From: Octopus sinensis
Lineage: Eukaryota
Direction: 5' to 3'
Length of the DNA: 64,000 bases
Assembly (NCBI RefSeq): GCF_006345805.1
Contig: NC_043010.1
Coordinates: 18,166,001-18,230,000, forward strand
A program made the position numbers and the translations under genes. The notes beneath the pieces are model-generated. The model saw only the letters and a list, made by a program, of their open reading frames with translations. It did no database searches and was not told where the DNA came from. Of this stretch, positions 1-64,000 are shown piece by piece (position 1 is the stretch's first letter; each line of letters begins with the position of its first letter).

Positions 1-255
1 TCTGTCCTTGTTTGTCCCCTCTATGTTTAGCCCCTTGTGGGTAATAGAGAAATAGGTATTTTGTCTGCTGCTACATTCTGAGTTCAAATTCCGCTGAGGT
101 TGACTTTGTCTTTCATCCTTTTGGGATCAATTAAATAAGTACCAGTTACGCACTGGGGTTGATGTAATCAACTTAGTCCCTTTGTCTGTCCTTGTATGTC
201 CCCTCTAGGTTTAGCCCCTTGTGGGCAATAAAGAATGAAATATTTCTGATTCCAT

Positions 256-310
<55 letters not shown>

Positions 311-1659
311 GCTGCTGCTACTACTACAAGCAAACAAGAGAACCTCAATGTAGTTATTTCAGCCACTAGAAATAACAGTTGCTTCTCCTTCATATCTCAT
401 TACTGTGCTAATAAAGGGACACATTGGACAGTGCAAAGGGATAAATAAAAGACAAGATGGTCACGGTTGGAACACCTTCAGAACAGCATGTAGTACATTG
501 CTATACTGAAATATTACAGTGTATGTTGTAGTGTAGCACCTCATTATACTATATCACTGACACTCCACCATGGGCACTCTGTTCTCTCAGAAAGACACGA
601 ATGTTTTCCTGGGTAATCTGTATATTAAGGTGGCCAGCAGTGGAAATATTTGATCTCAGACCCAGGTCAGTCCTGACTGACCTCAGGTCTAAATAATAAC
701 ATTTGCACTGCATAACCTTCAAATTATGGCTACATGTCTCTGAGTATGTATGTGTGTATGTGTACATGTGTAATACAGACACACACACACACATTATGAA
801 CCTGTTTCCACGACCACCACCACCACCACCCTATCATTCCACTATCATTATGAACACCCTACTTCCACCCCACCACTAGCTCCTGACCATGTTTCCTCTC
901 ACTGACCACACTGTTTATTTTTGGCCTCTGAATGGATAGACTAATATGCTCTCTGACCTTGTGTGTGTGTGTGTGTGTGTGTGTGTGTCTTATACAATTA
1001 ATTGATTGGTTCCTGCTGTCTTGTCTCTCTCTCTCTCCCTCACTCTTACCTTCACCACCCCTACCAGTGTCACCCACCTGCCTCAGATATCCCTTTACTT
1101 TGCACTCAGTGTACACATACCTCTACTTCCCCACCAACGCAACCATGGCCATATTCAGGCCGTCTATCTGGTCAAATGGTCAGTTGTTAGAAATCCACAA
1201 ATAGACACTGAAACTTACTCTGTCCTAAGCTTCCTCCACTGTCCCAAGAAGAAAAGAAGTTGTGATGGGGCTCAGAGTTATGGCGATGAAGGAGATAGAG
1301 ATGGAACCAAAGCTGTGAGTCCCAATTCAATTGCTAGCGTTCTCTCTGGGGTACATGAACATTAATTCTATAGTTTATATTTTTAGCTAATGGGGGGGGG
1401 GGTGCAGTGGTGCCTGTTGTGATTGGTATCTCCATCAAGGGGAGGGGTTCTCTCTCTACTAAATGCAGCAGATTCTTGTGAGGTGGCATAGAATAACAGT
1501 TGGTTTGGGAGCTTTGAGCTGAGACACTGACATAAATACACACTTGTACCCCCATCTAACACACACATACACGTCTGTATGATGGGAATTTCTCATTACC
1601 TTCAAATAAGATGTGTGTCATGAAGAGATCTCTGTACATGATGCAAATCTAAATCTAAG

Positions 1660-2225
1660 CTAGAACATATCATTCCATGGTGGTTGGCTCCTCGTCTGAG
1701 GTGTCACATTCTGTGGCACCTCCAGCAGCAACTTGGTGTGTTGTTCAGCCAGCAGCCGAAGCTCTGCTGTTCATCAGGCTGAGAAGGGCAAAATATCTGT
1801 TTTTTTATTACCCACAAGGGGCTAAACATAGAGGGGATAAACAAGGACAGACAAATGGATTAAGTTGATTACAGCAACCCCAGTGCGTAACTGGTACTTA
1901 TTTAATCAACCCTGAAAGGATGAAAGGCAAAGTCGACCTCGGTGGAATTTGAACTCAGAACGTAGCGGCAGACGAAATACTGCTAAGCATTTCGCCATGC
2001 ATGCTAACGTTTCTGCCAGCTCGCAAAATATCAGCTGATCTCTGACAGGTTTGTGGTCAAGCCTGTGGCAGTGGAGATCTCCAGCATTCTTTGTCCCTAG
2101 ACTACATCCCTGCTCACCACTATCAGGGTTTTAGATAGCTATCCTAAGTGCTAGCCCTGTGAGTTAGAGCGACTTTTCCAGCGCACCTCCCTTGCCATCC
2201 TCCAGAACAACCTCTTTTCCATTTT
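1660..2225 (+). pseudogene. Decayed CRE-like non-LTR retrotransposon C-terminus (restriction-like endonuclease), split by a SINE
   Basis: IIPW..G.LLV*GVT...SA..SAVHQAEKGK, then after the SINE KPVAVEIS...RLFQRTSLAILQNN, matching the recalled CRE consensus (IPW..G..LVWD.T; P.AVET.G; FQR.S.AIQRGN). Confidence 0.55.
1797..2024 (-). mobile_element. tRNA-related SINE, family A
   Basis: Reverse complement of the 2317-2555 copy. Confidence 0.85.
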
Positions 2226-2316
2226 GTCTGTTGGGATCATGAGGTAGACGGACAAGGCTTTCTGGATATTTCTTTGCTATGAAGAAGAGGAAAGATGTGA
2301 TGATTTAGGCAGGGCC

Positions 2317-2555
2317 TAAATTAAGGCAGCAAGCTGGCAGAAACGTTAGCACGCCAGGCGAAATGCGTAGCCGTATTTTGTCTGCCATTATGTTCTGAGT
2401 TCAAATTCTGCCAAGGTCGACTTTGCCTTTCATCCTTTCGGGGTCAATAAATTAAGTACCAGTTTACGCACTGGGATCGATGTAATCGACTTAATCCCTT
2501 TGTCTGTCCTTGTTGTCCCCTCTGTGTTTAGCTCCTTGTGGGCAGTAAAGAAATA
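2317..2555 (+). mobile_element. tRNA-related SINE, family A, with 15-bp TSD
   Basis: B-box-like GTTCAAATTC. TSD GATTTAGGCAGGGCC at 2302-2316 and 2556-2570. Other copies near 50-235, 10860-11080, 27040-27270, 48145-48375, 48740-48850, 59970-60190, 60700-60945 and 61210-61480. Confidence 0.9.
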
Positions 2556-3872
2556 GATTTAGGCAGGGCCCTTCATCAAATTTAGAAAACTATTGCTAAA
2601 ATATTGTCTGTAGATAAAAGCTATTTGCAGTCCAAAAACAAAAGAGAAAGAATTACAAGAGTTTGAATGTGATGCCAAGGTAGACTGATCCAAAATTGAA
2701 CCATATCAGTGTTGTTACATTTGGATGACTGTTCTTTTCTCACACTAAAAATGGAATGTGGAGTGAGGTGGAATGGTTCTTTTTTTTTTTGTCTCTCTTG
2801 AACAAGGGATGCAACACAATATTTATTGTAGGATTTGAACTCATGAGCATGCTGAGACTAATCCAGCACTTTAACCTAACAGTCATCATTGTGTTTCCCA
2901 TTTTTAAATTTCTAACTTGTAAACATCTGTGATACAACTGTACTCATAAGGGGGCGAGAGTAGTAGCAGTATTTAATGTAGGTGGGAGTTGTTTAGCCCC
3001 AGGACTGCTCTGATTTAACAGACTTGTGATCAAAAGCATTCCAGCCATGACCAGTCCATATTTTTCCTGTGTGCAGCAATCCCTAGACTATATATTATGC
3101 AATGAGTTCTTTTGTAAGACAATAGGTTGTAACTGGAGCAAGATCTGGCTGCTCTTTCTAGCCAGTGTAATCACCTCATAGAAGTTTCCTGTTGGGTTCT
3201 CGGCAGCGGTGGTGGTGGTGGTGTTAGGTGATGTAATCTATTTAGGTCAATTATTGACCTATTTTTGAAAACCCAAACTGAGAATGTTTATGGAATCCTA
3301 CTTTTTTGTTTCTTTTATCTTCCCACACTTTTCCAGTGTTTTCCTTTCTTTAAATAGCTCCTCCACCACCACCAACCACCAACCACAACGACAACAACTA
3401 TAACCACAATCATCATCATCATCATCATCATCATTATCTTCATTAATGTCTTAACATCTACTTTACTATATTAAGCAAGGCTCTGCCACTTAGTCTTAGC
3501 ATTTGTTTTGTTATGTTTAAGGTTCAGCATCAACTGATCTCATTTTACCAGCACTTAGGGCTAAAAATAACAACCAAATCTCACTCCAATCTCTACTACT
3601 GTCTTACATAATGGAAGGGCGTATTAGATAATGTAGTTCTACATAAATCTTTAAAAAGAGGACTGGAATGCTTTTTAGAGGGGATCTGATGGATCAGGGC
3701 TAACACAAGGCTGAACAACAACAACAGCAACTTTAAAAAATTTTTTTCTTTTTTGAATAATTAGATTTCTGCCACTTAAAAAGGGAGATTGTGGGTTCCA
3801 GTCAGCTTTGTTCCTGTGGGGAGACAGATCCTACATTGCCAAAGGCTATCAAACATAGACACCTAGAGTTAG

Positions 3873-3933
<61 letters not shown>

Positions 3934-5004
3934 GACAAAGAACCTCTCTTACATTCTGGAGTTTATGTTTCTAAGCCATCGCCCTGGGTCACAGAAATGG
4001 TAAAGTCGGTCACCTACCACCACCTGGCCACCATACTTGGGTGTAACTACTAGATTTCAATTAGGACACTGACTTCAACCATTTCCTGTTTCAACACTTT
4101 CACCCCTTGGGGTAGCTTCTGAAGTGTCTGCTCTGTTGAGTGTGCTCAGACCAAGCCTCCATGCTGAGAATAACTTCCTTCTTTCTTCCTTTCCTTCCTT
4201 CCACCAGTTGAGGGAAAGACTGGCCATGAGCTGTTGTAGTCCAGACCTGCCTCACACTACTTTAAGATAAAAATTAAGTTGTTGTCAGTGAAGTATATCC
4301 CTTCTCAAGTTACAATTATCATGAGACTAGAAGTCATACATGTGAAAGCACCTGTCAATCTTGAACTGTTAGTTCAAGTCCCACAGAGGCCAGTAATGTT
4401 GGTTTGGTCAGCTGCAAGGCTGATCAAACACTCCCATGGTCAGAGGCATCCAACCATGACTATCCTGAACAGTTTGATGGCTGTCTAGTAGTACATTATC
4501 TGATATGCTTTATTCCTACACATAAGGTGGTAAATTAAGATTTGAGGAAGATTTGGCTGCTATTTCTAGCAGCTTGAAAAACCACGTTGAGGCTCTCTCT
4601 TGGTAATAGCAGTGTGTATATGCAATGTGTATGTTTAAATGTATGTGTTTGAGATATGTGCATTACACACACGTGCGTGTGTGCATGTGTGTATTTGTTT
4701 TTATGCTCAGTTACAATAAAAACAATTTTACCTTAATCTGGTGAGTTACTTCTATGCTTTCGGAGAGGACAAGCCTATTACTCTTACACAAGAATGTTGT
4801 TGACAGTGACTCTGGTCAGTCTGACAATAGCTTAATTGGCAGAAACTTTGAAGTTACTATCAATAATATTCTTGTTTAAGGGGATACACACATGCATACG
4901 TGCGCGAGCATGCAAATATATGTGTATAAACATGTTTTAAATTATATTTTTGTAAGCCAAAACAATGCAACTTCTAAAAACTTCAATATTACACTCTCTC
5001 TCTC

Positions 5005-5400
5005 TTATTTGTTTCAGTCATTTGACTGTGGCCATGCTGGAGCACCGCCTTTAGTCGAGCAAATCGACCCCAGGACTTATTCTTTGTAAGCCTGGCACTT
5101 ATTCTATCGGTCTCTGTTTTGCCGAATCACTAAGTTACGGGGACGTAAACACACCACCATCAGTTGTCAAGCAATGTTGGGGGGACAAACACAGACACAC
5201 AAACATATACACACACACACATATATATACATATATATACAACGGGCTTCTTTCAGTTTCTGTCTCCACTCACAAGGCTTTGGTCAGCCTGAAGCTATAG
5301 TAGAAGACACTTCCCCAAGGTGCCACGCAGTGGGACTGAACCTGGAACCATGTGGTTCGTAAGCAAGCTACTTACTACACAGCCACTCCTATGCCTATAG
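5005..5400 (-). mobile_element. tRNA-related SINE, family B (internal CA/TA microsatellite)
   Basis: On minus, the head has GGTTCAGTCCC. Related copies near 26605-26985, 31120-31290, 35035-35390, 35545-35920, 47495-47855 and 62870-63050. Confidence 0.85.
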
Positions 5401-6148
5401 CTAGGAAAACTTCTTTTAAAAAGGTTTTGTAAGATAGATAAGAACAGCTTTTCTCTGAAGATTTCTTGTTTCCTGAATTATTGAAATAACCAGGTAAAAG
5501 TACAAACCATTTACCTGTATAATTATTTGGCATTGTTTTGGCTTTAAAAAAATAATTAAAAACATATATTAGTGTTTCATGTAAACTATAGTAGTCTCTC
5601 TCTTTCTCTCACACACACACCCAGCCTGTTGTACCTGTTTTATTTACTGCGTTTCTGCTGCTTGTTACTTTTTTTTGTTTTCTCTTTATGCTTACATTTC
5701 CACCTCACACTCATGCTCTCTCCCTCTCTCTCTCTCTCTCTCTACAGGAGTCCATTTTGTTATGAACAGAAGCTTCTGTACATCAATGAATCCAACCAAA
5801 ATGATTCTGAACTACAAATACCACAGACACCCTGAACCGGCAACTTTTGGCCATGTGATAAAACTAAAAGCATAGATGCTGCCTCTGCACACCCTCGGAC
5901 ACTTTGAAAACTGGCATCAAATTATTGCTCTGCTCTATAACACAGAATTACACAGCTAACCTGCTGGTGGAGTTGCTGGTGATCTTGCTAAAGCTTGCAC
6001 AACACCAGTGTGTATTTTTGTTGTTTTGTTCTTTGACTTTCAGTTGAAGTTTTTATTTATTTATTATTAATATTATTTTTACATTTAAAAAAAAAAACAA
6101 CCCTTTTTGTCATAATTGTTTATTTTTTTTTGGAAAAGTGTTTAGAAA

Positions 6149-7615
6149 ATGCAGCCTAGTCCAGCTGCACCAAAGAAGCGCAAACGGGTGCACTCGTGTT
6201 CGATATGCGGTGGGTCGTATAGCACGCCATCGCAGCTGCAGCGTCACTCGAGAGTGCATAGCGGAGAAAGACCTTATGTATGTAACCTGTGCGGCCGTCG
6301 CTTTACACGCTCAGATCATGTAAAGCAACATCTCAAGATACACTCGCCACATCGGCAGAAGAACATGTGCCGTATTTGCGGGTCACAGTTCTACAAGTCA
6401 CAGATACTCGGCAGTCACTTACGACGCCACGACGTCTACCAGATCCACTTGTGCCACCAGTGCGGCGAAGGTTTCCAGGAAGCCGAGGAACTTGAGAAAC
6501 ACGAACGGCTCCATAACATCAAGACGGACATAAGATCGAGTGGGGAGGGAGCTGACGGAGTACCAAGTACCAGTACGGAGACGAGTACGACTGAAGGTGA
6601 AGGAAAATGGCTTGGTTGTGCTCGTTTCTGTCTCGCTCAGATACCGTCGATTGGCAACAAGATCGTGCAGCCATCTGATAGGAAAACTGACACCAGCAAC
6701 AATGCTGTTGGTGGTGACCAGGACAGCAACAACAGCAACAATGCCTCAGCTGATATCAATGATAATAACAACACCACCACTGTTATCATGGCTGCCAATC
6801 TCCAAGACCAGTCGTTCGACGCCGATCTCTCGACTTCCAAGCCCAGCTCGAATGAGGATAATGAACCGCTGCAAATAGCCGTATCTCCTGGCTACTCTCT
6901 CGTAGGCCCCGCAGCAGACGTCGGAGACGAGAGCACCATAACTGCCAGCGATGCCCTGCCCAGCAGCTCCAATGCTGCCTTCTACATGGTGACAGGGAAG
7001 TCTGGTAGCAACAGCACTGACACCGAGGGTGCGCTGTCAAAATCTACAACAGTAGATGGCAATTCCAATAGAAGTGCCCTGCGCAAAGCCAGCAGGCCAC
7101 AGAAGGCTGTTATAAAACGTGAACCAGTTGTCAGCAGTGGTACAAAGACTGCACCAAGGTGTACAATAAGCCTTTTGGCTACCAACAAAAGCAGTGTGAC
7201 ACGTGCCGAAGTGTGCACCCGTCGCATGATCTCATCAAACAAGACAACAGGCATCTCAAACTCAGTTGTGCTGACTGCAGTCAACAGCCATAGCAACAAC
7301 AACAGCAACAATAACAACAACACCAACAACAGCAACAACAACAGTAACAGCAACAACAACAACAACAGCAACAACAACAGCAACAATCCTTCGTCATTGA
7401 CTTTACCGCCATACTTATTGAATGGCAAGAGACTGGGACGCTGTGAATACTGCGGAATCTGGTTTGAGGACTATGCTATGTGCATGTTGCACAACAGCCT
7501 GCATTCCGCAGATGATGCTGATCCATTCACTTGCAGAAAATGCCTGAAGAAACTCGGCAACCGGCTGGAGTTTATGGCGCATCTGGTCTGGCATTTAGAC
7601 CCAGAGTTACCATAG
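6149..7615 (+). CDS. C2H2 zinc-finger transcription factor, 488 aa: 4 N-terminal fingers, long S/T/N-rich linker, 2 C-terminal Ikaros/Hunchback-type fingers
   Basis: Open ORF with basic NLS-like PKKRKR. Fingers CSIC..HSRVH, CNLC..HLKIH, CRIC..HLRRH, CHQC..HERLH, with an SGERPY linker. C-terminal CEYC..HNSLH-SADDADPF-TCRKC..HLVWH. A possible acceptor tttag at 6141-6145 lies just before the ATG, so upstream exons are possible. Confidence 0.92.
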   Translation: MQPSPAAPKKRKRVHSCSICGGSYSTPSQLQRHSRVHSGERPYVCNLCGRRFTRSDHVKQHLKIHSPHRQKNMCRICGSQFYKSQILGSHLRRHDVYQIHLCHQCGEGFQEAEELEKHERLHNIKTDIRSSGEGADGVPSTSTETSTTEGEGKWLGCARFCLAQIPSIGNKIVQPSDRKTDTSNNAVGGDQDSNNSNNASADINDNNNTTTVIMAANLQDQSFDADLSTSKPSSNEDNEPLQIAVSPGYSLVGPAADVGDESTITASDALPSSSNAAFYMVTGKSGSNSTDTEGALSKSTTVDGNSNRSALRKASRPQKAVIKREPVVSSGTKTAPRCTISLLATNKSSVTRAEVCTRRMISSNKTTGISNSVVLTAVNSHSNNNSNNNNNTNNSNNNSNSNNNNNSNNNSNNPSSLTLPPYLLNGKRLGRCEYCGIWFEDYAMCMLHNSLHSADDADPFTCRKCLKKLGNRLEFMAHLVWHLDPELP

Positions 7616-10168
7616 AAATAAAAGCAGGCAGGCAAAGAAGCAAATTACTTTTGTGGAGACAAACGCTTACAGCATCTGTTGGTGTAGAGATGAGAAAAGA
7701 TACAAGAATTAAAAGAAAAAAAGAATAATCAAAGAAATTTGAAAAAAAATATACAGAAATTAAAAAAAAAAAATCAAAGAAGGAAACACACATTCACACA
7801 TACACCAAGTAATAACATCGACTAATTAAGAAAACAGCAGGAAAATTAAATAAAAAGAGGAATTCCAATAATGATGGTGGGGGCTGTTTTTAATCCCTGC
7901 CCCTCCCCCCAGCTGAGACAAATATTTGAAGCAAAAAACAAAAAAAAAAACTGAATGAAGACAATCAAATCAGCTCTGTGTGTAGTAAGGATGTACGAAA
8001 GCTCCTCTTTTTTGGTGCAAAATGGCAAAGTGCAGCAGGATCTGTCAAAGCAGCAATCGTTTGCCAAAGTTCTGACAAGCTCTCTTGTTCTGTGCATATT
8101 TTGTTACAACATGTCTGCATGCATGCTCACAGGCATGCATACACACACACACACACACTGCTCTTCACAGACCAGCTCCATTTCTACTAAACACACACAC
8201 ACAAACACACACACACACACACACAAAGCACACAAGCACATTCATACCACAAAGTTATATTTAAATGCACACATTAAAAAAAATACATATATGTGTACAC
8301 ACACATGCACATGGACACATGCACACATACACATGCACACATACTCATGCATATACACACACACACACATGCAAATACACGTATACACATACATTATATT
8401 ATTGGTTAATTGTTAATTGATGTTACATCCTTGTTAAACTAACGAGGTTTAACCAGCTTTAGATGAAATAGTTGAGGTCAGCAAGATGTTGGAGAAGGTC
8501 TGAGAGGAGCGGTAGGAGGACTGGGAGTAGGGCAGGGGGATAATCACACTACCACCGCCATCACCAACAACATCATCTCATGATGATGAGGGTGGTGGTG
8601 GCAGTGGTAATGGCACTGGTGGTGGTGGTATGACAGTGGTAATGTATAATACCAGTCAAATATTGGGGTCTGTACTGTTGACCACACACCTCCTGGGGTC
8701 TACAAATCAAGGTGAGCAATGCTTATTATTAATATTATTTTTGGAAATAGGGCATTGATGTTTGTGGAGTAAGGAGATGCTGGTTGTAACAGATGGGAAC
8801 TCCTTTGGTCACTAAAAGAAAAATCTAAATACCAGTGATACACCACTTCACACTGGGGTTAAGGGGGGAGCATGGTATTGGTTTTCTTCTTTTCTTATCT
8901 GACAATTACATCATCATCATCATCATCATCTTTTGTTATCTTCAGTGGTGCATTTCCTTCTCCATCCTTTCTTTTGTACATCTTAACACACACACACACC
9001 TATAAGTGTGTGCTCTTGTATCTATGTGAGAAATTATTATTATTATTATTATTATTATTATTGTTATTATCACTATTGTTGTTGTTGTTGTTAAGGGCAG
9101 TAGAATGCTTCATTGAATCTAGTAATTCACTGTTCTGGGTTAGAAACCTTTGATACAATTGCTAAATAAAGGGCAAGTGATAGACTGGGGTTACGTTTGC
9201 TTGTGCACACCCACTGTTCTTTAGAAACAATGGCTCCTGTGTTCGTTTTTTGTTTTAGATGTCAAACCACTGGAAAAGGTCCTCATTCCAGACAATTTTT
9301 ATTGCTTATAGGGCATCATCACCGAGAGAAGTCCAACGGTCCATGTTTTCATTGTGGTACTGTGTACTGTTATGAAGTCAAAACATTTCATTTGTCAGTA
9401 AATGAATCCATCACATCATCAACTGACTCATTCATTAGCTGAGTTCAAGTTGTCGTGTGCACCTAGTGACAAACCCCACTGTAGACTAAGTGGGAGTAAA
9501 ACTTCACCCACAAGAGATCATGAGATTAGCCAATCTCTTTGTCATTCCCCACACCATCAATGGTTTTAAGCCTTTCACAAGCAAGTTGAAAATGTTTGTG
9601 TGTGTAAAAATATATGAATCTATACACACTATAACTTATACACCCTGATATTGCCATTCTTGTTAAAAGTATGGACTGTTTTTCATCCCTGATTCTATGA
9701 GACCACCCCTTCCTACATCCCTACATGCAGAACCCTCTACTTGGCAACTCAATCCTATCACACTGTATGTGGATGATGGAATTGAGAGCCTGGAAATAGC
9801 ATGGTTAAAGATGGAATATCTTTGATGTGGTCCAACATGGAGTTAAGCAATAATTACCACTAAATATTAATGAAGTAAGAATGTGGACCTATTGTCAGCC
9901 AAGCAGACTGGCATTAACCTTATCACAAAGCTTCATAATTACTGCATAATGACTGCAATAGCTAAATATTAAACTCAGAGTGTCTCTTGCTATTTCATTA
10001 TGGAATGGGAGGGGAACTGGTCTGTCAGTTCCCCATGCCAAGACATGTTCTCTGGCAAGGGGTCAAGGGACAAGGACTGCAAGAAAAGCAGTTTGGTTCT
10101 CCATAAATCAGACAAGTAGTATTACTGTTCCATCTTACAGGCTATTTGTACTTTCAGTGGCATATATA

Positions 10169-10202
<34 letters not shown>

Positions 10203-12948
10203 ATACCAGTAAAAGATGCCAGACTCTGTCCTTGTTTCCAAGGAATATATCGCATTCTGCCACTTCAGACATATGTCCAAGCTCCCTGTTGCTGTTTTTG
10301 AGGGGTTTTCTTTCCTTGCAGCTGAAATTTTTACCAACATTGGCTTCTTCACCTATTTAGGCTTGCTTATATGGCAATCCATTCCACAGTTTTCTGTATA
10401 TATTTGTTTTGGGGCTTGTTATTGTTGTTGTTTTTTGTTTAGTTATTGCACAATGAAGGTTGAATGTAGGTGGCTGGTGGTGTGTGTCATTGTATAATCC
10501 ACCCTTCTAATTGAGCTGTAAAATCTTTGGGCAGGTACAACAGGTGAGGAAATAGGCTCAGGTAGCATCATCATTCAGCCTACCACTTGTATTGAATGAC
10601 CCCTCTTTAGCGGGGAGCTTGTCACATTTATTCTTTCTGATCTAAGCACAAGGTTTGCAATTTTTAAAGGAAGGGGTCTGTCAGTTATGCTCACCCCAGT
10701 ATTCAGCTGGTACTTCATTTTATCCAATCAGAGTTCAATTCTGCAGGATTTTAACTCGGAACAAAAGAATCAGAAGAAATACCACTAAACATATTTCCAC
10801 CACTCCAGCACTTCGACCAGTTTGCAGCCTTACTGATAATAATGATGATGATGATGATAATAATAATAATAATCCTTTCTAATATAGGGCACAAGATCTG
10901 AAATTTTGTGGCAGAGAATTGATTACATCAAGCCAAGTCCTTGACTGGGACTTCATTTCATTGAGCCTGAAAGAATGAAAGGCAAAGTTGACCTTGGCGG
11001 AATTTGAACTTTGAACTTAAAGATGCACAAAATGCTGCTAAGCATTTTGCCTGGCATGCTAACCATTCTGCCAACTCACTGCCCTAATAATAATAATGAT
11101 AATGATGATGATGATAATGATGCTGATAATGATGATGATGATGATGATGCTGATAGTAATCACTACTTTAATTACCCTGAGGGTACAAATGAAAACATTA
11201 CAAAGCATAATATATTTGGTGGCCGTAATGAAATATTGCTGAAGATGTGTGTTTGTTGTAAAATAAGAGCTGTAAGAGTTGTATGTAGTGGTTCAATCCT
11301 CATCTGATGCAGAACTTAATGTGTTGAGAGTGGAATAGGATGTGTTTATTTCATCATCATCATCACCATTTAACCTCCACGTTCCAGACTGGCATAAGAC
11401 GGACAGTTGAAGAGGGTCCAAGCCAGAGAACTGCATCAAGCTCCAATGTTTCTCTTGGCAGGGTTTCCACAGCTGGATGACATTTTCTGATGCTGGGCCC
11501 CTTTACAGAGCATAACGAATGCTTTAGTCGTGGCACCAGCACTAACGAGGTCAGCAAGTAACTCACAAGACAAGACCCCTAAACTGAGCAGGGAGTAGTA
11601 GTGAGAGAGGTGGCTAGATTACGCTAGGTGATGAGCAGGATAGAGGGATAAGAACAGGGGTCTTGCTGTGAAGGGGATACATGGCTATGCCAGTGGGAAA
11701 AGAGATGAAGATGGTGGGAACGAGATGTCAGGATACATCTTCAAGTTACAAGAAGGTGAAGGAGAGAATAAGGACTGGGGATGCGAGTGACAAACAGACA
11801 GAGATGGAGAGAGAGTGAGATGAATGAAGTGAATAGTGGTCAGCAGTGGATGCATGATGGTCAGTGGTGAATATCGGTGTGGAGGAGGAAGTGATAAGTG
11901 GCAGTAAATAATGTAGATAGATGAGAAATAGGGAGATGGTGTCAAGTGTGTAGTAAAGAGAGAGGGATGCACAGTGACAGAGATGGAGGTCAGAAGTATG
12001 TAGGGATGGATATTGTAATGAACAAGGCTGGTGGTAGTGGTGGGTGTCATTGGAAGATAGTAGAGGGTGTTAAGGATGAGGTATGGCAGTTCTAAAATGT
12101 AGCTGAGGGGGAAAAGAAAGGAAATTTAGTGGAAAATAAGTTTGGAAGGAAGGAAGGGGGAAATGATATTGAAAATGAGGGAGGGGTAAATAGAGGGAGT
12201 AGTTCCAAAGAGAGGGATAACTGGGAGCATTAAAAGGGAGATGAAATGTATGTAGTTCTGCTCTCATATAATTACAACAGCTGAGTAAATAGGTTTTGGT
12301 GGGATGGTTGTTAGCAAGAAGATTAATTGTGGAGAAGGCTTGACACTGGCTGGGTGCAGGGGCATAGACATAAACTATATGGTTTTAAGGACCTCAGTTT
12401 TGGTTCTCCAAACTCCCACCTCTTCCACATTTAATTGTATTTAAGACTCTCTCTCTCATCTTTATCCTATGTCTGTGTGTCATTGATGACCAAATTTTTT
12501 ACACTGATGAAGCTATGACCTCCCACTCTACACCACCAACTCGCAATTAGCCATTAACTGTTTGCTAATGAATGTTAACTATGTGTGTTGTGATATGCAA
12601 ATGAACTTGGATAATTTGCATTCCATATTATGCTAATACACATGCACACACTCCTGTACACAAATAGGCAATGTTATACATGCCCATTATTGTTTATACA
12701 CTTTCTACACACAGATATACAATCTTGTACACACAGATATACAATCTTGTACACATTCAGGTGTGTGCACACACATGCATTTTGGGGGTGGACAACAAGG
12801 TTCAATGGGGGTGGAGTGGGGTGGGGGTTATTTTAAAATCTGTCTAAAAGTATTTAGGGGTGAAGGAAGAGGATTTTCATTCTAGGAAAGTTAGTCTTCC
12901 CTTCATTCTTTTACTGTTTTGTATACTTAAAGGATCAGACAGACTGTG

Positions 12949-13008
<60 letters not shown>

Positions 13009-13699
13009 GTATGTTTATGTTTATATAACCACTCAGTTCTGGGCACACACTTGTAGCAGAAACAGCTATAAGCTAATGAATGTGATTCCCTAACTCTTGT
13101 TCTTTTATCATTCATTAATTGATGTGTGATTTTACAACAATTCTGATGGTTGTATGTTAGTTGTGATGTTAAAGTTTTTAATCATTGCATTAGTGTGATG
13201 CTATCACACATTTTAACACACAGATGTGTGTGTATAACTGTGTGCATACAATAAGCATCCAAGAGAAATTTGCAAGTTGGAATAAAGTTGCTGTTGGGCC
13301 CAGCATTGGAAGGAGTGGGGACCCCTCTCCTCTGTAAATTCACTAAAACATCTTCTTGGCTTTCTGGGTCCCAGACTGGTATATAGGCTGAATCCCACAC
13401 CCATCATAGGCTCTGTACACACAAGCTACATCTCTCCCTTCCCCCCTCTCTCTCTCTCCTATGATAACACATATGATAAATAACAAACACTCCTTTATGC
13501 TATCTACTTATCAGTGAGTTGTCCATAAGTCAGAATAAACTACATTTTCAGTGTGAGTAACAGGGCATTTTTATATTTCATTGGGTCATATATTACTGGT
13601 TATGGTATAAACTAGCTCTGAATGTTACTGTCAGTTTCATGCTAATGCGCTGAGGCAATAATGACAACTCTTTAGCCATGCTAGCCAGAAACACTGCAT

Positions 13700-14700
13700 A
13701 GGTGTAATTGTTCACACCAGGAAAACACTGCTGTTTGATAAACTTTTGATCTGGGTCAAACAAACAGACTCAGAAGTCTCCTTTGGTGGGAGCATTCAAC
13801 AGCGCAGATATTGGCAATCTCTAGGCTTCTTTATACTAGATACCTTTGGTAAAAATAATTCTTGGCCTGTATAGAGACACTGCTTTAGTTATCTCTAGAG
13901 GCATGACTGGGCACACTCTGGACAGGCTTAGGAAAGATCTGACCCACACTCTAAACTCCCTGGAGCTTTGGATTACTATTGGTTAATTTCATAGATATTT
14001 TGACACACTGGCCTTGTATTATGACGGGGCAGTGGCAGCTAGCAGATTCAAAGACTACATCACATAATGCTGCTAAAAACTCATCTGGGTTCCCTTCCTG
14101 TTTTCTCACTTGACATGAGAAGGGAGCAGAGGTGGATACTTATAGAGAAATATGCTGGGGCAATGGAGGGCTAAATAGTCATAGATCCTCTTTTAGAATC
14201 TAAGTGAGGTGCCATGTTACAATGCCAACCAAGTATATATGGTGATTAAAAGAGGAAGAAATGCTATACAAAATAAACTGGAAACTGCTGGAATGGCCGA
14301 GTCCATATCTAAACTGAAGTAGGTGTTGAAAGCTTTGTTTGGTGGAGAGGAGAATCACTCTAAAAAATTCACACAAGTGCTTTCGTGAACTTGAAAAGCA
14401 TACTATTCAGATGCAGCCCTCACAGGGAATGTCCATTTTTGGATGAGAGAATGACACACACCTACACACACAACTAACAGGATAACATCAGTTCATGGGA
14501 AATAACTCTTCTTTTTCTTCTGAAAAATGTTATTCTTTTCACTGTTTCATTCCATTTTCCTTTTAGCTTCTGAGCCGCCGCCCAGACTCTTTGCTTACCT
14601 CCAGTATAAAAGAGGAGGCTATGCACTTCCTCAGAGCACGTGTGAAACTGATGCTAACGTTCTGACCAGTTATATCTTATAATCAATAATCTACTACTCA
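13700..14700 (+). pseudogene. Decayed Penelope-like retroelement RT remnant
   Basis: GAFNSADIGNL..GFFILDT then LGLYRDTALVISRGMTGHTLDRLRKDL...ITI near 13790-13980, resembling the GLYRDDG PLE RT motif. TATAAAAG at ~14605 lies in the 3' part. Confidence 0.55.
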
Positions 14701-14704
14701 ATGG

Positions 14705-14709
14705 TGTAT

Positions 14710-14741
<32 letters not shown>

Positions 14742-14991
14742 TGCATATATATATATATATATAGACATGCATATATATATATATATATATACACGTATAT
14801 ATCTATATATGTGTATATATATATATGTGTGTCTATATATATATGTATATATATATATATGTGTATGTATATATATATATATGTGTATGTATATATATAT
14901 GTATATATATATATGTGTATGTATATATATATATGTATATATATATATGTATATATATATATGTATATATATATATGTGTATATATATATG

Positions 14992-15023
<32 letters not shown>

Positions 15024-15026
15024 CAT
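14705..15026. repeat. Compound (TA)n/(TATG)n microsatellite; similar arrays at 16630-17100, 20830-21310, 34391-34445, 38279-38340 and 57075-57245
   Basis: Directly visible. These arrays produce the spurious Y/I/C/V-rich ORFs in the track. Confidence 0.97.
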
Positions 15027-15222
15027 ACAGTAGAACCTTGGTTTTCGACCGACTCTGATCACAAATAAATTGTACTGTTATCTCCTGTCTTTCTCATATT
15101 CATTTAATACAGTAGAAACTCAGTTTACAAATGCCTCTGATCACAAATAAATCTTGCTTTTTATATATATAAAGCACATTTTATTCACGATTGGAATTGT
15201 TTGAAAACTGAGGTACTACTGT
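15027..15222. mobile_element. Tigger-like MITE ends (left end duplicated)
   Basis: TA-CAGTAGAACC/AACT at 15027 and ~15108; right end GAGGTACTACTG. Confidence 0.45.
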
Positions 15223-16740
15223 GTATACACACACACACTCACACACACGCATATACATACTTACATATAATGAGGGAGAGAAGAATGCTTACCTATGGCT
15301 TGTACGAAGATAATGTATGTTTTTTTATTCTATAACCTGTATACCATAACTTCTCTCTTCACCATACAATCATTGATCACTCATTGATCAGTATCTCTCA
15401 TCACTAAAGACCAACAAAGTAACTAATTTACTCATGCTTAACAAATATTTATCCCAGAAATTTAAACACACACACACACACACACATGCTTCCTTTATTT
15501 CTTGATTCTTTTCCTGGGGATTGAACCTAGATTCCTTATTAGAGTTACAGCTGATGTAGAGATGCTGGGGCTTCACTTATTTTTCTTATAACCTGTCTTA
15601 GTGTCCAGTTTTTGGTCCTTTATAGGAATAGCCAGCACCTACATCTCAGATGCTTTTAGTAACAGCATGACCATCACTCCTTCACTTCCTTCTAAAATAT
15701 TCATTTAATTTATTGACATTCCATTGCTTGATCTCAGCATTTTTTTTTGTGCCTCTCTTCTTTCATTGTTGCTGCTGTTGTTGTTATTGTTGTTGTTCTG
15801 TTTAAACACTTGAGGCTGCAGCTTACTACCAGCACCACTACACACTCATCCAAACTGTCGAAGTAGATCCAAATATTAACACCCCCCACCATCCTTTAAC
15901 GTCCATATAGTTGAGCTTAAATGGTCCCTTAGAAATTTCGTCTTTTTTCTTTTTTTACTTTTGCTGTAACACGTTATCCCTGCCAAATTTTCATTCCCCT
16001 CAATCATTGGCCCCTGCCAACTACTACTGTATGTTAACTCTCACCATAACCCCTTAACATGTGCTGTGTATTTTGGCCTGAAAGAAGAACCTTTTTGGGG
16101 TTGTTTGACCCTCTCTAGGTTATGATTCATGAAAGTCTGTCTGACAAAACAATAAACCACATCTTGCTCACTCCTCTCATTTTATATGTGTCTACACATA
16201 CACACATACACATATATGTGTGTGTATATATACACACACACACACACACATGCACATACATGCACATACATGCACACACACTCACACGCACACATGCACC
16301 ATCTATAAATAGTTCTCTGCATACACCTGTTTTCATGATACATATTTTGTCACAAATGAAGGTTGGTGTCATTAAAGGTTTAGTTCTCTTCATATTATTT
16401 TTGGTAAGATTCATGCCATAAGAATGAAAGAGGCCATATTTTTATCATTACAAGGATTCCTGTGTCTCAACCAATTCTACAAAACAATAATATATTGACT
16501 GTTTGAGCAATTTCCTTTCTATGAGGTCTGAGTCCTTCCATCTGGCTGCTTCTTAAATTCTGCATCAGAGTTGGAATTACTTTCATACCTTCTATTCTTT
16601 GTGACACTGCCTCAGAGACTCATTGTTTTATATGTATATATATACATATATGTGTGTGTATATATATATATATACACATATATATATATATGTATATAAA
16701 TGTATATGTATATATGTATCTATATATGTATATATACATA

Positions 16741-16773
<33 letters not shown>

Positions 16774-16961
16774 GTAATATATATATATATGTATATATAC
16801 ATATATATGTATATATACATATATATGTTATATATTATATATATATATATTATATATATATGTACATATATATGTATATATATATATATTATATATATAT
16901 CTATATTATATATATATGTATATATACATTATATGTATATATACATATATATGTATATATG

Positions 16962-16995
<34 letters not shown>

Positions 16996-17107
16996 TATGT
17001 ATATATACATATATATGTATATATCATATATATGTATATATATACATATATATGTATATATACATATATATGTATATATCATATATATGTATATATATTA
17101 TATATTA

Positions 17108-17290
17108 TCATCATCATCATTTAACGTCCGCCTTCCATGCTAGCATGGGTTGGACGGTTCAACTGGGGTCTGGGAAGCCAGCAGGCTGCACCAGGCCCAG
17201 TCTGATCTGGCAGTGTTTCTACAGCTGGATGCCCTTCCTAACGCCAACCACTCCGTGAGTGTAGTGGGTGCTTTTTCGTGCCACAGGCAC
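17108..17290 (-). mobile_element. Short RTE 3'-UTR-derived repeat (family C)
   Basis: Near-identical to 58112-58300, which is joined to RTE ORF2. Further copies near 11350, 30050, 41110, 60290, 62080, 62400 and 63810-63990. Confidence 0.85.
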
Positions 17291-18279
17291 ATATATATGT
17301 ATATATTTATGTATGTATATATATATGTATGTATATATATGTATATATTATAAAGGAAGTGGTATTTACTTTCATCTCTAATCACTCTCTTTAACTGCTG
17401 GTCATCATTTGGGGGTGGGACAAGATAAAGTAACTTGCAATAAACTCACAGTCGATGGAACTAACTACATCATCATCACCAGCACCAGCACCACCAGCAC
17501 ATCATCATCATCATTAATTACAGCAAGAATAAAGCAGTAGATTGTCTGACAGTATTTAGACTTGTGCTTCTACTTCTCTCTCTCTCTTCAAATCTCAATG
17601 ACTTCTCCACCATTTGCACATCGTCAGCCCTGACCCAGATTTCACAAACTAAGTACCAGGCATAAACTACTATGAAATCATTTTGTTCTTCTGCATTTCT
17701 TACAAAATTGTGGTAGTGTACCAGTAGTGAGGAAATATTGATTCTACTACAAAGGTGGAAAAATAGTCAAGGTGGTTCAACGTGGACTAAATGGTTCTTA
17801 AAGCTCTCTCCATTCTCAGACCAAATCATGTTAATCTTCGCTCTTACTCATTAAGTGGCCATTGTCATTCATAATGTTCCTGTTGTTAAGTTCCTCCAAA
17901 TTATGGTCACAAATAGACAGAGAGAGAAAGAGAGCGAGAGAGAAGGCTCTGGAAAATTCCTGTTACAAATTATACTGCTGACTGTTGGACATTGGATGCT
18001 GATGATGGTTTCGCTAATACATACATACATGTGTGTTTGTGTGTGGCTAAGTGGTTAGGGTGTTGGTCTCATGATTGAAAGATTGTGGTTTCGATTCCTG
18101 GATTGGGTGATGTTTTGTGTTCTTGAGCAAAAAGCTTCATATCATGTAGCTTTAGTTCATCCAGCTGACAGAAATGAGCTAACCCTATCAGGGACTGGCG
18201 TCCTGTCCAGTGGGGTAAATATACATGTGCCATGAAAACTGGCTTTATGAGGTTATATGACTTAAGAAGAAGCTTTATC

Positions 18280-18282
<3 letters not shown>

Positions 18283-18317
<35 letters not shown>

Positions 18318-18503
18318 AGCGCAGGCATAATATATATATATATATCTTTGTGTGTGTGTATGTCCAACCCATGCCAGCATGGAAAATGGATGTTCAACCA
18401 AGCTGATGGTGATGATATATATATATAAATATATATATATATAAGTATATATATATATATATATATATAAATATATAAATATATATATATATAAATATGT
18501 ATC

Positions 18504-18534
<31 letters not shown>

Positions 18535-19226
18535 TGATATATGACTGACTTATGCACATTCAAGACGTGTGTCTGTGTGTACACACAAAAACTTTCAGAT
18601 TCCTCCTTCAACTGATTTTGTTTCAATGTTTTTTGTTCCTGTCTCCAAAACAAACCACCTTGTTTCACTCTCACACCTTTGAGATGGTCACGAGGGGAGA
18701 GCCTTACATTTGCCGCACTGTTGTCTCTCTATCTTATTATTATATAGGGCCAGTTTCTCTTTTGCTGGGCAGGGTAGTTTTGGTCTTGATAAAATGTCTG
18801 ACTGCGGTTGAAGAGTCAATATTTTTATGTGTGAAGAGTACAGTTCTTTGTTCCTTCTTGCCCTGAAGGGTCCACACAGCAGCTGAAGGGTCACTCTGTA
18901 CATCATGTTGCATTCATGTGTTGTCACTTTTCCATGGTTGCATGGGTCAGGCGGCGGAATTTGTGGAGACAGACTTTCTACAGCCGTGGTGCCCTTCCTG
19001 TCATTAATCCTCACTGGTTTCCAGGCAATGTACTATTTCCTCATGGCCAGACATATTTTCATGGTAGACTGGAAATGTACAAAATTGCCTGTATGAGAGC
19101 AAAGCTCATTTACAACCATTACATAATGTCTAGTCAAAAGTACACATGCAGACACACACATACACACACTCCCACACACATACACACACACACACTCCCA
19201 CACATACATGTATGTATATAAGTACG

Positions 19227-19272
<46 letters not shown>

Positions 19273-20227
19273 ATATAATAAGCGCAGGCATAATATATAT
19301 ATATATATCTTTGTGTGTGTGTATGTCCAACCCATGCCAGCATGGAAAATGGATGTTCAACCAAGCTGATGGTGATGATATATATATATAAATATATATA
19401 TATATAAGTATATATATATATATATATATATATAAATATATAAATATATATATATATAAATATGTATCTATATATATATATATATGTATATATATATTGA
19501 TATATGACTGACTTATGCACATTCAAGACGTGTGTCTGTGTGTACACACAAAACTTTCAGATTCCTCCTTCAACTGATTTTGTTTCAATGTTTTTTGTTC
19601 CTGTCTCCAAAACAAACCACCTTGTTTCACTCTCACACCTTTGAGATGGTCACGAGGGGAGAGCCTTACATTTGCCGCACTGTTGTCTCTCTATCTTATT
19701 ATTATATAGGGCCAGTTTCTCTTTTGCTGGGCAGGGTAGTTTTGGTCTTGATAAAATGTCTGACTGCGGTTGAAGAGTCAATATTTTTATGTGTGAAGAG
19801 TACAGTTCTTTGTTCCTTCTTGCCCTGAAGGGTCCACACAGCAGCTGAAGGGTCACTCTGTACATCATGTTGCATTCATGTGTTGTCACTTTTCCATGGT
19901 TGCATGGGTCAGGCGGCGGAATTTGTGGAGACAGACTTTCTACAGCCGTGGTGCCCTTCCTGTCATTAATCCTCACTGGTTTCCAGGCAATGTACTATTT
20001 CCTCATGGCCAGACATATTTTCATGGTAGACTGGAAATGTACAAAATTGCCTGTATGAGAGCAAAGCTCATTTACAACCATTACATAATGTCTAGTCAAA
20101 AGTACACATGCAGACACACACATACACACACTCCCACACATACACACACACACACTCCCACACATACATGTATGTATATAAGTACGTATGTGTATATATA
20201 TATATATTATATATATATATATATATA
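18283..20227. repeat. Near-identical tandem duplication, period 962-963 bp
   Basis: Identical ORFs offset by 962 (18688/19650, 18905/19867). All three boundaries are (TA)n runs. Confidence 0.95.
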
Positions 20228-20231
20228 CACA

Positions 20232-20268
<37 letters not shown>

Positions 20269-20855
20269 ATATGATGATATGCACACACACACAAGTGTGC
20301 ATATGCACATGCATGCGTCTACTCACACGATGCACTCCTGTAGATGATACACGTTTTGATGGCATTCAGCAAAAAGTGGTTTTTAATTTTTTTTTCAATT
20401 ATAAAAAGCAAAAACAAAACCCGTGGAAGACATCAACCTGTCCACAACACAGCCTGTTAGGGGACATCAGCCTTCCAACCATCATCACAGCCTGTTAGGG
20501 GACACCAACCTGTCCGTTACCAACACAACCCAGTAAGCTGTTAATCCTGAAACCATGACAATTTATTTATTACATTTGTTGTTTTTATCTTGTTTGTTGT
20601 TTGTTGATATTTTGAAACGCATCCATCCATGAATTCATTCATCCATCCACATTGTGCATAAAATAATAATAATAATAATCATAATAATAATAATGATAAT
20701 GATAATAATGATGATGATGATGATGATCTATGTAAACTACTGGAAATAATTTAGAGAAGCATTCTTCTAGTGTTCCCACTCGTGCTGAACTTAGAGGAAA
20801 TTGTGTGTGTGTGCATATGTAAATGTGTGTATATAATTTAGATAGATATACATGC

Positions 20856-20912
<57 letters not shown>

Positions 20913-21257
20913 TATATTTATATACATATGCATACAAGTAGGCATATAAATTTTATATATACTTGTATATTTAATATACATATTTATATACATGCAAACA
21001 TCATCATCGTCATCATTGTTTGATGATAATGTTTGCATGTATATAAATATATGTACATAAGTACATATACACACGTATATACATATATGCACCTATAATA
21101 CACATATATATATATGTATACACAAAAATACATACACATTAATACATGTACATATGTACACACACACATGTGTACATACATATATTTACATTTAAATATA
21201 TATGTATTTATATACATATATATACACACATGTGTACATGTATGTATATATGCATAT

Positions 21258-21305
<48 letters not shown>

Positions 21306-21715
21306 TACACTCACACACACATCTATGTGTATGTGTGTTTGTATATTAATTTTTTTTTCTTTTCTCTAAACATTTTGACTTGGCCTTTCATCATTCCAGG
21401 ATTTGATAAAACACAATAAAACACAAAATATGATGTCATTTCTGACGTGCCAATACGAAAGCAAAGAGTTTTAAGAAAGAAATTATTATTATTGTTGTTA
21501 TTACTATTATTATAATTAAAAGAAGAAAACGGAAAAGGAATATCTGAGTATATTGTCTGATGCCATATCAACGAAATATGGTATGGCCGTGAAACAAAAT
21601 TTTTGTGTGAGATAAACAGGCTTAAAAGAATCAGATTGTTTTCAAAGACTGCAATGGCTTCTGATTCTTGGGAAAGCACCTCTATAAATATACATTCAAA
21701 TAAATAAATAAATAA

Positions 21716-21756
<41 letters not shown>

Positions 21757-22261
21757 TACATACACACACATATATATATATGAATTGTCATATTGTTACC
21801 ATTCATATTTGTATTAAGTGTTGATTATTACCCTAGTCAAAAACTGGCTCCTTGCTAATTATTTTAATTGACTGAATCTTAATTAATATTAAATCAATAC
21901 CCACAAGAATTTATATCATATTCCAAGGTTTGGTTATTTATTTACGGAATATGAATTAAATAGTTTTCTAATGTATTAATGTTTTCGTTAAGGAAACATT
22001 GCAACAAGAGAAAATGCAGGGATTGAGAAATTAAAAATTGGTGTGTGTGTGCATGCATGTGTGTGTGTGTGTGTGTATGTGTGTGTGTGTATATATATAT
22101 ATACACACACAAATATAAATTGCATACAGGTCACTCAGAGATTGTCTATTATTGAAAAAGAAACATTTATGTTGTTATTGTTAAATTATTATGGTTAAGA
22201 TGTTTAAATGTTTATTACAAAATTTTATCACCCTGCCAAACTCATGTAAAATATAGAGAAA

Positions 22262-22311
<50 letters not shown>

Positions 22312-23894
22312 TAATAATGATAATAATGATAATAGAGAGGGAAAATTTATTGATTGACCATGTTTTCAGTGAAGTGACTGAAAAAATAATTAACATGTAT
22401 GTGTCAAAATTCACACACACACACAATAATAATATTAGTGCTTTGTTAAAATGAATATTAAACACCATGTTCATGAAACTCTACAAATACAAAAGTTTCA
22501 TTTTCCTTTTGTGTTATTTTATTCTGCCCATATTTGTCTAATTTCTGTTAATTCTCCATCTCCTTGTTATTGTTGTTTAAAGAAACATTTACAGGTTGCA
22601 GTCAAATTGACTGGTAGAAAATATTAAGTTTTGTCTGTAGGAGACAGGACAGTCTTCCCTGAGAGAAACAACCACAGAATATCAGTTTATCAGAATAAAC
22701 TTCCCTGCATTGGATGATAATATTTATGCAAGGATAAGTACATTTACCTCCTGAATGTCAACTGCTTAATGCTCAGTAGAAATTATGCTTCAGTCGTATT
22801 GAGGGAAGGAACTTGCTACGTTTAAATGGCACTGAAGGTATTTATTGGAGGCAGGTGATGGAGGTCTGTTGGAGATCATAATCCTACATTTACATCCAGT
22901 CACTTTGCTGTTGCAGAAAGAATGTTTTTATCTGCAGTAATAGTTTAGCATGTTATCCAGGGGTGATGTTTGCTTCTTTTTCATCTAGTGCATAAAATAA
23001 AGAGTAGTTATTTATGGAGTTTCAATCTGAAGGGGGCTTCTGACTTTACTGACGAGATCTGTCCAAGGAATCATAATTATAAAATTCTGTTAATACTTTT
23101 TGTCTGTGAATAGATTCTCCTGCTATCATTGACATTCTTTTGTTTAAAATCTTCCAACAATTTAAACCTCTATACAAATGAGGTCAGTTGACTTAAAGAT
23201 ATGAAATGTTTGCTGTTTCCATTGCCAGCTTTAAGTTAAATTCAATTTACTTACCTACCATGAATGTCCTCAGACAATAACTTTGTGAAACCTTCCATCA
23301 TCATGTCTTTTAAAAATCGATAGGACTGATCAGTTATTGATGAATATCTTTGGTCAAACAACAGCTATTTCTAGAAAGTCTCTTGATCTGATGAAATATT
23401 GGACTAAACGACCTTCAGTATTTAATCTCCTCTGGCCAGCACCAGAGTTCAGCCCTTATTACAGTCGACTTTTTACCTTTTCATGGGTGTGGTCGTTTGA
23501 CAGGGTTCATATAACCAGTACCACTAATGTGCTGCTAGTTGATTCAATCAACTAAACATACCCCTTTCTTATATATTTTTTTCAAAAGGCCCTGAGCCTA
23601 ATCTAAACAAATTATTAAACAGTTACAAATGTAATATTTAAAAATATTTATAAAAATAACTAAAAATAATTATCTGTTTGCTTTCAGTGATAAAGTTTAT
23701 AAAATATTGTTTTTCACCCTCCTCCTTTTTACCTGTTGTATTCCCCCCCCACTTCTACTTGTTATTAAAGTCATATGATATGTGTTACCTGCTTCATTTA
23801 GATTCACATGATGCATTTCTTGTTAAAACTCTGTTAATTTATTTCTGACAAAAAGAAGAAAAAGTTTATATGCATACACATATTACTACATGTA

Positions 23895-23930
<36 letters not shown>

Positions 23931-26900
23931 CAACTGTATGTTTGTATGTATGCACACACATTTATTATTAGCTGAGAATACCATAGGAGTTACTTAAGGA
24001 CTTACTGTTTCATACCTTTGGTGTTTTGCCATGAAGCACTATGTTCTGACCAACTTCTCTAGTTTTCTCAGTTTAAAAACTTACATATACTCTGCTTCAT
24101 GTATTGAGTTCTCTTTTCCCATTTTGTAAAACCTAATGTACTTACGTTTGTGTCTAGAAGTGGCATAGCTGTGTTATTGTGACCACTTACTCCTGGGGTC
24201 TGTGTTTGTCCCCTGCTAAAAGCACTCTGCTTTTTACCGTCTTGAGGGTGGAACCTTGTAAATTCCATATTATTTCAGTAGAAAGGGTACCAAATTGTCT
24301 CTGAATCTTAACCAGTCATGAGGAGAGCTGCCTCCATTTGGAAAGGGGTCTCTCTCTCTCTCACTTTCTCCCTCCCATTGGGGATGGGGTTATCTTTCAT
24401 GCCACTCCCTCTAGTTGGGGGTGGGGCTATTTCTCAGTTTCTCCTTCCATTTGGGGTGGAGCTATTATTTCCTCTCCCTCCAGCTTACTGGCACAGAGGG
24501 TTACAAAGGTCTGCAAGGTAAGCTTTTGTACATGAAATAGCAGCCAAATCTCCCTCAAACCATACTGTAGTTGTAAAATTGAACACACTGGATAATGTGG
24601 TCTTACATCAGTTATGTGTAAAACAGGATAGTCAGGAGTGGAACCTTTTTGATCATAGGTCTGCTCCGTAAAGACTAGCCTGGGGTCAACTGAAATTACC
24701 TACTTTGGCTTGTAAAACTGTGTGTGTGTATGTGTGTGCAGGTATACGTTTGTGTGTATGTGTGAGAGAGAGAGAGAGAGCTTGCCAGTCATCAAACCCT
24801 TAGAGATCGTTTATGGTTCAGAAGAGAATATTTGTTGGGCAGTTTTTTCAATTTTTAATAATTTTTTTTTTTTAAACATTTCCCTGTTGTTACTGTACTG
24901 CATTTTTAAATACACTCAGCTGTTGTTGTTATTGTAGAGCTAAGGTTTCATAAATTTGAGGAAGGAGTGGATAAGGATCCTAGCCAAAGAGAGAAAAATT
25001 GAATATAAAAAATAAAAACAATGAAAATGTAATTTTTTATTTTGTTAATTTTTTTTTTAAAGACTTTAAAAAAAATTATATATATTTTCTTTAAATTTTT
25101 TGGAAATAAATCTCTCAAACCCAATTTATATTAATTTAAATTTGTTTTCTCAAAAAATTGGGGAGAGAAAGAACACAAAAATGTTAATCCTTTTTCCTTT
25201 ATATTTTTTCTTCAGAAAAAAAATTCTCTCAAGATGTAAAAGAAATCTTTATAACAATGTTACTGAAATATTGGTGTTGAATATATATATATATATGGTG
25301 CATGTGGATGTTATATAAAAACAAATGTATATATCTGTTTATATATACATATATTTGTGTATATACATACACACACACGTGTGTGTTTATTGGGATCATC
25401 TTTTTTTTTTTCAATGTATTAAATTGTCTTTTCTAGTTTTCTTTTTTGTTGAGGTTTTCTTGAAAACCCAAAAATTAAACTAGATCAGTTATAATTTTCA
25501 TAAAATACACACACACACAATACACACATATAGTTGCACATATGTGTGTATGTGTACATACATACACAAATGAACAGTTAATGTCTGGTTTTTACCTCTA
25601 AAAAGCAAATTTTCTCTTCATTTCTGGGGAAAATGAGAATCTAGTGTTGTGTGTGTGTGTGTAATAATTTTGGCAAAACTGAGTTCACTCAGGATTAGAT
25701 TCATGTCAGGACAAACACAAAGCCAAAGTTTATATTTAACGATTTAGTTACTTATTCAAATACACATGAACTATATGTGCATGTATGTATATATGATATA
25801 TTTATGTATGTATATATATATATACATATATATATATACACTCACACATTTATATATATGTATATACCTGTATTTATATGTGTGTATATATCTATATATA
25901 TATATATTCACGCATACAATTTTAAATGCTGGATTAAACTTAAATGTAGGGAGAATTTGAGAGAAAAATAAATCCGTAACATGTCATATACATACATATG
26001 TATATATATATATATTTATATATGTATATATATATATGATGGTGATAATAACACTACATATTTGTGTGATTAACTGGATTATAAGGCAGTTTGAATACTC
26101 GCTCCCACTTCACTCTTATTTATTATATTTTTTCCCCTCATCATCATAATAGTCATCATCATTATGGTTCATTGCAATGTTAAACAATGTAAAAGGGCCA
26201 CAATCTTGTGGTCCCTTTCCAGCTAAGGTTTCTTTCCCCACCTGCATTGCAGCTACTTTAAGTGTTATTGGGGTCTGGAAGAGACATAGATGTCACATAA
26301 GCAAAAAATGTGAGGCGGGGCAGCGTTTAAAATCATCCTTACGGAAATGGTCTGACACCTGACTGTTTCTCCCTTTTGAATGTGTGCTCGTTAGAAATCA
26401 TGAATATTAATGAAATGTCATCAGGTTGATGAGTTGGAAACAAATGAAATCAATCTAACTTGTTATACCAAGCAAATATAATAGTCCATGTTGATTAAAC
26501 TGTTCCCTTTATAGAATACCTTTGGGGGCCAGGGCCAACCTAAGGGATTATTATTATTATTATTGTTGGAGGATTGGCAGAATGCTAAAAGCATTTAATC
26601 TTTTGTTTGTTTCAGTCATTAGACTGTGGCCATGCTGGAGCGCTGCCTTGAATTTTAGTCTAACGAATCAGCCCTGGTACTATTTTTTTTTTCAAGCCTG
26701 GTACTTATTCTGTCAGTCTCTTTTGCTGAACCGCTAAGTTATGAGGGACATAAATACCCACATCAATTGTCAAGTGGTAGTAGTGGGGGGGGGGGGGAAC
26801 ACAGACATAAGAATATATATATATATATATACACGATGGGTTTCTTTTAGTTTCCATCTACCAAATCCACTCACAAGGCTTTGGTTGGCCCAAGATTATA

Positions 26901-28910
26901 GTATAAGACACTTGTCCAAGGTGCAATAAATTGGGTCTGAACCTGGAACCATGTAGTTAGGAAGCAAACTTCTAACCACAGCCAATGCATCTTGCATATT
27001 TGTTGAAATCTCACCCCAGTCAACTTTGCTTTTCGCCCTTCCAGGATCAATAAAATCAGGTACCAGTCACATACTGAGGTCAATTTCATCAACAAAGCTT
27101 CTCTTTTCAAAAATTGCTGTCCTTGTGGAAAGATAGAATCGTTGGTGTCTTTGGACAAAATGTTTTGCAGGATTTACCTGAAGCCCTTCACATTCAGAAT
27201 TCAAATCCTGCAACGATAAACTTTGCTTGTCTTCCCTCTTGGGTTGATAAAATAAAATACGGGGAGATGTTAGGGTTAATATGATTATCCACCACCCTAA
27301 ATTTCTAATGTTAGAAGTAACAATTATCTTTATTATTATTATTATTAATAAGTCATAGTGTGTGTGTGAGGTGGGGTATATAAACAAATGATTACTAGAT
27401 TGGCTATATTATTGTTACAAGTTCAATTCGCTGCTCTTCTGGGACTCTGGTGAGAGAGGAAACAAAAATGTTTCCCTTGGTCTAGAGGCCTGACAACACA
27501 GAGCGGTCAAGGGTGGTCAGATGGGAGTGTCTTTAAAATGGGAGATGGATTCACTTTACTGTTGTTATATTTCTTTGTTCAAAATTTAAATTCTGCTGAA
27601 GGCAACTTGGCTTATCTTTAAGTCTATAAAACTAGATACCAGTCATATTTTGAGGTCCAGGTTGTACTTCTTCCTCCTTCACTTCAATGTGGCTGAATGC
27701 TTTAATTTCATTCTCCTCCTGGAAACCGTAGAATAAGTACCAGTTATACATTGTGGTCACTTTATGTAACAATGTCCTCTGCTCTGCAACATTTGCGCCG
27801 AAGCTAGACATCATCACCATCATTATTCCCACTGCTAGGGCAGTGACAGAGCATCATACCAAATGTTTTATAGTATTTAGATTCACACTTGCACGTTCTG
27901 AGTTCAAATCCTGCCCACAGTATATAAAATTAAGAAACCAGTCAAGAACTGGGAAAAGGAAGCAATTAATGAATGGCCGTCACCAAGAAATCACCATGAT
28001 TATTATTATTATTATTATTATTATTGTTGTTGTTGTTTAAAGTGTGTGCTGTGATGTGACAGTTTGTTCTCAGTTATATTCCCAAACACATTTGAAAACC
28101 TTCTCTCATCGTCGCTTCCTTGAGAAAGGCATCTCCTTCACATTATCTTACACTCATCCCCAACACCCTTTCAAAAATATAAAACAAAACTAAAATTCCC
28201 CGGCCTCCAACCTCTGTATGTCATCGTTTATGATTATGATTATTATTATAAGAAAACTATTGTTGTTATTGTTGTTGCAGGTAACATAGTGTAGTAAAGC
28301 TAGACCTATGTTAGTTGCTTTCAATTCCTGACTGGATCTTCTTCACTTCACTAAATGTTACTAATACCATTGGGAAAGGTATGAATGCCACAACTCCCAC
28401 CTTCCCTCCCTTTGAAAAATAAAAAAAATTCACCTGCTTCATGCGTATGTAAGAATACATTACCATTATGATCATGATTATTATTGTTATTATTATTATA
28501 ATTATATTATTACTTCTATTACCATTGATTATTATTATTATTATTATGTTGTTCACCCAGAATATTCTAGAAAGATGTATTTAAGACTGTTTTGCTACCT
28601 GTTATCAGTTCAGAGTTCTGTTAATAAAATATATTTAAAAAAAATCTACAGCAATAAAGTTGTTTTTGTAATTATTTCATCAAATAATTTTGTTTTATTG
28701 TTTTTGCATTGTGCCAACCCCTCCTCTTACACAATCACAAATCCCTTTCATTTTAGCTTGCTAACCCAGTATAAAACTGAAGACCAACATTACAGGTGTC
28801 TGCTACACATGTATCTAGGGCAGTGCTGTTGCTATTATACACACACACAACGAACATCCATTTGTTTTGTGGCCTCTTAGAGTCCATTCTGTCAGCTTTT
28901 TTTTTATATA

Positions 28911-29387
28911 CCTTAAATACTTGAGTATAATACGCAGGGGATTTTTAGGGAGCTATATCTCTGAAAAACCTCAGCCTTGTGTATAATATGCACCCCTTCT
29001 CTAACTTGATTCAAGGAGGTCTATATAATGTGTTTGGTTTGTAAAAATGTATACGGTAACATCCTTTATTATTGCCTTCTTTATCTTTGGCATCCGTTTA
29101 ATATCGTCTTTATTTTTTCTCCATAACCTGACATTGTTTTCATCAACATCAAATTTTCTTCCGGCAGCCCTATTACCATGCTCTTCAGCATATGATATAA
29201 CTATATAAGATATTTTTGCGCCCGACATCACAAAATGAGTCTGAATAAACATTGCCGGGCAGAAAATAGAGACTCTGACATTGCTTAGAAAATATTTTTC
29301 ATTTTTAACCTCGTATATAGTATGCACTAGGGATTTTGACCTTTAAGTTTTGGGGAAAAAATGTGGACTATACTCGAGGAATTATGG
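28911..29387 (-). mobile_element. Internally deleted pogo/Tigger-like DNA transposon
   Basis: TA-flanked TIRs CCTTAAATACTTGAGTATAA / CTATACTCGAGGAATTATGG. The minus strand encodes VISYAEEHGNRAAGRKFDVDENNVRLWRK, a pogo N-terminal HTH (Brinker-DBD-like). Confidence 0.8.
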
Positions 29388-30377
29388 TATGCATTGTGTG
29401 TGTGTGATTGACCACCCCCACTGATTGACATTAGGTGTTGGTTTGTTTACATCCCTGAAACTTAGCAGTTCAACACAAGAGACTGATAGAATAAGTGCTG
29501 GGATTGAGTTCAACTAAAATTTTTCATGGTGCTGTCCCAGCATGGCCACAGTCTAATAACCGAGACATGTAAAAGATAAAAGAGAGGACATGCCAAACCC
29601 AAAGTGATTTGTTATTCCCTTTCTTTATTTCTACCTGGGGATGATGTCATCAATTGTCCACAGTGGAGCAGTTTCAGGGGCTGTTACCCCGTCCCTTAAT
29701 AGCAGGAATTTCAGCTGAGTTCAGTGAACACTATTTCAGATATTTTCATGTTAATTCTTGGTCTTTCTGCCCCACTTTCTCTATTTAGTTGTTCTCTTTC
29801 AGTTTCCATCCCAAGGCAATGATAGTAGGAGATACTTGCTCAAGGTGCAACTTCTTACCATACAGTCATGCCTGCACCAATTTTGCCTTGTGGACATAGT
29901 TTGTTTTTAAAAACAAGATTAACACTAAGCTTAATTTTCACAACCAGTGAATCATCCTGGTTCACAAAGATGGTGGCCAACAAAAGAATAACTTACCATT
30001 CTCAGACATACACGGAATAATGTGAAAATATAAAACAATGAAAAGGGCTGAAAAACACAAAACTGAATAGCATGTTTTTCTTGCGTTAGAAAGGGGGCAT
30101 CTGGCTGTAGAAACCATGTCGAAGCAGACAGTGAAGCCAAGGACAGTCTTCTCACTTGTTGGTTCCTGTCAAACTGCCCAACACATGCCAACAAGGAAAA
30201 CAGTCATTAAATGATGATAACGCTGTGTGTGTTTGTATATTCATTAATTTACATGGCATTTCCATGATTGCATGGTTAGATAGATTGTCATGGTCCAAGT
30301 TAAATCCAGTTTGGAGATATTGCTCTCCAGGATGAATCAGAGGTCCACATCTTGTGTTTCATTTTGGCTTTTTACAG

Positions 30378-30650
30378 CTAGATGCCCTTAGAAGTAAGTA
30401 ATGTTCCTTCTCGAGCCATGCTAGGCTCATAAGGGCCGGTTTCTCAGTTTCAGTGGCGTAGAAATTCCCCACCTGGACGGGACGGTGTTTCGTCACAGGA
30501 TTACTCATTTTTGCCAGCTGAGTGGACTGGAGCAATGTGAAATGAAGTGTTTTGCTCAAGAACACAACGCATTGCCCAGTCCAGGAATCAAAACCACAAC
30601 CTTACGATCACGAGTTCAACACCCTAACCAATAAGCCACACGCCTCCACT
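30378..30650 (-). mobile_element. tRNA-headed SINE with CORE-like central domain (family D)
   Basis: TTCTTGAGCAAAACACTTCATTTCAC resembles the CORE motif. Copies at ~18040-18275 (+) and ~60950-61185 (+). Confidence 0.7.
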
Positions 30651-31535
30651 AGATGCCCTTCCTAACACCAACCACCCTGCAAAGTGCCCTGAGTACATCT
30701 TATCATGACCCCAACAAAAGAGAGATAGTCGTGTCCTCATCAAGTCCTCTCAATCTCACACTTTAGAGTGTAGTGGGTACATTTTCTTGTGTCACTAGAG
30801 AGATGGTGATATCCAAGTAAAGTGTCTTGTTGACCCTTTCTCTTCTCTTACTCACTGGCGATTGTACAGTCTCCTGGTTGAGTTTATGCAGGCACCAGCT
30901 GTAGTGGGGTTGCTTTGTACCATGCAAGATAAAGGAGTTCTCACTACTCTGCGTAAGAGCTGAAACCAATGAAGAATTATAAACAATTGAAATAAAGAAT
31001 TATTATATAAAACAGTTTTATTTAAGGTTCCACCTGTAGGTTTTTCAACAGGAATCAAATGTGTATTAGAAATTTAAAAAACATATTTAGGATTTTCGTC
31101 TCTCATTTATGTCACTAGCTACAAGCATGGCTGTGTGATGAAGAAGATCGCTTTGTGATTACGTAGTCTCAGGATCAATTCCATTGCATGGCATCTTGAG
31201 CAAATGTTTTCAATCGTAGCCTTGAACTGATAAATACCTTGTGAGAGGTATTTGTCAGTGAGATGGAACTGTGTGGAAGCCTGCTTAAAGGAGCATTCTC
31301 ATTATTGAGTGATAAACTTAATACATCACCAAGCTGCACAACTCCACCACCTGGCCATTGTGAACCTTTAGCAGGGACCACTCTGTGACGAGTATTCAGT
31401 CCAAGTGTCTAGTTTGAGGGTTACCTGGTTCCACCAGCCTTGGAGGCTCTGGGAAATATAATAGACACCGGTTGTTGATTTGTTGTGCTTCTGGACAGAA
31501 CACTATATTCTACATGACCAGTCCAGGACCAAAGT

Positions 31536-33440
31536 TTATGAATAATCTTTGATGACATCTTCACATCCAACCCAAATCTGTTGAGTTTCTGTTGTCAAAT
31601 GGTTGCTGTAATGAAAGTTATCCTGCTGATCATCTTTCAACTTGGATTGATAGTGTTTGATTAGACTTACATATCTACTTCGAATGGCTAATGAACTATT
31701 GCTGGGTTCAAACTGTAACAAGATTTCAGCTGATAAGAGAAGAACCAGGTATGAATGGATGGAATGATCTCCCTTGTCGTCTGTAATGAATTGCAGAACG
31801 CTGTCTACAAAACTGAGGTCGACCTTGCTGTAAAGCACAAAGGTTAACAACAGACTATCAACGACTGATTTGACAAAGATGAACTCAGGATGAAGATTAA
31901 CAGTCACTGGTAAGATGTGCTTGACTTGATCCCACGTGGGGCTGTACTGATGAAATATCAGCCTGATTTCTTTAATAAACCCATGGAGGATATTCTTTGT
32001 GTCTTCATAGTGTGATGAACTAAGGTCAGCTCTGTAGAACCACAGCAAAGTGATTAACCAAGCCTCTAGGTTAGCTTCTGGTACAGTGAAACTATGTTTC
32101 AATAGATAAGCTATAAATTTCAAACGGAAGTGCTGTGTCTGAAACCAAACGTGAACAAGATCGAATCCAGCACACCTCCAGATTTCTGTTTGCTGGAAGA
32201 AAGACTTCATATTTTGAACACATTCTGATACGTCCTGGTAAGGAATCAAAATATACTGTTTAAGTATTTCATGAAGAAATGAAGGGTACAAGCAATAAAG
32301 TGATATGGAATCTTCTCTAGAGCTGTATTCTGTTGTGTGTCGATGAACACAGTCATAGAAAACAGACAATACATTGAAAATGCTGGCCCCACCACCGCAA
32401 TGTCTTCTCACTGTACTGTTTTTCTCGTCCACAGCTATCATATTCTTAACGACAGAGTGGAATACATTCGAAGTTTCCAAAAATAATTGTGTATCCTCAG
32501 CACAGGCTTTGGGAAGTTGTCTGGAATTTATTATTCTCTCCACGTGTTTCCTACAGTAACACCAATCCAAGCTTGCGCGGATCAACAACAAGATTTCTCG
32601 TTCTAAACTAGGCATATGACTGATCCATAATCTATACTGACTGTAGAAGCTTAGGTACCCGGGAGAAGGCGGATTAGTAGATACGCGGCTACCCGTATAT
32701 ATACTCGATTCTAAACTATCCAAGCTTTGGTAAAAGTCTAAAACGACACCCGAACAAGGCTGTGTTGAAAGATAGTCCATGAATGCATCAACCAAAGTCT
32801 GAAGGCGTGGTTGCTGCGAATTGTGCAAGAGATAAATCAATACCGAGCAAACGTCAGAAAGACTGTCAGAAGACATGACTATGCCACTGGGGAGAGGTGT
32901 ACCATTAACAGTATCAGTGCTTATCTTAAGGTCCATAATATACTGTCTTAACACTGTTATGGCCTTGTTGCATATTAATTCGGTATGCAAGCCAAGTTGA
33001 TCATGAAGATATTTTCCTTCGGCATCGACATTCATTAAGCAGTTTCGAAGTTTTGAGATGACCCACGGATTGGTTCGTATTCCTGTAGGTAGGACATAAC
33101 CAAAGTCATATGTATTTAAAATACACTCCATTATAAGTCGATTGATGTCTGAATGTAACGTTAAACTATTTACCTGAGTCAAACAGTCTAACAAGCGATA
33201 GATATTTTTCATGTCGTCCGAGAATAACGAACTATCATTAGACTTCTCTGATAAATACTGCTTTAATTGTTGAAGTATTCCTATAATTTCTGGAAATCTT
33301 TTAAATAAATTATTGTCTGGTTTCGGTATAGTCTCATCGTAAGTGAAATTTAATTGATTCAATAATGTAGTTATCTTGTTTTCCAGGGTTCTATCAATTG
33401 ACGTCGTCGCTGACTTAGAAGCGGAACTGACGCCCGCCAT
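31536..33440 (-). CDS. FANCC: Intronless FANCC-like protein (Fanconi anemia core complex subunit C), 634 aa from ATG at 33440
   Basis: Uninterrupted ORF with acaattATGG context. Colinear motifs versus human FANCC as recalled: KRFPEIIGIL~ERFPTIGQLL; RLWISHMPSLEREIL~CLWLRHLPSLEKAML; ERIINSRQLPKAC~ECFIKDSSLPQAA; HVWFQTQHF~ESWFLFIHF; WLITLLWFY~LLWLLAFYY; VDSLLLTFVLY~IRHLLLNFLLW. Confidence 0.75.
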   Translation of the reverse strand: MAGVSSASKSATTSIDRTLENKITTLLNQLNFTYDETIPKPDNNLFKRFPEIIGILQQLKQYLSEKSNDSSLFSDDMKNIYRLLDCLTQVNSLTLHSDINRLIMECILNTYDFGYVLPTGIRTNPWVISKLRNCLMNVDAEGKYLHDQLGLHTELICNKAITVLRQYIMDLKISTDTVNGTPLPSGIVMSSDSLSDVCSVLIYLLHNSQQPRLQTLVDAFMDYLSTQPCSGVVLDFYQSLDSLESSIYTGSRVSTNPPSPGYLSFYSQYRLWISHMPSLEREILLLIRASLDWCYCRKHVERIINSRQLPKACAEDTQLFLETSNVFHSVVKNMIAVDEKNSTVRRHCGGGASIFNVLSVFYDCVHRHTTEYSSREDSISLYCLYPSFLHEILKQYILIPYQDVSECVQNMKSFFQQTEIWRCAGFDLVHVWFQTQHFRLKFIAYLLKHSFTVPEANLEAWLITLLWFYRADLSSSHYEDTKNILHGFIKEIRLIFHQYSPTWDQVKHILPVTVNLHPEFIFVKSVVDSLLLTFVLYSKVDLSFVDSVLQFITDDKGDHSIHSYLVLLLSAEILLQFEPSNSSLAIRSRYVSLIKHYQSKLKDDQQDNFHYSNHLTTETQQIWVGCEDVIKDYS

Positions 33441-34200
33441 AATTGTCACGGTAACCGATGGCTTGGGATCGGAGCAATAGTTTCGTATTCCCCACCCGTC
33501 ACATCTGGTTAAGTTACTTAAACGTAATCTAACAGTTTCATTTATGGTCGAAAATACTGATTAATTAATCTGGTTTAAGTTAATTTGTAATAAAAACGCA
33601 GTGGAATATTGCTAATACTAACAAGATTACAACACGTAAAGAGATTAAAAGTAAATAGTTTACTACATTTGCCAAGACACCGTCTTTTAAGCTGAATGTT
33701 GCAAACTTTTTTAAAAGTTTATTCTTTTCACAAATGCAATTTAAAGCAAATTTAATTATATAAATCTGCTTTAAAATATAATTTAATAGAAAACAAAAAA
33801 AAATAATAAAATAAAACGCATTTGAATACGAAAGTACGAATTAACAACTGTATTATTGTTCGTGACAGCTCTGCAATGGCTAAAGTACCCCAGCTTGGAG
33901 CGAACATGGCCACGGCAGTCCGGCACTTCTGTTCGACCACTGTCAATGCGAAACGTCATATAAAAACTATGTAAGCCCATCATTTAAACAGACATTGTCA
34001 ACTTGTTGGCCATTGACATCAAATGACAGCGTCCTTCAGTTTAATTATTGGTGTATTGTAAGCAAGTGAGCCATACCCTTAACTTTTACAGATCCTTGTA
34101 AGGTCCGGTTATTTGTGGGTTTCCATCTGCTGCCCACCCCGCTTCTCTCTTGGTACACGTATTCCCTTTAGTCATTTCGTCTACAGGTGACCAGGGTGGA
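33441..34200. promoter_or_regulatory. Candidate bidirectional promoter region (FANCC-like leftward, NMNAT non-coding first exon rightward)
   Basis: Locally CpG-rich, repeat-free sequence directly upstream of the FANCC ATG. A candidate donor AA|gtgagc at 34066 could splice to the NMNAT acceptor ending at 38365. Confidence 0.4.
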
Positions 34201-34387
34201 TATTATTCTCATTCTTTTTCCTTCTAAAACTTTTAGGTTTTTCGATTCTAGGCCCTGCTTCCACCTTCAGAACTTTTTGCCCTGTCAAAAGAATTGAATT
34301 GGAAATTAACTATTGAGTCAAAACTCCTAATTTCTTCAGAAGTATATACTTCAAGCGTCGTAGATTACGATTCTGCAAACACACACG

Positions 34388-34445
<58 letters not shown>

Positions 34446-36414
34446 GGTATGTACTTCGTTTTCCCATAATTTTCTTGTTTTGGTTTTCATTTCAATACCT
34501 TTTTCAGCATTTCAGACGATAATTTTTAAAAAATAGACGTAATTCTTTAAAACATAAATCTGGGAGAGAAAAAACGGGGGAAGCAGGCAAAAGATTGCTC
34601 ATCCCGCCCAAACTTCAGTATCGTTACCATTGTTGTTTCAAACATACTCATCTGAAGAAATTAAGGTTTTTCGTTCATTAATAATTTCTGATTCTATAGG
34701 TGCCCCAACTCGTCCTCAACAATTTATGTTTTTAAAAATAATGATAACAATGACCTTGGTGAGTCGGAATCGTACCGTCGCTTCTCTGTTCACTTAACCA
34801 TAGTTTACACCTCTAATGCACTCAATACATTGTAAAGCGGTTGATGTATATAAAAAATTATATACCTCAACTTCACTTAAACATTTTTGTCCTTTGGTGT
34901 CAAAGTTTTCATTGCTCGAAACTGCAGCCTGTTCACTGACAAAAATTATGCTATATACACATGTATGTATATATAAGAATATAAGAAAAATATTTAAAAA
35001 ATATATCAGAACAAAATGGTATAGATCTTTTTATCTTTTAGTTGTATCAGTTATTGGACTGTGGCCATGCTGGGGCACTGTCTTGAAGCATTTTAGTTGA
35101 ATCAATCAATCAAACCTGGTATTTATTCTTATTGGCCACTTTTGCTGAACTTTCAAGTTACTGGGATGTAAACACACCAACACTGGTTGTCAAGTGGTGG
35201 GAGGGGACAAACTCAGATACAAAAACATATGCACATCTATATATACGACAGGCTTCCTTCAGTTTCCCTTTACCAAATCCACTGAAGAAGCTTTGGTTGG
35301 CCAAAGACTATATAGTAGAAGACACTTGCCCAAGGTGCCATGCAGTGGGACTGAACCTGGAACCATCTAGTTGGAAAGTAAATTTCTTTCCTATAAAATT
35401 TTTATATATTATTGGAATGTTAAATGGACTGGATTTCTGCATGTGTGCCTGAATAGGTGTATATATGTGGGTACATACTCATGTTTTCAGTTTTATTTAT
35501 GCTGCTTGCATCACCATACCCATGTATATACTCTTTACTCTCTTTTACTCTTACTTGTTTCAGTCATTTGATTGCGGCCATGCTGGAGCACCGCCTTTAG
35601 TCGAGCAAATTGACCCCGGGACTTATTCTTTGTAAGCCCAGTACTTATTCTATCAGTCTCTTTTGCCGAACCGCTAAGTGATGGGGATGTAAACACACCA
35701 GCATCGGTTGTCAAGCAATGCTAGGGGGACAAACACAAACACACACACATACATATACATACGACAGGCTTCTTTCAGTTTCCGTCTACCAGATCCACTC
35801 ACAAGGCATTGGTTGGCCCGGGGCTATAGCAGAAGACACTTGCCCAAGATGCCACGCAGTGGGACTGAACCTGGAACCATGTGGTTGTTTAGCAAGCTAC
35901 TTACCACACAGCCACTCCTATATATATATAAATTAAAATGAGGGTGAGAAATTAGATATTAATTTAATTAACATCTATTTCACACCAGTGGTCTAGCATA
36001 TAAAAAAACTGAAGGTTCAGTAAAATTGTATTATATACATATTACAGGGAAACCACTATATGGACACCCTAATGCTAGAAATAGATCCGCTATGGTCTAA
36101 CCACTAAGAAATGTTCTCAAGAAAAATTTAGCAAAACAACCAAAACGTTTATATATATATATATATATATATACACATACATGGGTATGGTGATGCAAGC
36201 AGCATAACTAGAACTGAAAACATGAGTATATTTTTATTTTTATTCAGCAGAAGCAAGAGAGTGACTCAAGGGCTGAGAGTTTCGTGCATTGGCACTTATC
36301 AAAGTGTCATTGTACAAAACGCATGGGTTCACTCTGTTACTTCTGCTAAATATTGATAAATATATATGTGTGTATATTATACAAGTGTATATATATATAT
36401 ATATGTGTGTGATC

Positions 36415-37215
36415 ATCATCGTTCAACCGCTAGTGTGTGACACTTTTTCACACAGCTATCCACATCCATTCTCGCCACATGGCCATACCAGCGTAGTCGT
36501 CTCTCTTACACACCACATCTGATGCTTCTTAGGTCCAACTTTTCTCTCAAGGTACTAACACTCTGTCGAGTATGCACACTGACATTACACATCCATCGTC
36601 GGAGCATGCTGGCTTCATTCCTTGCGAGCTTACGCATGTCCTCAGCAATCACAGCCCATGTTTCACTGCCATGTAGCATGGCTGTTCGTACACATGTGTC
36701 ATACAGTCTACCTTTTACTCTGAGCGAGAGGCCCTTTGTCACCAGTAGAGGTAAGAGCTCTCTGAACTTAGCCCAGGCTATTCTTATTCTAGCAGCTACA
36801 CTTTCAGCGCACCCTCCCCAGCTATCAACTACTTCTAGTTTTTCTTCCTGGAATGTGGCGAAAGTTGTTCTCTGCCCATTTTCAGTATTTATTGCTGCTG
36901 AGCATCTGCCACATGCAAAAACTATTGCTGCACCTCTTATGTGTCCATAGCTTACACTTGGTGCATCTTATAGAGTTTCTACCTACGTCTTTAGGGCCAT
37001 CTACCTGAAGGGATTTGTGGTTTGCCTGTCTTCCTACTTATTAGGACTTTGGTTTTAGCTAGGTTGATTCTAAGGCCCTTCGATTCTAATCCTTGTTTCC
37101 ACACTTGAAACTTCTCCTCTAGTTCTGATAGTGACTCAGCAATTAGAGCAAGGTCGTCAGCATAGAGGAGCTCCCAGGGGCAACCTGTCTTGAATTCCTC
37201 TGTTATTGCCTCTGT
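36415..37215 (-). mobile_element. RTE LINE fragment with RT core and cysteine-rich insert, internally deleted
   Basis: PWELLYADDLALIAES...GLRINLAKTK; RCTKCKLWTHKRC; KGRLYDTCVRTAMLHGSETW. Confidence 0.9.
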
Positions 37216-37246
37216 GTATGTTTGCGTATATAAATATATATATGTA

Positions 37247-37281
<35 letters not shown>

Positions 37282-37925
37282 GGTCAGAATACAGTTTGCA
37301 AAATTAACATTCTGGAGCCTATACAAATGTATTTAAGGCACATATTTTAGGCATCTCCCTACAGTTGTAAATTGTAAAACACAACCGTCACCACTGCTAC
37401 ATGAACCTGAAAATTGCATAGTTTAATGAATGGACTTTTAATATTCTATCATTTCATTATGTTATATTATTATCAGATTGTAAATAGAAGTTGGAATTTC
37501 TTTGAGTAATATATACACACACACAGAAGTGTGCAGTTCCCAGACTTTGTTTCCTCATAACTTTCAGAAAAATGGTAGTTTTCCTCCTCACACTTCATAT
37601 CCATATGAATTCCCCGCCCCCTCCTCAAGTTTGGCAGCTCTTATTTTTTATTTCTTCTCAAACACTGTGTGTGTGTGTGTGGGGGGGGGGGCTTACGTCT
37701 AAGAGAGCTAACTCCTGCCAAACTTCTCGGTACCAAAAGTAAAACTATGTTCGGTAAATTTCCAAGAAATCCATTACACACCACTGTATTCCATTTCTAG
37801 TTTTCAGTCTTCCGTTTTCTCCTGTTCAGGTTTAACAGATAATTTGTCGCTTGAAGTAGTTCTACAAACAGTGAGTGAATTGATTTTCTAGGTCGTACGT
37901 ACATCCTCGTGTTTACGTGTGTATT

Positions 37926-38043
37926 CAGGGTGGGACAAAATGATTTGACATCTTTGTAGGTTTAATAACATTTTTTCCCCTTCTTTTCTCTATTTCGATT
38001 TTATTAAAACCTACAAATCAGTCAGGTCATTTTGCAATACCCT
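37926..38043. mobile_element. Small Tc1/mariner-like MITE
   Basis: CAGGGTGGGACAAAATGATTTGAC ... GTCAGGTCATTTTGCAATACCCTG-TA. Confidence 0.5.
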
Positions 38044-38274
38044 GTAACTCTAAGCTGAAACTAGAGAAAAAAAAAAAAAAAAAATTTGAAGTTTCTTTGA
38101 ATTTATCGCAGCTGAAATTAAGTATTCTCAACTCTCGGAAACTATGCCCAACTCTCTAAATATATTCTTTTCACTGACTTGTAAAGTTAGTTGTACCAAT
38201 CACATAAATTTATATGTCACGATTAATGTAAAGTAAGGTTTCTTGTAATCGAAATTTAAGGTCCCTCTCTCTAT

Positions 38275-38345
<71 letters not shown>

Positions 38346-38378
38346 TCCTCTTGTTTGTGAATTAGGTACAGAACGAAG

Positions 38379-38448
38379 ATGCCTCAAGTTGTTTTGCTAA
38401 GCTGTGGTTCCTACAATCCGATAACCAATATGCACTTACGAATGTTTG
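38379..38448 (+). CDS. NMNAT: NMNAT coding exon 1 (MPQVVLLSCGSYNPITNMHLRMF)
   Basis: Nucleotidyltransferase GxxxPxTxxH motif. Acceptor attag ends 38365; donor G|gtaag at 38449 (phase 1). Confidence 0.93.
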
Positions 38449-39009
38449 GTAAGAAAATGCTTTGTTATTTTATATATTATTTACAATTATTTAAAATGAA
38501 AGTAAAATTAGAAAGAAACCGGAATTTAAGGGGCGAAATGTATGTTGTTTCTGTATCTATACTGCGCACGGGAATATATTTTATATTTCTCTTTATTGTT
38601 ATATAATACGAAATAATAGAAAGCTGTCCTGTGACATCGGAAAGTATGTTCCGATTCTCTGCGCCCAGAGTTCAAATTCACTGAGATCAACTTTTCTTGT
38701 CATTATTTCGGGAGCCGCCAAAACTTTTAGGATCTCGGACAGAATGTTTTACTATATTTATTCCAACTCTTATTTTCCGAGTTCAAATCCCACATCGACC
38801 CTTATCTGTCCGCCGCCCTATTAAACACATTCACTGAGATTGAAAATAATTGTGTGATGTGTGGACAGCAGTTTCTTCTTTTTTTATGCATTATATTTTG
38901 ATATAATCGGAATCTACGCCATCTGAAAGGTATCTTTAGGAAATTTCATTAAAAAACACCCACTTAGGTACGCACTTGTGTAGGTATGCATGTGTGTGTG
39001 TGTATATAT

Positions 39010-39054
<45 letters not shown>

Positions 39055-39067
39055 GTAGAGTAATATG

Positions 39068-39214
39068 CTTTATTTAAAAGCAGCAGAAATTCAACAAAAC
39101 CTGTTACTCTGAGTTTCACGTTCCCGTTCGTCGAACGAATTGTCTGTCCGACGAACGGGAACGTGAAACTCAGAGTAACAGGTTTTGTTGAATTTCTGCT
39201 GCTTTTAAATAAAG
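39068..39214. repeat. Perfect 66-bp inverted repeat with 15-nt loop (Penelope-like terminal sequence)
   Basis: 39068-39133 is the exact reverse complement of 39149-39214. Confidence 0.95.
39143..39182 (+). ncRNA. Minimal type I hammerhead-ribozyme motif (U4C variant)
   Basis: Stem I UCUGU/ACAGG; core CCGACGA; stem II ACG-GGAA-CGU; GAAA; stem III ACUC-A-GAGU; GUA triplet with predicted cut after 39177. Confidence 0.6.
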
Positions 39215-39427
39215 TATATATATATATAATTGGTAACCGGGAGGAGAGTAGAGATATATTCACATCTAAAATGTTTTTTTATTATAAAGTTTTCTACAAA
39301 ACGTTTACGCTTGTGCACTAGTTAATTGGATCGTTGTGGATAGCCGGCATCTGTACCAATTTGGGAGATAATACGGTATCCGCCAGGATAACTTATCCCT
39401 TCTATACTCTCCCTCTGTGTGTGTGTA

Positions 39428-39481
<54 letters not shown>

Positions 39482-39812
39482 GTGTGTGCGTATATATATA
39501 CAGGCGTGCTTTCGGAGGAAGTCTATCGAAATTGAAAGTACTTGTTCGACAAATTCTGTGAAAATTTTTTTGTTTCTACTTAAATCGAGTGGTCCCGCAG
39601 GGTTAGGGTTACTTTTTAGGGAGCTCTGTATTTAAGTAGTACCAAAATTTTTTCTTTAATTTTACTTTCAGCTGAATCGCTTGTTTTTGTATTTTTCATG
39701 TATGTATGTATGTATGCATGTGTGTGTTTATGTGCATGTATGATTCACTGGAATGGAAATTACGGAATAAATACTTTCAGTTTCAATATACTTTCTCTGA
39801 AAGATCATCATC

Positions 39813-39847
<35 letters not shown>

Positions 39848-40188
39848 ATGTATGTATGTATGTAACGGTTAGGTTTTAATTAGTCTAGTTAACCAATTGT
39901 AACGGGTAAGATTGATTAGTAAACAATAATATGAGATGTCGGAGTCAGCAGTTGTAACGATAAAAATTGTTGTTACAACGGCATGTTGTAGAATGTGAAA
40001 GATGGACAATGCTTGAAGTTTTAATGAAATGTTTATTTACCGTTACGTTGAATAATACTATACCTCGACGGGCAGGTTATAAAATCCGAGAGCATGCGAA
40101 AGAAAGTTAGATATGGTAGAATTTTTCTTTGCATAGTTTGGCGTAAACGAATTGTTAGTCGTAATCCGCAGATGGCGGTAGAATGATG

Positions 40189-40617
40189 GCATCTTTTCGG
40201 TTTGAACGGCAGTTTTTAACATACTTTCTAGGTAACTAAAAAATTTTAAACTTCGTATACTGGTAGAATGTGTTTATAAAACATCATTTTCTCTTGGCTT
40301 TATTGAGAACATCGCCGAAAAGGCCGAAAATTCTATAGTTTGTAAGATATTTGTTGTTTTTCTTCAATTTCTTCAATTTCAACCAATCACTGACGTCTAT
40401 TGAGTTAAAAAAAAACTTTCTGTTCCGTATGTATATGTCCCTCGTTTAAGAAACAGATTGGGTTTATTTACATTTGTGAAGAAAAGAAGATACCCTTCCC
40501 CCACCCCTAACCCTAACACAGATTGAAATGCAATAGATCGATACTAGGGTCATAATTATGGGTGACAATTTCATATGAAACCGCTAGAAAAAACTGCCGT
40601 TCAAACCGAAAAGATCC
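40189..40617. mobile_element. MITE copy 1 with ~26-bp TIRs (Merlin-like ends)
   Basis: TIR (G/C)ATCTTTTCGGTTTGAACGGCAGTTTT at both ends. 8-bp TSD GAATGATG at 40181-40188 and 40618-40625. Confidence 0.85.
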
Positions 40618-42153
40618 GAATGATGTTGTAAGAGAAAGTTGTGTTGTGGGACATTGTCTCACGGTTGCTGACAGTAAATTTCATTTCTCTCGCTGACCAT
40701 TATCTTTAGTAGCTGCATTCCTTGTGATCATGATTCTAGCAGTCCGTTCCCTAACCGAGTCGTCACGAGCCGCCTCGCTCCGTTGTCGCCGAGTGACCAC
40801 CTGGTTTTTGCTTGGGGGTTCTTGTTTTTATAACTATCCAGAAGGATAGACATATCGTTGAGAACAATGGGCTTCATTGGTGGTACTGTATCTCTATTCT
40901 AGCTTTTGGTGAAGTAGAAGAGGTTATAAGGGTCAAGTGATGAAGACATTATTTCGGCCTAGCTAAAGGCAATCTGGCAAATATAAATTGCCATCAGAGA
41001 AAAACCATTGTTCCACCGTGAGAAAAGTTTTGTTGAACTGTTAATTTAAATTTGGCTAAGGTGGATCGAATCCACTTCATGCCTGCAAGATCCTGTATGT
41101 ATGTATATATCATCATCATCATCGTTGTTTAACATCCCCTTTCCATGCTAGCATGGATTGGACGGTTTGACTGTGGGCTGGCGAACCAGATGGCTGCATC
41201 AAGCTCCAGTCCTGAACTGGCAGTTTCTACAGCTGGATGCCCTTCCTAACGCCAACCACTCCGAGAGTGTAGTGGGTGCTTTTACGTGCCCCCCCCTCAA
41301 ATTTTGAGTGAGGTCGGCGCCAGTACCGCCTGACTGGCCCATGTGTATCTATATATATATATATATATTTATATATATAGTAGAACTGCCTTATTTCTAA
41401 CAGAATGTTGTTATTAAGGAGTACTGGAAGAAAACAAGTTCCAAATGGAAAATGAAACCTCATTCGTTTGTGGATGCCTGAAAACCTGCATCTCTCTAAA
41501 TGCCTGTCTTTCTTTAAAAGCTATAATCCTCTTTTAATTACTTGCCAACAATGGCTAACTTGTCTGTTTTTGGAAGGCTTTCCGGTCCAGGCCAATCAAT
41601 TGTTTGTCGAATTGTTTAATCTGTGACTATCCAGTATTTTAAAAAGCGTTCCTATCATGACCATCCCTTTTTTTAAAACCAAAATCTTTCTTATACCACA
41701 CCCTACTATTTATTTAAAAAAAAAAAACCCAATGTAGTCTGGGGAAAAATTGAATCCGAAAATTAAAAGATGTGGGGGTTAGGGAAATGCTCTTGATCCT
41801 GGGTCTACTGACTCAGAAATACACACTAACAAGCAACAAACTCAACTCATTTCAGCCAAGAGCAGCCCTCTACATGGTCATCCAACTGGCTGAAATGATA
41901 TGATATGAAGGACATTTTGGCTTGACCGTTTAGCGTTCAGATGACTTCATCAAATGTAATGCTTATTGTTTCATTGTTTTAAATTAATCACTCATTGTCT
42001 TTGTAGCTTTGAGATTTCAAAGTGTGTGTTTGTATGTTTTTAGAATGATAGTGTAGGGTAGGTGTGAGAGATTGGATCTGGTCAGTTTTAACATAAGACA
42101 AGTAGAATATTTGGGCCAGATATAACCATATTAAATGCCAAAATGTTAAAAAG

Positions 42154-42332
42154 ACATTGAATAGTCATGGAAGGCTATCATGGAAGAAAGATAGATTTAC
42201 TGAAAGACGTATGTTTTGCACATGTGTGCACAAATGAACCACATTGAATAGTCATGGAAGGCTATCATGGAAGAAAGATAGATTTATTGAAAGACGTAAG
42301 TTTTGCACATGTGTGCACAAATGAACCACATT
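42154..42332. repeat. 87-bp tandem duplication
   Basis: acattgaatagtcatgg...aatgaacc repeated at 42154 and 42241, with 2 substitutions. Confidence 0.9.
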
Positions 42333-42709
42333 TTATTTTCCAAATAAAATGTTAGAAAGCTATCTGGTGCACTGTCCTTTTTGACTCAATTTCGGTAAAC
42401 AAATAATCACCAAATGATGTTTTGGTACAAGACCTTCTTGTCAGAATTCAACCAGAAATGCAATCAAAATCTCACCATAACATTTTAGGTTGGAGATAAA
42501 CTATTCTCCTTCTTTGATGGTGTGCTTTCACTGGGCTGAAACTTTAAAGATGGAATCAACTGTGTTGCTTTTCAGAGACAGAAGAACCATTATTTGTACC
42601 AACACTTTCTTTTTTTTTTAATTCTTAAAATTTTGCTTGGATTTGTGTCTTGGAGGGGAACTTCTAGGTGTAATCCAATGGTCATTCGTGACCGAAATGG
42701 GTCTTCGCT

Positions 42710-42745
<36 letters not shown>

Positions 42746-42755
42746 TGTTGTGAAT

Positions 42756-42971
42756 GGGGAGAGTCATTCTCTTTTAGTGCCTTATTATTTAACACACTCA
42801 CCGGTAAAATTTATACTTATTTTTATTTTCTAAAATTTTTGTTGCGTCTTGCAACCTTTTCAATAGTCTTGACTCTCAGTCAAGACCATTAAAATAAAAA
42901 TAAGAAATAAATGGAAATTTTACCGGTGAGTATGTTAAATAATAAGGCACTAAAAGAGAATGACTCTCCCC
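42756..42971. repeat. Inverted repeat (57-bp arms, 1 mismatch) with an inner short stem
   Basis: 42756-42812 versus 42915-42971; inner GTCTTGACT/AGTCAAGAC stem. Confidence 0.9.
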
Positions 42972-43102
42972 AGACACAACAGAATATGCTTCAACACACG
43001 AACTCATGTAAAGAATCTTGCAAACCAAATCCAAAATCGAAATATATATATGGTGCCACATAGAAAAGCACCTAGTACGTTCTGTAAAGTGGTTGGTGTT
43101 AG

Positions 43103-45235
<2,133 letters not shown>

Positions 45236-45575
45236 TAAAATCAGGGGGAATGTAGGCCTATCCTCATAGGGTGGCATCATTTGAATGTTACAAGAATGTG
45301 AGGAAGCACATTGTGGCCAGGGGAATATGACAACACCACATGGTCTGGTTGATACAGCGAGGTAGTCAGTATGTGAGACATAGAGATGCTCAATGTAGGA
45401 AGCATGTAGTGGTGCTCAAATGATCAGAACTTAAACTCCATGGTCTTTACAAGGTCCATGGGGTAAAAAGTGGCTTTATGAGAAATCCAGGCGAGCCTAT
45501 ACAGAGATTGTGAAGCAGATAAATACAATTAGGCTTGATATATATTTAAATATACATATAGATATATATATAGGG

Positions 45576-45623
<48 letters not shown>

Positions 45624-46076
45624 TTATTTATCAATGCATATAAATGTGAAAGTGCTTGTACATATGTGTTTTTATCTGAATATACTTAGTCTTTGTACTT
45701 ATCTATATATATATATATATTTTTTACATGGAGTATAAAGAATACAGAAGAGTAAGGGGAGAATGCATAGTTTTTTTAAACTCAACAGCTGTTTCTGGGA
45801 GTTTGGAATTATGTAGTTGTTGTAATGTTCAAAATTAGTAGATGAAACGTGCAAAAAGTCATAGATATGCAACCAGTTGATTGCTGCATAGAAACATTAC
45901 CATAATAAGGGCTCCCTTTGTCAGGAAAAGAAGCTTGGCAGATGGTAATTCACATCATTGTGCAAGAGATTTATAGGTTGAATGAGAGGAGAGGCAGAGA
46001 GGAATAAGAAGCTAGCTATGTATGTATATAAGTATGTACTTAGACACATGAAAAGTGATTCTTAAATGTTCTTCAG

Positions 46077-46144
46077 GACTTGATCAGCTCATATCATCGA
46101 TGTAAAATGGTGGAGAAATCTTTAGAGAGTTCTGATTGGATCAT
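46077..46144 (+). CDS. NMNAT: NMNAT coding exon 3 (DLISSYHRCKMVEKSLESSDWI)
   Basis: Not in the ORF track; found by reading the sequence. ttcttcag acceptor, AT|gtaagt donor, 68 nt, phase 0 to 2. HR..M and SDW motifs. Confidence 0.88.
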
Positions 46145-46906
46145 GTAAGTTGACCTCTTCTTGCTTCAGTTTTTAACTTTCCTTCTTAGACATAGAACTT
46201 GAGGGCAGAATTTTAGCTGCTTTTAACTGAACATTATTAATATTCTTGTGATACCCCTGAACTCTGTGTGTGTGTGCATAAATGTATTCTTCACTCATCA
46301 CCAGTTGAACAAAAGACTGGAAGTGCTGACATTCCTTATGATTGGCCGGTCTGTCCATACTTTTGAAAACCTCTGGAATGATATATCCCTTACTTGAAAA
46401 GCAGGTATTGGTTAGCAAGGGGAAGAGCATTCATCTGTAAAATCCTGCTTCAAATTAATGTTTTCTCCAACCCATTGGACATCAAATAAGCAAATGGAAG
46501 ATAGAGTTATCTGACAATCAGGAACAAGGCGTAAAAGATACTAATTTAGTCACCAGTTCCAAGAACAAGGGAGGGAAATCTGTTTGTTCCAACAGTAATG
46601 GAATCCTCCCCCCCATTGTCCATTGCTATGGAAGCTCATGGTGAGGGACATGTTCAAAAGACTGATCCAATCAATAAAAGGAACATCAGAACAGAGTTAC
46701 GGTGCAGCTGCCACAGAAGACCAAGAAACATATTCTTTATAAAACAACTTTAGGAGAAATGTGGGAGACACCACGAGATCTTGACTTTGTTTATTGCAGT
46801 TGTGGATCTGGTAAAAACGTTTTGATATTGGTAAGCAAGGAACTTCAGAGAAAGTTTGGTCACTTGCACCAATTCTTGAATCTTCTCTACTAGTTCCACA
46901 GAATGA

Positions 46907-47306
46907 GGATCTCTTCGGTTTGAATGGCAGTTTTTTCTAGCGGTGTCATATGAAATTGTCACCCATAATTATGATCCTAGAATCGATCTATTGCATTTCA
47001 ATCTGTTTTAGGGTTAGGGTATCTTTTTTTCTTCACAAATGTAAATAAACCCAATCTGTTTCTTAAACGAGGGACATATTCATACGGCACAGAATGTTGT
47101 TTACCTCAATGGACGTCATTGATTGGTTGAAATTGCAGAAATTGAAGTAAAAAAAAACAACAAATATCTTACAAACTATAGAATTTTCTCAATAAAGCCA
47201 AGAGAAAAAGATGTTTTATAAACACATTCTACCAGTATATGAAGTTTAAAATTTTTTAGTTACCTAGAAATTATGTTAAAAACTACCGTTCAAACCGAAA
47301 AGATCC
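46907..47306. mobile_element. MITE copy 2, inverted relative to copy 1
   Basis: Same TIRs and internal sequence in reverse complement. Flanks CAGAATGA / TGGAATGA. Confidence 0.85.
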
Positions 47307-47946
47307 TGGAATGATAGCTTGAGTTTCTGTTAGGGGGGGGCAAAAATCGGTGCTGTTAAATATAAATCCACGAGAAGTTCTTGTCCTGGTTGTTGTTCAA
47401 TGTTGCAATTCTTCCTGAGTTGCCAAAATACTTTCAACTGGAATTGATTTGAGATTTGAAACTTTTGTGGAAAATTTAGCTCTGAGGATTGTCTAAGGCA
47501 AGTTTGGTTGAGGAATGCTTCCCAACCACATGGTTCCAGGTTCAGTCCTACTGCATGGCACCTTAGGCAAGTGTCTTCTGCTATAGCCTTGAGCCAAATA
47601 AAGCTTTGTGAGAGGATTTGGTAGATGGAAACTGAAAGAAGCCTGTCATATATTTATGTATATATCCGTGTATCTTTATGTCTGCGTTTGTCCCCACCAT
47701 TGCTTGACAACCAGTGTTGGTGTGTTTATGTCCTTGTAACCTAGCGGTTCAGCAAAAGAGATTGATAAATACTGGAGCTAATTTCTTTGACTAAAAAAAG
47801 ATTCTTTAAAGCAGTGCCCCAGCATGGCCACAGTCTGATGACTGAAACAAATAAAAAACCAAAAAATTCTGTTTGGAATCTGTTTGCATGTCTAAAACAT
47901 TTCTTCATTAGAGTTTCACTTAATTAATTTGTTGTTTGCTTTATAG

Positions 47947-48050
47947 ATTAGATCGGTGGGAGAGCGACCTGAACTGCTGGACCGAGACTCGTCATGTGTT
48001 GGCCTACCACAGCAACAGATTGAATAGTTCAGAGACAACCAACCATATCG
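47947..48050 (+). CDS. NMNAT: NMNAT coding exon 4 (LDRWESDLNCWTETRHVLAYHSNRLNSSETTNHI); 3' end at 48050 or 48077
   Basis: ttatag acceptor (phase 2). D.WES...W.ET..VL motif. Two in-frame phase-1 donors: G|gtacat at 48051 and G|gtaatg at 48078. Confidence 0.85.
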
Positions 48051-48969
48051 GTACATTTATTCATAAACACTCTAATGGTAATGTGTATGTGTGCACGTGT
48101 GTGTATGTGTGTGTTATTCATAAACACTTTAATGGGTGTGTGTGGTGGCGAGCTGGCAGAAACGTTAGCACATCAGGCAAAATGCGTAGCTGTATTTCGT
48201 CTGCCGTTATGTTCTGAGTTCAAATTCCGCCGAGGTCGACTTTGCCTTTCATCCTTTCGGGGTCGATTAAATAAGTACCAGTTATGCACTGGGGTCGATA
48301 TAATCGACTTAATCCGTTTGTCTTTCCTTGTTTGTCCCCTCTATGTTTAGCCCCTTATGGTTAGTAAAGAAATAGATAATGTGTGTGTATGCATGTGTGT
48401 GTATGGAAGTGGTTATGGCGTTGGTGGTGGTGTTGATTGCTTGATAATCTCCAGCACCATGGTGCTGGTGTTGTTTCAGGCCCTGCTCTGATTTAGCAGA
48501 CCCATGACCAAAATGCTCCGACCATGGCCATCCTATCTTCATTTCCAAGGTATTGTGTATCTAGGAGTACATATCAAATATATCTTTCCTTTCATTGTGC
48601 TGTTTATGCATGTGATTTGAGAGTAGTTTGGTTGTCACATGACCTGCTAGAATAGTAGGTCATTGAATGTTGGGTTTCATGGTGTTGGCGATAGTGGTGC
48701 TGGTTGTAAGTTTATTATTATCATGAAATCAAAAAAACGGCAGAATTGTTAGCATGCTGGGTAAAACGCTTTGCAACATTTCGTGTCTTTAGGTTCTGAG
48801 TTCATATTCTGCCGAGGCTGACTTTGCTTTTTTTCCTTTCAAGGTCAGTAAATACCAGTCAACCAACTTAACCCCTCCCACCAAACTAGCTGGTCTTGCG
48901 CCAAGATTTGAAGCCAGTTTTATTGTATTTAATTTTATCTCTCTGTTAGAGTTAATTTAATCATTTACC

Positions 48970-49553
48970 CCTTTACCATTTTACTTGGAGCAAGTACCAG
49001 TCATACACTTGGATCATTTCTGTTAACCATTATTTTTAGTCTTTGAACTAGGCCCCCTCCCCCCTACTGTAATATTGATTACGTCAATCCTAATATTGAA
49101 TTGACCTGCTAAAGGGGAGTAACGACAAATTGACCCTGTCCCTTAAAAATTTCTGCTGAAATTGTTTTATATTTAAATGTTTTTTAGTCCAAAGAGAAAC
49201 CATTTTTGGCATTGGTGATATTCTGCTTGGAACCAATATCTGATATTCTATTGGAACCAATATCTGACTTGTTGAATTTTTTGTACTACATGTCCAGCTA
49301 GCACTTTTGACCAATAGCCAAATGCTGATCATAGTCTATTTTGCTGACAATTCCAATTTCTTAGGCAGCAGAAATTTATAAGGGACAGGGTCAATTTATC
49401 GTTACTCCTCCTTAGCAGGTCAATTCAATATTAGGGTTGACGTAATCAATATTACAGTGGGGGAGGGGGTCCCAGTTCAAAGACTAAAAATAATTGTGAA
49501 TAGAAATGATCCCAGTGTATGACTGGTACTTGTGCCAAGTAAAATGGTAAAGG
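48970..49553. repeat. Long diverged inverted repeat (~188-bp arms), foldback/MITE-like
   Basis: 48970-49158 versus 49366-49553. The spacer has a direct repeat of TGGAACCAATATCTGA. Confidence 0.88.
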
Positions 49554-49896
49554 AGTATTGATGTTTATTTCTTTCCTAACACCATAGATGACCATTCTCT
49601 TCAGCTTGCAAAAATTTCTAATCCTTTAGAATGCTCAGGTGAGACCCAGAACAGCATATGGCTTCTCCATCCAGGGCAAATTGGCACAGAGCAAATTGGT
49701 CGACGCACTCCGACCTCTGGTTGGCCACAGATGAGTTGTCTCCCCTTCCATAAACGCTCTCTGGCTCACAAACATTTTTTACTTTCTTTTCTACTACTTC
49801 TATTCTGGCCCCTTTCGAGCTGGTTGCTCGGATGCTGCCCTTATTCAAACCCTCACAACTTATTCATTTCTCTTCTCATTCCTGCATCATGTCTAC

Positions 49897-52800
49897 CAGG
49901 GGCGTGCACTCTCAGCAATGCAAGGTATGTGCTGCATGCCTTCCTTGTTTCAAAGAAAATACGTCCAGTTGTTTTAGAAATATTGTCTCCACTTCGTACA
50001 TCTGCTTTGATAAATGCTTTTAGAAGATCGCATGATACACACTCCCTCTCTGTCTGTATTAGTTTGTCCTTCCTTCCTCTCTCTCTCTCTCTATCTTAGT
50101 GACTCGATAAATTTATCGCTTGTCATGCGTTGGGAAGACAGCATGAGTCCCTTCTCTCTGTCTTTGATAGTTTGTCCCTTCTCCCTCTTTCTTTGTTTAA
50201 AAGATATACTACGAGGAATGGTCACCCCTTCTCTCTCAGCGATTCGACAAATTCAGTTTGGCATGTCATGCTGTGCTTAGATCGCATATCACGCCTCTGG
50301 CTATTTTGACCGGAACACGAGCCGTCCCATAATTCTTGTTTTAGCCAGCTGAAATGTTGGAATAGCCTTCGCATGTAAGTTTGAAATTTTTTATCCAAAA
50401 CATCCGTTTGCACTATCATATTTTTAGAATGTTTTGAAAGCAAAAATATCTACATTATATTTCTTATTTCAGAAATAGCTAATTAATCTTAAATTAATTT
50501 AACAAAGGGTATTTTTCCGTTTTGTTGAAATTGACTTAAAATTTACGCCGGCGCTTCCACGTGGGTCCTTAAATAAGAGCAGCCTTTTTAAAAATGAGTG
50601 AAATGTGTGCTATAAACGATATTTTGAGAACTAGTTTTTCTAAAAGGGACTTCGATGGGAAAAAATTAATTATAAATCGCGGGAGACCAACACCAAATTT
50701 ACCTAATTTGCGAAGCTACAACAAGAAATTCACGAGACAATTTCAGGTTAATTCGTATGAAAAGAAGAAATGGTTAACTGGAAGTGTTGCTCTTAATAAA
50801 TTATTCTGTTGGCCGTGTTTACTTTTTGGCTTAGAAAAAAATGTTTGGAATGATAAAGGCTATGATGATTTAAATAATTTACATATGGCTATGCTAAAGC
50901 ACGAGCGTTCTCAAAGGCATATAAAATGTTTGATAGACCTTAAAATATTCGGGAATGTTCGCATAGACTTACAATTAGATGCACGTAAAAATCAAAGCAT
51001 ACAACAGCATAATGAGAAAGTTCGACGAAACAGATCCATTCTGCAACGATTGATCGATGTTGTTATTTTTTTAGGCCTCCAGGAATTATCGTTTCGGGGT
51101 CATTTTGAATCTGAAGGCTCTAATAATCGGGGAAATTATAAAGAACTCGTTTATTTGATCAGTAAGTATGACAAACAAATGGAAAGTCATTTAGATACAG
51201 CTTCTATCTTCACTGGTCTGTCGAACAGAATTCAAAATGACTTGATCGAAGCAATTCATAAAGTTATGTTGAATGAGATGCAGAAGGAAATTGACCAAGC
51301 TAAGTTTGTTTCTATTCTTGTTGATGAGACATCTGATGTCTCAGCATCTTCACAACTGTCAACAGTTTTACGTTATGTTACAGAAGACTGTGTGACGAAA
51401 GAACGATTTATAGGTTTTAGTGATGTTAGTGCAGATCGATCTGCAAATGCTTTATCTGAACATGTTTTTAAATGCATTGAGACGTGGGAATGTGGAAACA
51501 AATTGATTGCGCAGACATATGATGGTGCCGCTACAATGGCAGGACAACTAAATGGGTTACAGGCAAAAGTAAGAAAGAAATATGAATGTGCGATCTTTAT
51601 TCATTGTTGTGCCCATATCCTAAATTTAGTTCTTTCACAATCATGCTCTGCTATGAAAGAATGCAAGATATTTTTTTCTACAATAAATGGACTCGGTACA
51701 TTTTTTACGAAATCACCGAAAAGGACTAATGCATTAGATAATATTGTTAAAAAAAGATTTCCGAAAGCAACAGCAACTAGATGGAATTACTCCTCACGTC
51801 TTATTATTACCACAAAGGAAAATTATAATTTCATAATCAGCCTTTTTGAACACATCATTGAAGATCCTGAAGCATGGGATGAGACCACCATAAATTCAGC
51901 AATTGGATTCTTACACATTTTAAAAGCTCCTGATTTCTTATTTTTGTTAGAGGTATTCAGTGACATTTTTTCTTTTACTGACGTCTTATTTAACATCCTC
52001 CAGAGTAAAAGTCATGACATAGTGTATTGTAAACAGCAAATAGATAAAACTAGAACTGTACTCGAAAACAAACTTGATAATTTTTCAGTCTTTTATGATA
52101 GGTTAGGGGAAAAATATGGAGTCGATGCAGGAATCGGAATTCAGAGATCCAAGAATATATCTATTGATCCCCAACGACATTATAGAACGCTTTATAACAA
52201 AATTATAAGTACAATAGTTGACCAAATAAAAGCACGATATTCATCCTTAGAAGAGTTTAAATTCATGGAACTTTTGAATTTCAACAAAGTTGATGAGTAT
52301 TGCAAACAATTTCCTGTGGACTCTTTAGATTCTTTAAGAACAACTTATGGCAGATTTTTTGATGTAATACGATTACAAAGTGAGCTCAATGTGATGTATT
52401 CAATGAAAGATTTTAAAAAACCAAGTGTAAGTCATTTAATGAGTTACATTAACAACACTGATCTTGTTGAAGCTATGCCAGAACTCTTCAATCTGTGCAA
52501 GTTGATTTTGACAATTCCGTCTACCACTGCTTCTGTAGAGCGATCCTTTTCTGCATTAAGTAGAATTAAAACATACCAAAGAAATGCGACAGGAGAAAGA
52601 AGACTGTCTGGGTTAGCACTAATGTCAATTGAAAAAGATTTATTACAAGAATTGATGAAAAGAGAAGATTTCTATGAAAATGTGATAGATATATTTGCCC
52701 AGAAAGATCGAAGAATTGAATTAATTTATAAATGAGCTAAGTAACATTTTAAAACATTAAAAAATATATATATTAAAGAGCATATATTACAGGTTTTGCT

Positions 52801-53695
52801 TAGTGTTTGTTATAACGTAAGGTTCGACCTTCTTACATCAGTATTGTTTCGCAGGAGAAATGTTTTGATTTGTTCGTGAAACCTACCTACATAGATTTCC
52901 CTTTCTGTGCTGCTGGGTGTAGTCTATTTACGGCCGTAAATAAGTGTTTTGTTTCACTTTCAATAAGTGTCTTGTTTCAATCTCAGAGATGTTGACTTCT
53001 GCCACAACAGTTTTGGGAGGCTTTTTACAATGTTGAATTTTCGCTGTCTTTCATTGTGTGCGTATTCATGTATATGCGTGTATTTTCAATGTGTGTGCAT
53101 GAGACGTAGTCTTTTAATGTACGGAGTTCAGTAAGTCTCAGAACAGTCAATAATTTTCCCGGAATTGACAAGTAGCATGATAAAGAACCTGACTTGTCTT
53201 CGAGAGAGTAATGATCTAAAACCATGGCCATATAATGTAACTAAATGTGTTCTTTTAATTAAATCATTTCATTCACCTCAACCGATAGGTATAGGGGCTA
53301 ATGCAGAATCGCACCCCTTTGAAAAACGAATTTATGTGAAAATTTTTTTTCGGATTCCTACCTTTAACAGAGATTCTGAATATGCAAAAATATTGACAGA
53401 ATCCAATTTCATCTTTATTACATTTCACTTATGATTTTTAGACTTTTCTAAGGGAGAATGAGGATGGGAAAGTACTGACGTTTCGAAGAGCAAAGAATAA
53501 TACAAACAATACACTTATTTCAGGATCATCTCTGCACAGCCATTTTTTATTCCCTGTTTATTCTGCATATTCAGAATCTCTTATATGTAAATCGTAGGAA
53601 TACGAAAATGTTTTACTGAAAAATTGCCGGTGGGAGGGGGGGGGGGCAATGAAATTAATTGCATGCCCAACGCCGGAAGTCACCGCACGCCACTG
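49897..53695 (+). mobile_element. Full-length autonomous hAT DNA transposon (3799 bp) in NMNAT intron 4
   Basis: 11-bp TIRs CAGGGGCGTGC / GCACGCCACTG (1 mismatch). Perfect 8-bp TSD ATGTCTAC at 49889-49896 and 53696-53703. Confidence 0.95.
50594..52735 (+). CDS. hAT transposase (ZMYM1-like/DUF4371 type), 713 aa, intact
   Basis: FCWPCLLF zinc-finger region; catalytic motifs LVDETSD, TYDGA, HCCAHILNL, TRWN, SVERSFS; C-terminal hAT dimerisation region. Confidence 0.92.
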   Translation: MSEMCAINDILRTSFSKRDFDGKKLIINRGRPTPNLPNLRSYNKKFTRQFQVNSYEKKKWLTGSVALNKLFCWPCLLFGLEKNVWNDKGYDDLNNLHMAMLKHERSQRHIKCLIDLKIFGNVRIDLQLDARKNQSIQQHNEKVRRNRSILQRLIDVVIFLGLQELSFRGHFESEGSNNRGNYKELVYLISKYDKQMESHLDTASIFTGLSNRIQNDLIEAIHKVMLNEMQKEIDQAKFVSILVDETSDVSASSQLSTVLRYVTEDCVTKERFIGFSDVSADRSANALSEHVFKCIETWECGNKLIAQTYDGAATMAGQLNGLQAKVRKKYECAIFIHCCAHILNLVLSQSCSAMKECKIFFSTINGLGTFFTKSPKRTNALDNIVKKRFPKATATRWNYSSRLIITTKENYNFIISLFEHIIEDPEAWDETTINSAIGFLHILKAPDFLFLLEVFSDIFSFTDVLFNILQSKSHDIVYCKQQIDKTRTVLENKLDNFSVFYDRLGEKYGVDAGIGIQRSKNISIDPQRHYRTLYNKIISTIVDQIKARYSSLEEFKFMELLNFNKVDEYCKQFPVDSLDSLRTTYGRFFDVIRLQSELNVMYSMKDFKKPSVSHLMSYINNTDLVEAMPELFNLCKLILTIPSTTASVERSFSALSRIKTYQRNATGERRLSGLALMSIEKDLLQELMKREDFYENVIDIFAQKDRRIELIYK

Positions 53696-53900
53696 ATGTC
53701 TACCCTTATCCTACCTGACCAGGTTCCACACAAAGCACTTTTCTGAATCCTTCCTCTGGAATTCCCTTGCTGCTCAAATAGAGGAACATTTGCGATCTCT
53801 GGGCACCTGTCAAAGCTATGGACACAACCTAAAATGTGAATAAATCTAAGACCATCATCATTATCATTTTTGTTGTTGATTTTTTTTATTTGTTTCTTAG

Positions 53901-54001
53901 GTGATGAAAACCAGAATCCGAATGCAATATTGGTGAAACTCTTGTGTGGTGCTGATCTTTTAGAATCCTTTGGAGTACCAAACTTATGGAGAAAAGAACA
54001 T
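53901..54001 (+). CDS. NMNAT: NMNAT coding exon 5 ([34 protein letters not shown])
   Basis: tttcttag acceptor, CAT|gtatgc donor, phase 1 to 0. Hallmark [17 protein letters not shown]. Confidence 0.93.
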
Positions 54002-56519
54002 GTATGCTGCAATTCTTCATCTTCTCTCTCATTTTCAGTTTTTTTTTACTTTCTTTTTGTTGCTGTTCAGCCTTAGGTTAGCTCCTACTGAACAGACTGA
54101 CCTTGTCTGGTCAAAGGCCAATCCAGTCATGCCCATACTGTCTTCTATGCAATACTGTACCTCAGAGAACATTATCAAATGTGAGCATTTTTAAGATACT
54201 GTAGTGTTTGATTGGGATTTGGCTGCTATTTTTTGCAGGTTGTTTTCTTGCCAGATGAAATAACATTTTGCTATGATCAACTTCCTTTCTCATATTTGTG
54301 GCGTTAAGTACCAGTTGTATACTGGAGTTGTCATTATTTACCCTATTAAAAAGTGAACTGTAGAATACTTTGTTATAAGCAAAGAAGTTTTAATTAATTA
54401 CAGTTAATAAGAAGAGCATTGTAATTAGCTTGAAGCATTGTAGTCACAGAAGTAGAAAAATAAATGAAATGAGGAAAGCTTTTAACAATGCACAAAGTTT
54501 AAAAAAAAAAACTTTGTTTTGGGTGCAAAGGCCTATCTTCAGAAGGATACAAAGAAGTGTGTGTTTACGTAGATCCTGCCATTTTTGATAGCCAGATGGA
54601 CAATGACTCCATTTTAGTGTGGTGTTTGTTGGTAAGAGACTGGCTGTAGGTTGGCAGCAGTTATGGTGAAGCTGGTCTTCTCCCACTGACCCCAGTGTAA
54701 CCTCTCCGGCACCAACAAGCACCAGGCTGAGGTGGAGTCGTTGCCCATCCAGCTATCAAAAATGGCTGGATCTACACAGACACACTTCTCTTTGACTGTA
54801 TCCTTCGGAAGGTAGACCTTTGTACCTGAAGTATGAAGGTTTTTAAAAAAAATTTGTGCATTGTTAGAAGCTTCCTTTGTTCCATTTAGAATTAAATAAT
54901 TTGTAATGAGAACAATTATTATATAAACATCTAAACTGGTTGTTAACACCACAGTAATTTCTTAATTGAACCAACGGCCAAGAATGTTACATAATGAGTT
55001 TATAAGCAGCATCCCCGGGTAACAGTTTAAAGGAGTTCTTGGTTGTTGATGAAATTTTAACTTAGGGTTGAAGCTAAACTGGCTGATCCCTCTTTTTCTA
55101 TCCACAAAATTATTGTGTGTAAAAACAAGGGGCTTACATCTCCTTATACTTTACGAGCATGTGTGTAGTATGCCTGTATTGGCGATTGGGGTGTTGCAGG
55201 ATTTTGTTTCTTGATAGAACTGGTTCTGCTGTTTTAGTTTGAAGCCTGCAAAAATGCTTTTGTTTTGTTTGTTGGTGTGAGGAGAGAGTTGAGAGAATTG
55301 TTTGCTATGGTTGTAATTAGTGAAGAATAATTATTAGTGAAGAGTAATTATTGTGATTATTATCTCAGTGTGATATGTAACTGGGTGTTGGTATGGGTTG
55401 TATAGAGAGACTAGTTGTGTTGCTGTTCTGTCACCTTTCGTGTTATCTGTATTGTTTTTGCACCAGGACATGGGCTGGATCAAAGTCTACCTTAATGTTT
55501 GGGTTTTAGTTGAGATATACAATAACTTGGTGAGGCTGGTAGGGCTAAATTTATCATAATGTTGTTTTGTTTGTTATGTGTAGTAATTGTTGTTTAGCAA
55601 CAAGTTAGAAGTGATTCAGCTGACTTCTGATCAAAGACTTTCCAGATGTGACCATCCCATTTTTTTTTCTAGATGTTGTTTCTTGGACCACAGTATCTAC
55701 CATGTCTTTCTTTCACCCTTTTAGATGGAATGTAATTTGAATAGAGATTTGACTGCAGTTTCTAGCATATAGACCCTCTCTTATCAGTAGTTGTTGCTTT
55801 AAGCCCTAGGCAGCCCTGATTCAGTACTCCAGTTGTGAGCACCTTAACCTTTTATTCCCAGATATCTGGGACTATGTGTGTTCTTTCTTTTAAGGTGATG
55901 GACTGTAATTAGAGGGAAATTTAGCTACTATTTTGAAATCAAGAAAGAAGCCACATAGAGGCTTCCATGTTTGTTAAACCCTTTAGCATTTAAACCGGCC
56001 CCGTCTGGCCTAGATATTTTCCCTGTTTTATGTTCAGACCAGACAGATCCGGCTTCTCACACCTCTCCTACAATGTTATTCTAAAAATAAACAATCGCAT
56101 CATTGAAATCTCAAAGCTGTGAGATAATGCCGGATTTATTTCAACGAGAATAGAGATTACATTCCGCAGAGAAATCATCATCATCGTTTAATGTCCGTTT
56201 TCCGCGCTAGCACCTGAATGCTAAACGGTTGAGGATGTTGCTAAGGGCAACAATTCCTTCAGGTCTTCAGTATTTTGCTGTTTGTGATTTCTATATTGCT
56301 TTCAACCAACATGTTGATAAAATAAAGTATCACTTAATTCCTGGCATTAACCCTAATTAACCATTTACACCCCCCCTCCTTCCTTAAAACCTGTGATCAA
56401 AATGGCAGCAGTGCAGCTCTTTATTTTCCTTCAGGCAACGAGAATGGAGTTGGTTTCTTTTAGTCTTTCATTTGTTCTGTTCAGGCTTCATATATTTAAA
56501 TTTTTTTTTCCATTTCCAG

Positions 56520-56621
56520 ATCGAAGAAATTGTTGGTAAATATGGTTTAGTGTGCATCAGCCGAGCAGGAAGTGATCCTTACAAGTTTATTTATGAATCT
56601 GATGTATTAACGAAGTACCAG
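56520..56621 (+). CDS. NMNAT: NMNAT coding exon 6 ([34 protein letters not shown])
   Basis: tttccag acceptor, CAG|gtgagt donor, 102 nt, phase 0 to 0. GLVCI.RAG motif. Confidence 0.93.
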
Positions 56622-56824
56622 GTGAGTTGTATTGTATTTATTGAATTTAAAAGAAACAAATATGTACGTATAGTTACATCTGAGCCTCTGTCTTTCAGCT
56701 GCGACATCTGATGTCTCATGGTAAGATTTAAACAAAGTCCCCATTGTATTGATTGTGTTATAGTTTATACTTGCAGTGTGTGCAAACAATGTCAAGACAA
56801 AAGGAAGGCATGCATGCATATATA

Positions 56825-57020
56825 TATAGGTCAGAACGCCATGTTAGATCGTTAGCTCCTACACGCATTTATTTTCTCTCATTTTTTTTCTGTCGAAGAG
56901 CGTAGGCTCGAAACATAAAAGACTTGTTCTATTTCTATTCCTGAGTGCCATACTAATACATTTGTTTGTGTGTACTCCACCTGCCTCCGTCTTTTGTTTA
57001 TTTTCGTAAACCTTCCCGTT
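56825..57020 (+). mobile_element. Short dispersed repeat with a degenerate hammerhead-like core (copy 1)
   Basis: CTGTCGA-A-GAGC-GTAG-GCTC-GAAAC-ATA-AAAG at 56890-56921. The downstream sequence matches 62720-62850. Confidence 0.55.
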
Positions 57021-57146
57021 ATATATATATATATATATCATTGTTTAACGTTGGCTTTCCATGCTGGCATATATATATATATACACACACATATATATAT
57101 ATATATATACACACACATATATATATACACACACACACATATATAT

Positions 57147-57237
<91 letters not shown>

Positions 57238-57333
57238 CATATAGCCTGGTACAGCTCTTGCTCTTGCCACCACCTGTCAAATTGTCCAACACATGCCAGC
57301 ATGGAAAACAGATGCTAAATGGTGATATATATA

Positions 57334-59023
57334 CAGGCTGCGGTGAATAAACTGTTGTCTAAATTATGCAAAAATGAAAATAACCCTGACGTCTCATTTT
57401 AGCAGATATGTTTACCAAAATTACATAAAAATATCTTGAAATACTAAAGAGTAAACTTATTCCATAAAATCGCCAATGACTTCAACCACAGCCTCCAGAC
57501 GTTTTCAGAATCTTCTGCTACTGTTCTGTATGTTCTCCTTGTTTCAGTTGGTGAATGCTGCCATAATCCTTGCCATCAGTTCATTTTTGTTGTAACAAGG
57601 GGTTTTGTTGGTCTATCATTCAACTGCATCCCACACATAATAATTAAGGGGGTTGCAGTCTGGGGAGTTAGGTGGCCAGATGTTAAGGGTGGTGTGGTCG
57701 CAGAAATTGTCTGATAGTCATAACTGGGTTTTCCTGCTTGTGTGGCATGGTGCAGAGTCCTGTTACCAGACGTAGGGTCTTCCAGCAGTCACCCTCTCGG
57801 TCCAGGACAGCACTATCTCCTCCAGGCACCTGATATAGGCATCTGTGTTGAGTGTGAGGCCATATGGGAAGATGAATGGAGGCATAATATTGCCATCAGT
57901 AGTGATCGCTCCAAACACCATGATGTTTGATTTTTATCACTTTCAGTACAGGTCCTCAGATTGACACTCAAACACTCTGAAATGTTCATATTGGAGTTTC
58001 TGACATGAATGTCAAGCAGTACAGTATGTCGTTTCCAAGTTTCTAGCAGAGTGAATTGCATTATGGTGCTGTTTTTCTCACAGACGGTGCCCAACTGACC
58101 CTACTATACTGTCATCATCATCATCATCATCGTCGTTTAACGTCCGTTCTCCATGCTAGCATGGGTTGGACGGTTCGACCGGGGATCTGGGAAGCCAGAA
58201 GGCTGCACCAGGCTCCAGTCTTATCTGGCAGTGTTTCTACAGCTGGATGCCCTTCCTAACGCCAACCACTCCGTGAGTGTAGTGGGTGCTTTTTACGTGC
58301 CACCTGCACAGGTGCCAGGCGAGGCTGGCAACGGCCACGGTCGGATTGGTGTATTTTATGTGCTTTTTACGTACCACCAGACCAGGGATCCTGGCTGGTT
58401 CAATTCGATTTCGCTTGCCCCAACATGTCTTCGCAAGCAAAGGGGGGTTGGCATGGGTGCCTGTCGTCGGATGAGGTTCTATATCGACTTCGCTTGCCTC
58501 AACAGGTCTTTGTGTCCAAGGGAGGAAAGGCATTCATAAGTGGGCTGGGCTCACTTGTCCTGCCTGGTCTTCTCACGTACAGAATATTTCCAACGGTCTC
58601 GGTCGCTGGTCATTTCCTCAGTGAGGCCTAAAGTTCGAAGGTCGTGTTTCACCACCTCGTCCCAGGTTTTCCTGGGTCTACCTCTTCCACGGGTTCCCTC
58701 AACTGCTAAGGATTGGCACTTTCTCACACACCTATCTTCATCCATTCTCGCCACATGACCATACCAGCGCAATCGTCTCTCTTGCACACCACAACTGATG
58801 CCTCTTAGGTACAACATTTCTCTCAAGGTGCTAACGCTCTGTCGAGTATGTACACTGACATTACACATCCATCGGAGCATACTGGCTTCATTCCTCACGA
58901 GCTTACGCATATCCTCGGCAGTCACGGCCCATGTTTCCATGTAGTTGACAAAATCAAAAACAATCAATGCTCATGCACGAAATTAAAGATATAAAATGGT
59001 GACAATTTACTCATCACACCCTG
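57334..59023 (-). mobile_element. Decayed Tc1/mariner element of DD37D (maT) type, interrupted by an RTE LINE
   Basis: Minus-strand translation near 57640-57930: IMVFGAITTDG...YVW*QDSAPCHTSRKTQL*LSDNF...IWPPNSPDCNPLNY, with 37 aa between the QD aspartate and the PL(D/N) position. Related TIRs CAGGCTGCGGTGAATAAACTG and CAGGGTGTGATGAGTAAATTG. Confidence 0.8.
58112..58940 (-). mobile_element. 5'-truncated RTE-clade LINE (ORF2 C-terminus, 3' UTR, (GAT)n tail)
   Basis: ETWAVTAEDMRKL...RLRWYGHVARM...RGRGRPRKTW; the tail reads catcatcat on +. Confidence 0.92.
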
Positions 59024-59051
59024 TGTGTGTGTCATCATCATCATCATCATC

Positions 59052-59096
<45 letters not shown>

Positions 59097-59453
59097 CAAC
59101 ATTTCTCTTTTCTTTATCTTGGTTAATAATTTATGTATATATGAAGAGAGAGAGAGAGAGTGAGTGAGCATCTCTGTCCACAGATTTTACCTCCAAGACA
59201 TTGGTCATCCTGAGGTTGCAACAGATGACATCTGCACACAATAGGAATGAACCCAAAACTGCATATTTGCTAACTTCCTTAGCCAATCCCTATGCCACCT
59301 GTGTGTGTGTGTCTGTTTACCTGTGTAAATTGGTGTGCTGAGATGTGTCTCTTTACATCAAAAGAGATGCATTTAAATTGATGGAATCCATGCTCGACTG
59401 AGGCAGGTACATTATTCCAGCCCAGCGAACGATATATGTGCTTCCTGGTTTAA

Positions 59454-59675
59454 CCCTTTCGTTACTGTATTTATTTTGAGATGCTCTGTGTTCCATTCAA
59501 TTAATTTTAAATATAACAAAGACTTTAGTAAAAGAACTTAGTTATCATTAAGCTAGTGTTGGGAACATAGATTGTGACTAAGGTTCGGTGGAAGATTTTA
59601 ATTCAATACTTATGAAAACAAGACATCTGTACTACAGAGCCAGAGGCAGTTTCAGGCGGGTTGGTATCAAAAGGG
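59454..59675. mobile_element. piggyBac-like MITE
   Basis: TTAA TSD at 59450-53 and 59676-79; TIRs CCCTTTCGTTAC / GTATCAAAAGGG. Confidence 0.75.
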
Positions 59676-61249
59676 TTAAATTTTACTTATACATTTGGTA
59701 GGATTATCTGAAATGCATTACTATCAAATTTTCTATGATTTGGGTCAGGATACAATTTTATAGTAATATATTGAATTGTAATGAATTACATTTATTTCAG
59801 TGGAGAAATATCAATATTTAAGCAAAGTTTTTATTGAGCTTTTTGAATAAATCCCAGTAAATCAATCAGGAGTATTTTTCTATTCAATAAAAAAAGCTGT
59901 TGCCATCGATATTACAACCTCAAATAGCATCAGCACAGTTCTTCCTGCTCTGAGAAAATCTTCCATATTTATTTCTTTATTGCCCAAAAGGGGCTAAACA
60001 CAGAGGGGACAACGGGATTAAGTCGATTACATTGACCCCATTGCATAACTGCTACTTATTTAATCGACCCCGAAAGGATGAAAGGCAAAGTTGACCTAGG
60101 CGGAATTTGAACTCAGAACGTAACGGCAGACGAAATGCCGCTAAGCATTTTGCCTGGCACGCTAAGGTTTCTGCCAACTTGCCGCTGCCTTATATTATTG
60201 AGGCCAATGAATTGCTGAGAGAGTTTCTACATGGTGCTTGACCTGCTAGAAATAGCACCTAAAACTTACCTTCATACTTCACTATCATTATCATCATCAT
60301 TGTTTAATACCTGTTTTTCATGCTGGCATGGGTCGGACAGTTTGACGAGAGCTGGCCATCCAGAGAGGCTGCATGGTTTCTGTGGCTAGTTGCCCTTCTT
60401 AATACCAACCATTTCAAAGAATGTACTGGGTGCTTTTCACGTGACACCAGCATGGTGGAAGCCAAGTCTTTGAATTAGATGTCGAGGAAAGCAAGGAAGC
60501 AAAATCAAGTAATTCCAGTTGAGGTGAAAATGGTAAAATGTTCAAGTGTAGAATGACCAGATGACCAGCAAAAACTTCTCAACAAAACCTTTACATTCAT
60601 GATTAGAAACTGTCCTGGTTTGGTCATATTAACATTTTCTGTAACATTTCCTTTATCTGTGCTTAATAATCCTTTCTTACTCTTGGCACATGGCCTGAAT
60701 TTTGAGGGGAGGGGGATAATTGATTGCATCAACCTCAATGCTTAACTGGTTCTTATTTCATTGACCTTGAAGGGCAAAGTCAGCCTTGGTGGAGTTTGAA
60801 ACCTGAACATTGACGAAATGATGCCAAACATTTTGTCCAGTCTATAATGATTCTGCCAGCTCACTGCCTTCTGCATAACAACAATCCTTTCTACTCTAGG
60901 AACTCAGAACGTAAAGACAGACGAAATACTGCTAAGCATTTCACCCGGAGGCGTGTGGCTTAGTGGTCAGGGTGTCAGCATCATGATCATAAGATTGTGG
61001 TTTCGATTCCTGGACCGGGCGATGCGTTGTATTCTTGAGCAAAACACTTCATTTCATGTTGCTTCAGTCCACTCAGCTGGCAAAAACCTCTGCGATGGAC
61101 TGGTGTCCCATCCAGCTGGGGAACACATATGCCATTGAAACTGGGAAACTGGACCCATGAGCCTGGCTAGGCTTTAAAAAGGCACATTTATTTTTTTTCT
61201 ATTTCACCCAGCATGCTTATGTTTCTGCCAGCTCACCGCCTTATCTACG

Positions 61250-61282
<33 letters not shown>

Positions 61283-61937
61283 TTCAAATTTTGGCACAAG
61301 GCCAGCAGTTTTGAAGGAACGGGTAAGTCCATTACATACACCCTGGTGCTAAACTGGTACTTATTTAATCGACCCCGTAAGGATAAAAGGTAAAGTTGAC
61401 CCCAGAGTGTAGAAATGGGTGAAATGCAGTTACGTATTTCATCCAATGTGCTAACGATTCTGCCAGCTCACTGCCTTATCTATGGTTAATAATAATAATA
61501 ATAATATTTCACATAGACACAAGCTTCACGCGTATTATGTAATGGGGGTAGATTTGGATGTAGAACAGTCATTTGAGTGTATTCTGATATTACATAGCTG
61601 ATGGTTACCTCATCAATCCTCAGTTGTGGCCATAACACTGGTGAACCCCACCCACGGGCCACTTTTGGTTACCTTTAATGGAGTCTAATTCTACCAAATA
61701 CCACAAAGTAATTATTTCAGTGAATATTCCACCATTCCAATAAGGATTTCCAAACAAGTGCAAGACAGCAAACTCGGGCTGTTGTTTTACTTTATTTTAT
61801 TGATCTCTGAAAGAGGAAAAGTGAGGTTGGTCATGCTTGGAATGGGACAGTTTATAATGATTATAATTATAATGTGGATAAGGATAATGTTGATTCTCTC
61901 TCTCTCTCTCTCTCACTCTCATGTCTTTGTATTTCAG

Positions 61938-61996
61938 GACAACATAACAATTGTGACGGAATGGTTAAGTAACGAAATAAGTTCTACCAAAATCAG
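61938..61996 (+). CDS. NMNAT: NMNAT coding exon 7 (DNITIVTEWLSNEISSTKIR); remaining C-terminal exon(s) not found in the window
   Basis: atttcag acceptor, AG|gtcagt donor (phase 2). EW..N.ISSTKIR motif. Confidence 0.92.
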
Positions 61997-62719
61997 GTCA
62001 GTACATCATTTCAGCCAGGGGGTGCTGGTGTTGTCTTCTCTTTTCTTCACTCCACATTCACCTCACTAACATTAGATATAGTTTCTCATCATTATTGTCC
62101 CCATTTTGATGTCCTCTTTCCCATGCTGCATGAGTTGGACAGACTTTGTTGACACTGATTTCGTAGGGCTGGTTGCCCTTCCTGTTGCCAGCCCTCACCT
62201 ATTTCCAAGCAATGGGAATATTTCCTCACCAACCAGACATGTTCTCGCAGGATATTGGAAACAAAGGACACCGCTTGTATGACAGTGACACTCACTTACA
62301 ACTATCAAGCAATCTCAAAGAAAGGAGACAGTAACACACACACTCATCTCGCTCTTTCTATCCTATCAGATAGGTAGATAGATCTCTCTCTCTCTATCAT
62401 CATCATCATTTAACGTCCGTTTTCCATGCTAGCATAAGTTGGATGGTTCGACCGGGGTCTGGGAAGCCAGGAGGCTGCACCAGGCTCCAGTCTGATTTGG
62501 CAGTGTTTCTACAGCTGGATGCCTTTCCTAACGCCAACCACTCCGTGAGTGTAGTGGGTGATTTTTACGTGCCACTGGCACAGGGGCCAGAGGAGGCTGG
62601 CAAACAGCCACAATCGGTTGGTGCTTTCACGTGTCGCTGACACAGACGCCAATCAGGTGGCTCTCTGGCATCTGCCACGTTCGGACTGTGCTTTTTATGT
62701 GTCACCGCTTAATTGTGTT

Positions 62720-62850
62720 CCTTTCTATCAAAGAGCATAGGTTTGAAACATAAAAGACTTACTTACTTCCTGAGCATTAAACTAATACGTCTGTTTGTTG
62801 TTTACACACCCGTCTTCGTTGTTTGTTTTGTTTTCTTGTAAATTCCAACT
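62720..62850 (+). mobile_element. Same repeat family, more decayed (copy 2)
   Basis: ctttctatcaaagagcataggtttgaaacataaaagact...actaatac..tgtttg aligns by eye to 56885-57020. Confidence 0.6.
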
Positions 62851-63109
62851 ATATATATATATATATATATACACACGCATACATACATATACACACAACA
62901 GGTTTCTTTCACTTTCCGTCTACCGAATCTACTACTCCCAAGGCTTTGGTTGGCTTGGGAGCTATAGTAGAGGGCACTTGCTTAAGGTATCACATTATGG
63001 AACTGAACCTGAGACCATGTGGTTGGGAAGCAAACTTCTTAACCACACCTCCACATTCTCTGCTCCCTTCTCTTCCATTCTGTTTCCAGTTCCCCTTTCT
63101 CTGTTTCAA

Positions 63110-63277
63110 CCCTTTAGTATTCAGATTTCTCTGTCAACTCTAACGTTCACTTTGTTTTTAATTAATCCTGCATTATTTCACAGCTTCAAGATTCTAATGA
63201 TGTGATTGTTTATTCTTAGAATGATATTGTAAGGTAAGCGTAAGAGGCCAGATCTGGCTAGTTTCAATGCTAATGGG
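63110..63277. mobile_element. piggyBac-like MITE family (CCCTTTAGCATT ends); related copies ~41925-42150 and ~55979-56230
   Basis: Shared internal sequence (gagatttca..gatgcgattg..agatctgg) and CCCT/AGGG-type ends next to TTAA-like sites. Confidence 0.55.
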
Positions 63278-64000
63278 TTAAGTCAGTTTTATTATCCCAA
63301 TATACTGTTGCCTTCTTTTTCCTGTTTACCCTCACATGCTCTGTGCAACTGGAAGCAAGACTTGATGGAGAACAAACATTTCTAAGATGTGCACGATATA
63401 GTTCAATTGTTATTGTTTCACTCTAGGTTAACCATGACTGAGATACTTAACGATCACTAGTCCAGTCTACCTAGCTGTAAATATATACCACATGATGATG
63501 TAGCTCACTGTACTGTGTCCAAAACAGAGAACTGTCAGTGGATCGCTTTGTTGTATACAGGTACCACAGTGTATTCTACTTCTTCACTACACTGTCTCTG
63601 TCACCCACCTTCCTTGTCCTACTGAGGTAGCCAGGCATCACCTCAATATTAAGAGGGCTACTTCTGACCCCTCGTATACTCTAATCTCTCAGTTCCACTC
63701 CCTCTTTCATCTGAGAGGTCCTTGTCTTGTGACATTGCAAGTGCTGGTGCCACGAAAAAAAAAAACACCTGTGCTGCTGCCACATATAACACACAGGTTC
63801 TAGTGCCATGTAAAAAAAAACCCATGTTGGTACCACATTTAAAGTATCTAGTACAATCTGTAAAGTGGTTGGCATTAGGAAGGGCATCCAGCCCTAGAAA
63901 TCCCAATTGGAGCCTGGTGCAGTTCTCTGGCTTGCCAACTGCTGTCAAACTGTCCAACCCATGCCAGCATGGAAAACTGACATTAAATGATGATACACTG

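What the first reader, a model, noticed from the sequence alone, without database searches (positions are those of the whole stretch)
31536..33440. Intronless, full-length FANCC-like gene in an invertebrate genome
Seen: a 634-aa single-exon ORF in a genome whose neighbouring gene has multi-kb introns. At least six motifs align colinearly with vertebrate FANCC as recalled. Known: FANCC is a multi-exon gene in vertebrates, and several FA core-complex subunits are absent from fly and nematode models. Inference: a divergent FANCC orthologue that lost all its introns (retrogene replacement), implying a fuller FA core complex in this lineage. Automated annotation could leave it uncharacterised.
Basis: partly seen in the sequence, partly recalled or inferred. 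Interest (0 to 1): 0.75.

Follow-up and report, generated by a model that had tools for sequence, protein, structure and literature searches.

The report
Single-exon FANCC gene in octopus
This octopus gene is a real, working copy of the DNA-repair gene FANCC that lost all ten of its ancestral coding introns long ago, probably by being copied back from mRNA next to another gene's promoter; a tidy but not surprising case of a known kind of gene evolution.

Summary
Window 31536..33440 (minus strand) is an uninterrupted 634-codon ORF.

Identity as FANCC is well supported:
- Pfam Fanconi_C scores 52.8 bits against a cut-off of 25, over nearly the full length.
- A profile built only from cephalopod-like sequences hits human FANCC (7KZP chain C) at E = 4e-11.
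- The AlphaFold model's only specific structural match is 7KZP_C.

The gene is under purifying selection (dN/dS 0.30 against a second octopod).

The single exon is derived. FANCC in a bivalve and a gastropod has 11 coding exons with identical intron positions and phases, and about 8 of those positions are shared with a hemichordate.

The event is old. A sister clade (27-29% identical, probably squid or cuttlefish, taxon unverified) also has a single-exon FANCC. It sits head-to-head with the same NMNAT-like gene, whereas the bivalve and gastropod genes sit head-to-head with a RING-finger gene.

Ancient retroposition with loss of the parent copy, using NMNAT's bidirectional promoter, is the best explanation. 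It is inferred, not proven: no poly(A) or target-site relics remain, and I could not search whole cephalopod genomes.

FANCC outside vertebrates is already published, so a "fuller FA core complex" is not new. Existing annotations are poor: "uncharacterized" in O. bimaculoides and truncated to 117 aa in O. vulgaris.

The parts
31536..33440 (-). FANCC coding sequence, a single exon of 634 codons plus the stop codon (31536-31538)
   Evidence: ORF. Pfam PF02106 E = 3.6e-14, 52.8 bits, residues 55-574 against profile 44-537/560. Profile hits to human FANCC 7kzp_C. Fold match to 7kzp_C. dN/dS 0.30 against octopod contig L001, and all CDS indels are multiples of 3.
30649..31535 (-). Probable 3' UTR or conserved downstream flank. 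AATAAA at 31022. No poly(A)-like tract.
   Evidence: Colinear with contig L001 down to 30649 at 85% identity. Polyadenylation signal and A-tract scan. The extent of the UTR is inferred, not shown.
33441..33875 (.). AT-rich 435-bp spacer between the divergent FANCC and NMNAT start codons; the putative shared bidirectional promoter
   Evidence: Sequence. Head-to-head arrangement also seen in the O. vulgaris locus L005, genomic contig L004 and RNA-derived contig L008. Promoter function is inferred.
33876..33970 (+). First coding exon of the NMNAT-like neighbour as modelled in O. vulgaris (ATG at 33876, donor AT|GTAAGC)
   Evidence: The O. vulgaris gene model starts at L005 9562, which maps here. 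Sequence read.
38385..61997 (+). Further coding exons of the NMNAT-like gene (PF01467), at about 38385-38447, 43232-43321, 46074-46142, 47948-48043, 53891-54004, 56484-56657 and 61932-61997, separated by multi-kb introns
   Evidence: tblastn of the spliced NMNAT ORF from L008 onto the window. Pfam label. Boundaries are approximate.
33172..33173 (-). GT of a consensus-like splice donor (CAG|GTAAAT) inside the FANCC ORF after codon 89, used by the truncated O. vulgaris gene model
   Evidence: P0004 residues 1-89 map to 33440..33174. Sequence context.
27632..27718 (-). Downstream exon (28 codons plus stop, acceptor TTTCCAG|G) that the O. vulgaris model splices to FANCC codon 89, giving a 117-aa product
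   Evidence: tblastn of P0004 and the sequence with its acceptor. I did not test whether this isoform is real.

Best explanation
The ORF is the octopus orthologue of FANCC. FANCC is the alpha-solenoid subunit that, with FANCE and FANCF, forms the substrate-recognition module of the Fanconi anaemia core ubiquitin-ligase complex.

Its coding sequence is one exon because a spliced FANCC mRNA was reverse-transcribed and inserted head-to-head next to an NMNAT-like gene. This happened in an early cephalopod, before the split between octopods and a deeply diverged sister clade that is probably the Decapodiformes. The copy came to be expressed from the shared divergent promoter region, and the ancestral 11-exon gene was lost (retrogene replacement).

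Shown here:
- FANCC identity.
- A derived, complete loss of about 10 coding introns.
- Purifying selection.
- The shared NMNAT adjacency.
- Transcription in the sister clade.

Inferred:
- The RNA-mediated mechanism.
- Loss of the parent copy.
- Promoter sharing.
- The biochemical role.
- The taxon of the sister clade.
For: Identity:
- Pfam Fanconi_C scores above its curated cut-off and is near full length.
- Profile A3, built only from the window protein and its five cephalopod-like relatives, hits human FANCC 7kzp_C at E = 4.2e-11. With other metazoan FANCCs added the E-value is 2.5e-74.
- The AF2 model (pLDDT 76.7, pTM 0.78, all helical) has 7kzp_C as top Foldseek hit: prob 1.00, TM 0.45/0.51 over 632 columns. 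All other hits are generic solenoids with TM of 0.25 or less.

Functional gene:
- dN/dS 0.30 (pS 0.23 against pN 0.08, Fisher p = 1e-15), with only in-frame indels, while the flanks carry many indels.
- Intact orthologues in O. bimaculoides (90% identity) and another octopod (82%).

Derived intron loss:
- Solemya and Gigantopelta FANCC each have 11 coding exons with introns at the same alignment columns and the same phases.
- About 8 of the 10 positions coincide with Saccoglossus introns.

Age and locus:
- P0003 is a single 611-codon ORF on a 79-kb genomic contig, with NMNAT exon 1 about 1 kb upstream on the opposite strand.
- P0029 lies on an RNA-derived contig beside a spliced NMNAT ORF.
- These sequences and the octopods form a clade in 200/200 bootstraps.

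Relocation:
- The bivalve and gastropod FANCC genes are head-to-head with a 142-aa RING-finger gene, not with NMNAT.

No paralogue:
- The only octopus hits among 1.84 billion representatives are this gene's own orthologues.
- The window holds one FANCC-like locus.

Precedent:
- Amphioxus SYCP1 is a case of retrogene replacement with a co-opted bidirectional promoter (PMC5803294).
Against: - There are no direct relics of retroposition: no A-rich tract after the 3' UTR, and no target-site duplications were identified. That is expected for an old event, but it leaves the mechanism unproven.
- The change of neighbour is weak evidence for relocation, because coleoid genomes went through a massive ancient rearrangement. 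I examined only 3 kb of flank in the outgroups.
- Absence of a parental copy rests on protein databases, not on a genome search.
- The sister clade's taxon could not be verified.
- The O. vulgaris annotation splices out of the ORF at codon 89, so some transcripts may not encode full-length FANCC.
- A single-sequence phmmer search against PDB found nothing. The family link depends on profiles.
Confidence: 0.7

Rival explanations
1. In-situ intron loss. The ancestral multi-exon FANCC lost all its introns at its original locus by recombination or gene conversion with its own reverse-transcribed cDNA. The different neighbour (NMNAT instead of the RING-finger gene) is a by-product of the large-scale coleoid genome rearrangement.
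For: Coleoid genomes underwent an ancient chromosomal rearrangement that broke much ancestral synteny. No poly(A) or target-site relics mark an insertion. Only 3 kb of outgroup flank was examined.
Against: cDNA-mediated conversion usually removes a few adjacent, mostly 3' introns rather than all ten (established knowledge, not tested here). The gene sits 435 bp head-to-head from another gene's first exon, which is the typical setting of a surviving retrocopy. The RING-FANCC head-to-head pair is kept between a bivalve and a gastropod but is absent here.
Confidence: 0.2
2. The full-length ORF is not the main product. The locus is really a spliced gene, as in the O. vulgaris annotation (codons 1-89 joined to an exon 5.4 kb downstream, 117 aa), or the ORF is a decaying processed pseudogene.
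For: The O. vulgaris model CAI9732610.1 uses a consensus-like donor CAG|GTAAAT inside the ORF and a good acceptor at 27718.
Against: The 634-codon frame is intact in three octopods and about 600 codons are intact in three sister-clade lineages. dN/dS of 0.30 with Fisher p = 1e-15, computed over the whole CDS (not separately for the part beyond codon 89), and only in-frame indels. Residues beyond codon 89 carry the most conserved FANCC motifs. Unspliced full-length CDS is present in RNA-derived contigs of the sister clade.
Confidence: 0.05
3. It is not FANCC but an unrelated helical-repeat (HEAT/ARM-like) protein that matches the FANCC profile by composition.
For: Only 17-19% identity to non-cephalopod FANCCs. 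Single-sequence phmmer against PDB found no FANCC. Many alpha-solenoids appear as weak fold hits.
Against: The Pfam score is twice the curated cut-off with colinear coverage of 494 of 560 profile positions. Human FANCC is the top hit of the cephalopod-only profile by eight orders of magnitude in E-value; the only other hit is TBF1 at E = 0.005. It is also the only fold hit with TM near 0.5. The LWxxxxPSLE and LPxxC motifs are invariant. Direct tblastn from four named FANCCs gives E = 2e-7 to 5e-15.
Confidence: 0.03

Closest known systems
Human FANCC (PDB 7KZP chain C; Pfam PF02106 Fanconi_C), a subunit of the FANCC-FANCE-FANCF module of the Fanconi anaemia core complex
   Same: Same family by profile. 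Same all-helical solenoid fold. Similar length (634 against 558 aa). Conserved LWxxxxPSLE and LPxxC motifs.
   Different: About 16-18% identity. One coding exon here, against many coding exons in the vertebrate gene (vertebrate exon count from general knowledge, not checked). Interaction with FANCE, FANCF and FANCL is untested. Extra loops at residues 33-43, 115-122 and 341-349 are predicted with low confidence.
Molluscan FANCC homologues already named in RefSeq/GenBank (Gigantopelta aegis XP_041359685.1; Solemya velum KAL5016085.1)
   Same: Orthologous family and similar length (613-614 aa).
   Different: They have 11 coding exons over 12-17 kb and are head-to-head with a RING-finger gene. 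The octopus gene has one coding exon and is head-to-head with NMNAT. The cephalopod proteins are more divergent: 17-22% identity to the other molluscan sequences, against 26-28% among those.
Amphioxus SYCP1 retrogene replacement (Garstang and Ferrier 2018, PMC5803294)
   Same: A single coding exon replaces a multi-exon ancestral gene with a germline or genome-maintenance role. The copy lies next to an unrelated gene and appears to share its bidirectional promoter. The event is old and shared by related species.
   Different: For AmphiSYCP1, promoter sharing, 5' UTR exons and loss of the parent were shown experimentally or genome-wide. Here they are inferred. Different gene, different phylum.
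FANCC orthologues outside vertebrates reported by Singh et al. 2023 (PMC10085685)
   Same: That paper documents FANCC in Nematostella, Ciona, Hymenoptera, plants and some fungi, with absence from Diptera and Lepidoptera. An invertebrate FANCC is therefore expected.
   Different: The paper does not discuss cephalopods or molluscs or gene structure ('mollus' occurs 0 times).

Membership tests
FANCC (Pfam PF02106, Fanconi anaemia group C protein) | Scores above the curated gathering threshold of the family profile, with near full-length colinear coverage | tested here: met
   52.8 bits against a cut-off of 25. Residues 55-574 align to profile positions 44-537 of 560.
FANCC (Pfam PF02106, Fanconi anaemia group C protein) | Sequence relationship to an experimentally characterised FANCC, shown without circularity | tested here: met
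   Profile A3, built only from the window protein and five cephalopod-like relatives, hits human FANCC 7kzp_C at E = 4.2e-11 over 244-553, with a weak colinear N-terminal stretch. Single-sequence phmmer found nothing.
FANCC (Pfam PF02106, Fanconi anaemia group C protein) | Alpha-solenoid fold matching FANCC in the solved FA core complex | tested here: met
   AF2 model with pLDDT 76.7 and pTM 0.78. Foldseek top hit 7kzp_C: E = 8e-8, prob 1.00, TM 0.45/0.51. All other hits have TM of 0.25 or less. TM near 0.5 with a high rmsd means the match is moderate, as expected for a flexible solenoid.
FANCC (Pfam PF02106, Fanconi anaemia group C protein) | Orthology: single copy, grouping with FANCCs of related phyla | tested here: inconclusive
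   It groups with the mollusc FANCCs in an NJ tree (bootstrap was computed only for the cephalopod clade, not for this node), and no second octopus hit was found. Whole cephalopod genomes could not be searched.
FANCC (Pfam PF02106, Fanconi anaemia group C protein) | Binds FANCE and FANCF and is needed for FANCD2-FANCI monoubiquitination | not testable with these tools
   No complex prediction or experiment was available.
Retrogene replacement (orphan retrogene) | Single coding exon where orthologues have multiple exons at conserved positions | tested here: met
   Ten introns with identical positions and phases in Solemya and Gigantopelta, about 8 of them shared with Saccoglossus, all absent here.
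Retrogene replacement (orphan retrogene) | Genomic location unrelated to the parental locus | tested here: inconclusive
   The neighbour is NMNAT in cephalopods and a RING-finger gene in the bivalve and gastropod. Coleoid genomes are globally rearranged and only short flanks were seen.
Retrogene replacement (orphan retrogene) | Poly(A) remnant and target-site duplications | tested here: not met
   No A-rich tract downstream of the stop codon. Target-site duplications were not searched systematically. Such relics are expected to have decayed in an event this old, so this does not exclude the mechanism.
Retrogene replacement (orphan retrogene) | Parental copy lost | tested here: inconclusive
   No other octopus FANCC-like protein among 1.84 billion representatives, and none elsewhere in the window. 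No genome-wide tblastn was possible.
Retrogene replacement (orphan retrogene) | Copy is functional (constrained and expressed) | tested here: met
   dN/dS 0.30, Fisher p = 1e-15. RNA-derived contigs carry the full CDS in the sister clade. Expression in octopus itself was not shown.

The most novel reading that the evidence does not exclude
FANCC was replaced by a retrogene on the stem of coleoid (or all) cephalopods. The retrogene captured the divergent promoter of an NMNAT (NAD+ synthesis) gene, so that expression of an FA core subunit has been tied to NMNAT ever since. The copy then evolved unusually fast. This would be a previously unreported, clade-defining structural marker and a natural experiment in rewiring the regulation of a DNA-repair gene.
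Probability: 0.55. Interest if true: 0.4.

Novelty: new member of a known kind. Interest (0 to 1): 0.3.

Why it matters
Its importance is modest.

- **Annotation fix.** The octopus gene is currently "uncharacterized" in O. bimaculoides and truncated to 117 aa in O. vulgaris. It should be named FANCC.
- **A documented case of retrogene replacement.** This adds a well-supported example of complete intron loss, most likely by retrogene replacement, in a genome-maintenance gene. The probable promoter capture closely parallels amphioxus SYCP1.
- **A possible phylogenetic marker.** The single-exon state plus the NMNAT adjacency is a rare genomic change that could mark coleoid, or all cephalopod, ancestry once Nautilus and Vampyroteuthis are checked.

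It does not change what is known about the distribution of the Fanconi pathway, because FANCC outside vertebrates is already published.

Tried and rejected
- **Single-sequence phmmer against PDB** gave no FANCC hit. Profiles were needed.
- **Second word-indexed homology search** with the broad alignment A2 returned only the two close octopod proteins. That search was wasted.
- **Exact look-ups** of the window's own protein, the O. bimaculoides protein and the fish protein found no contigs.
- **Identifying the species** behind runs SRR11869385/90/91, SRR8281669/93 and ERR12921339 and assembly ERZ21867824, through full-text search, failed. Cluster members carried no names. The "Decapodiformes" label for P0003/P0026/P0027 is therefore an inference from the tree, the divergence pattern and the number of independent RNA-seq runs.
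- **My exact splice-chain finder** failed on Saccoglossus, probably because of the 10.6-kb run of N in that locus. Its exon boundaries are approximate tblastn ends.
- **tblastx of the outgroups' RING-gene flank** against the window found nothing. Only a 36-aa exon was available, so the test has little power.
- **Processed pseudogene** was rejected on constraint and conservation.
- **Contamination or horizontal origin** was rejected because the whole region is 96-98% identical to the O. vulgaris chromosome.
- **No Rfam families or tRNAs** in the window.
- **No terminal inverted repeats** were found around the hAT ORF.
Full report
**Observation**

The window carries an uninterrupted reading frame on the minus strand, from the ATG at 33440 to the stop codon at 31536-31538 (634 codons). 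The ATG has A at -3 and G at +4. Given the window's composition, 634 sense codons in a row have a chance probability of about 3e-19. Only two other ORFs in the 64 kb exceed 300 aa, a C2H2 zinc-finger ORF and a hAT transposase.

**Source organism**

The region is 96-98% identical over more than 20 kb to Octopus vulgaris chromosome OX597827.1 (locus L005). The protein is 90% identical to O. bimaculoides A0A0L8GP92. The window therefore comes from the O. vulgaris species complex. O. sinensis is a plausible guess that I did not verify.

**Identity**

- Pfam Fanconi_C (PF02106) matches at E = 3.6e-14 and 52.8 bits, against a curated cut-off of 25. Residues 55-574 cover profile positions 44-537 of 560.
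- A single-sequence search of PDB chains found nothing.
- A profile built only from the window protein and five cephalopod-like relatives (A3) hits human FANCC, 7KZP chain C, at E = 4.2e-11. A broader profile that includes named FANCCs reaches E = 2.5e-74, but that result is partly circular.
- An AlphaFold2 model is entirely helical (mean pLDDT 76.7, pTM 0.78).
- Its best Foldseek match in the PDB is again 7KZP_C, with probability 1.00 and TM 0.45/0.51 over 632 columns. Every other hit is a generic solenoid with TM of 0.25 or less.
- The motifs LWxxxxPSLE (residues 271-280) and LPxxC (309-313) are invariant across octopus, bivalve, gastropod, hemichordate and fish.
- FANCCs from a fish, Saccoglossus, Solemya and Gigantopelta each hit this ORF directly by tblastn (E = 2e-7 to 5e-15), and nothing else in the window.

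I regard FANCC family membership as established. Its biochemical role, bridging FANCE/FANCF to the FANCL ligase module for FANCD2-FANCI monoubiquitination, is inferred from the family.

**A live gene, not a pseudogene**

- A contig from a second octopod (L001, protein 82% identical) is colinear with window 34406..30649.
- CDS identity is 89%, with four indels, all of 3 nt.
- The flanks are 83-85% identical with many indels of arbitrary length.
- Nei-Gojobori dN/dS is 0.30 (dS 0.28). Synonymous against non-synonymous differences give Fisher p = 1.3e-15.

**The single exon is derived**

- Solemya velum (bivalve) and Gigantopelta aegis (gastropod) FANCC span 17 and 12 kb.
- Exact spliced reconstruction gives 11 coding exons in each. 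The ten introns fall at the same alignment columns and have the same phases, 0,0,0,1,0,0,1,0,0,0.
- These positions correspond to octopus residues of about 66/67, 128, 163, 249/250, 309, 376, 400, 457, 482 and 551.
- Saccoglossus has about 12 coding exons. About eight of its boundaries coincide with the molluscan ones to within one to three columns.
- This polarises the character even if cephalopods are sister to gastropods plus bivalves.

All ten introns are absent from the octopus ORF.

**Age of the event**

- The exhaustive HMMER search found P0003 (E = 7e-50, 27% identity), a single 611-codon ORF on a 79-kb genomic contig.
- P0003 has relatives P0026 and P0027 at 62% and 53% identity.
- In an NJ tree the three octopods and these three sequences form a clade in 200/200 bootstraps. 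The gastropod, the bivalve and another mollusc-like lineage fall outside it.
- On the P0003 contig, the first coding exon of an NMNAT-like gene lies about 1 kb upstream of FANCC on the opposite strand.
- In the window the same gene lies head-to-head with FANCC. Its modelled first exon is at 33876-33970, only 435 bp from the FANCC start codon, and further exons are spread to 62 kb.
- tblastx finds only these two genes shared between the two loci.

The single-exon FANCC beside NMNAT therefore predates the split of these lineages. Three sub-lineages, 53-62% identical to one another, with many RNA-seq runs behind them, fit Decapodiformes. I could not confirm the taxon.

**Expression**

Contig L008 carries a spliced NMNAT ORF and the full FANCC CDS 58 bp apart. 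Contigs L009 and L010 are identical to it from 51 nt upstream of the FANCC ATG but follow the genome before that point. L008 is therefore RNA-derived. Both genes are transcribed in that species, and their transcripts overlap or share a 5' junction. This is what a compact bidirectional promoter would give. I did not show expression in octopus itself.

**Mechanism**

Retroposition followed by loss of the parent copy fits four observations:
- All ten introns are gone at once.
- The head-to-head partner differs from the RING-finger gene kept in both bivalve and gastropod.
- The gene lies next to another gene's promoter.
- No second octopus FANCC appears in the protein universe searched.

The amphioxus SYCP1 case is a close precedent. 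It has a single coding exon, a lost parent copy and a co-opted bidirectional promoter (PMC5803294).

There are three caveats:
- No poly(A) tract or target-site relic remains.
- Coleoid genomes underwent an ancient wholesale rearrangement that would also break the RING adjacency.
- Genome-wide searches were not possible with these tools.

In-situ cDNA-mediated intron loss remains a live rival, at about 0.2.

**Comparison with what is known**

FANCC outside vertebrates is published, in Nematostella, Ciona, Hymenoptera, plants and some fungi (PMC10085685). RefSeq already names FANCC homologues in a gastropod, corals and Saccoglossus.

I found no paper linking FANCC with cephalopods. The existing octopus annotations are inadequate. 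The O. bimaculoides protein is "Uncharacterized protein". The O. vulgaris model CAI9732610.1 keeps only codons 1-89, splicing from an internal CAG|GTAAAT donor to an exon at 27718-27632.

**Verdict**

This is a correct and careful first-stage call. The gene is a new member of known kinds: the FANCC family, and retrogene replacement or complete intron loss. Its main value is as an annotation correction and as a possible rare genomic change marking cephalopod phylogeny. Interest is low to moderate.

Noticed in passing
window 33174/33173 (donor) and 27718-27632 (exon), minus strand; L005 10001-15809: The O. vulgaris annotation (CAI9732610.1, 117 aa) joins FANCC codons 1-89 to a small exon 5.4 kb downstream through consensus-like splice sites. 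It is either a mis-model or a real truncating isoform created by intronisation inside the retrogene.
   Followed up: partly
window 50594-52735 (+): Intact 713-aa hAT-family transposase ORF (DUF4371 plus the hAT C-terminal dimerisation domain) inside an intron of the NMNAT-like gene. No flanking terminal inverted repeats were found within about 2.5 kb upstream and 1.1 kb downstream.
   Followed up: partly
window 6149-7615 (+): 488-aa single-exon ORF with C2H2 zinc fingers at its N-terminus. It may belong to the expanded octopus C2H2 family.
   Followed up: no
window 48966-49557: Large nested inverted repeat (arms of about 100 nt, 89-92% complementary, 207-394 nt apart) in an NMNAT intron. It looks like a MITE or a foldback element.
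   Followed up: no
L008 1030-1087; L009 1-358; L010 1-108: In an RNA-derived contig of the sister clade, NMNAT's first coding exon is joined 51 nt upstream of the FANCC ATG, while two other contigs follow the genome there. The junction fits a GT donor on the NMNAT-sense strand (CTG|GTTATA) or an AG acceptor on the FANCC-sense strand. One of the two genes therefore has a 5' exon overlapping the other's 5' end.
   Followed up: partly
L006 1-2398 and L007 1-2358: A 142-aa RING-finger gene (zf-RING_2) lies head-to-head with FANCC in both Solemya velum and Gigantopelta aegis. This is deep molluscan microsynteny that the octopus locus lacks.
   Followed up: partly
window about 17087-17307, 41094-41290, 58120-58329, 62395-62582: Several copies of a roughly 200-bp interspersed repeat (82-93% identical to copies in the O. 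vulgaris locus), probably a SINE-like element.
   Followed up: no
window 33876-33970 (+): The O. vulgaris NMNAT model adds an upstream coding exon (MAKVPQLGANMATAVRHF...) that the sister-clade transcript lacks. It could be an alternative N-terminus, for example a targeting peptide.
   Followed up: no
window about 34390-34440: TA-rich simple repeat ((TA)n with interruptions) just upstream of the conserved FANCC/NMNAT promoter block.
   Followed up: no
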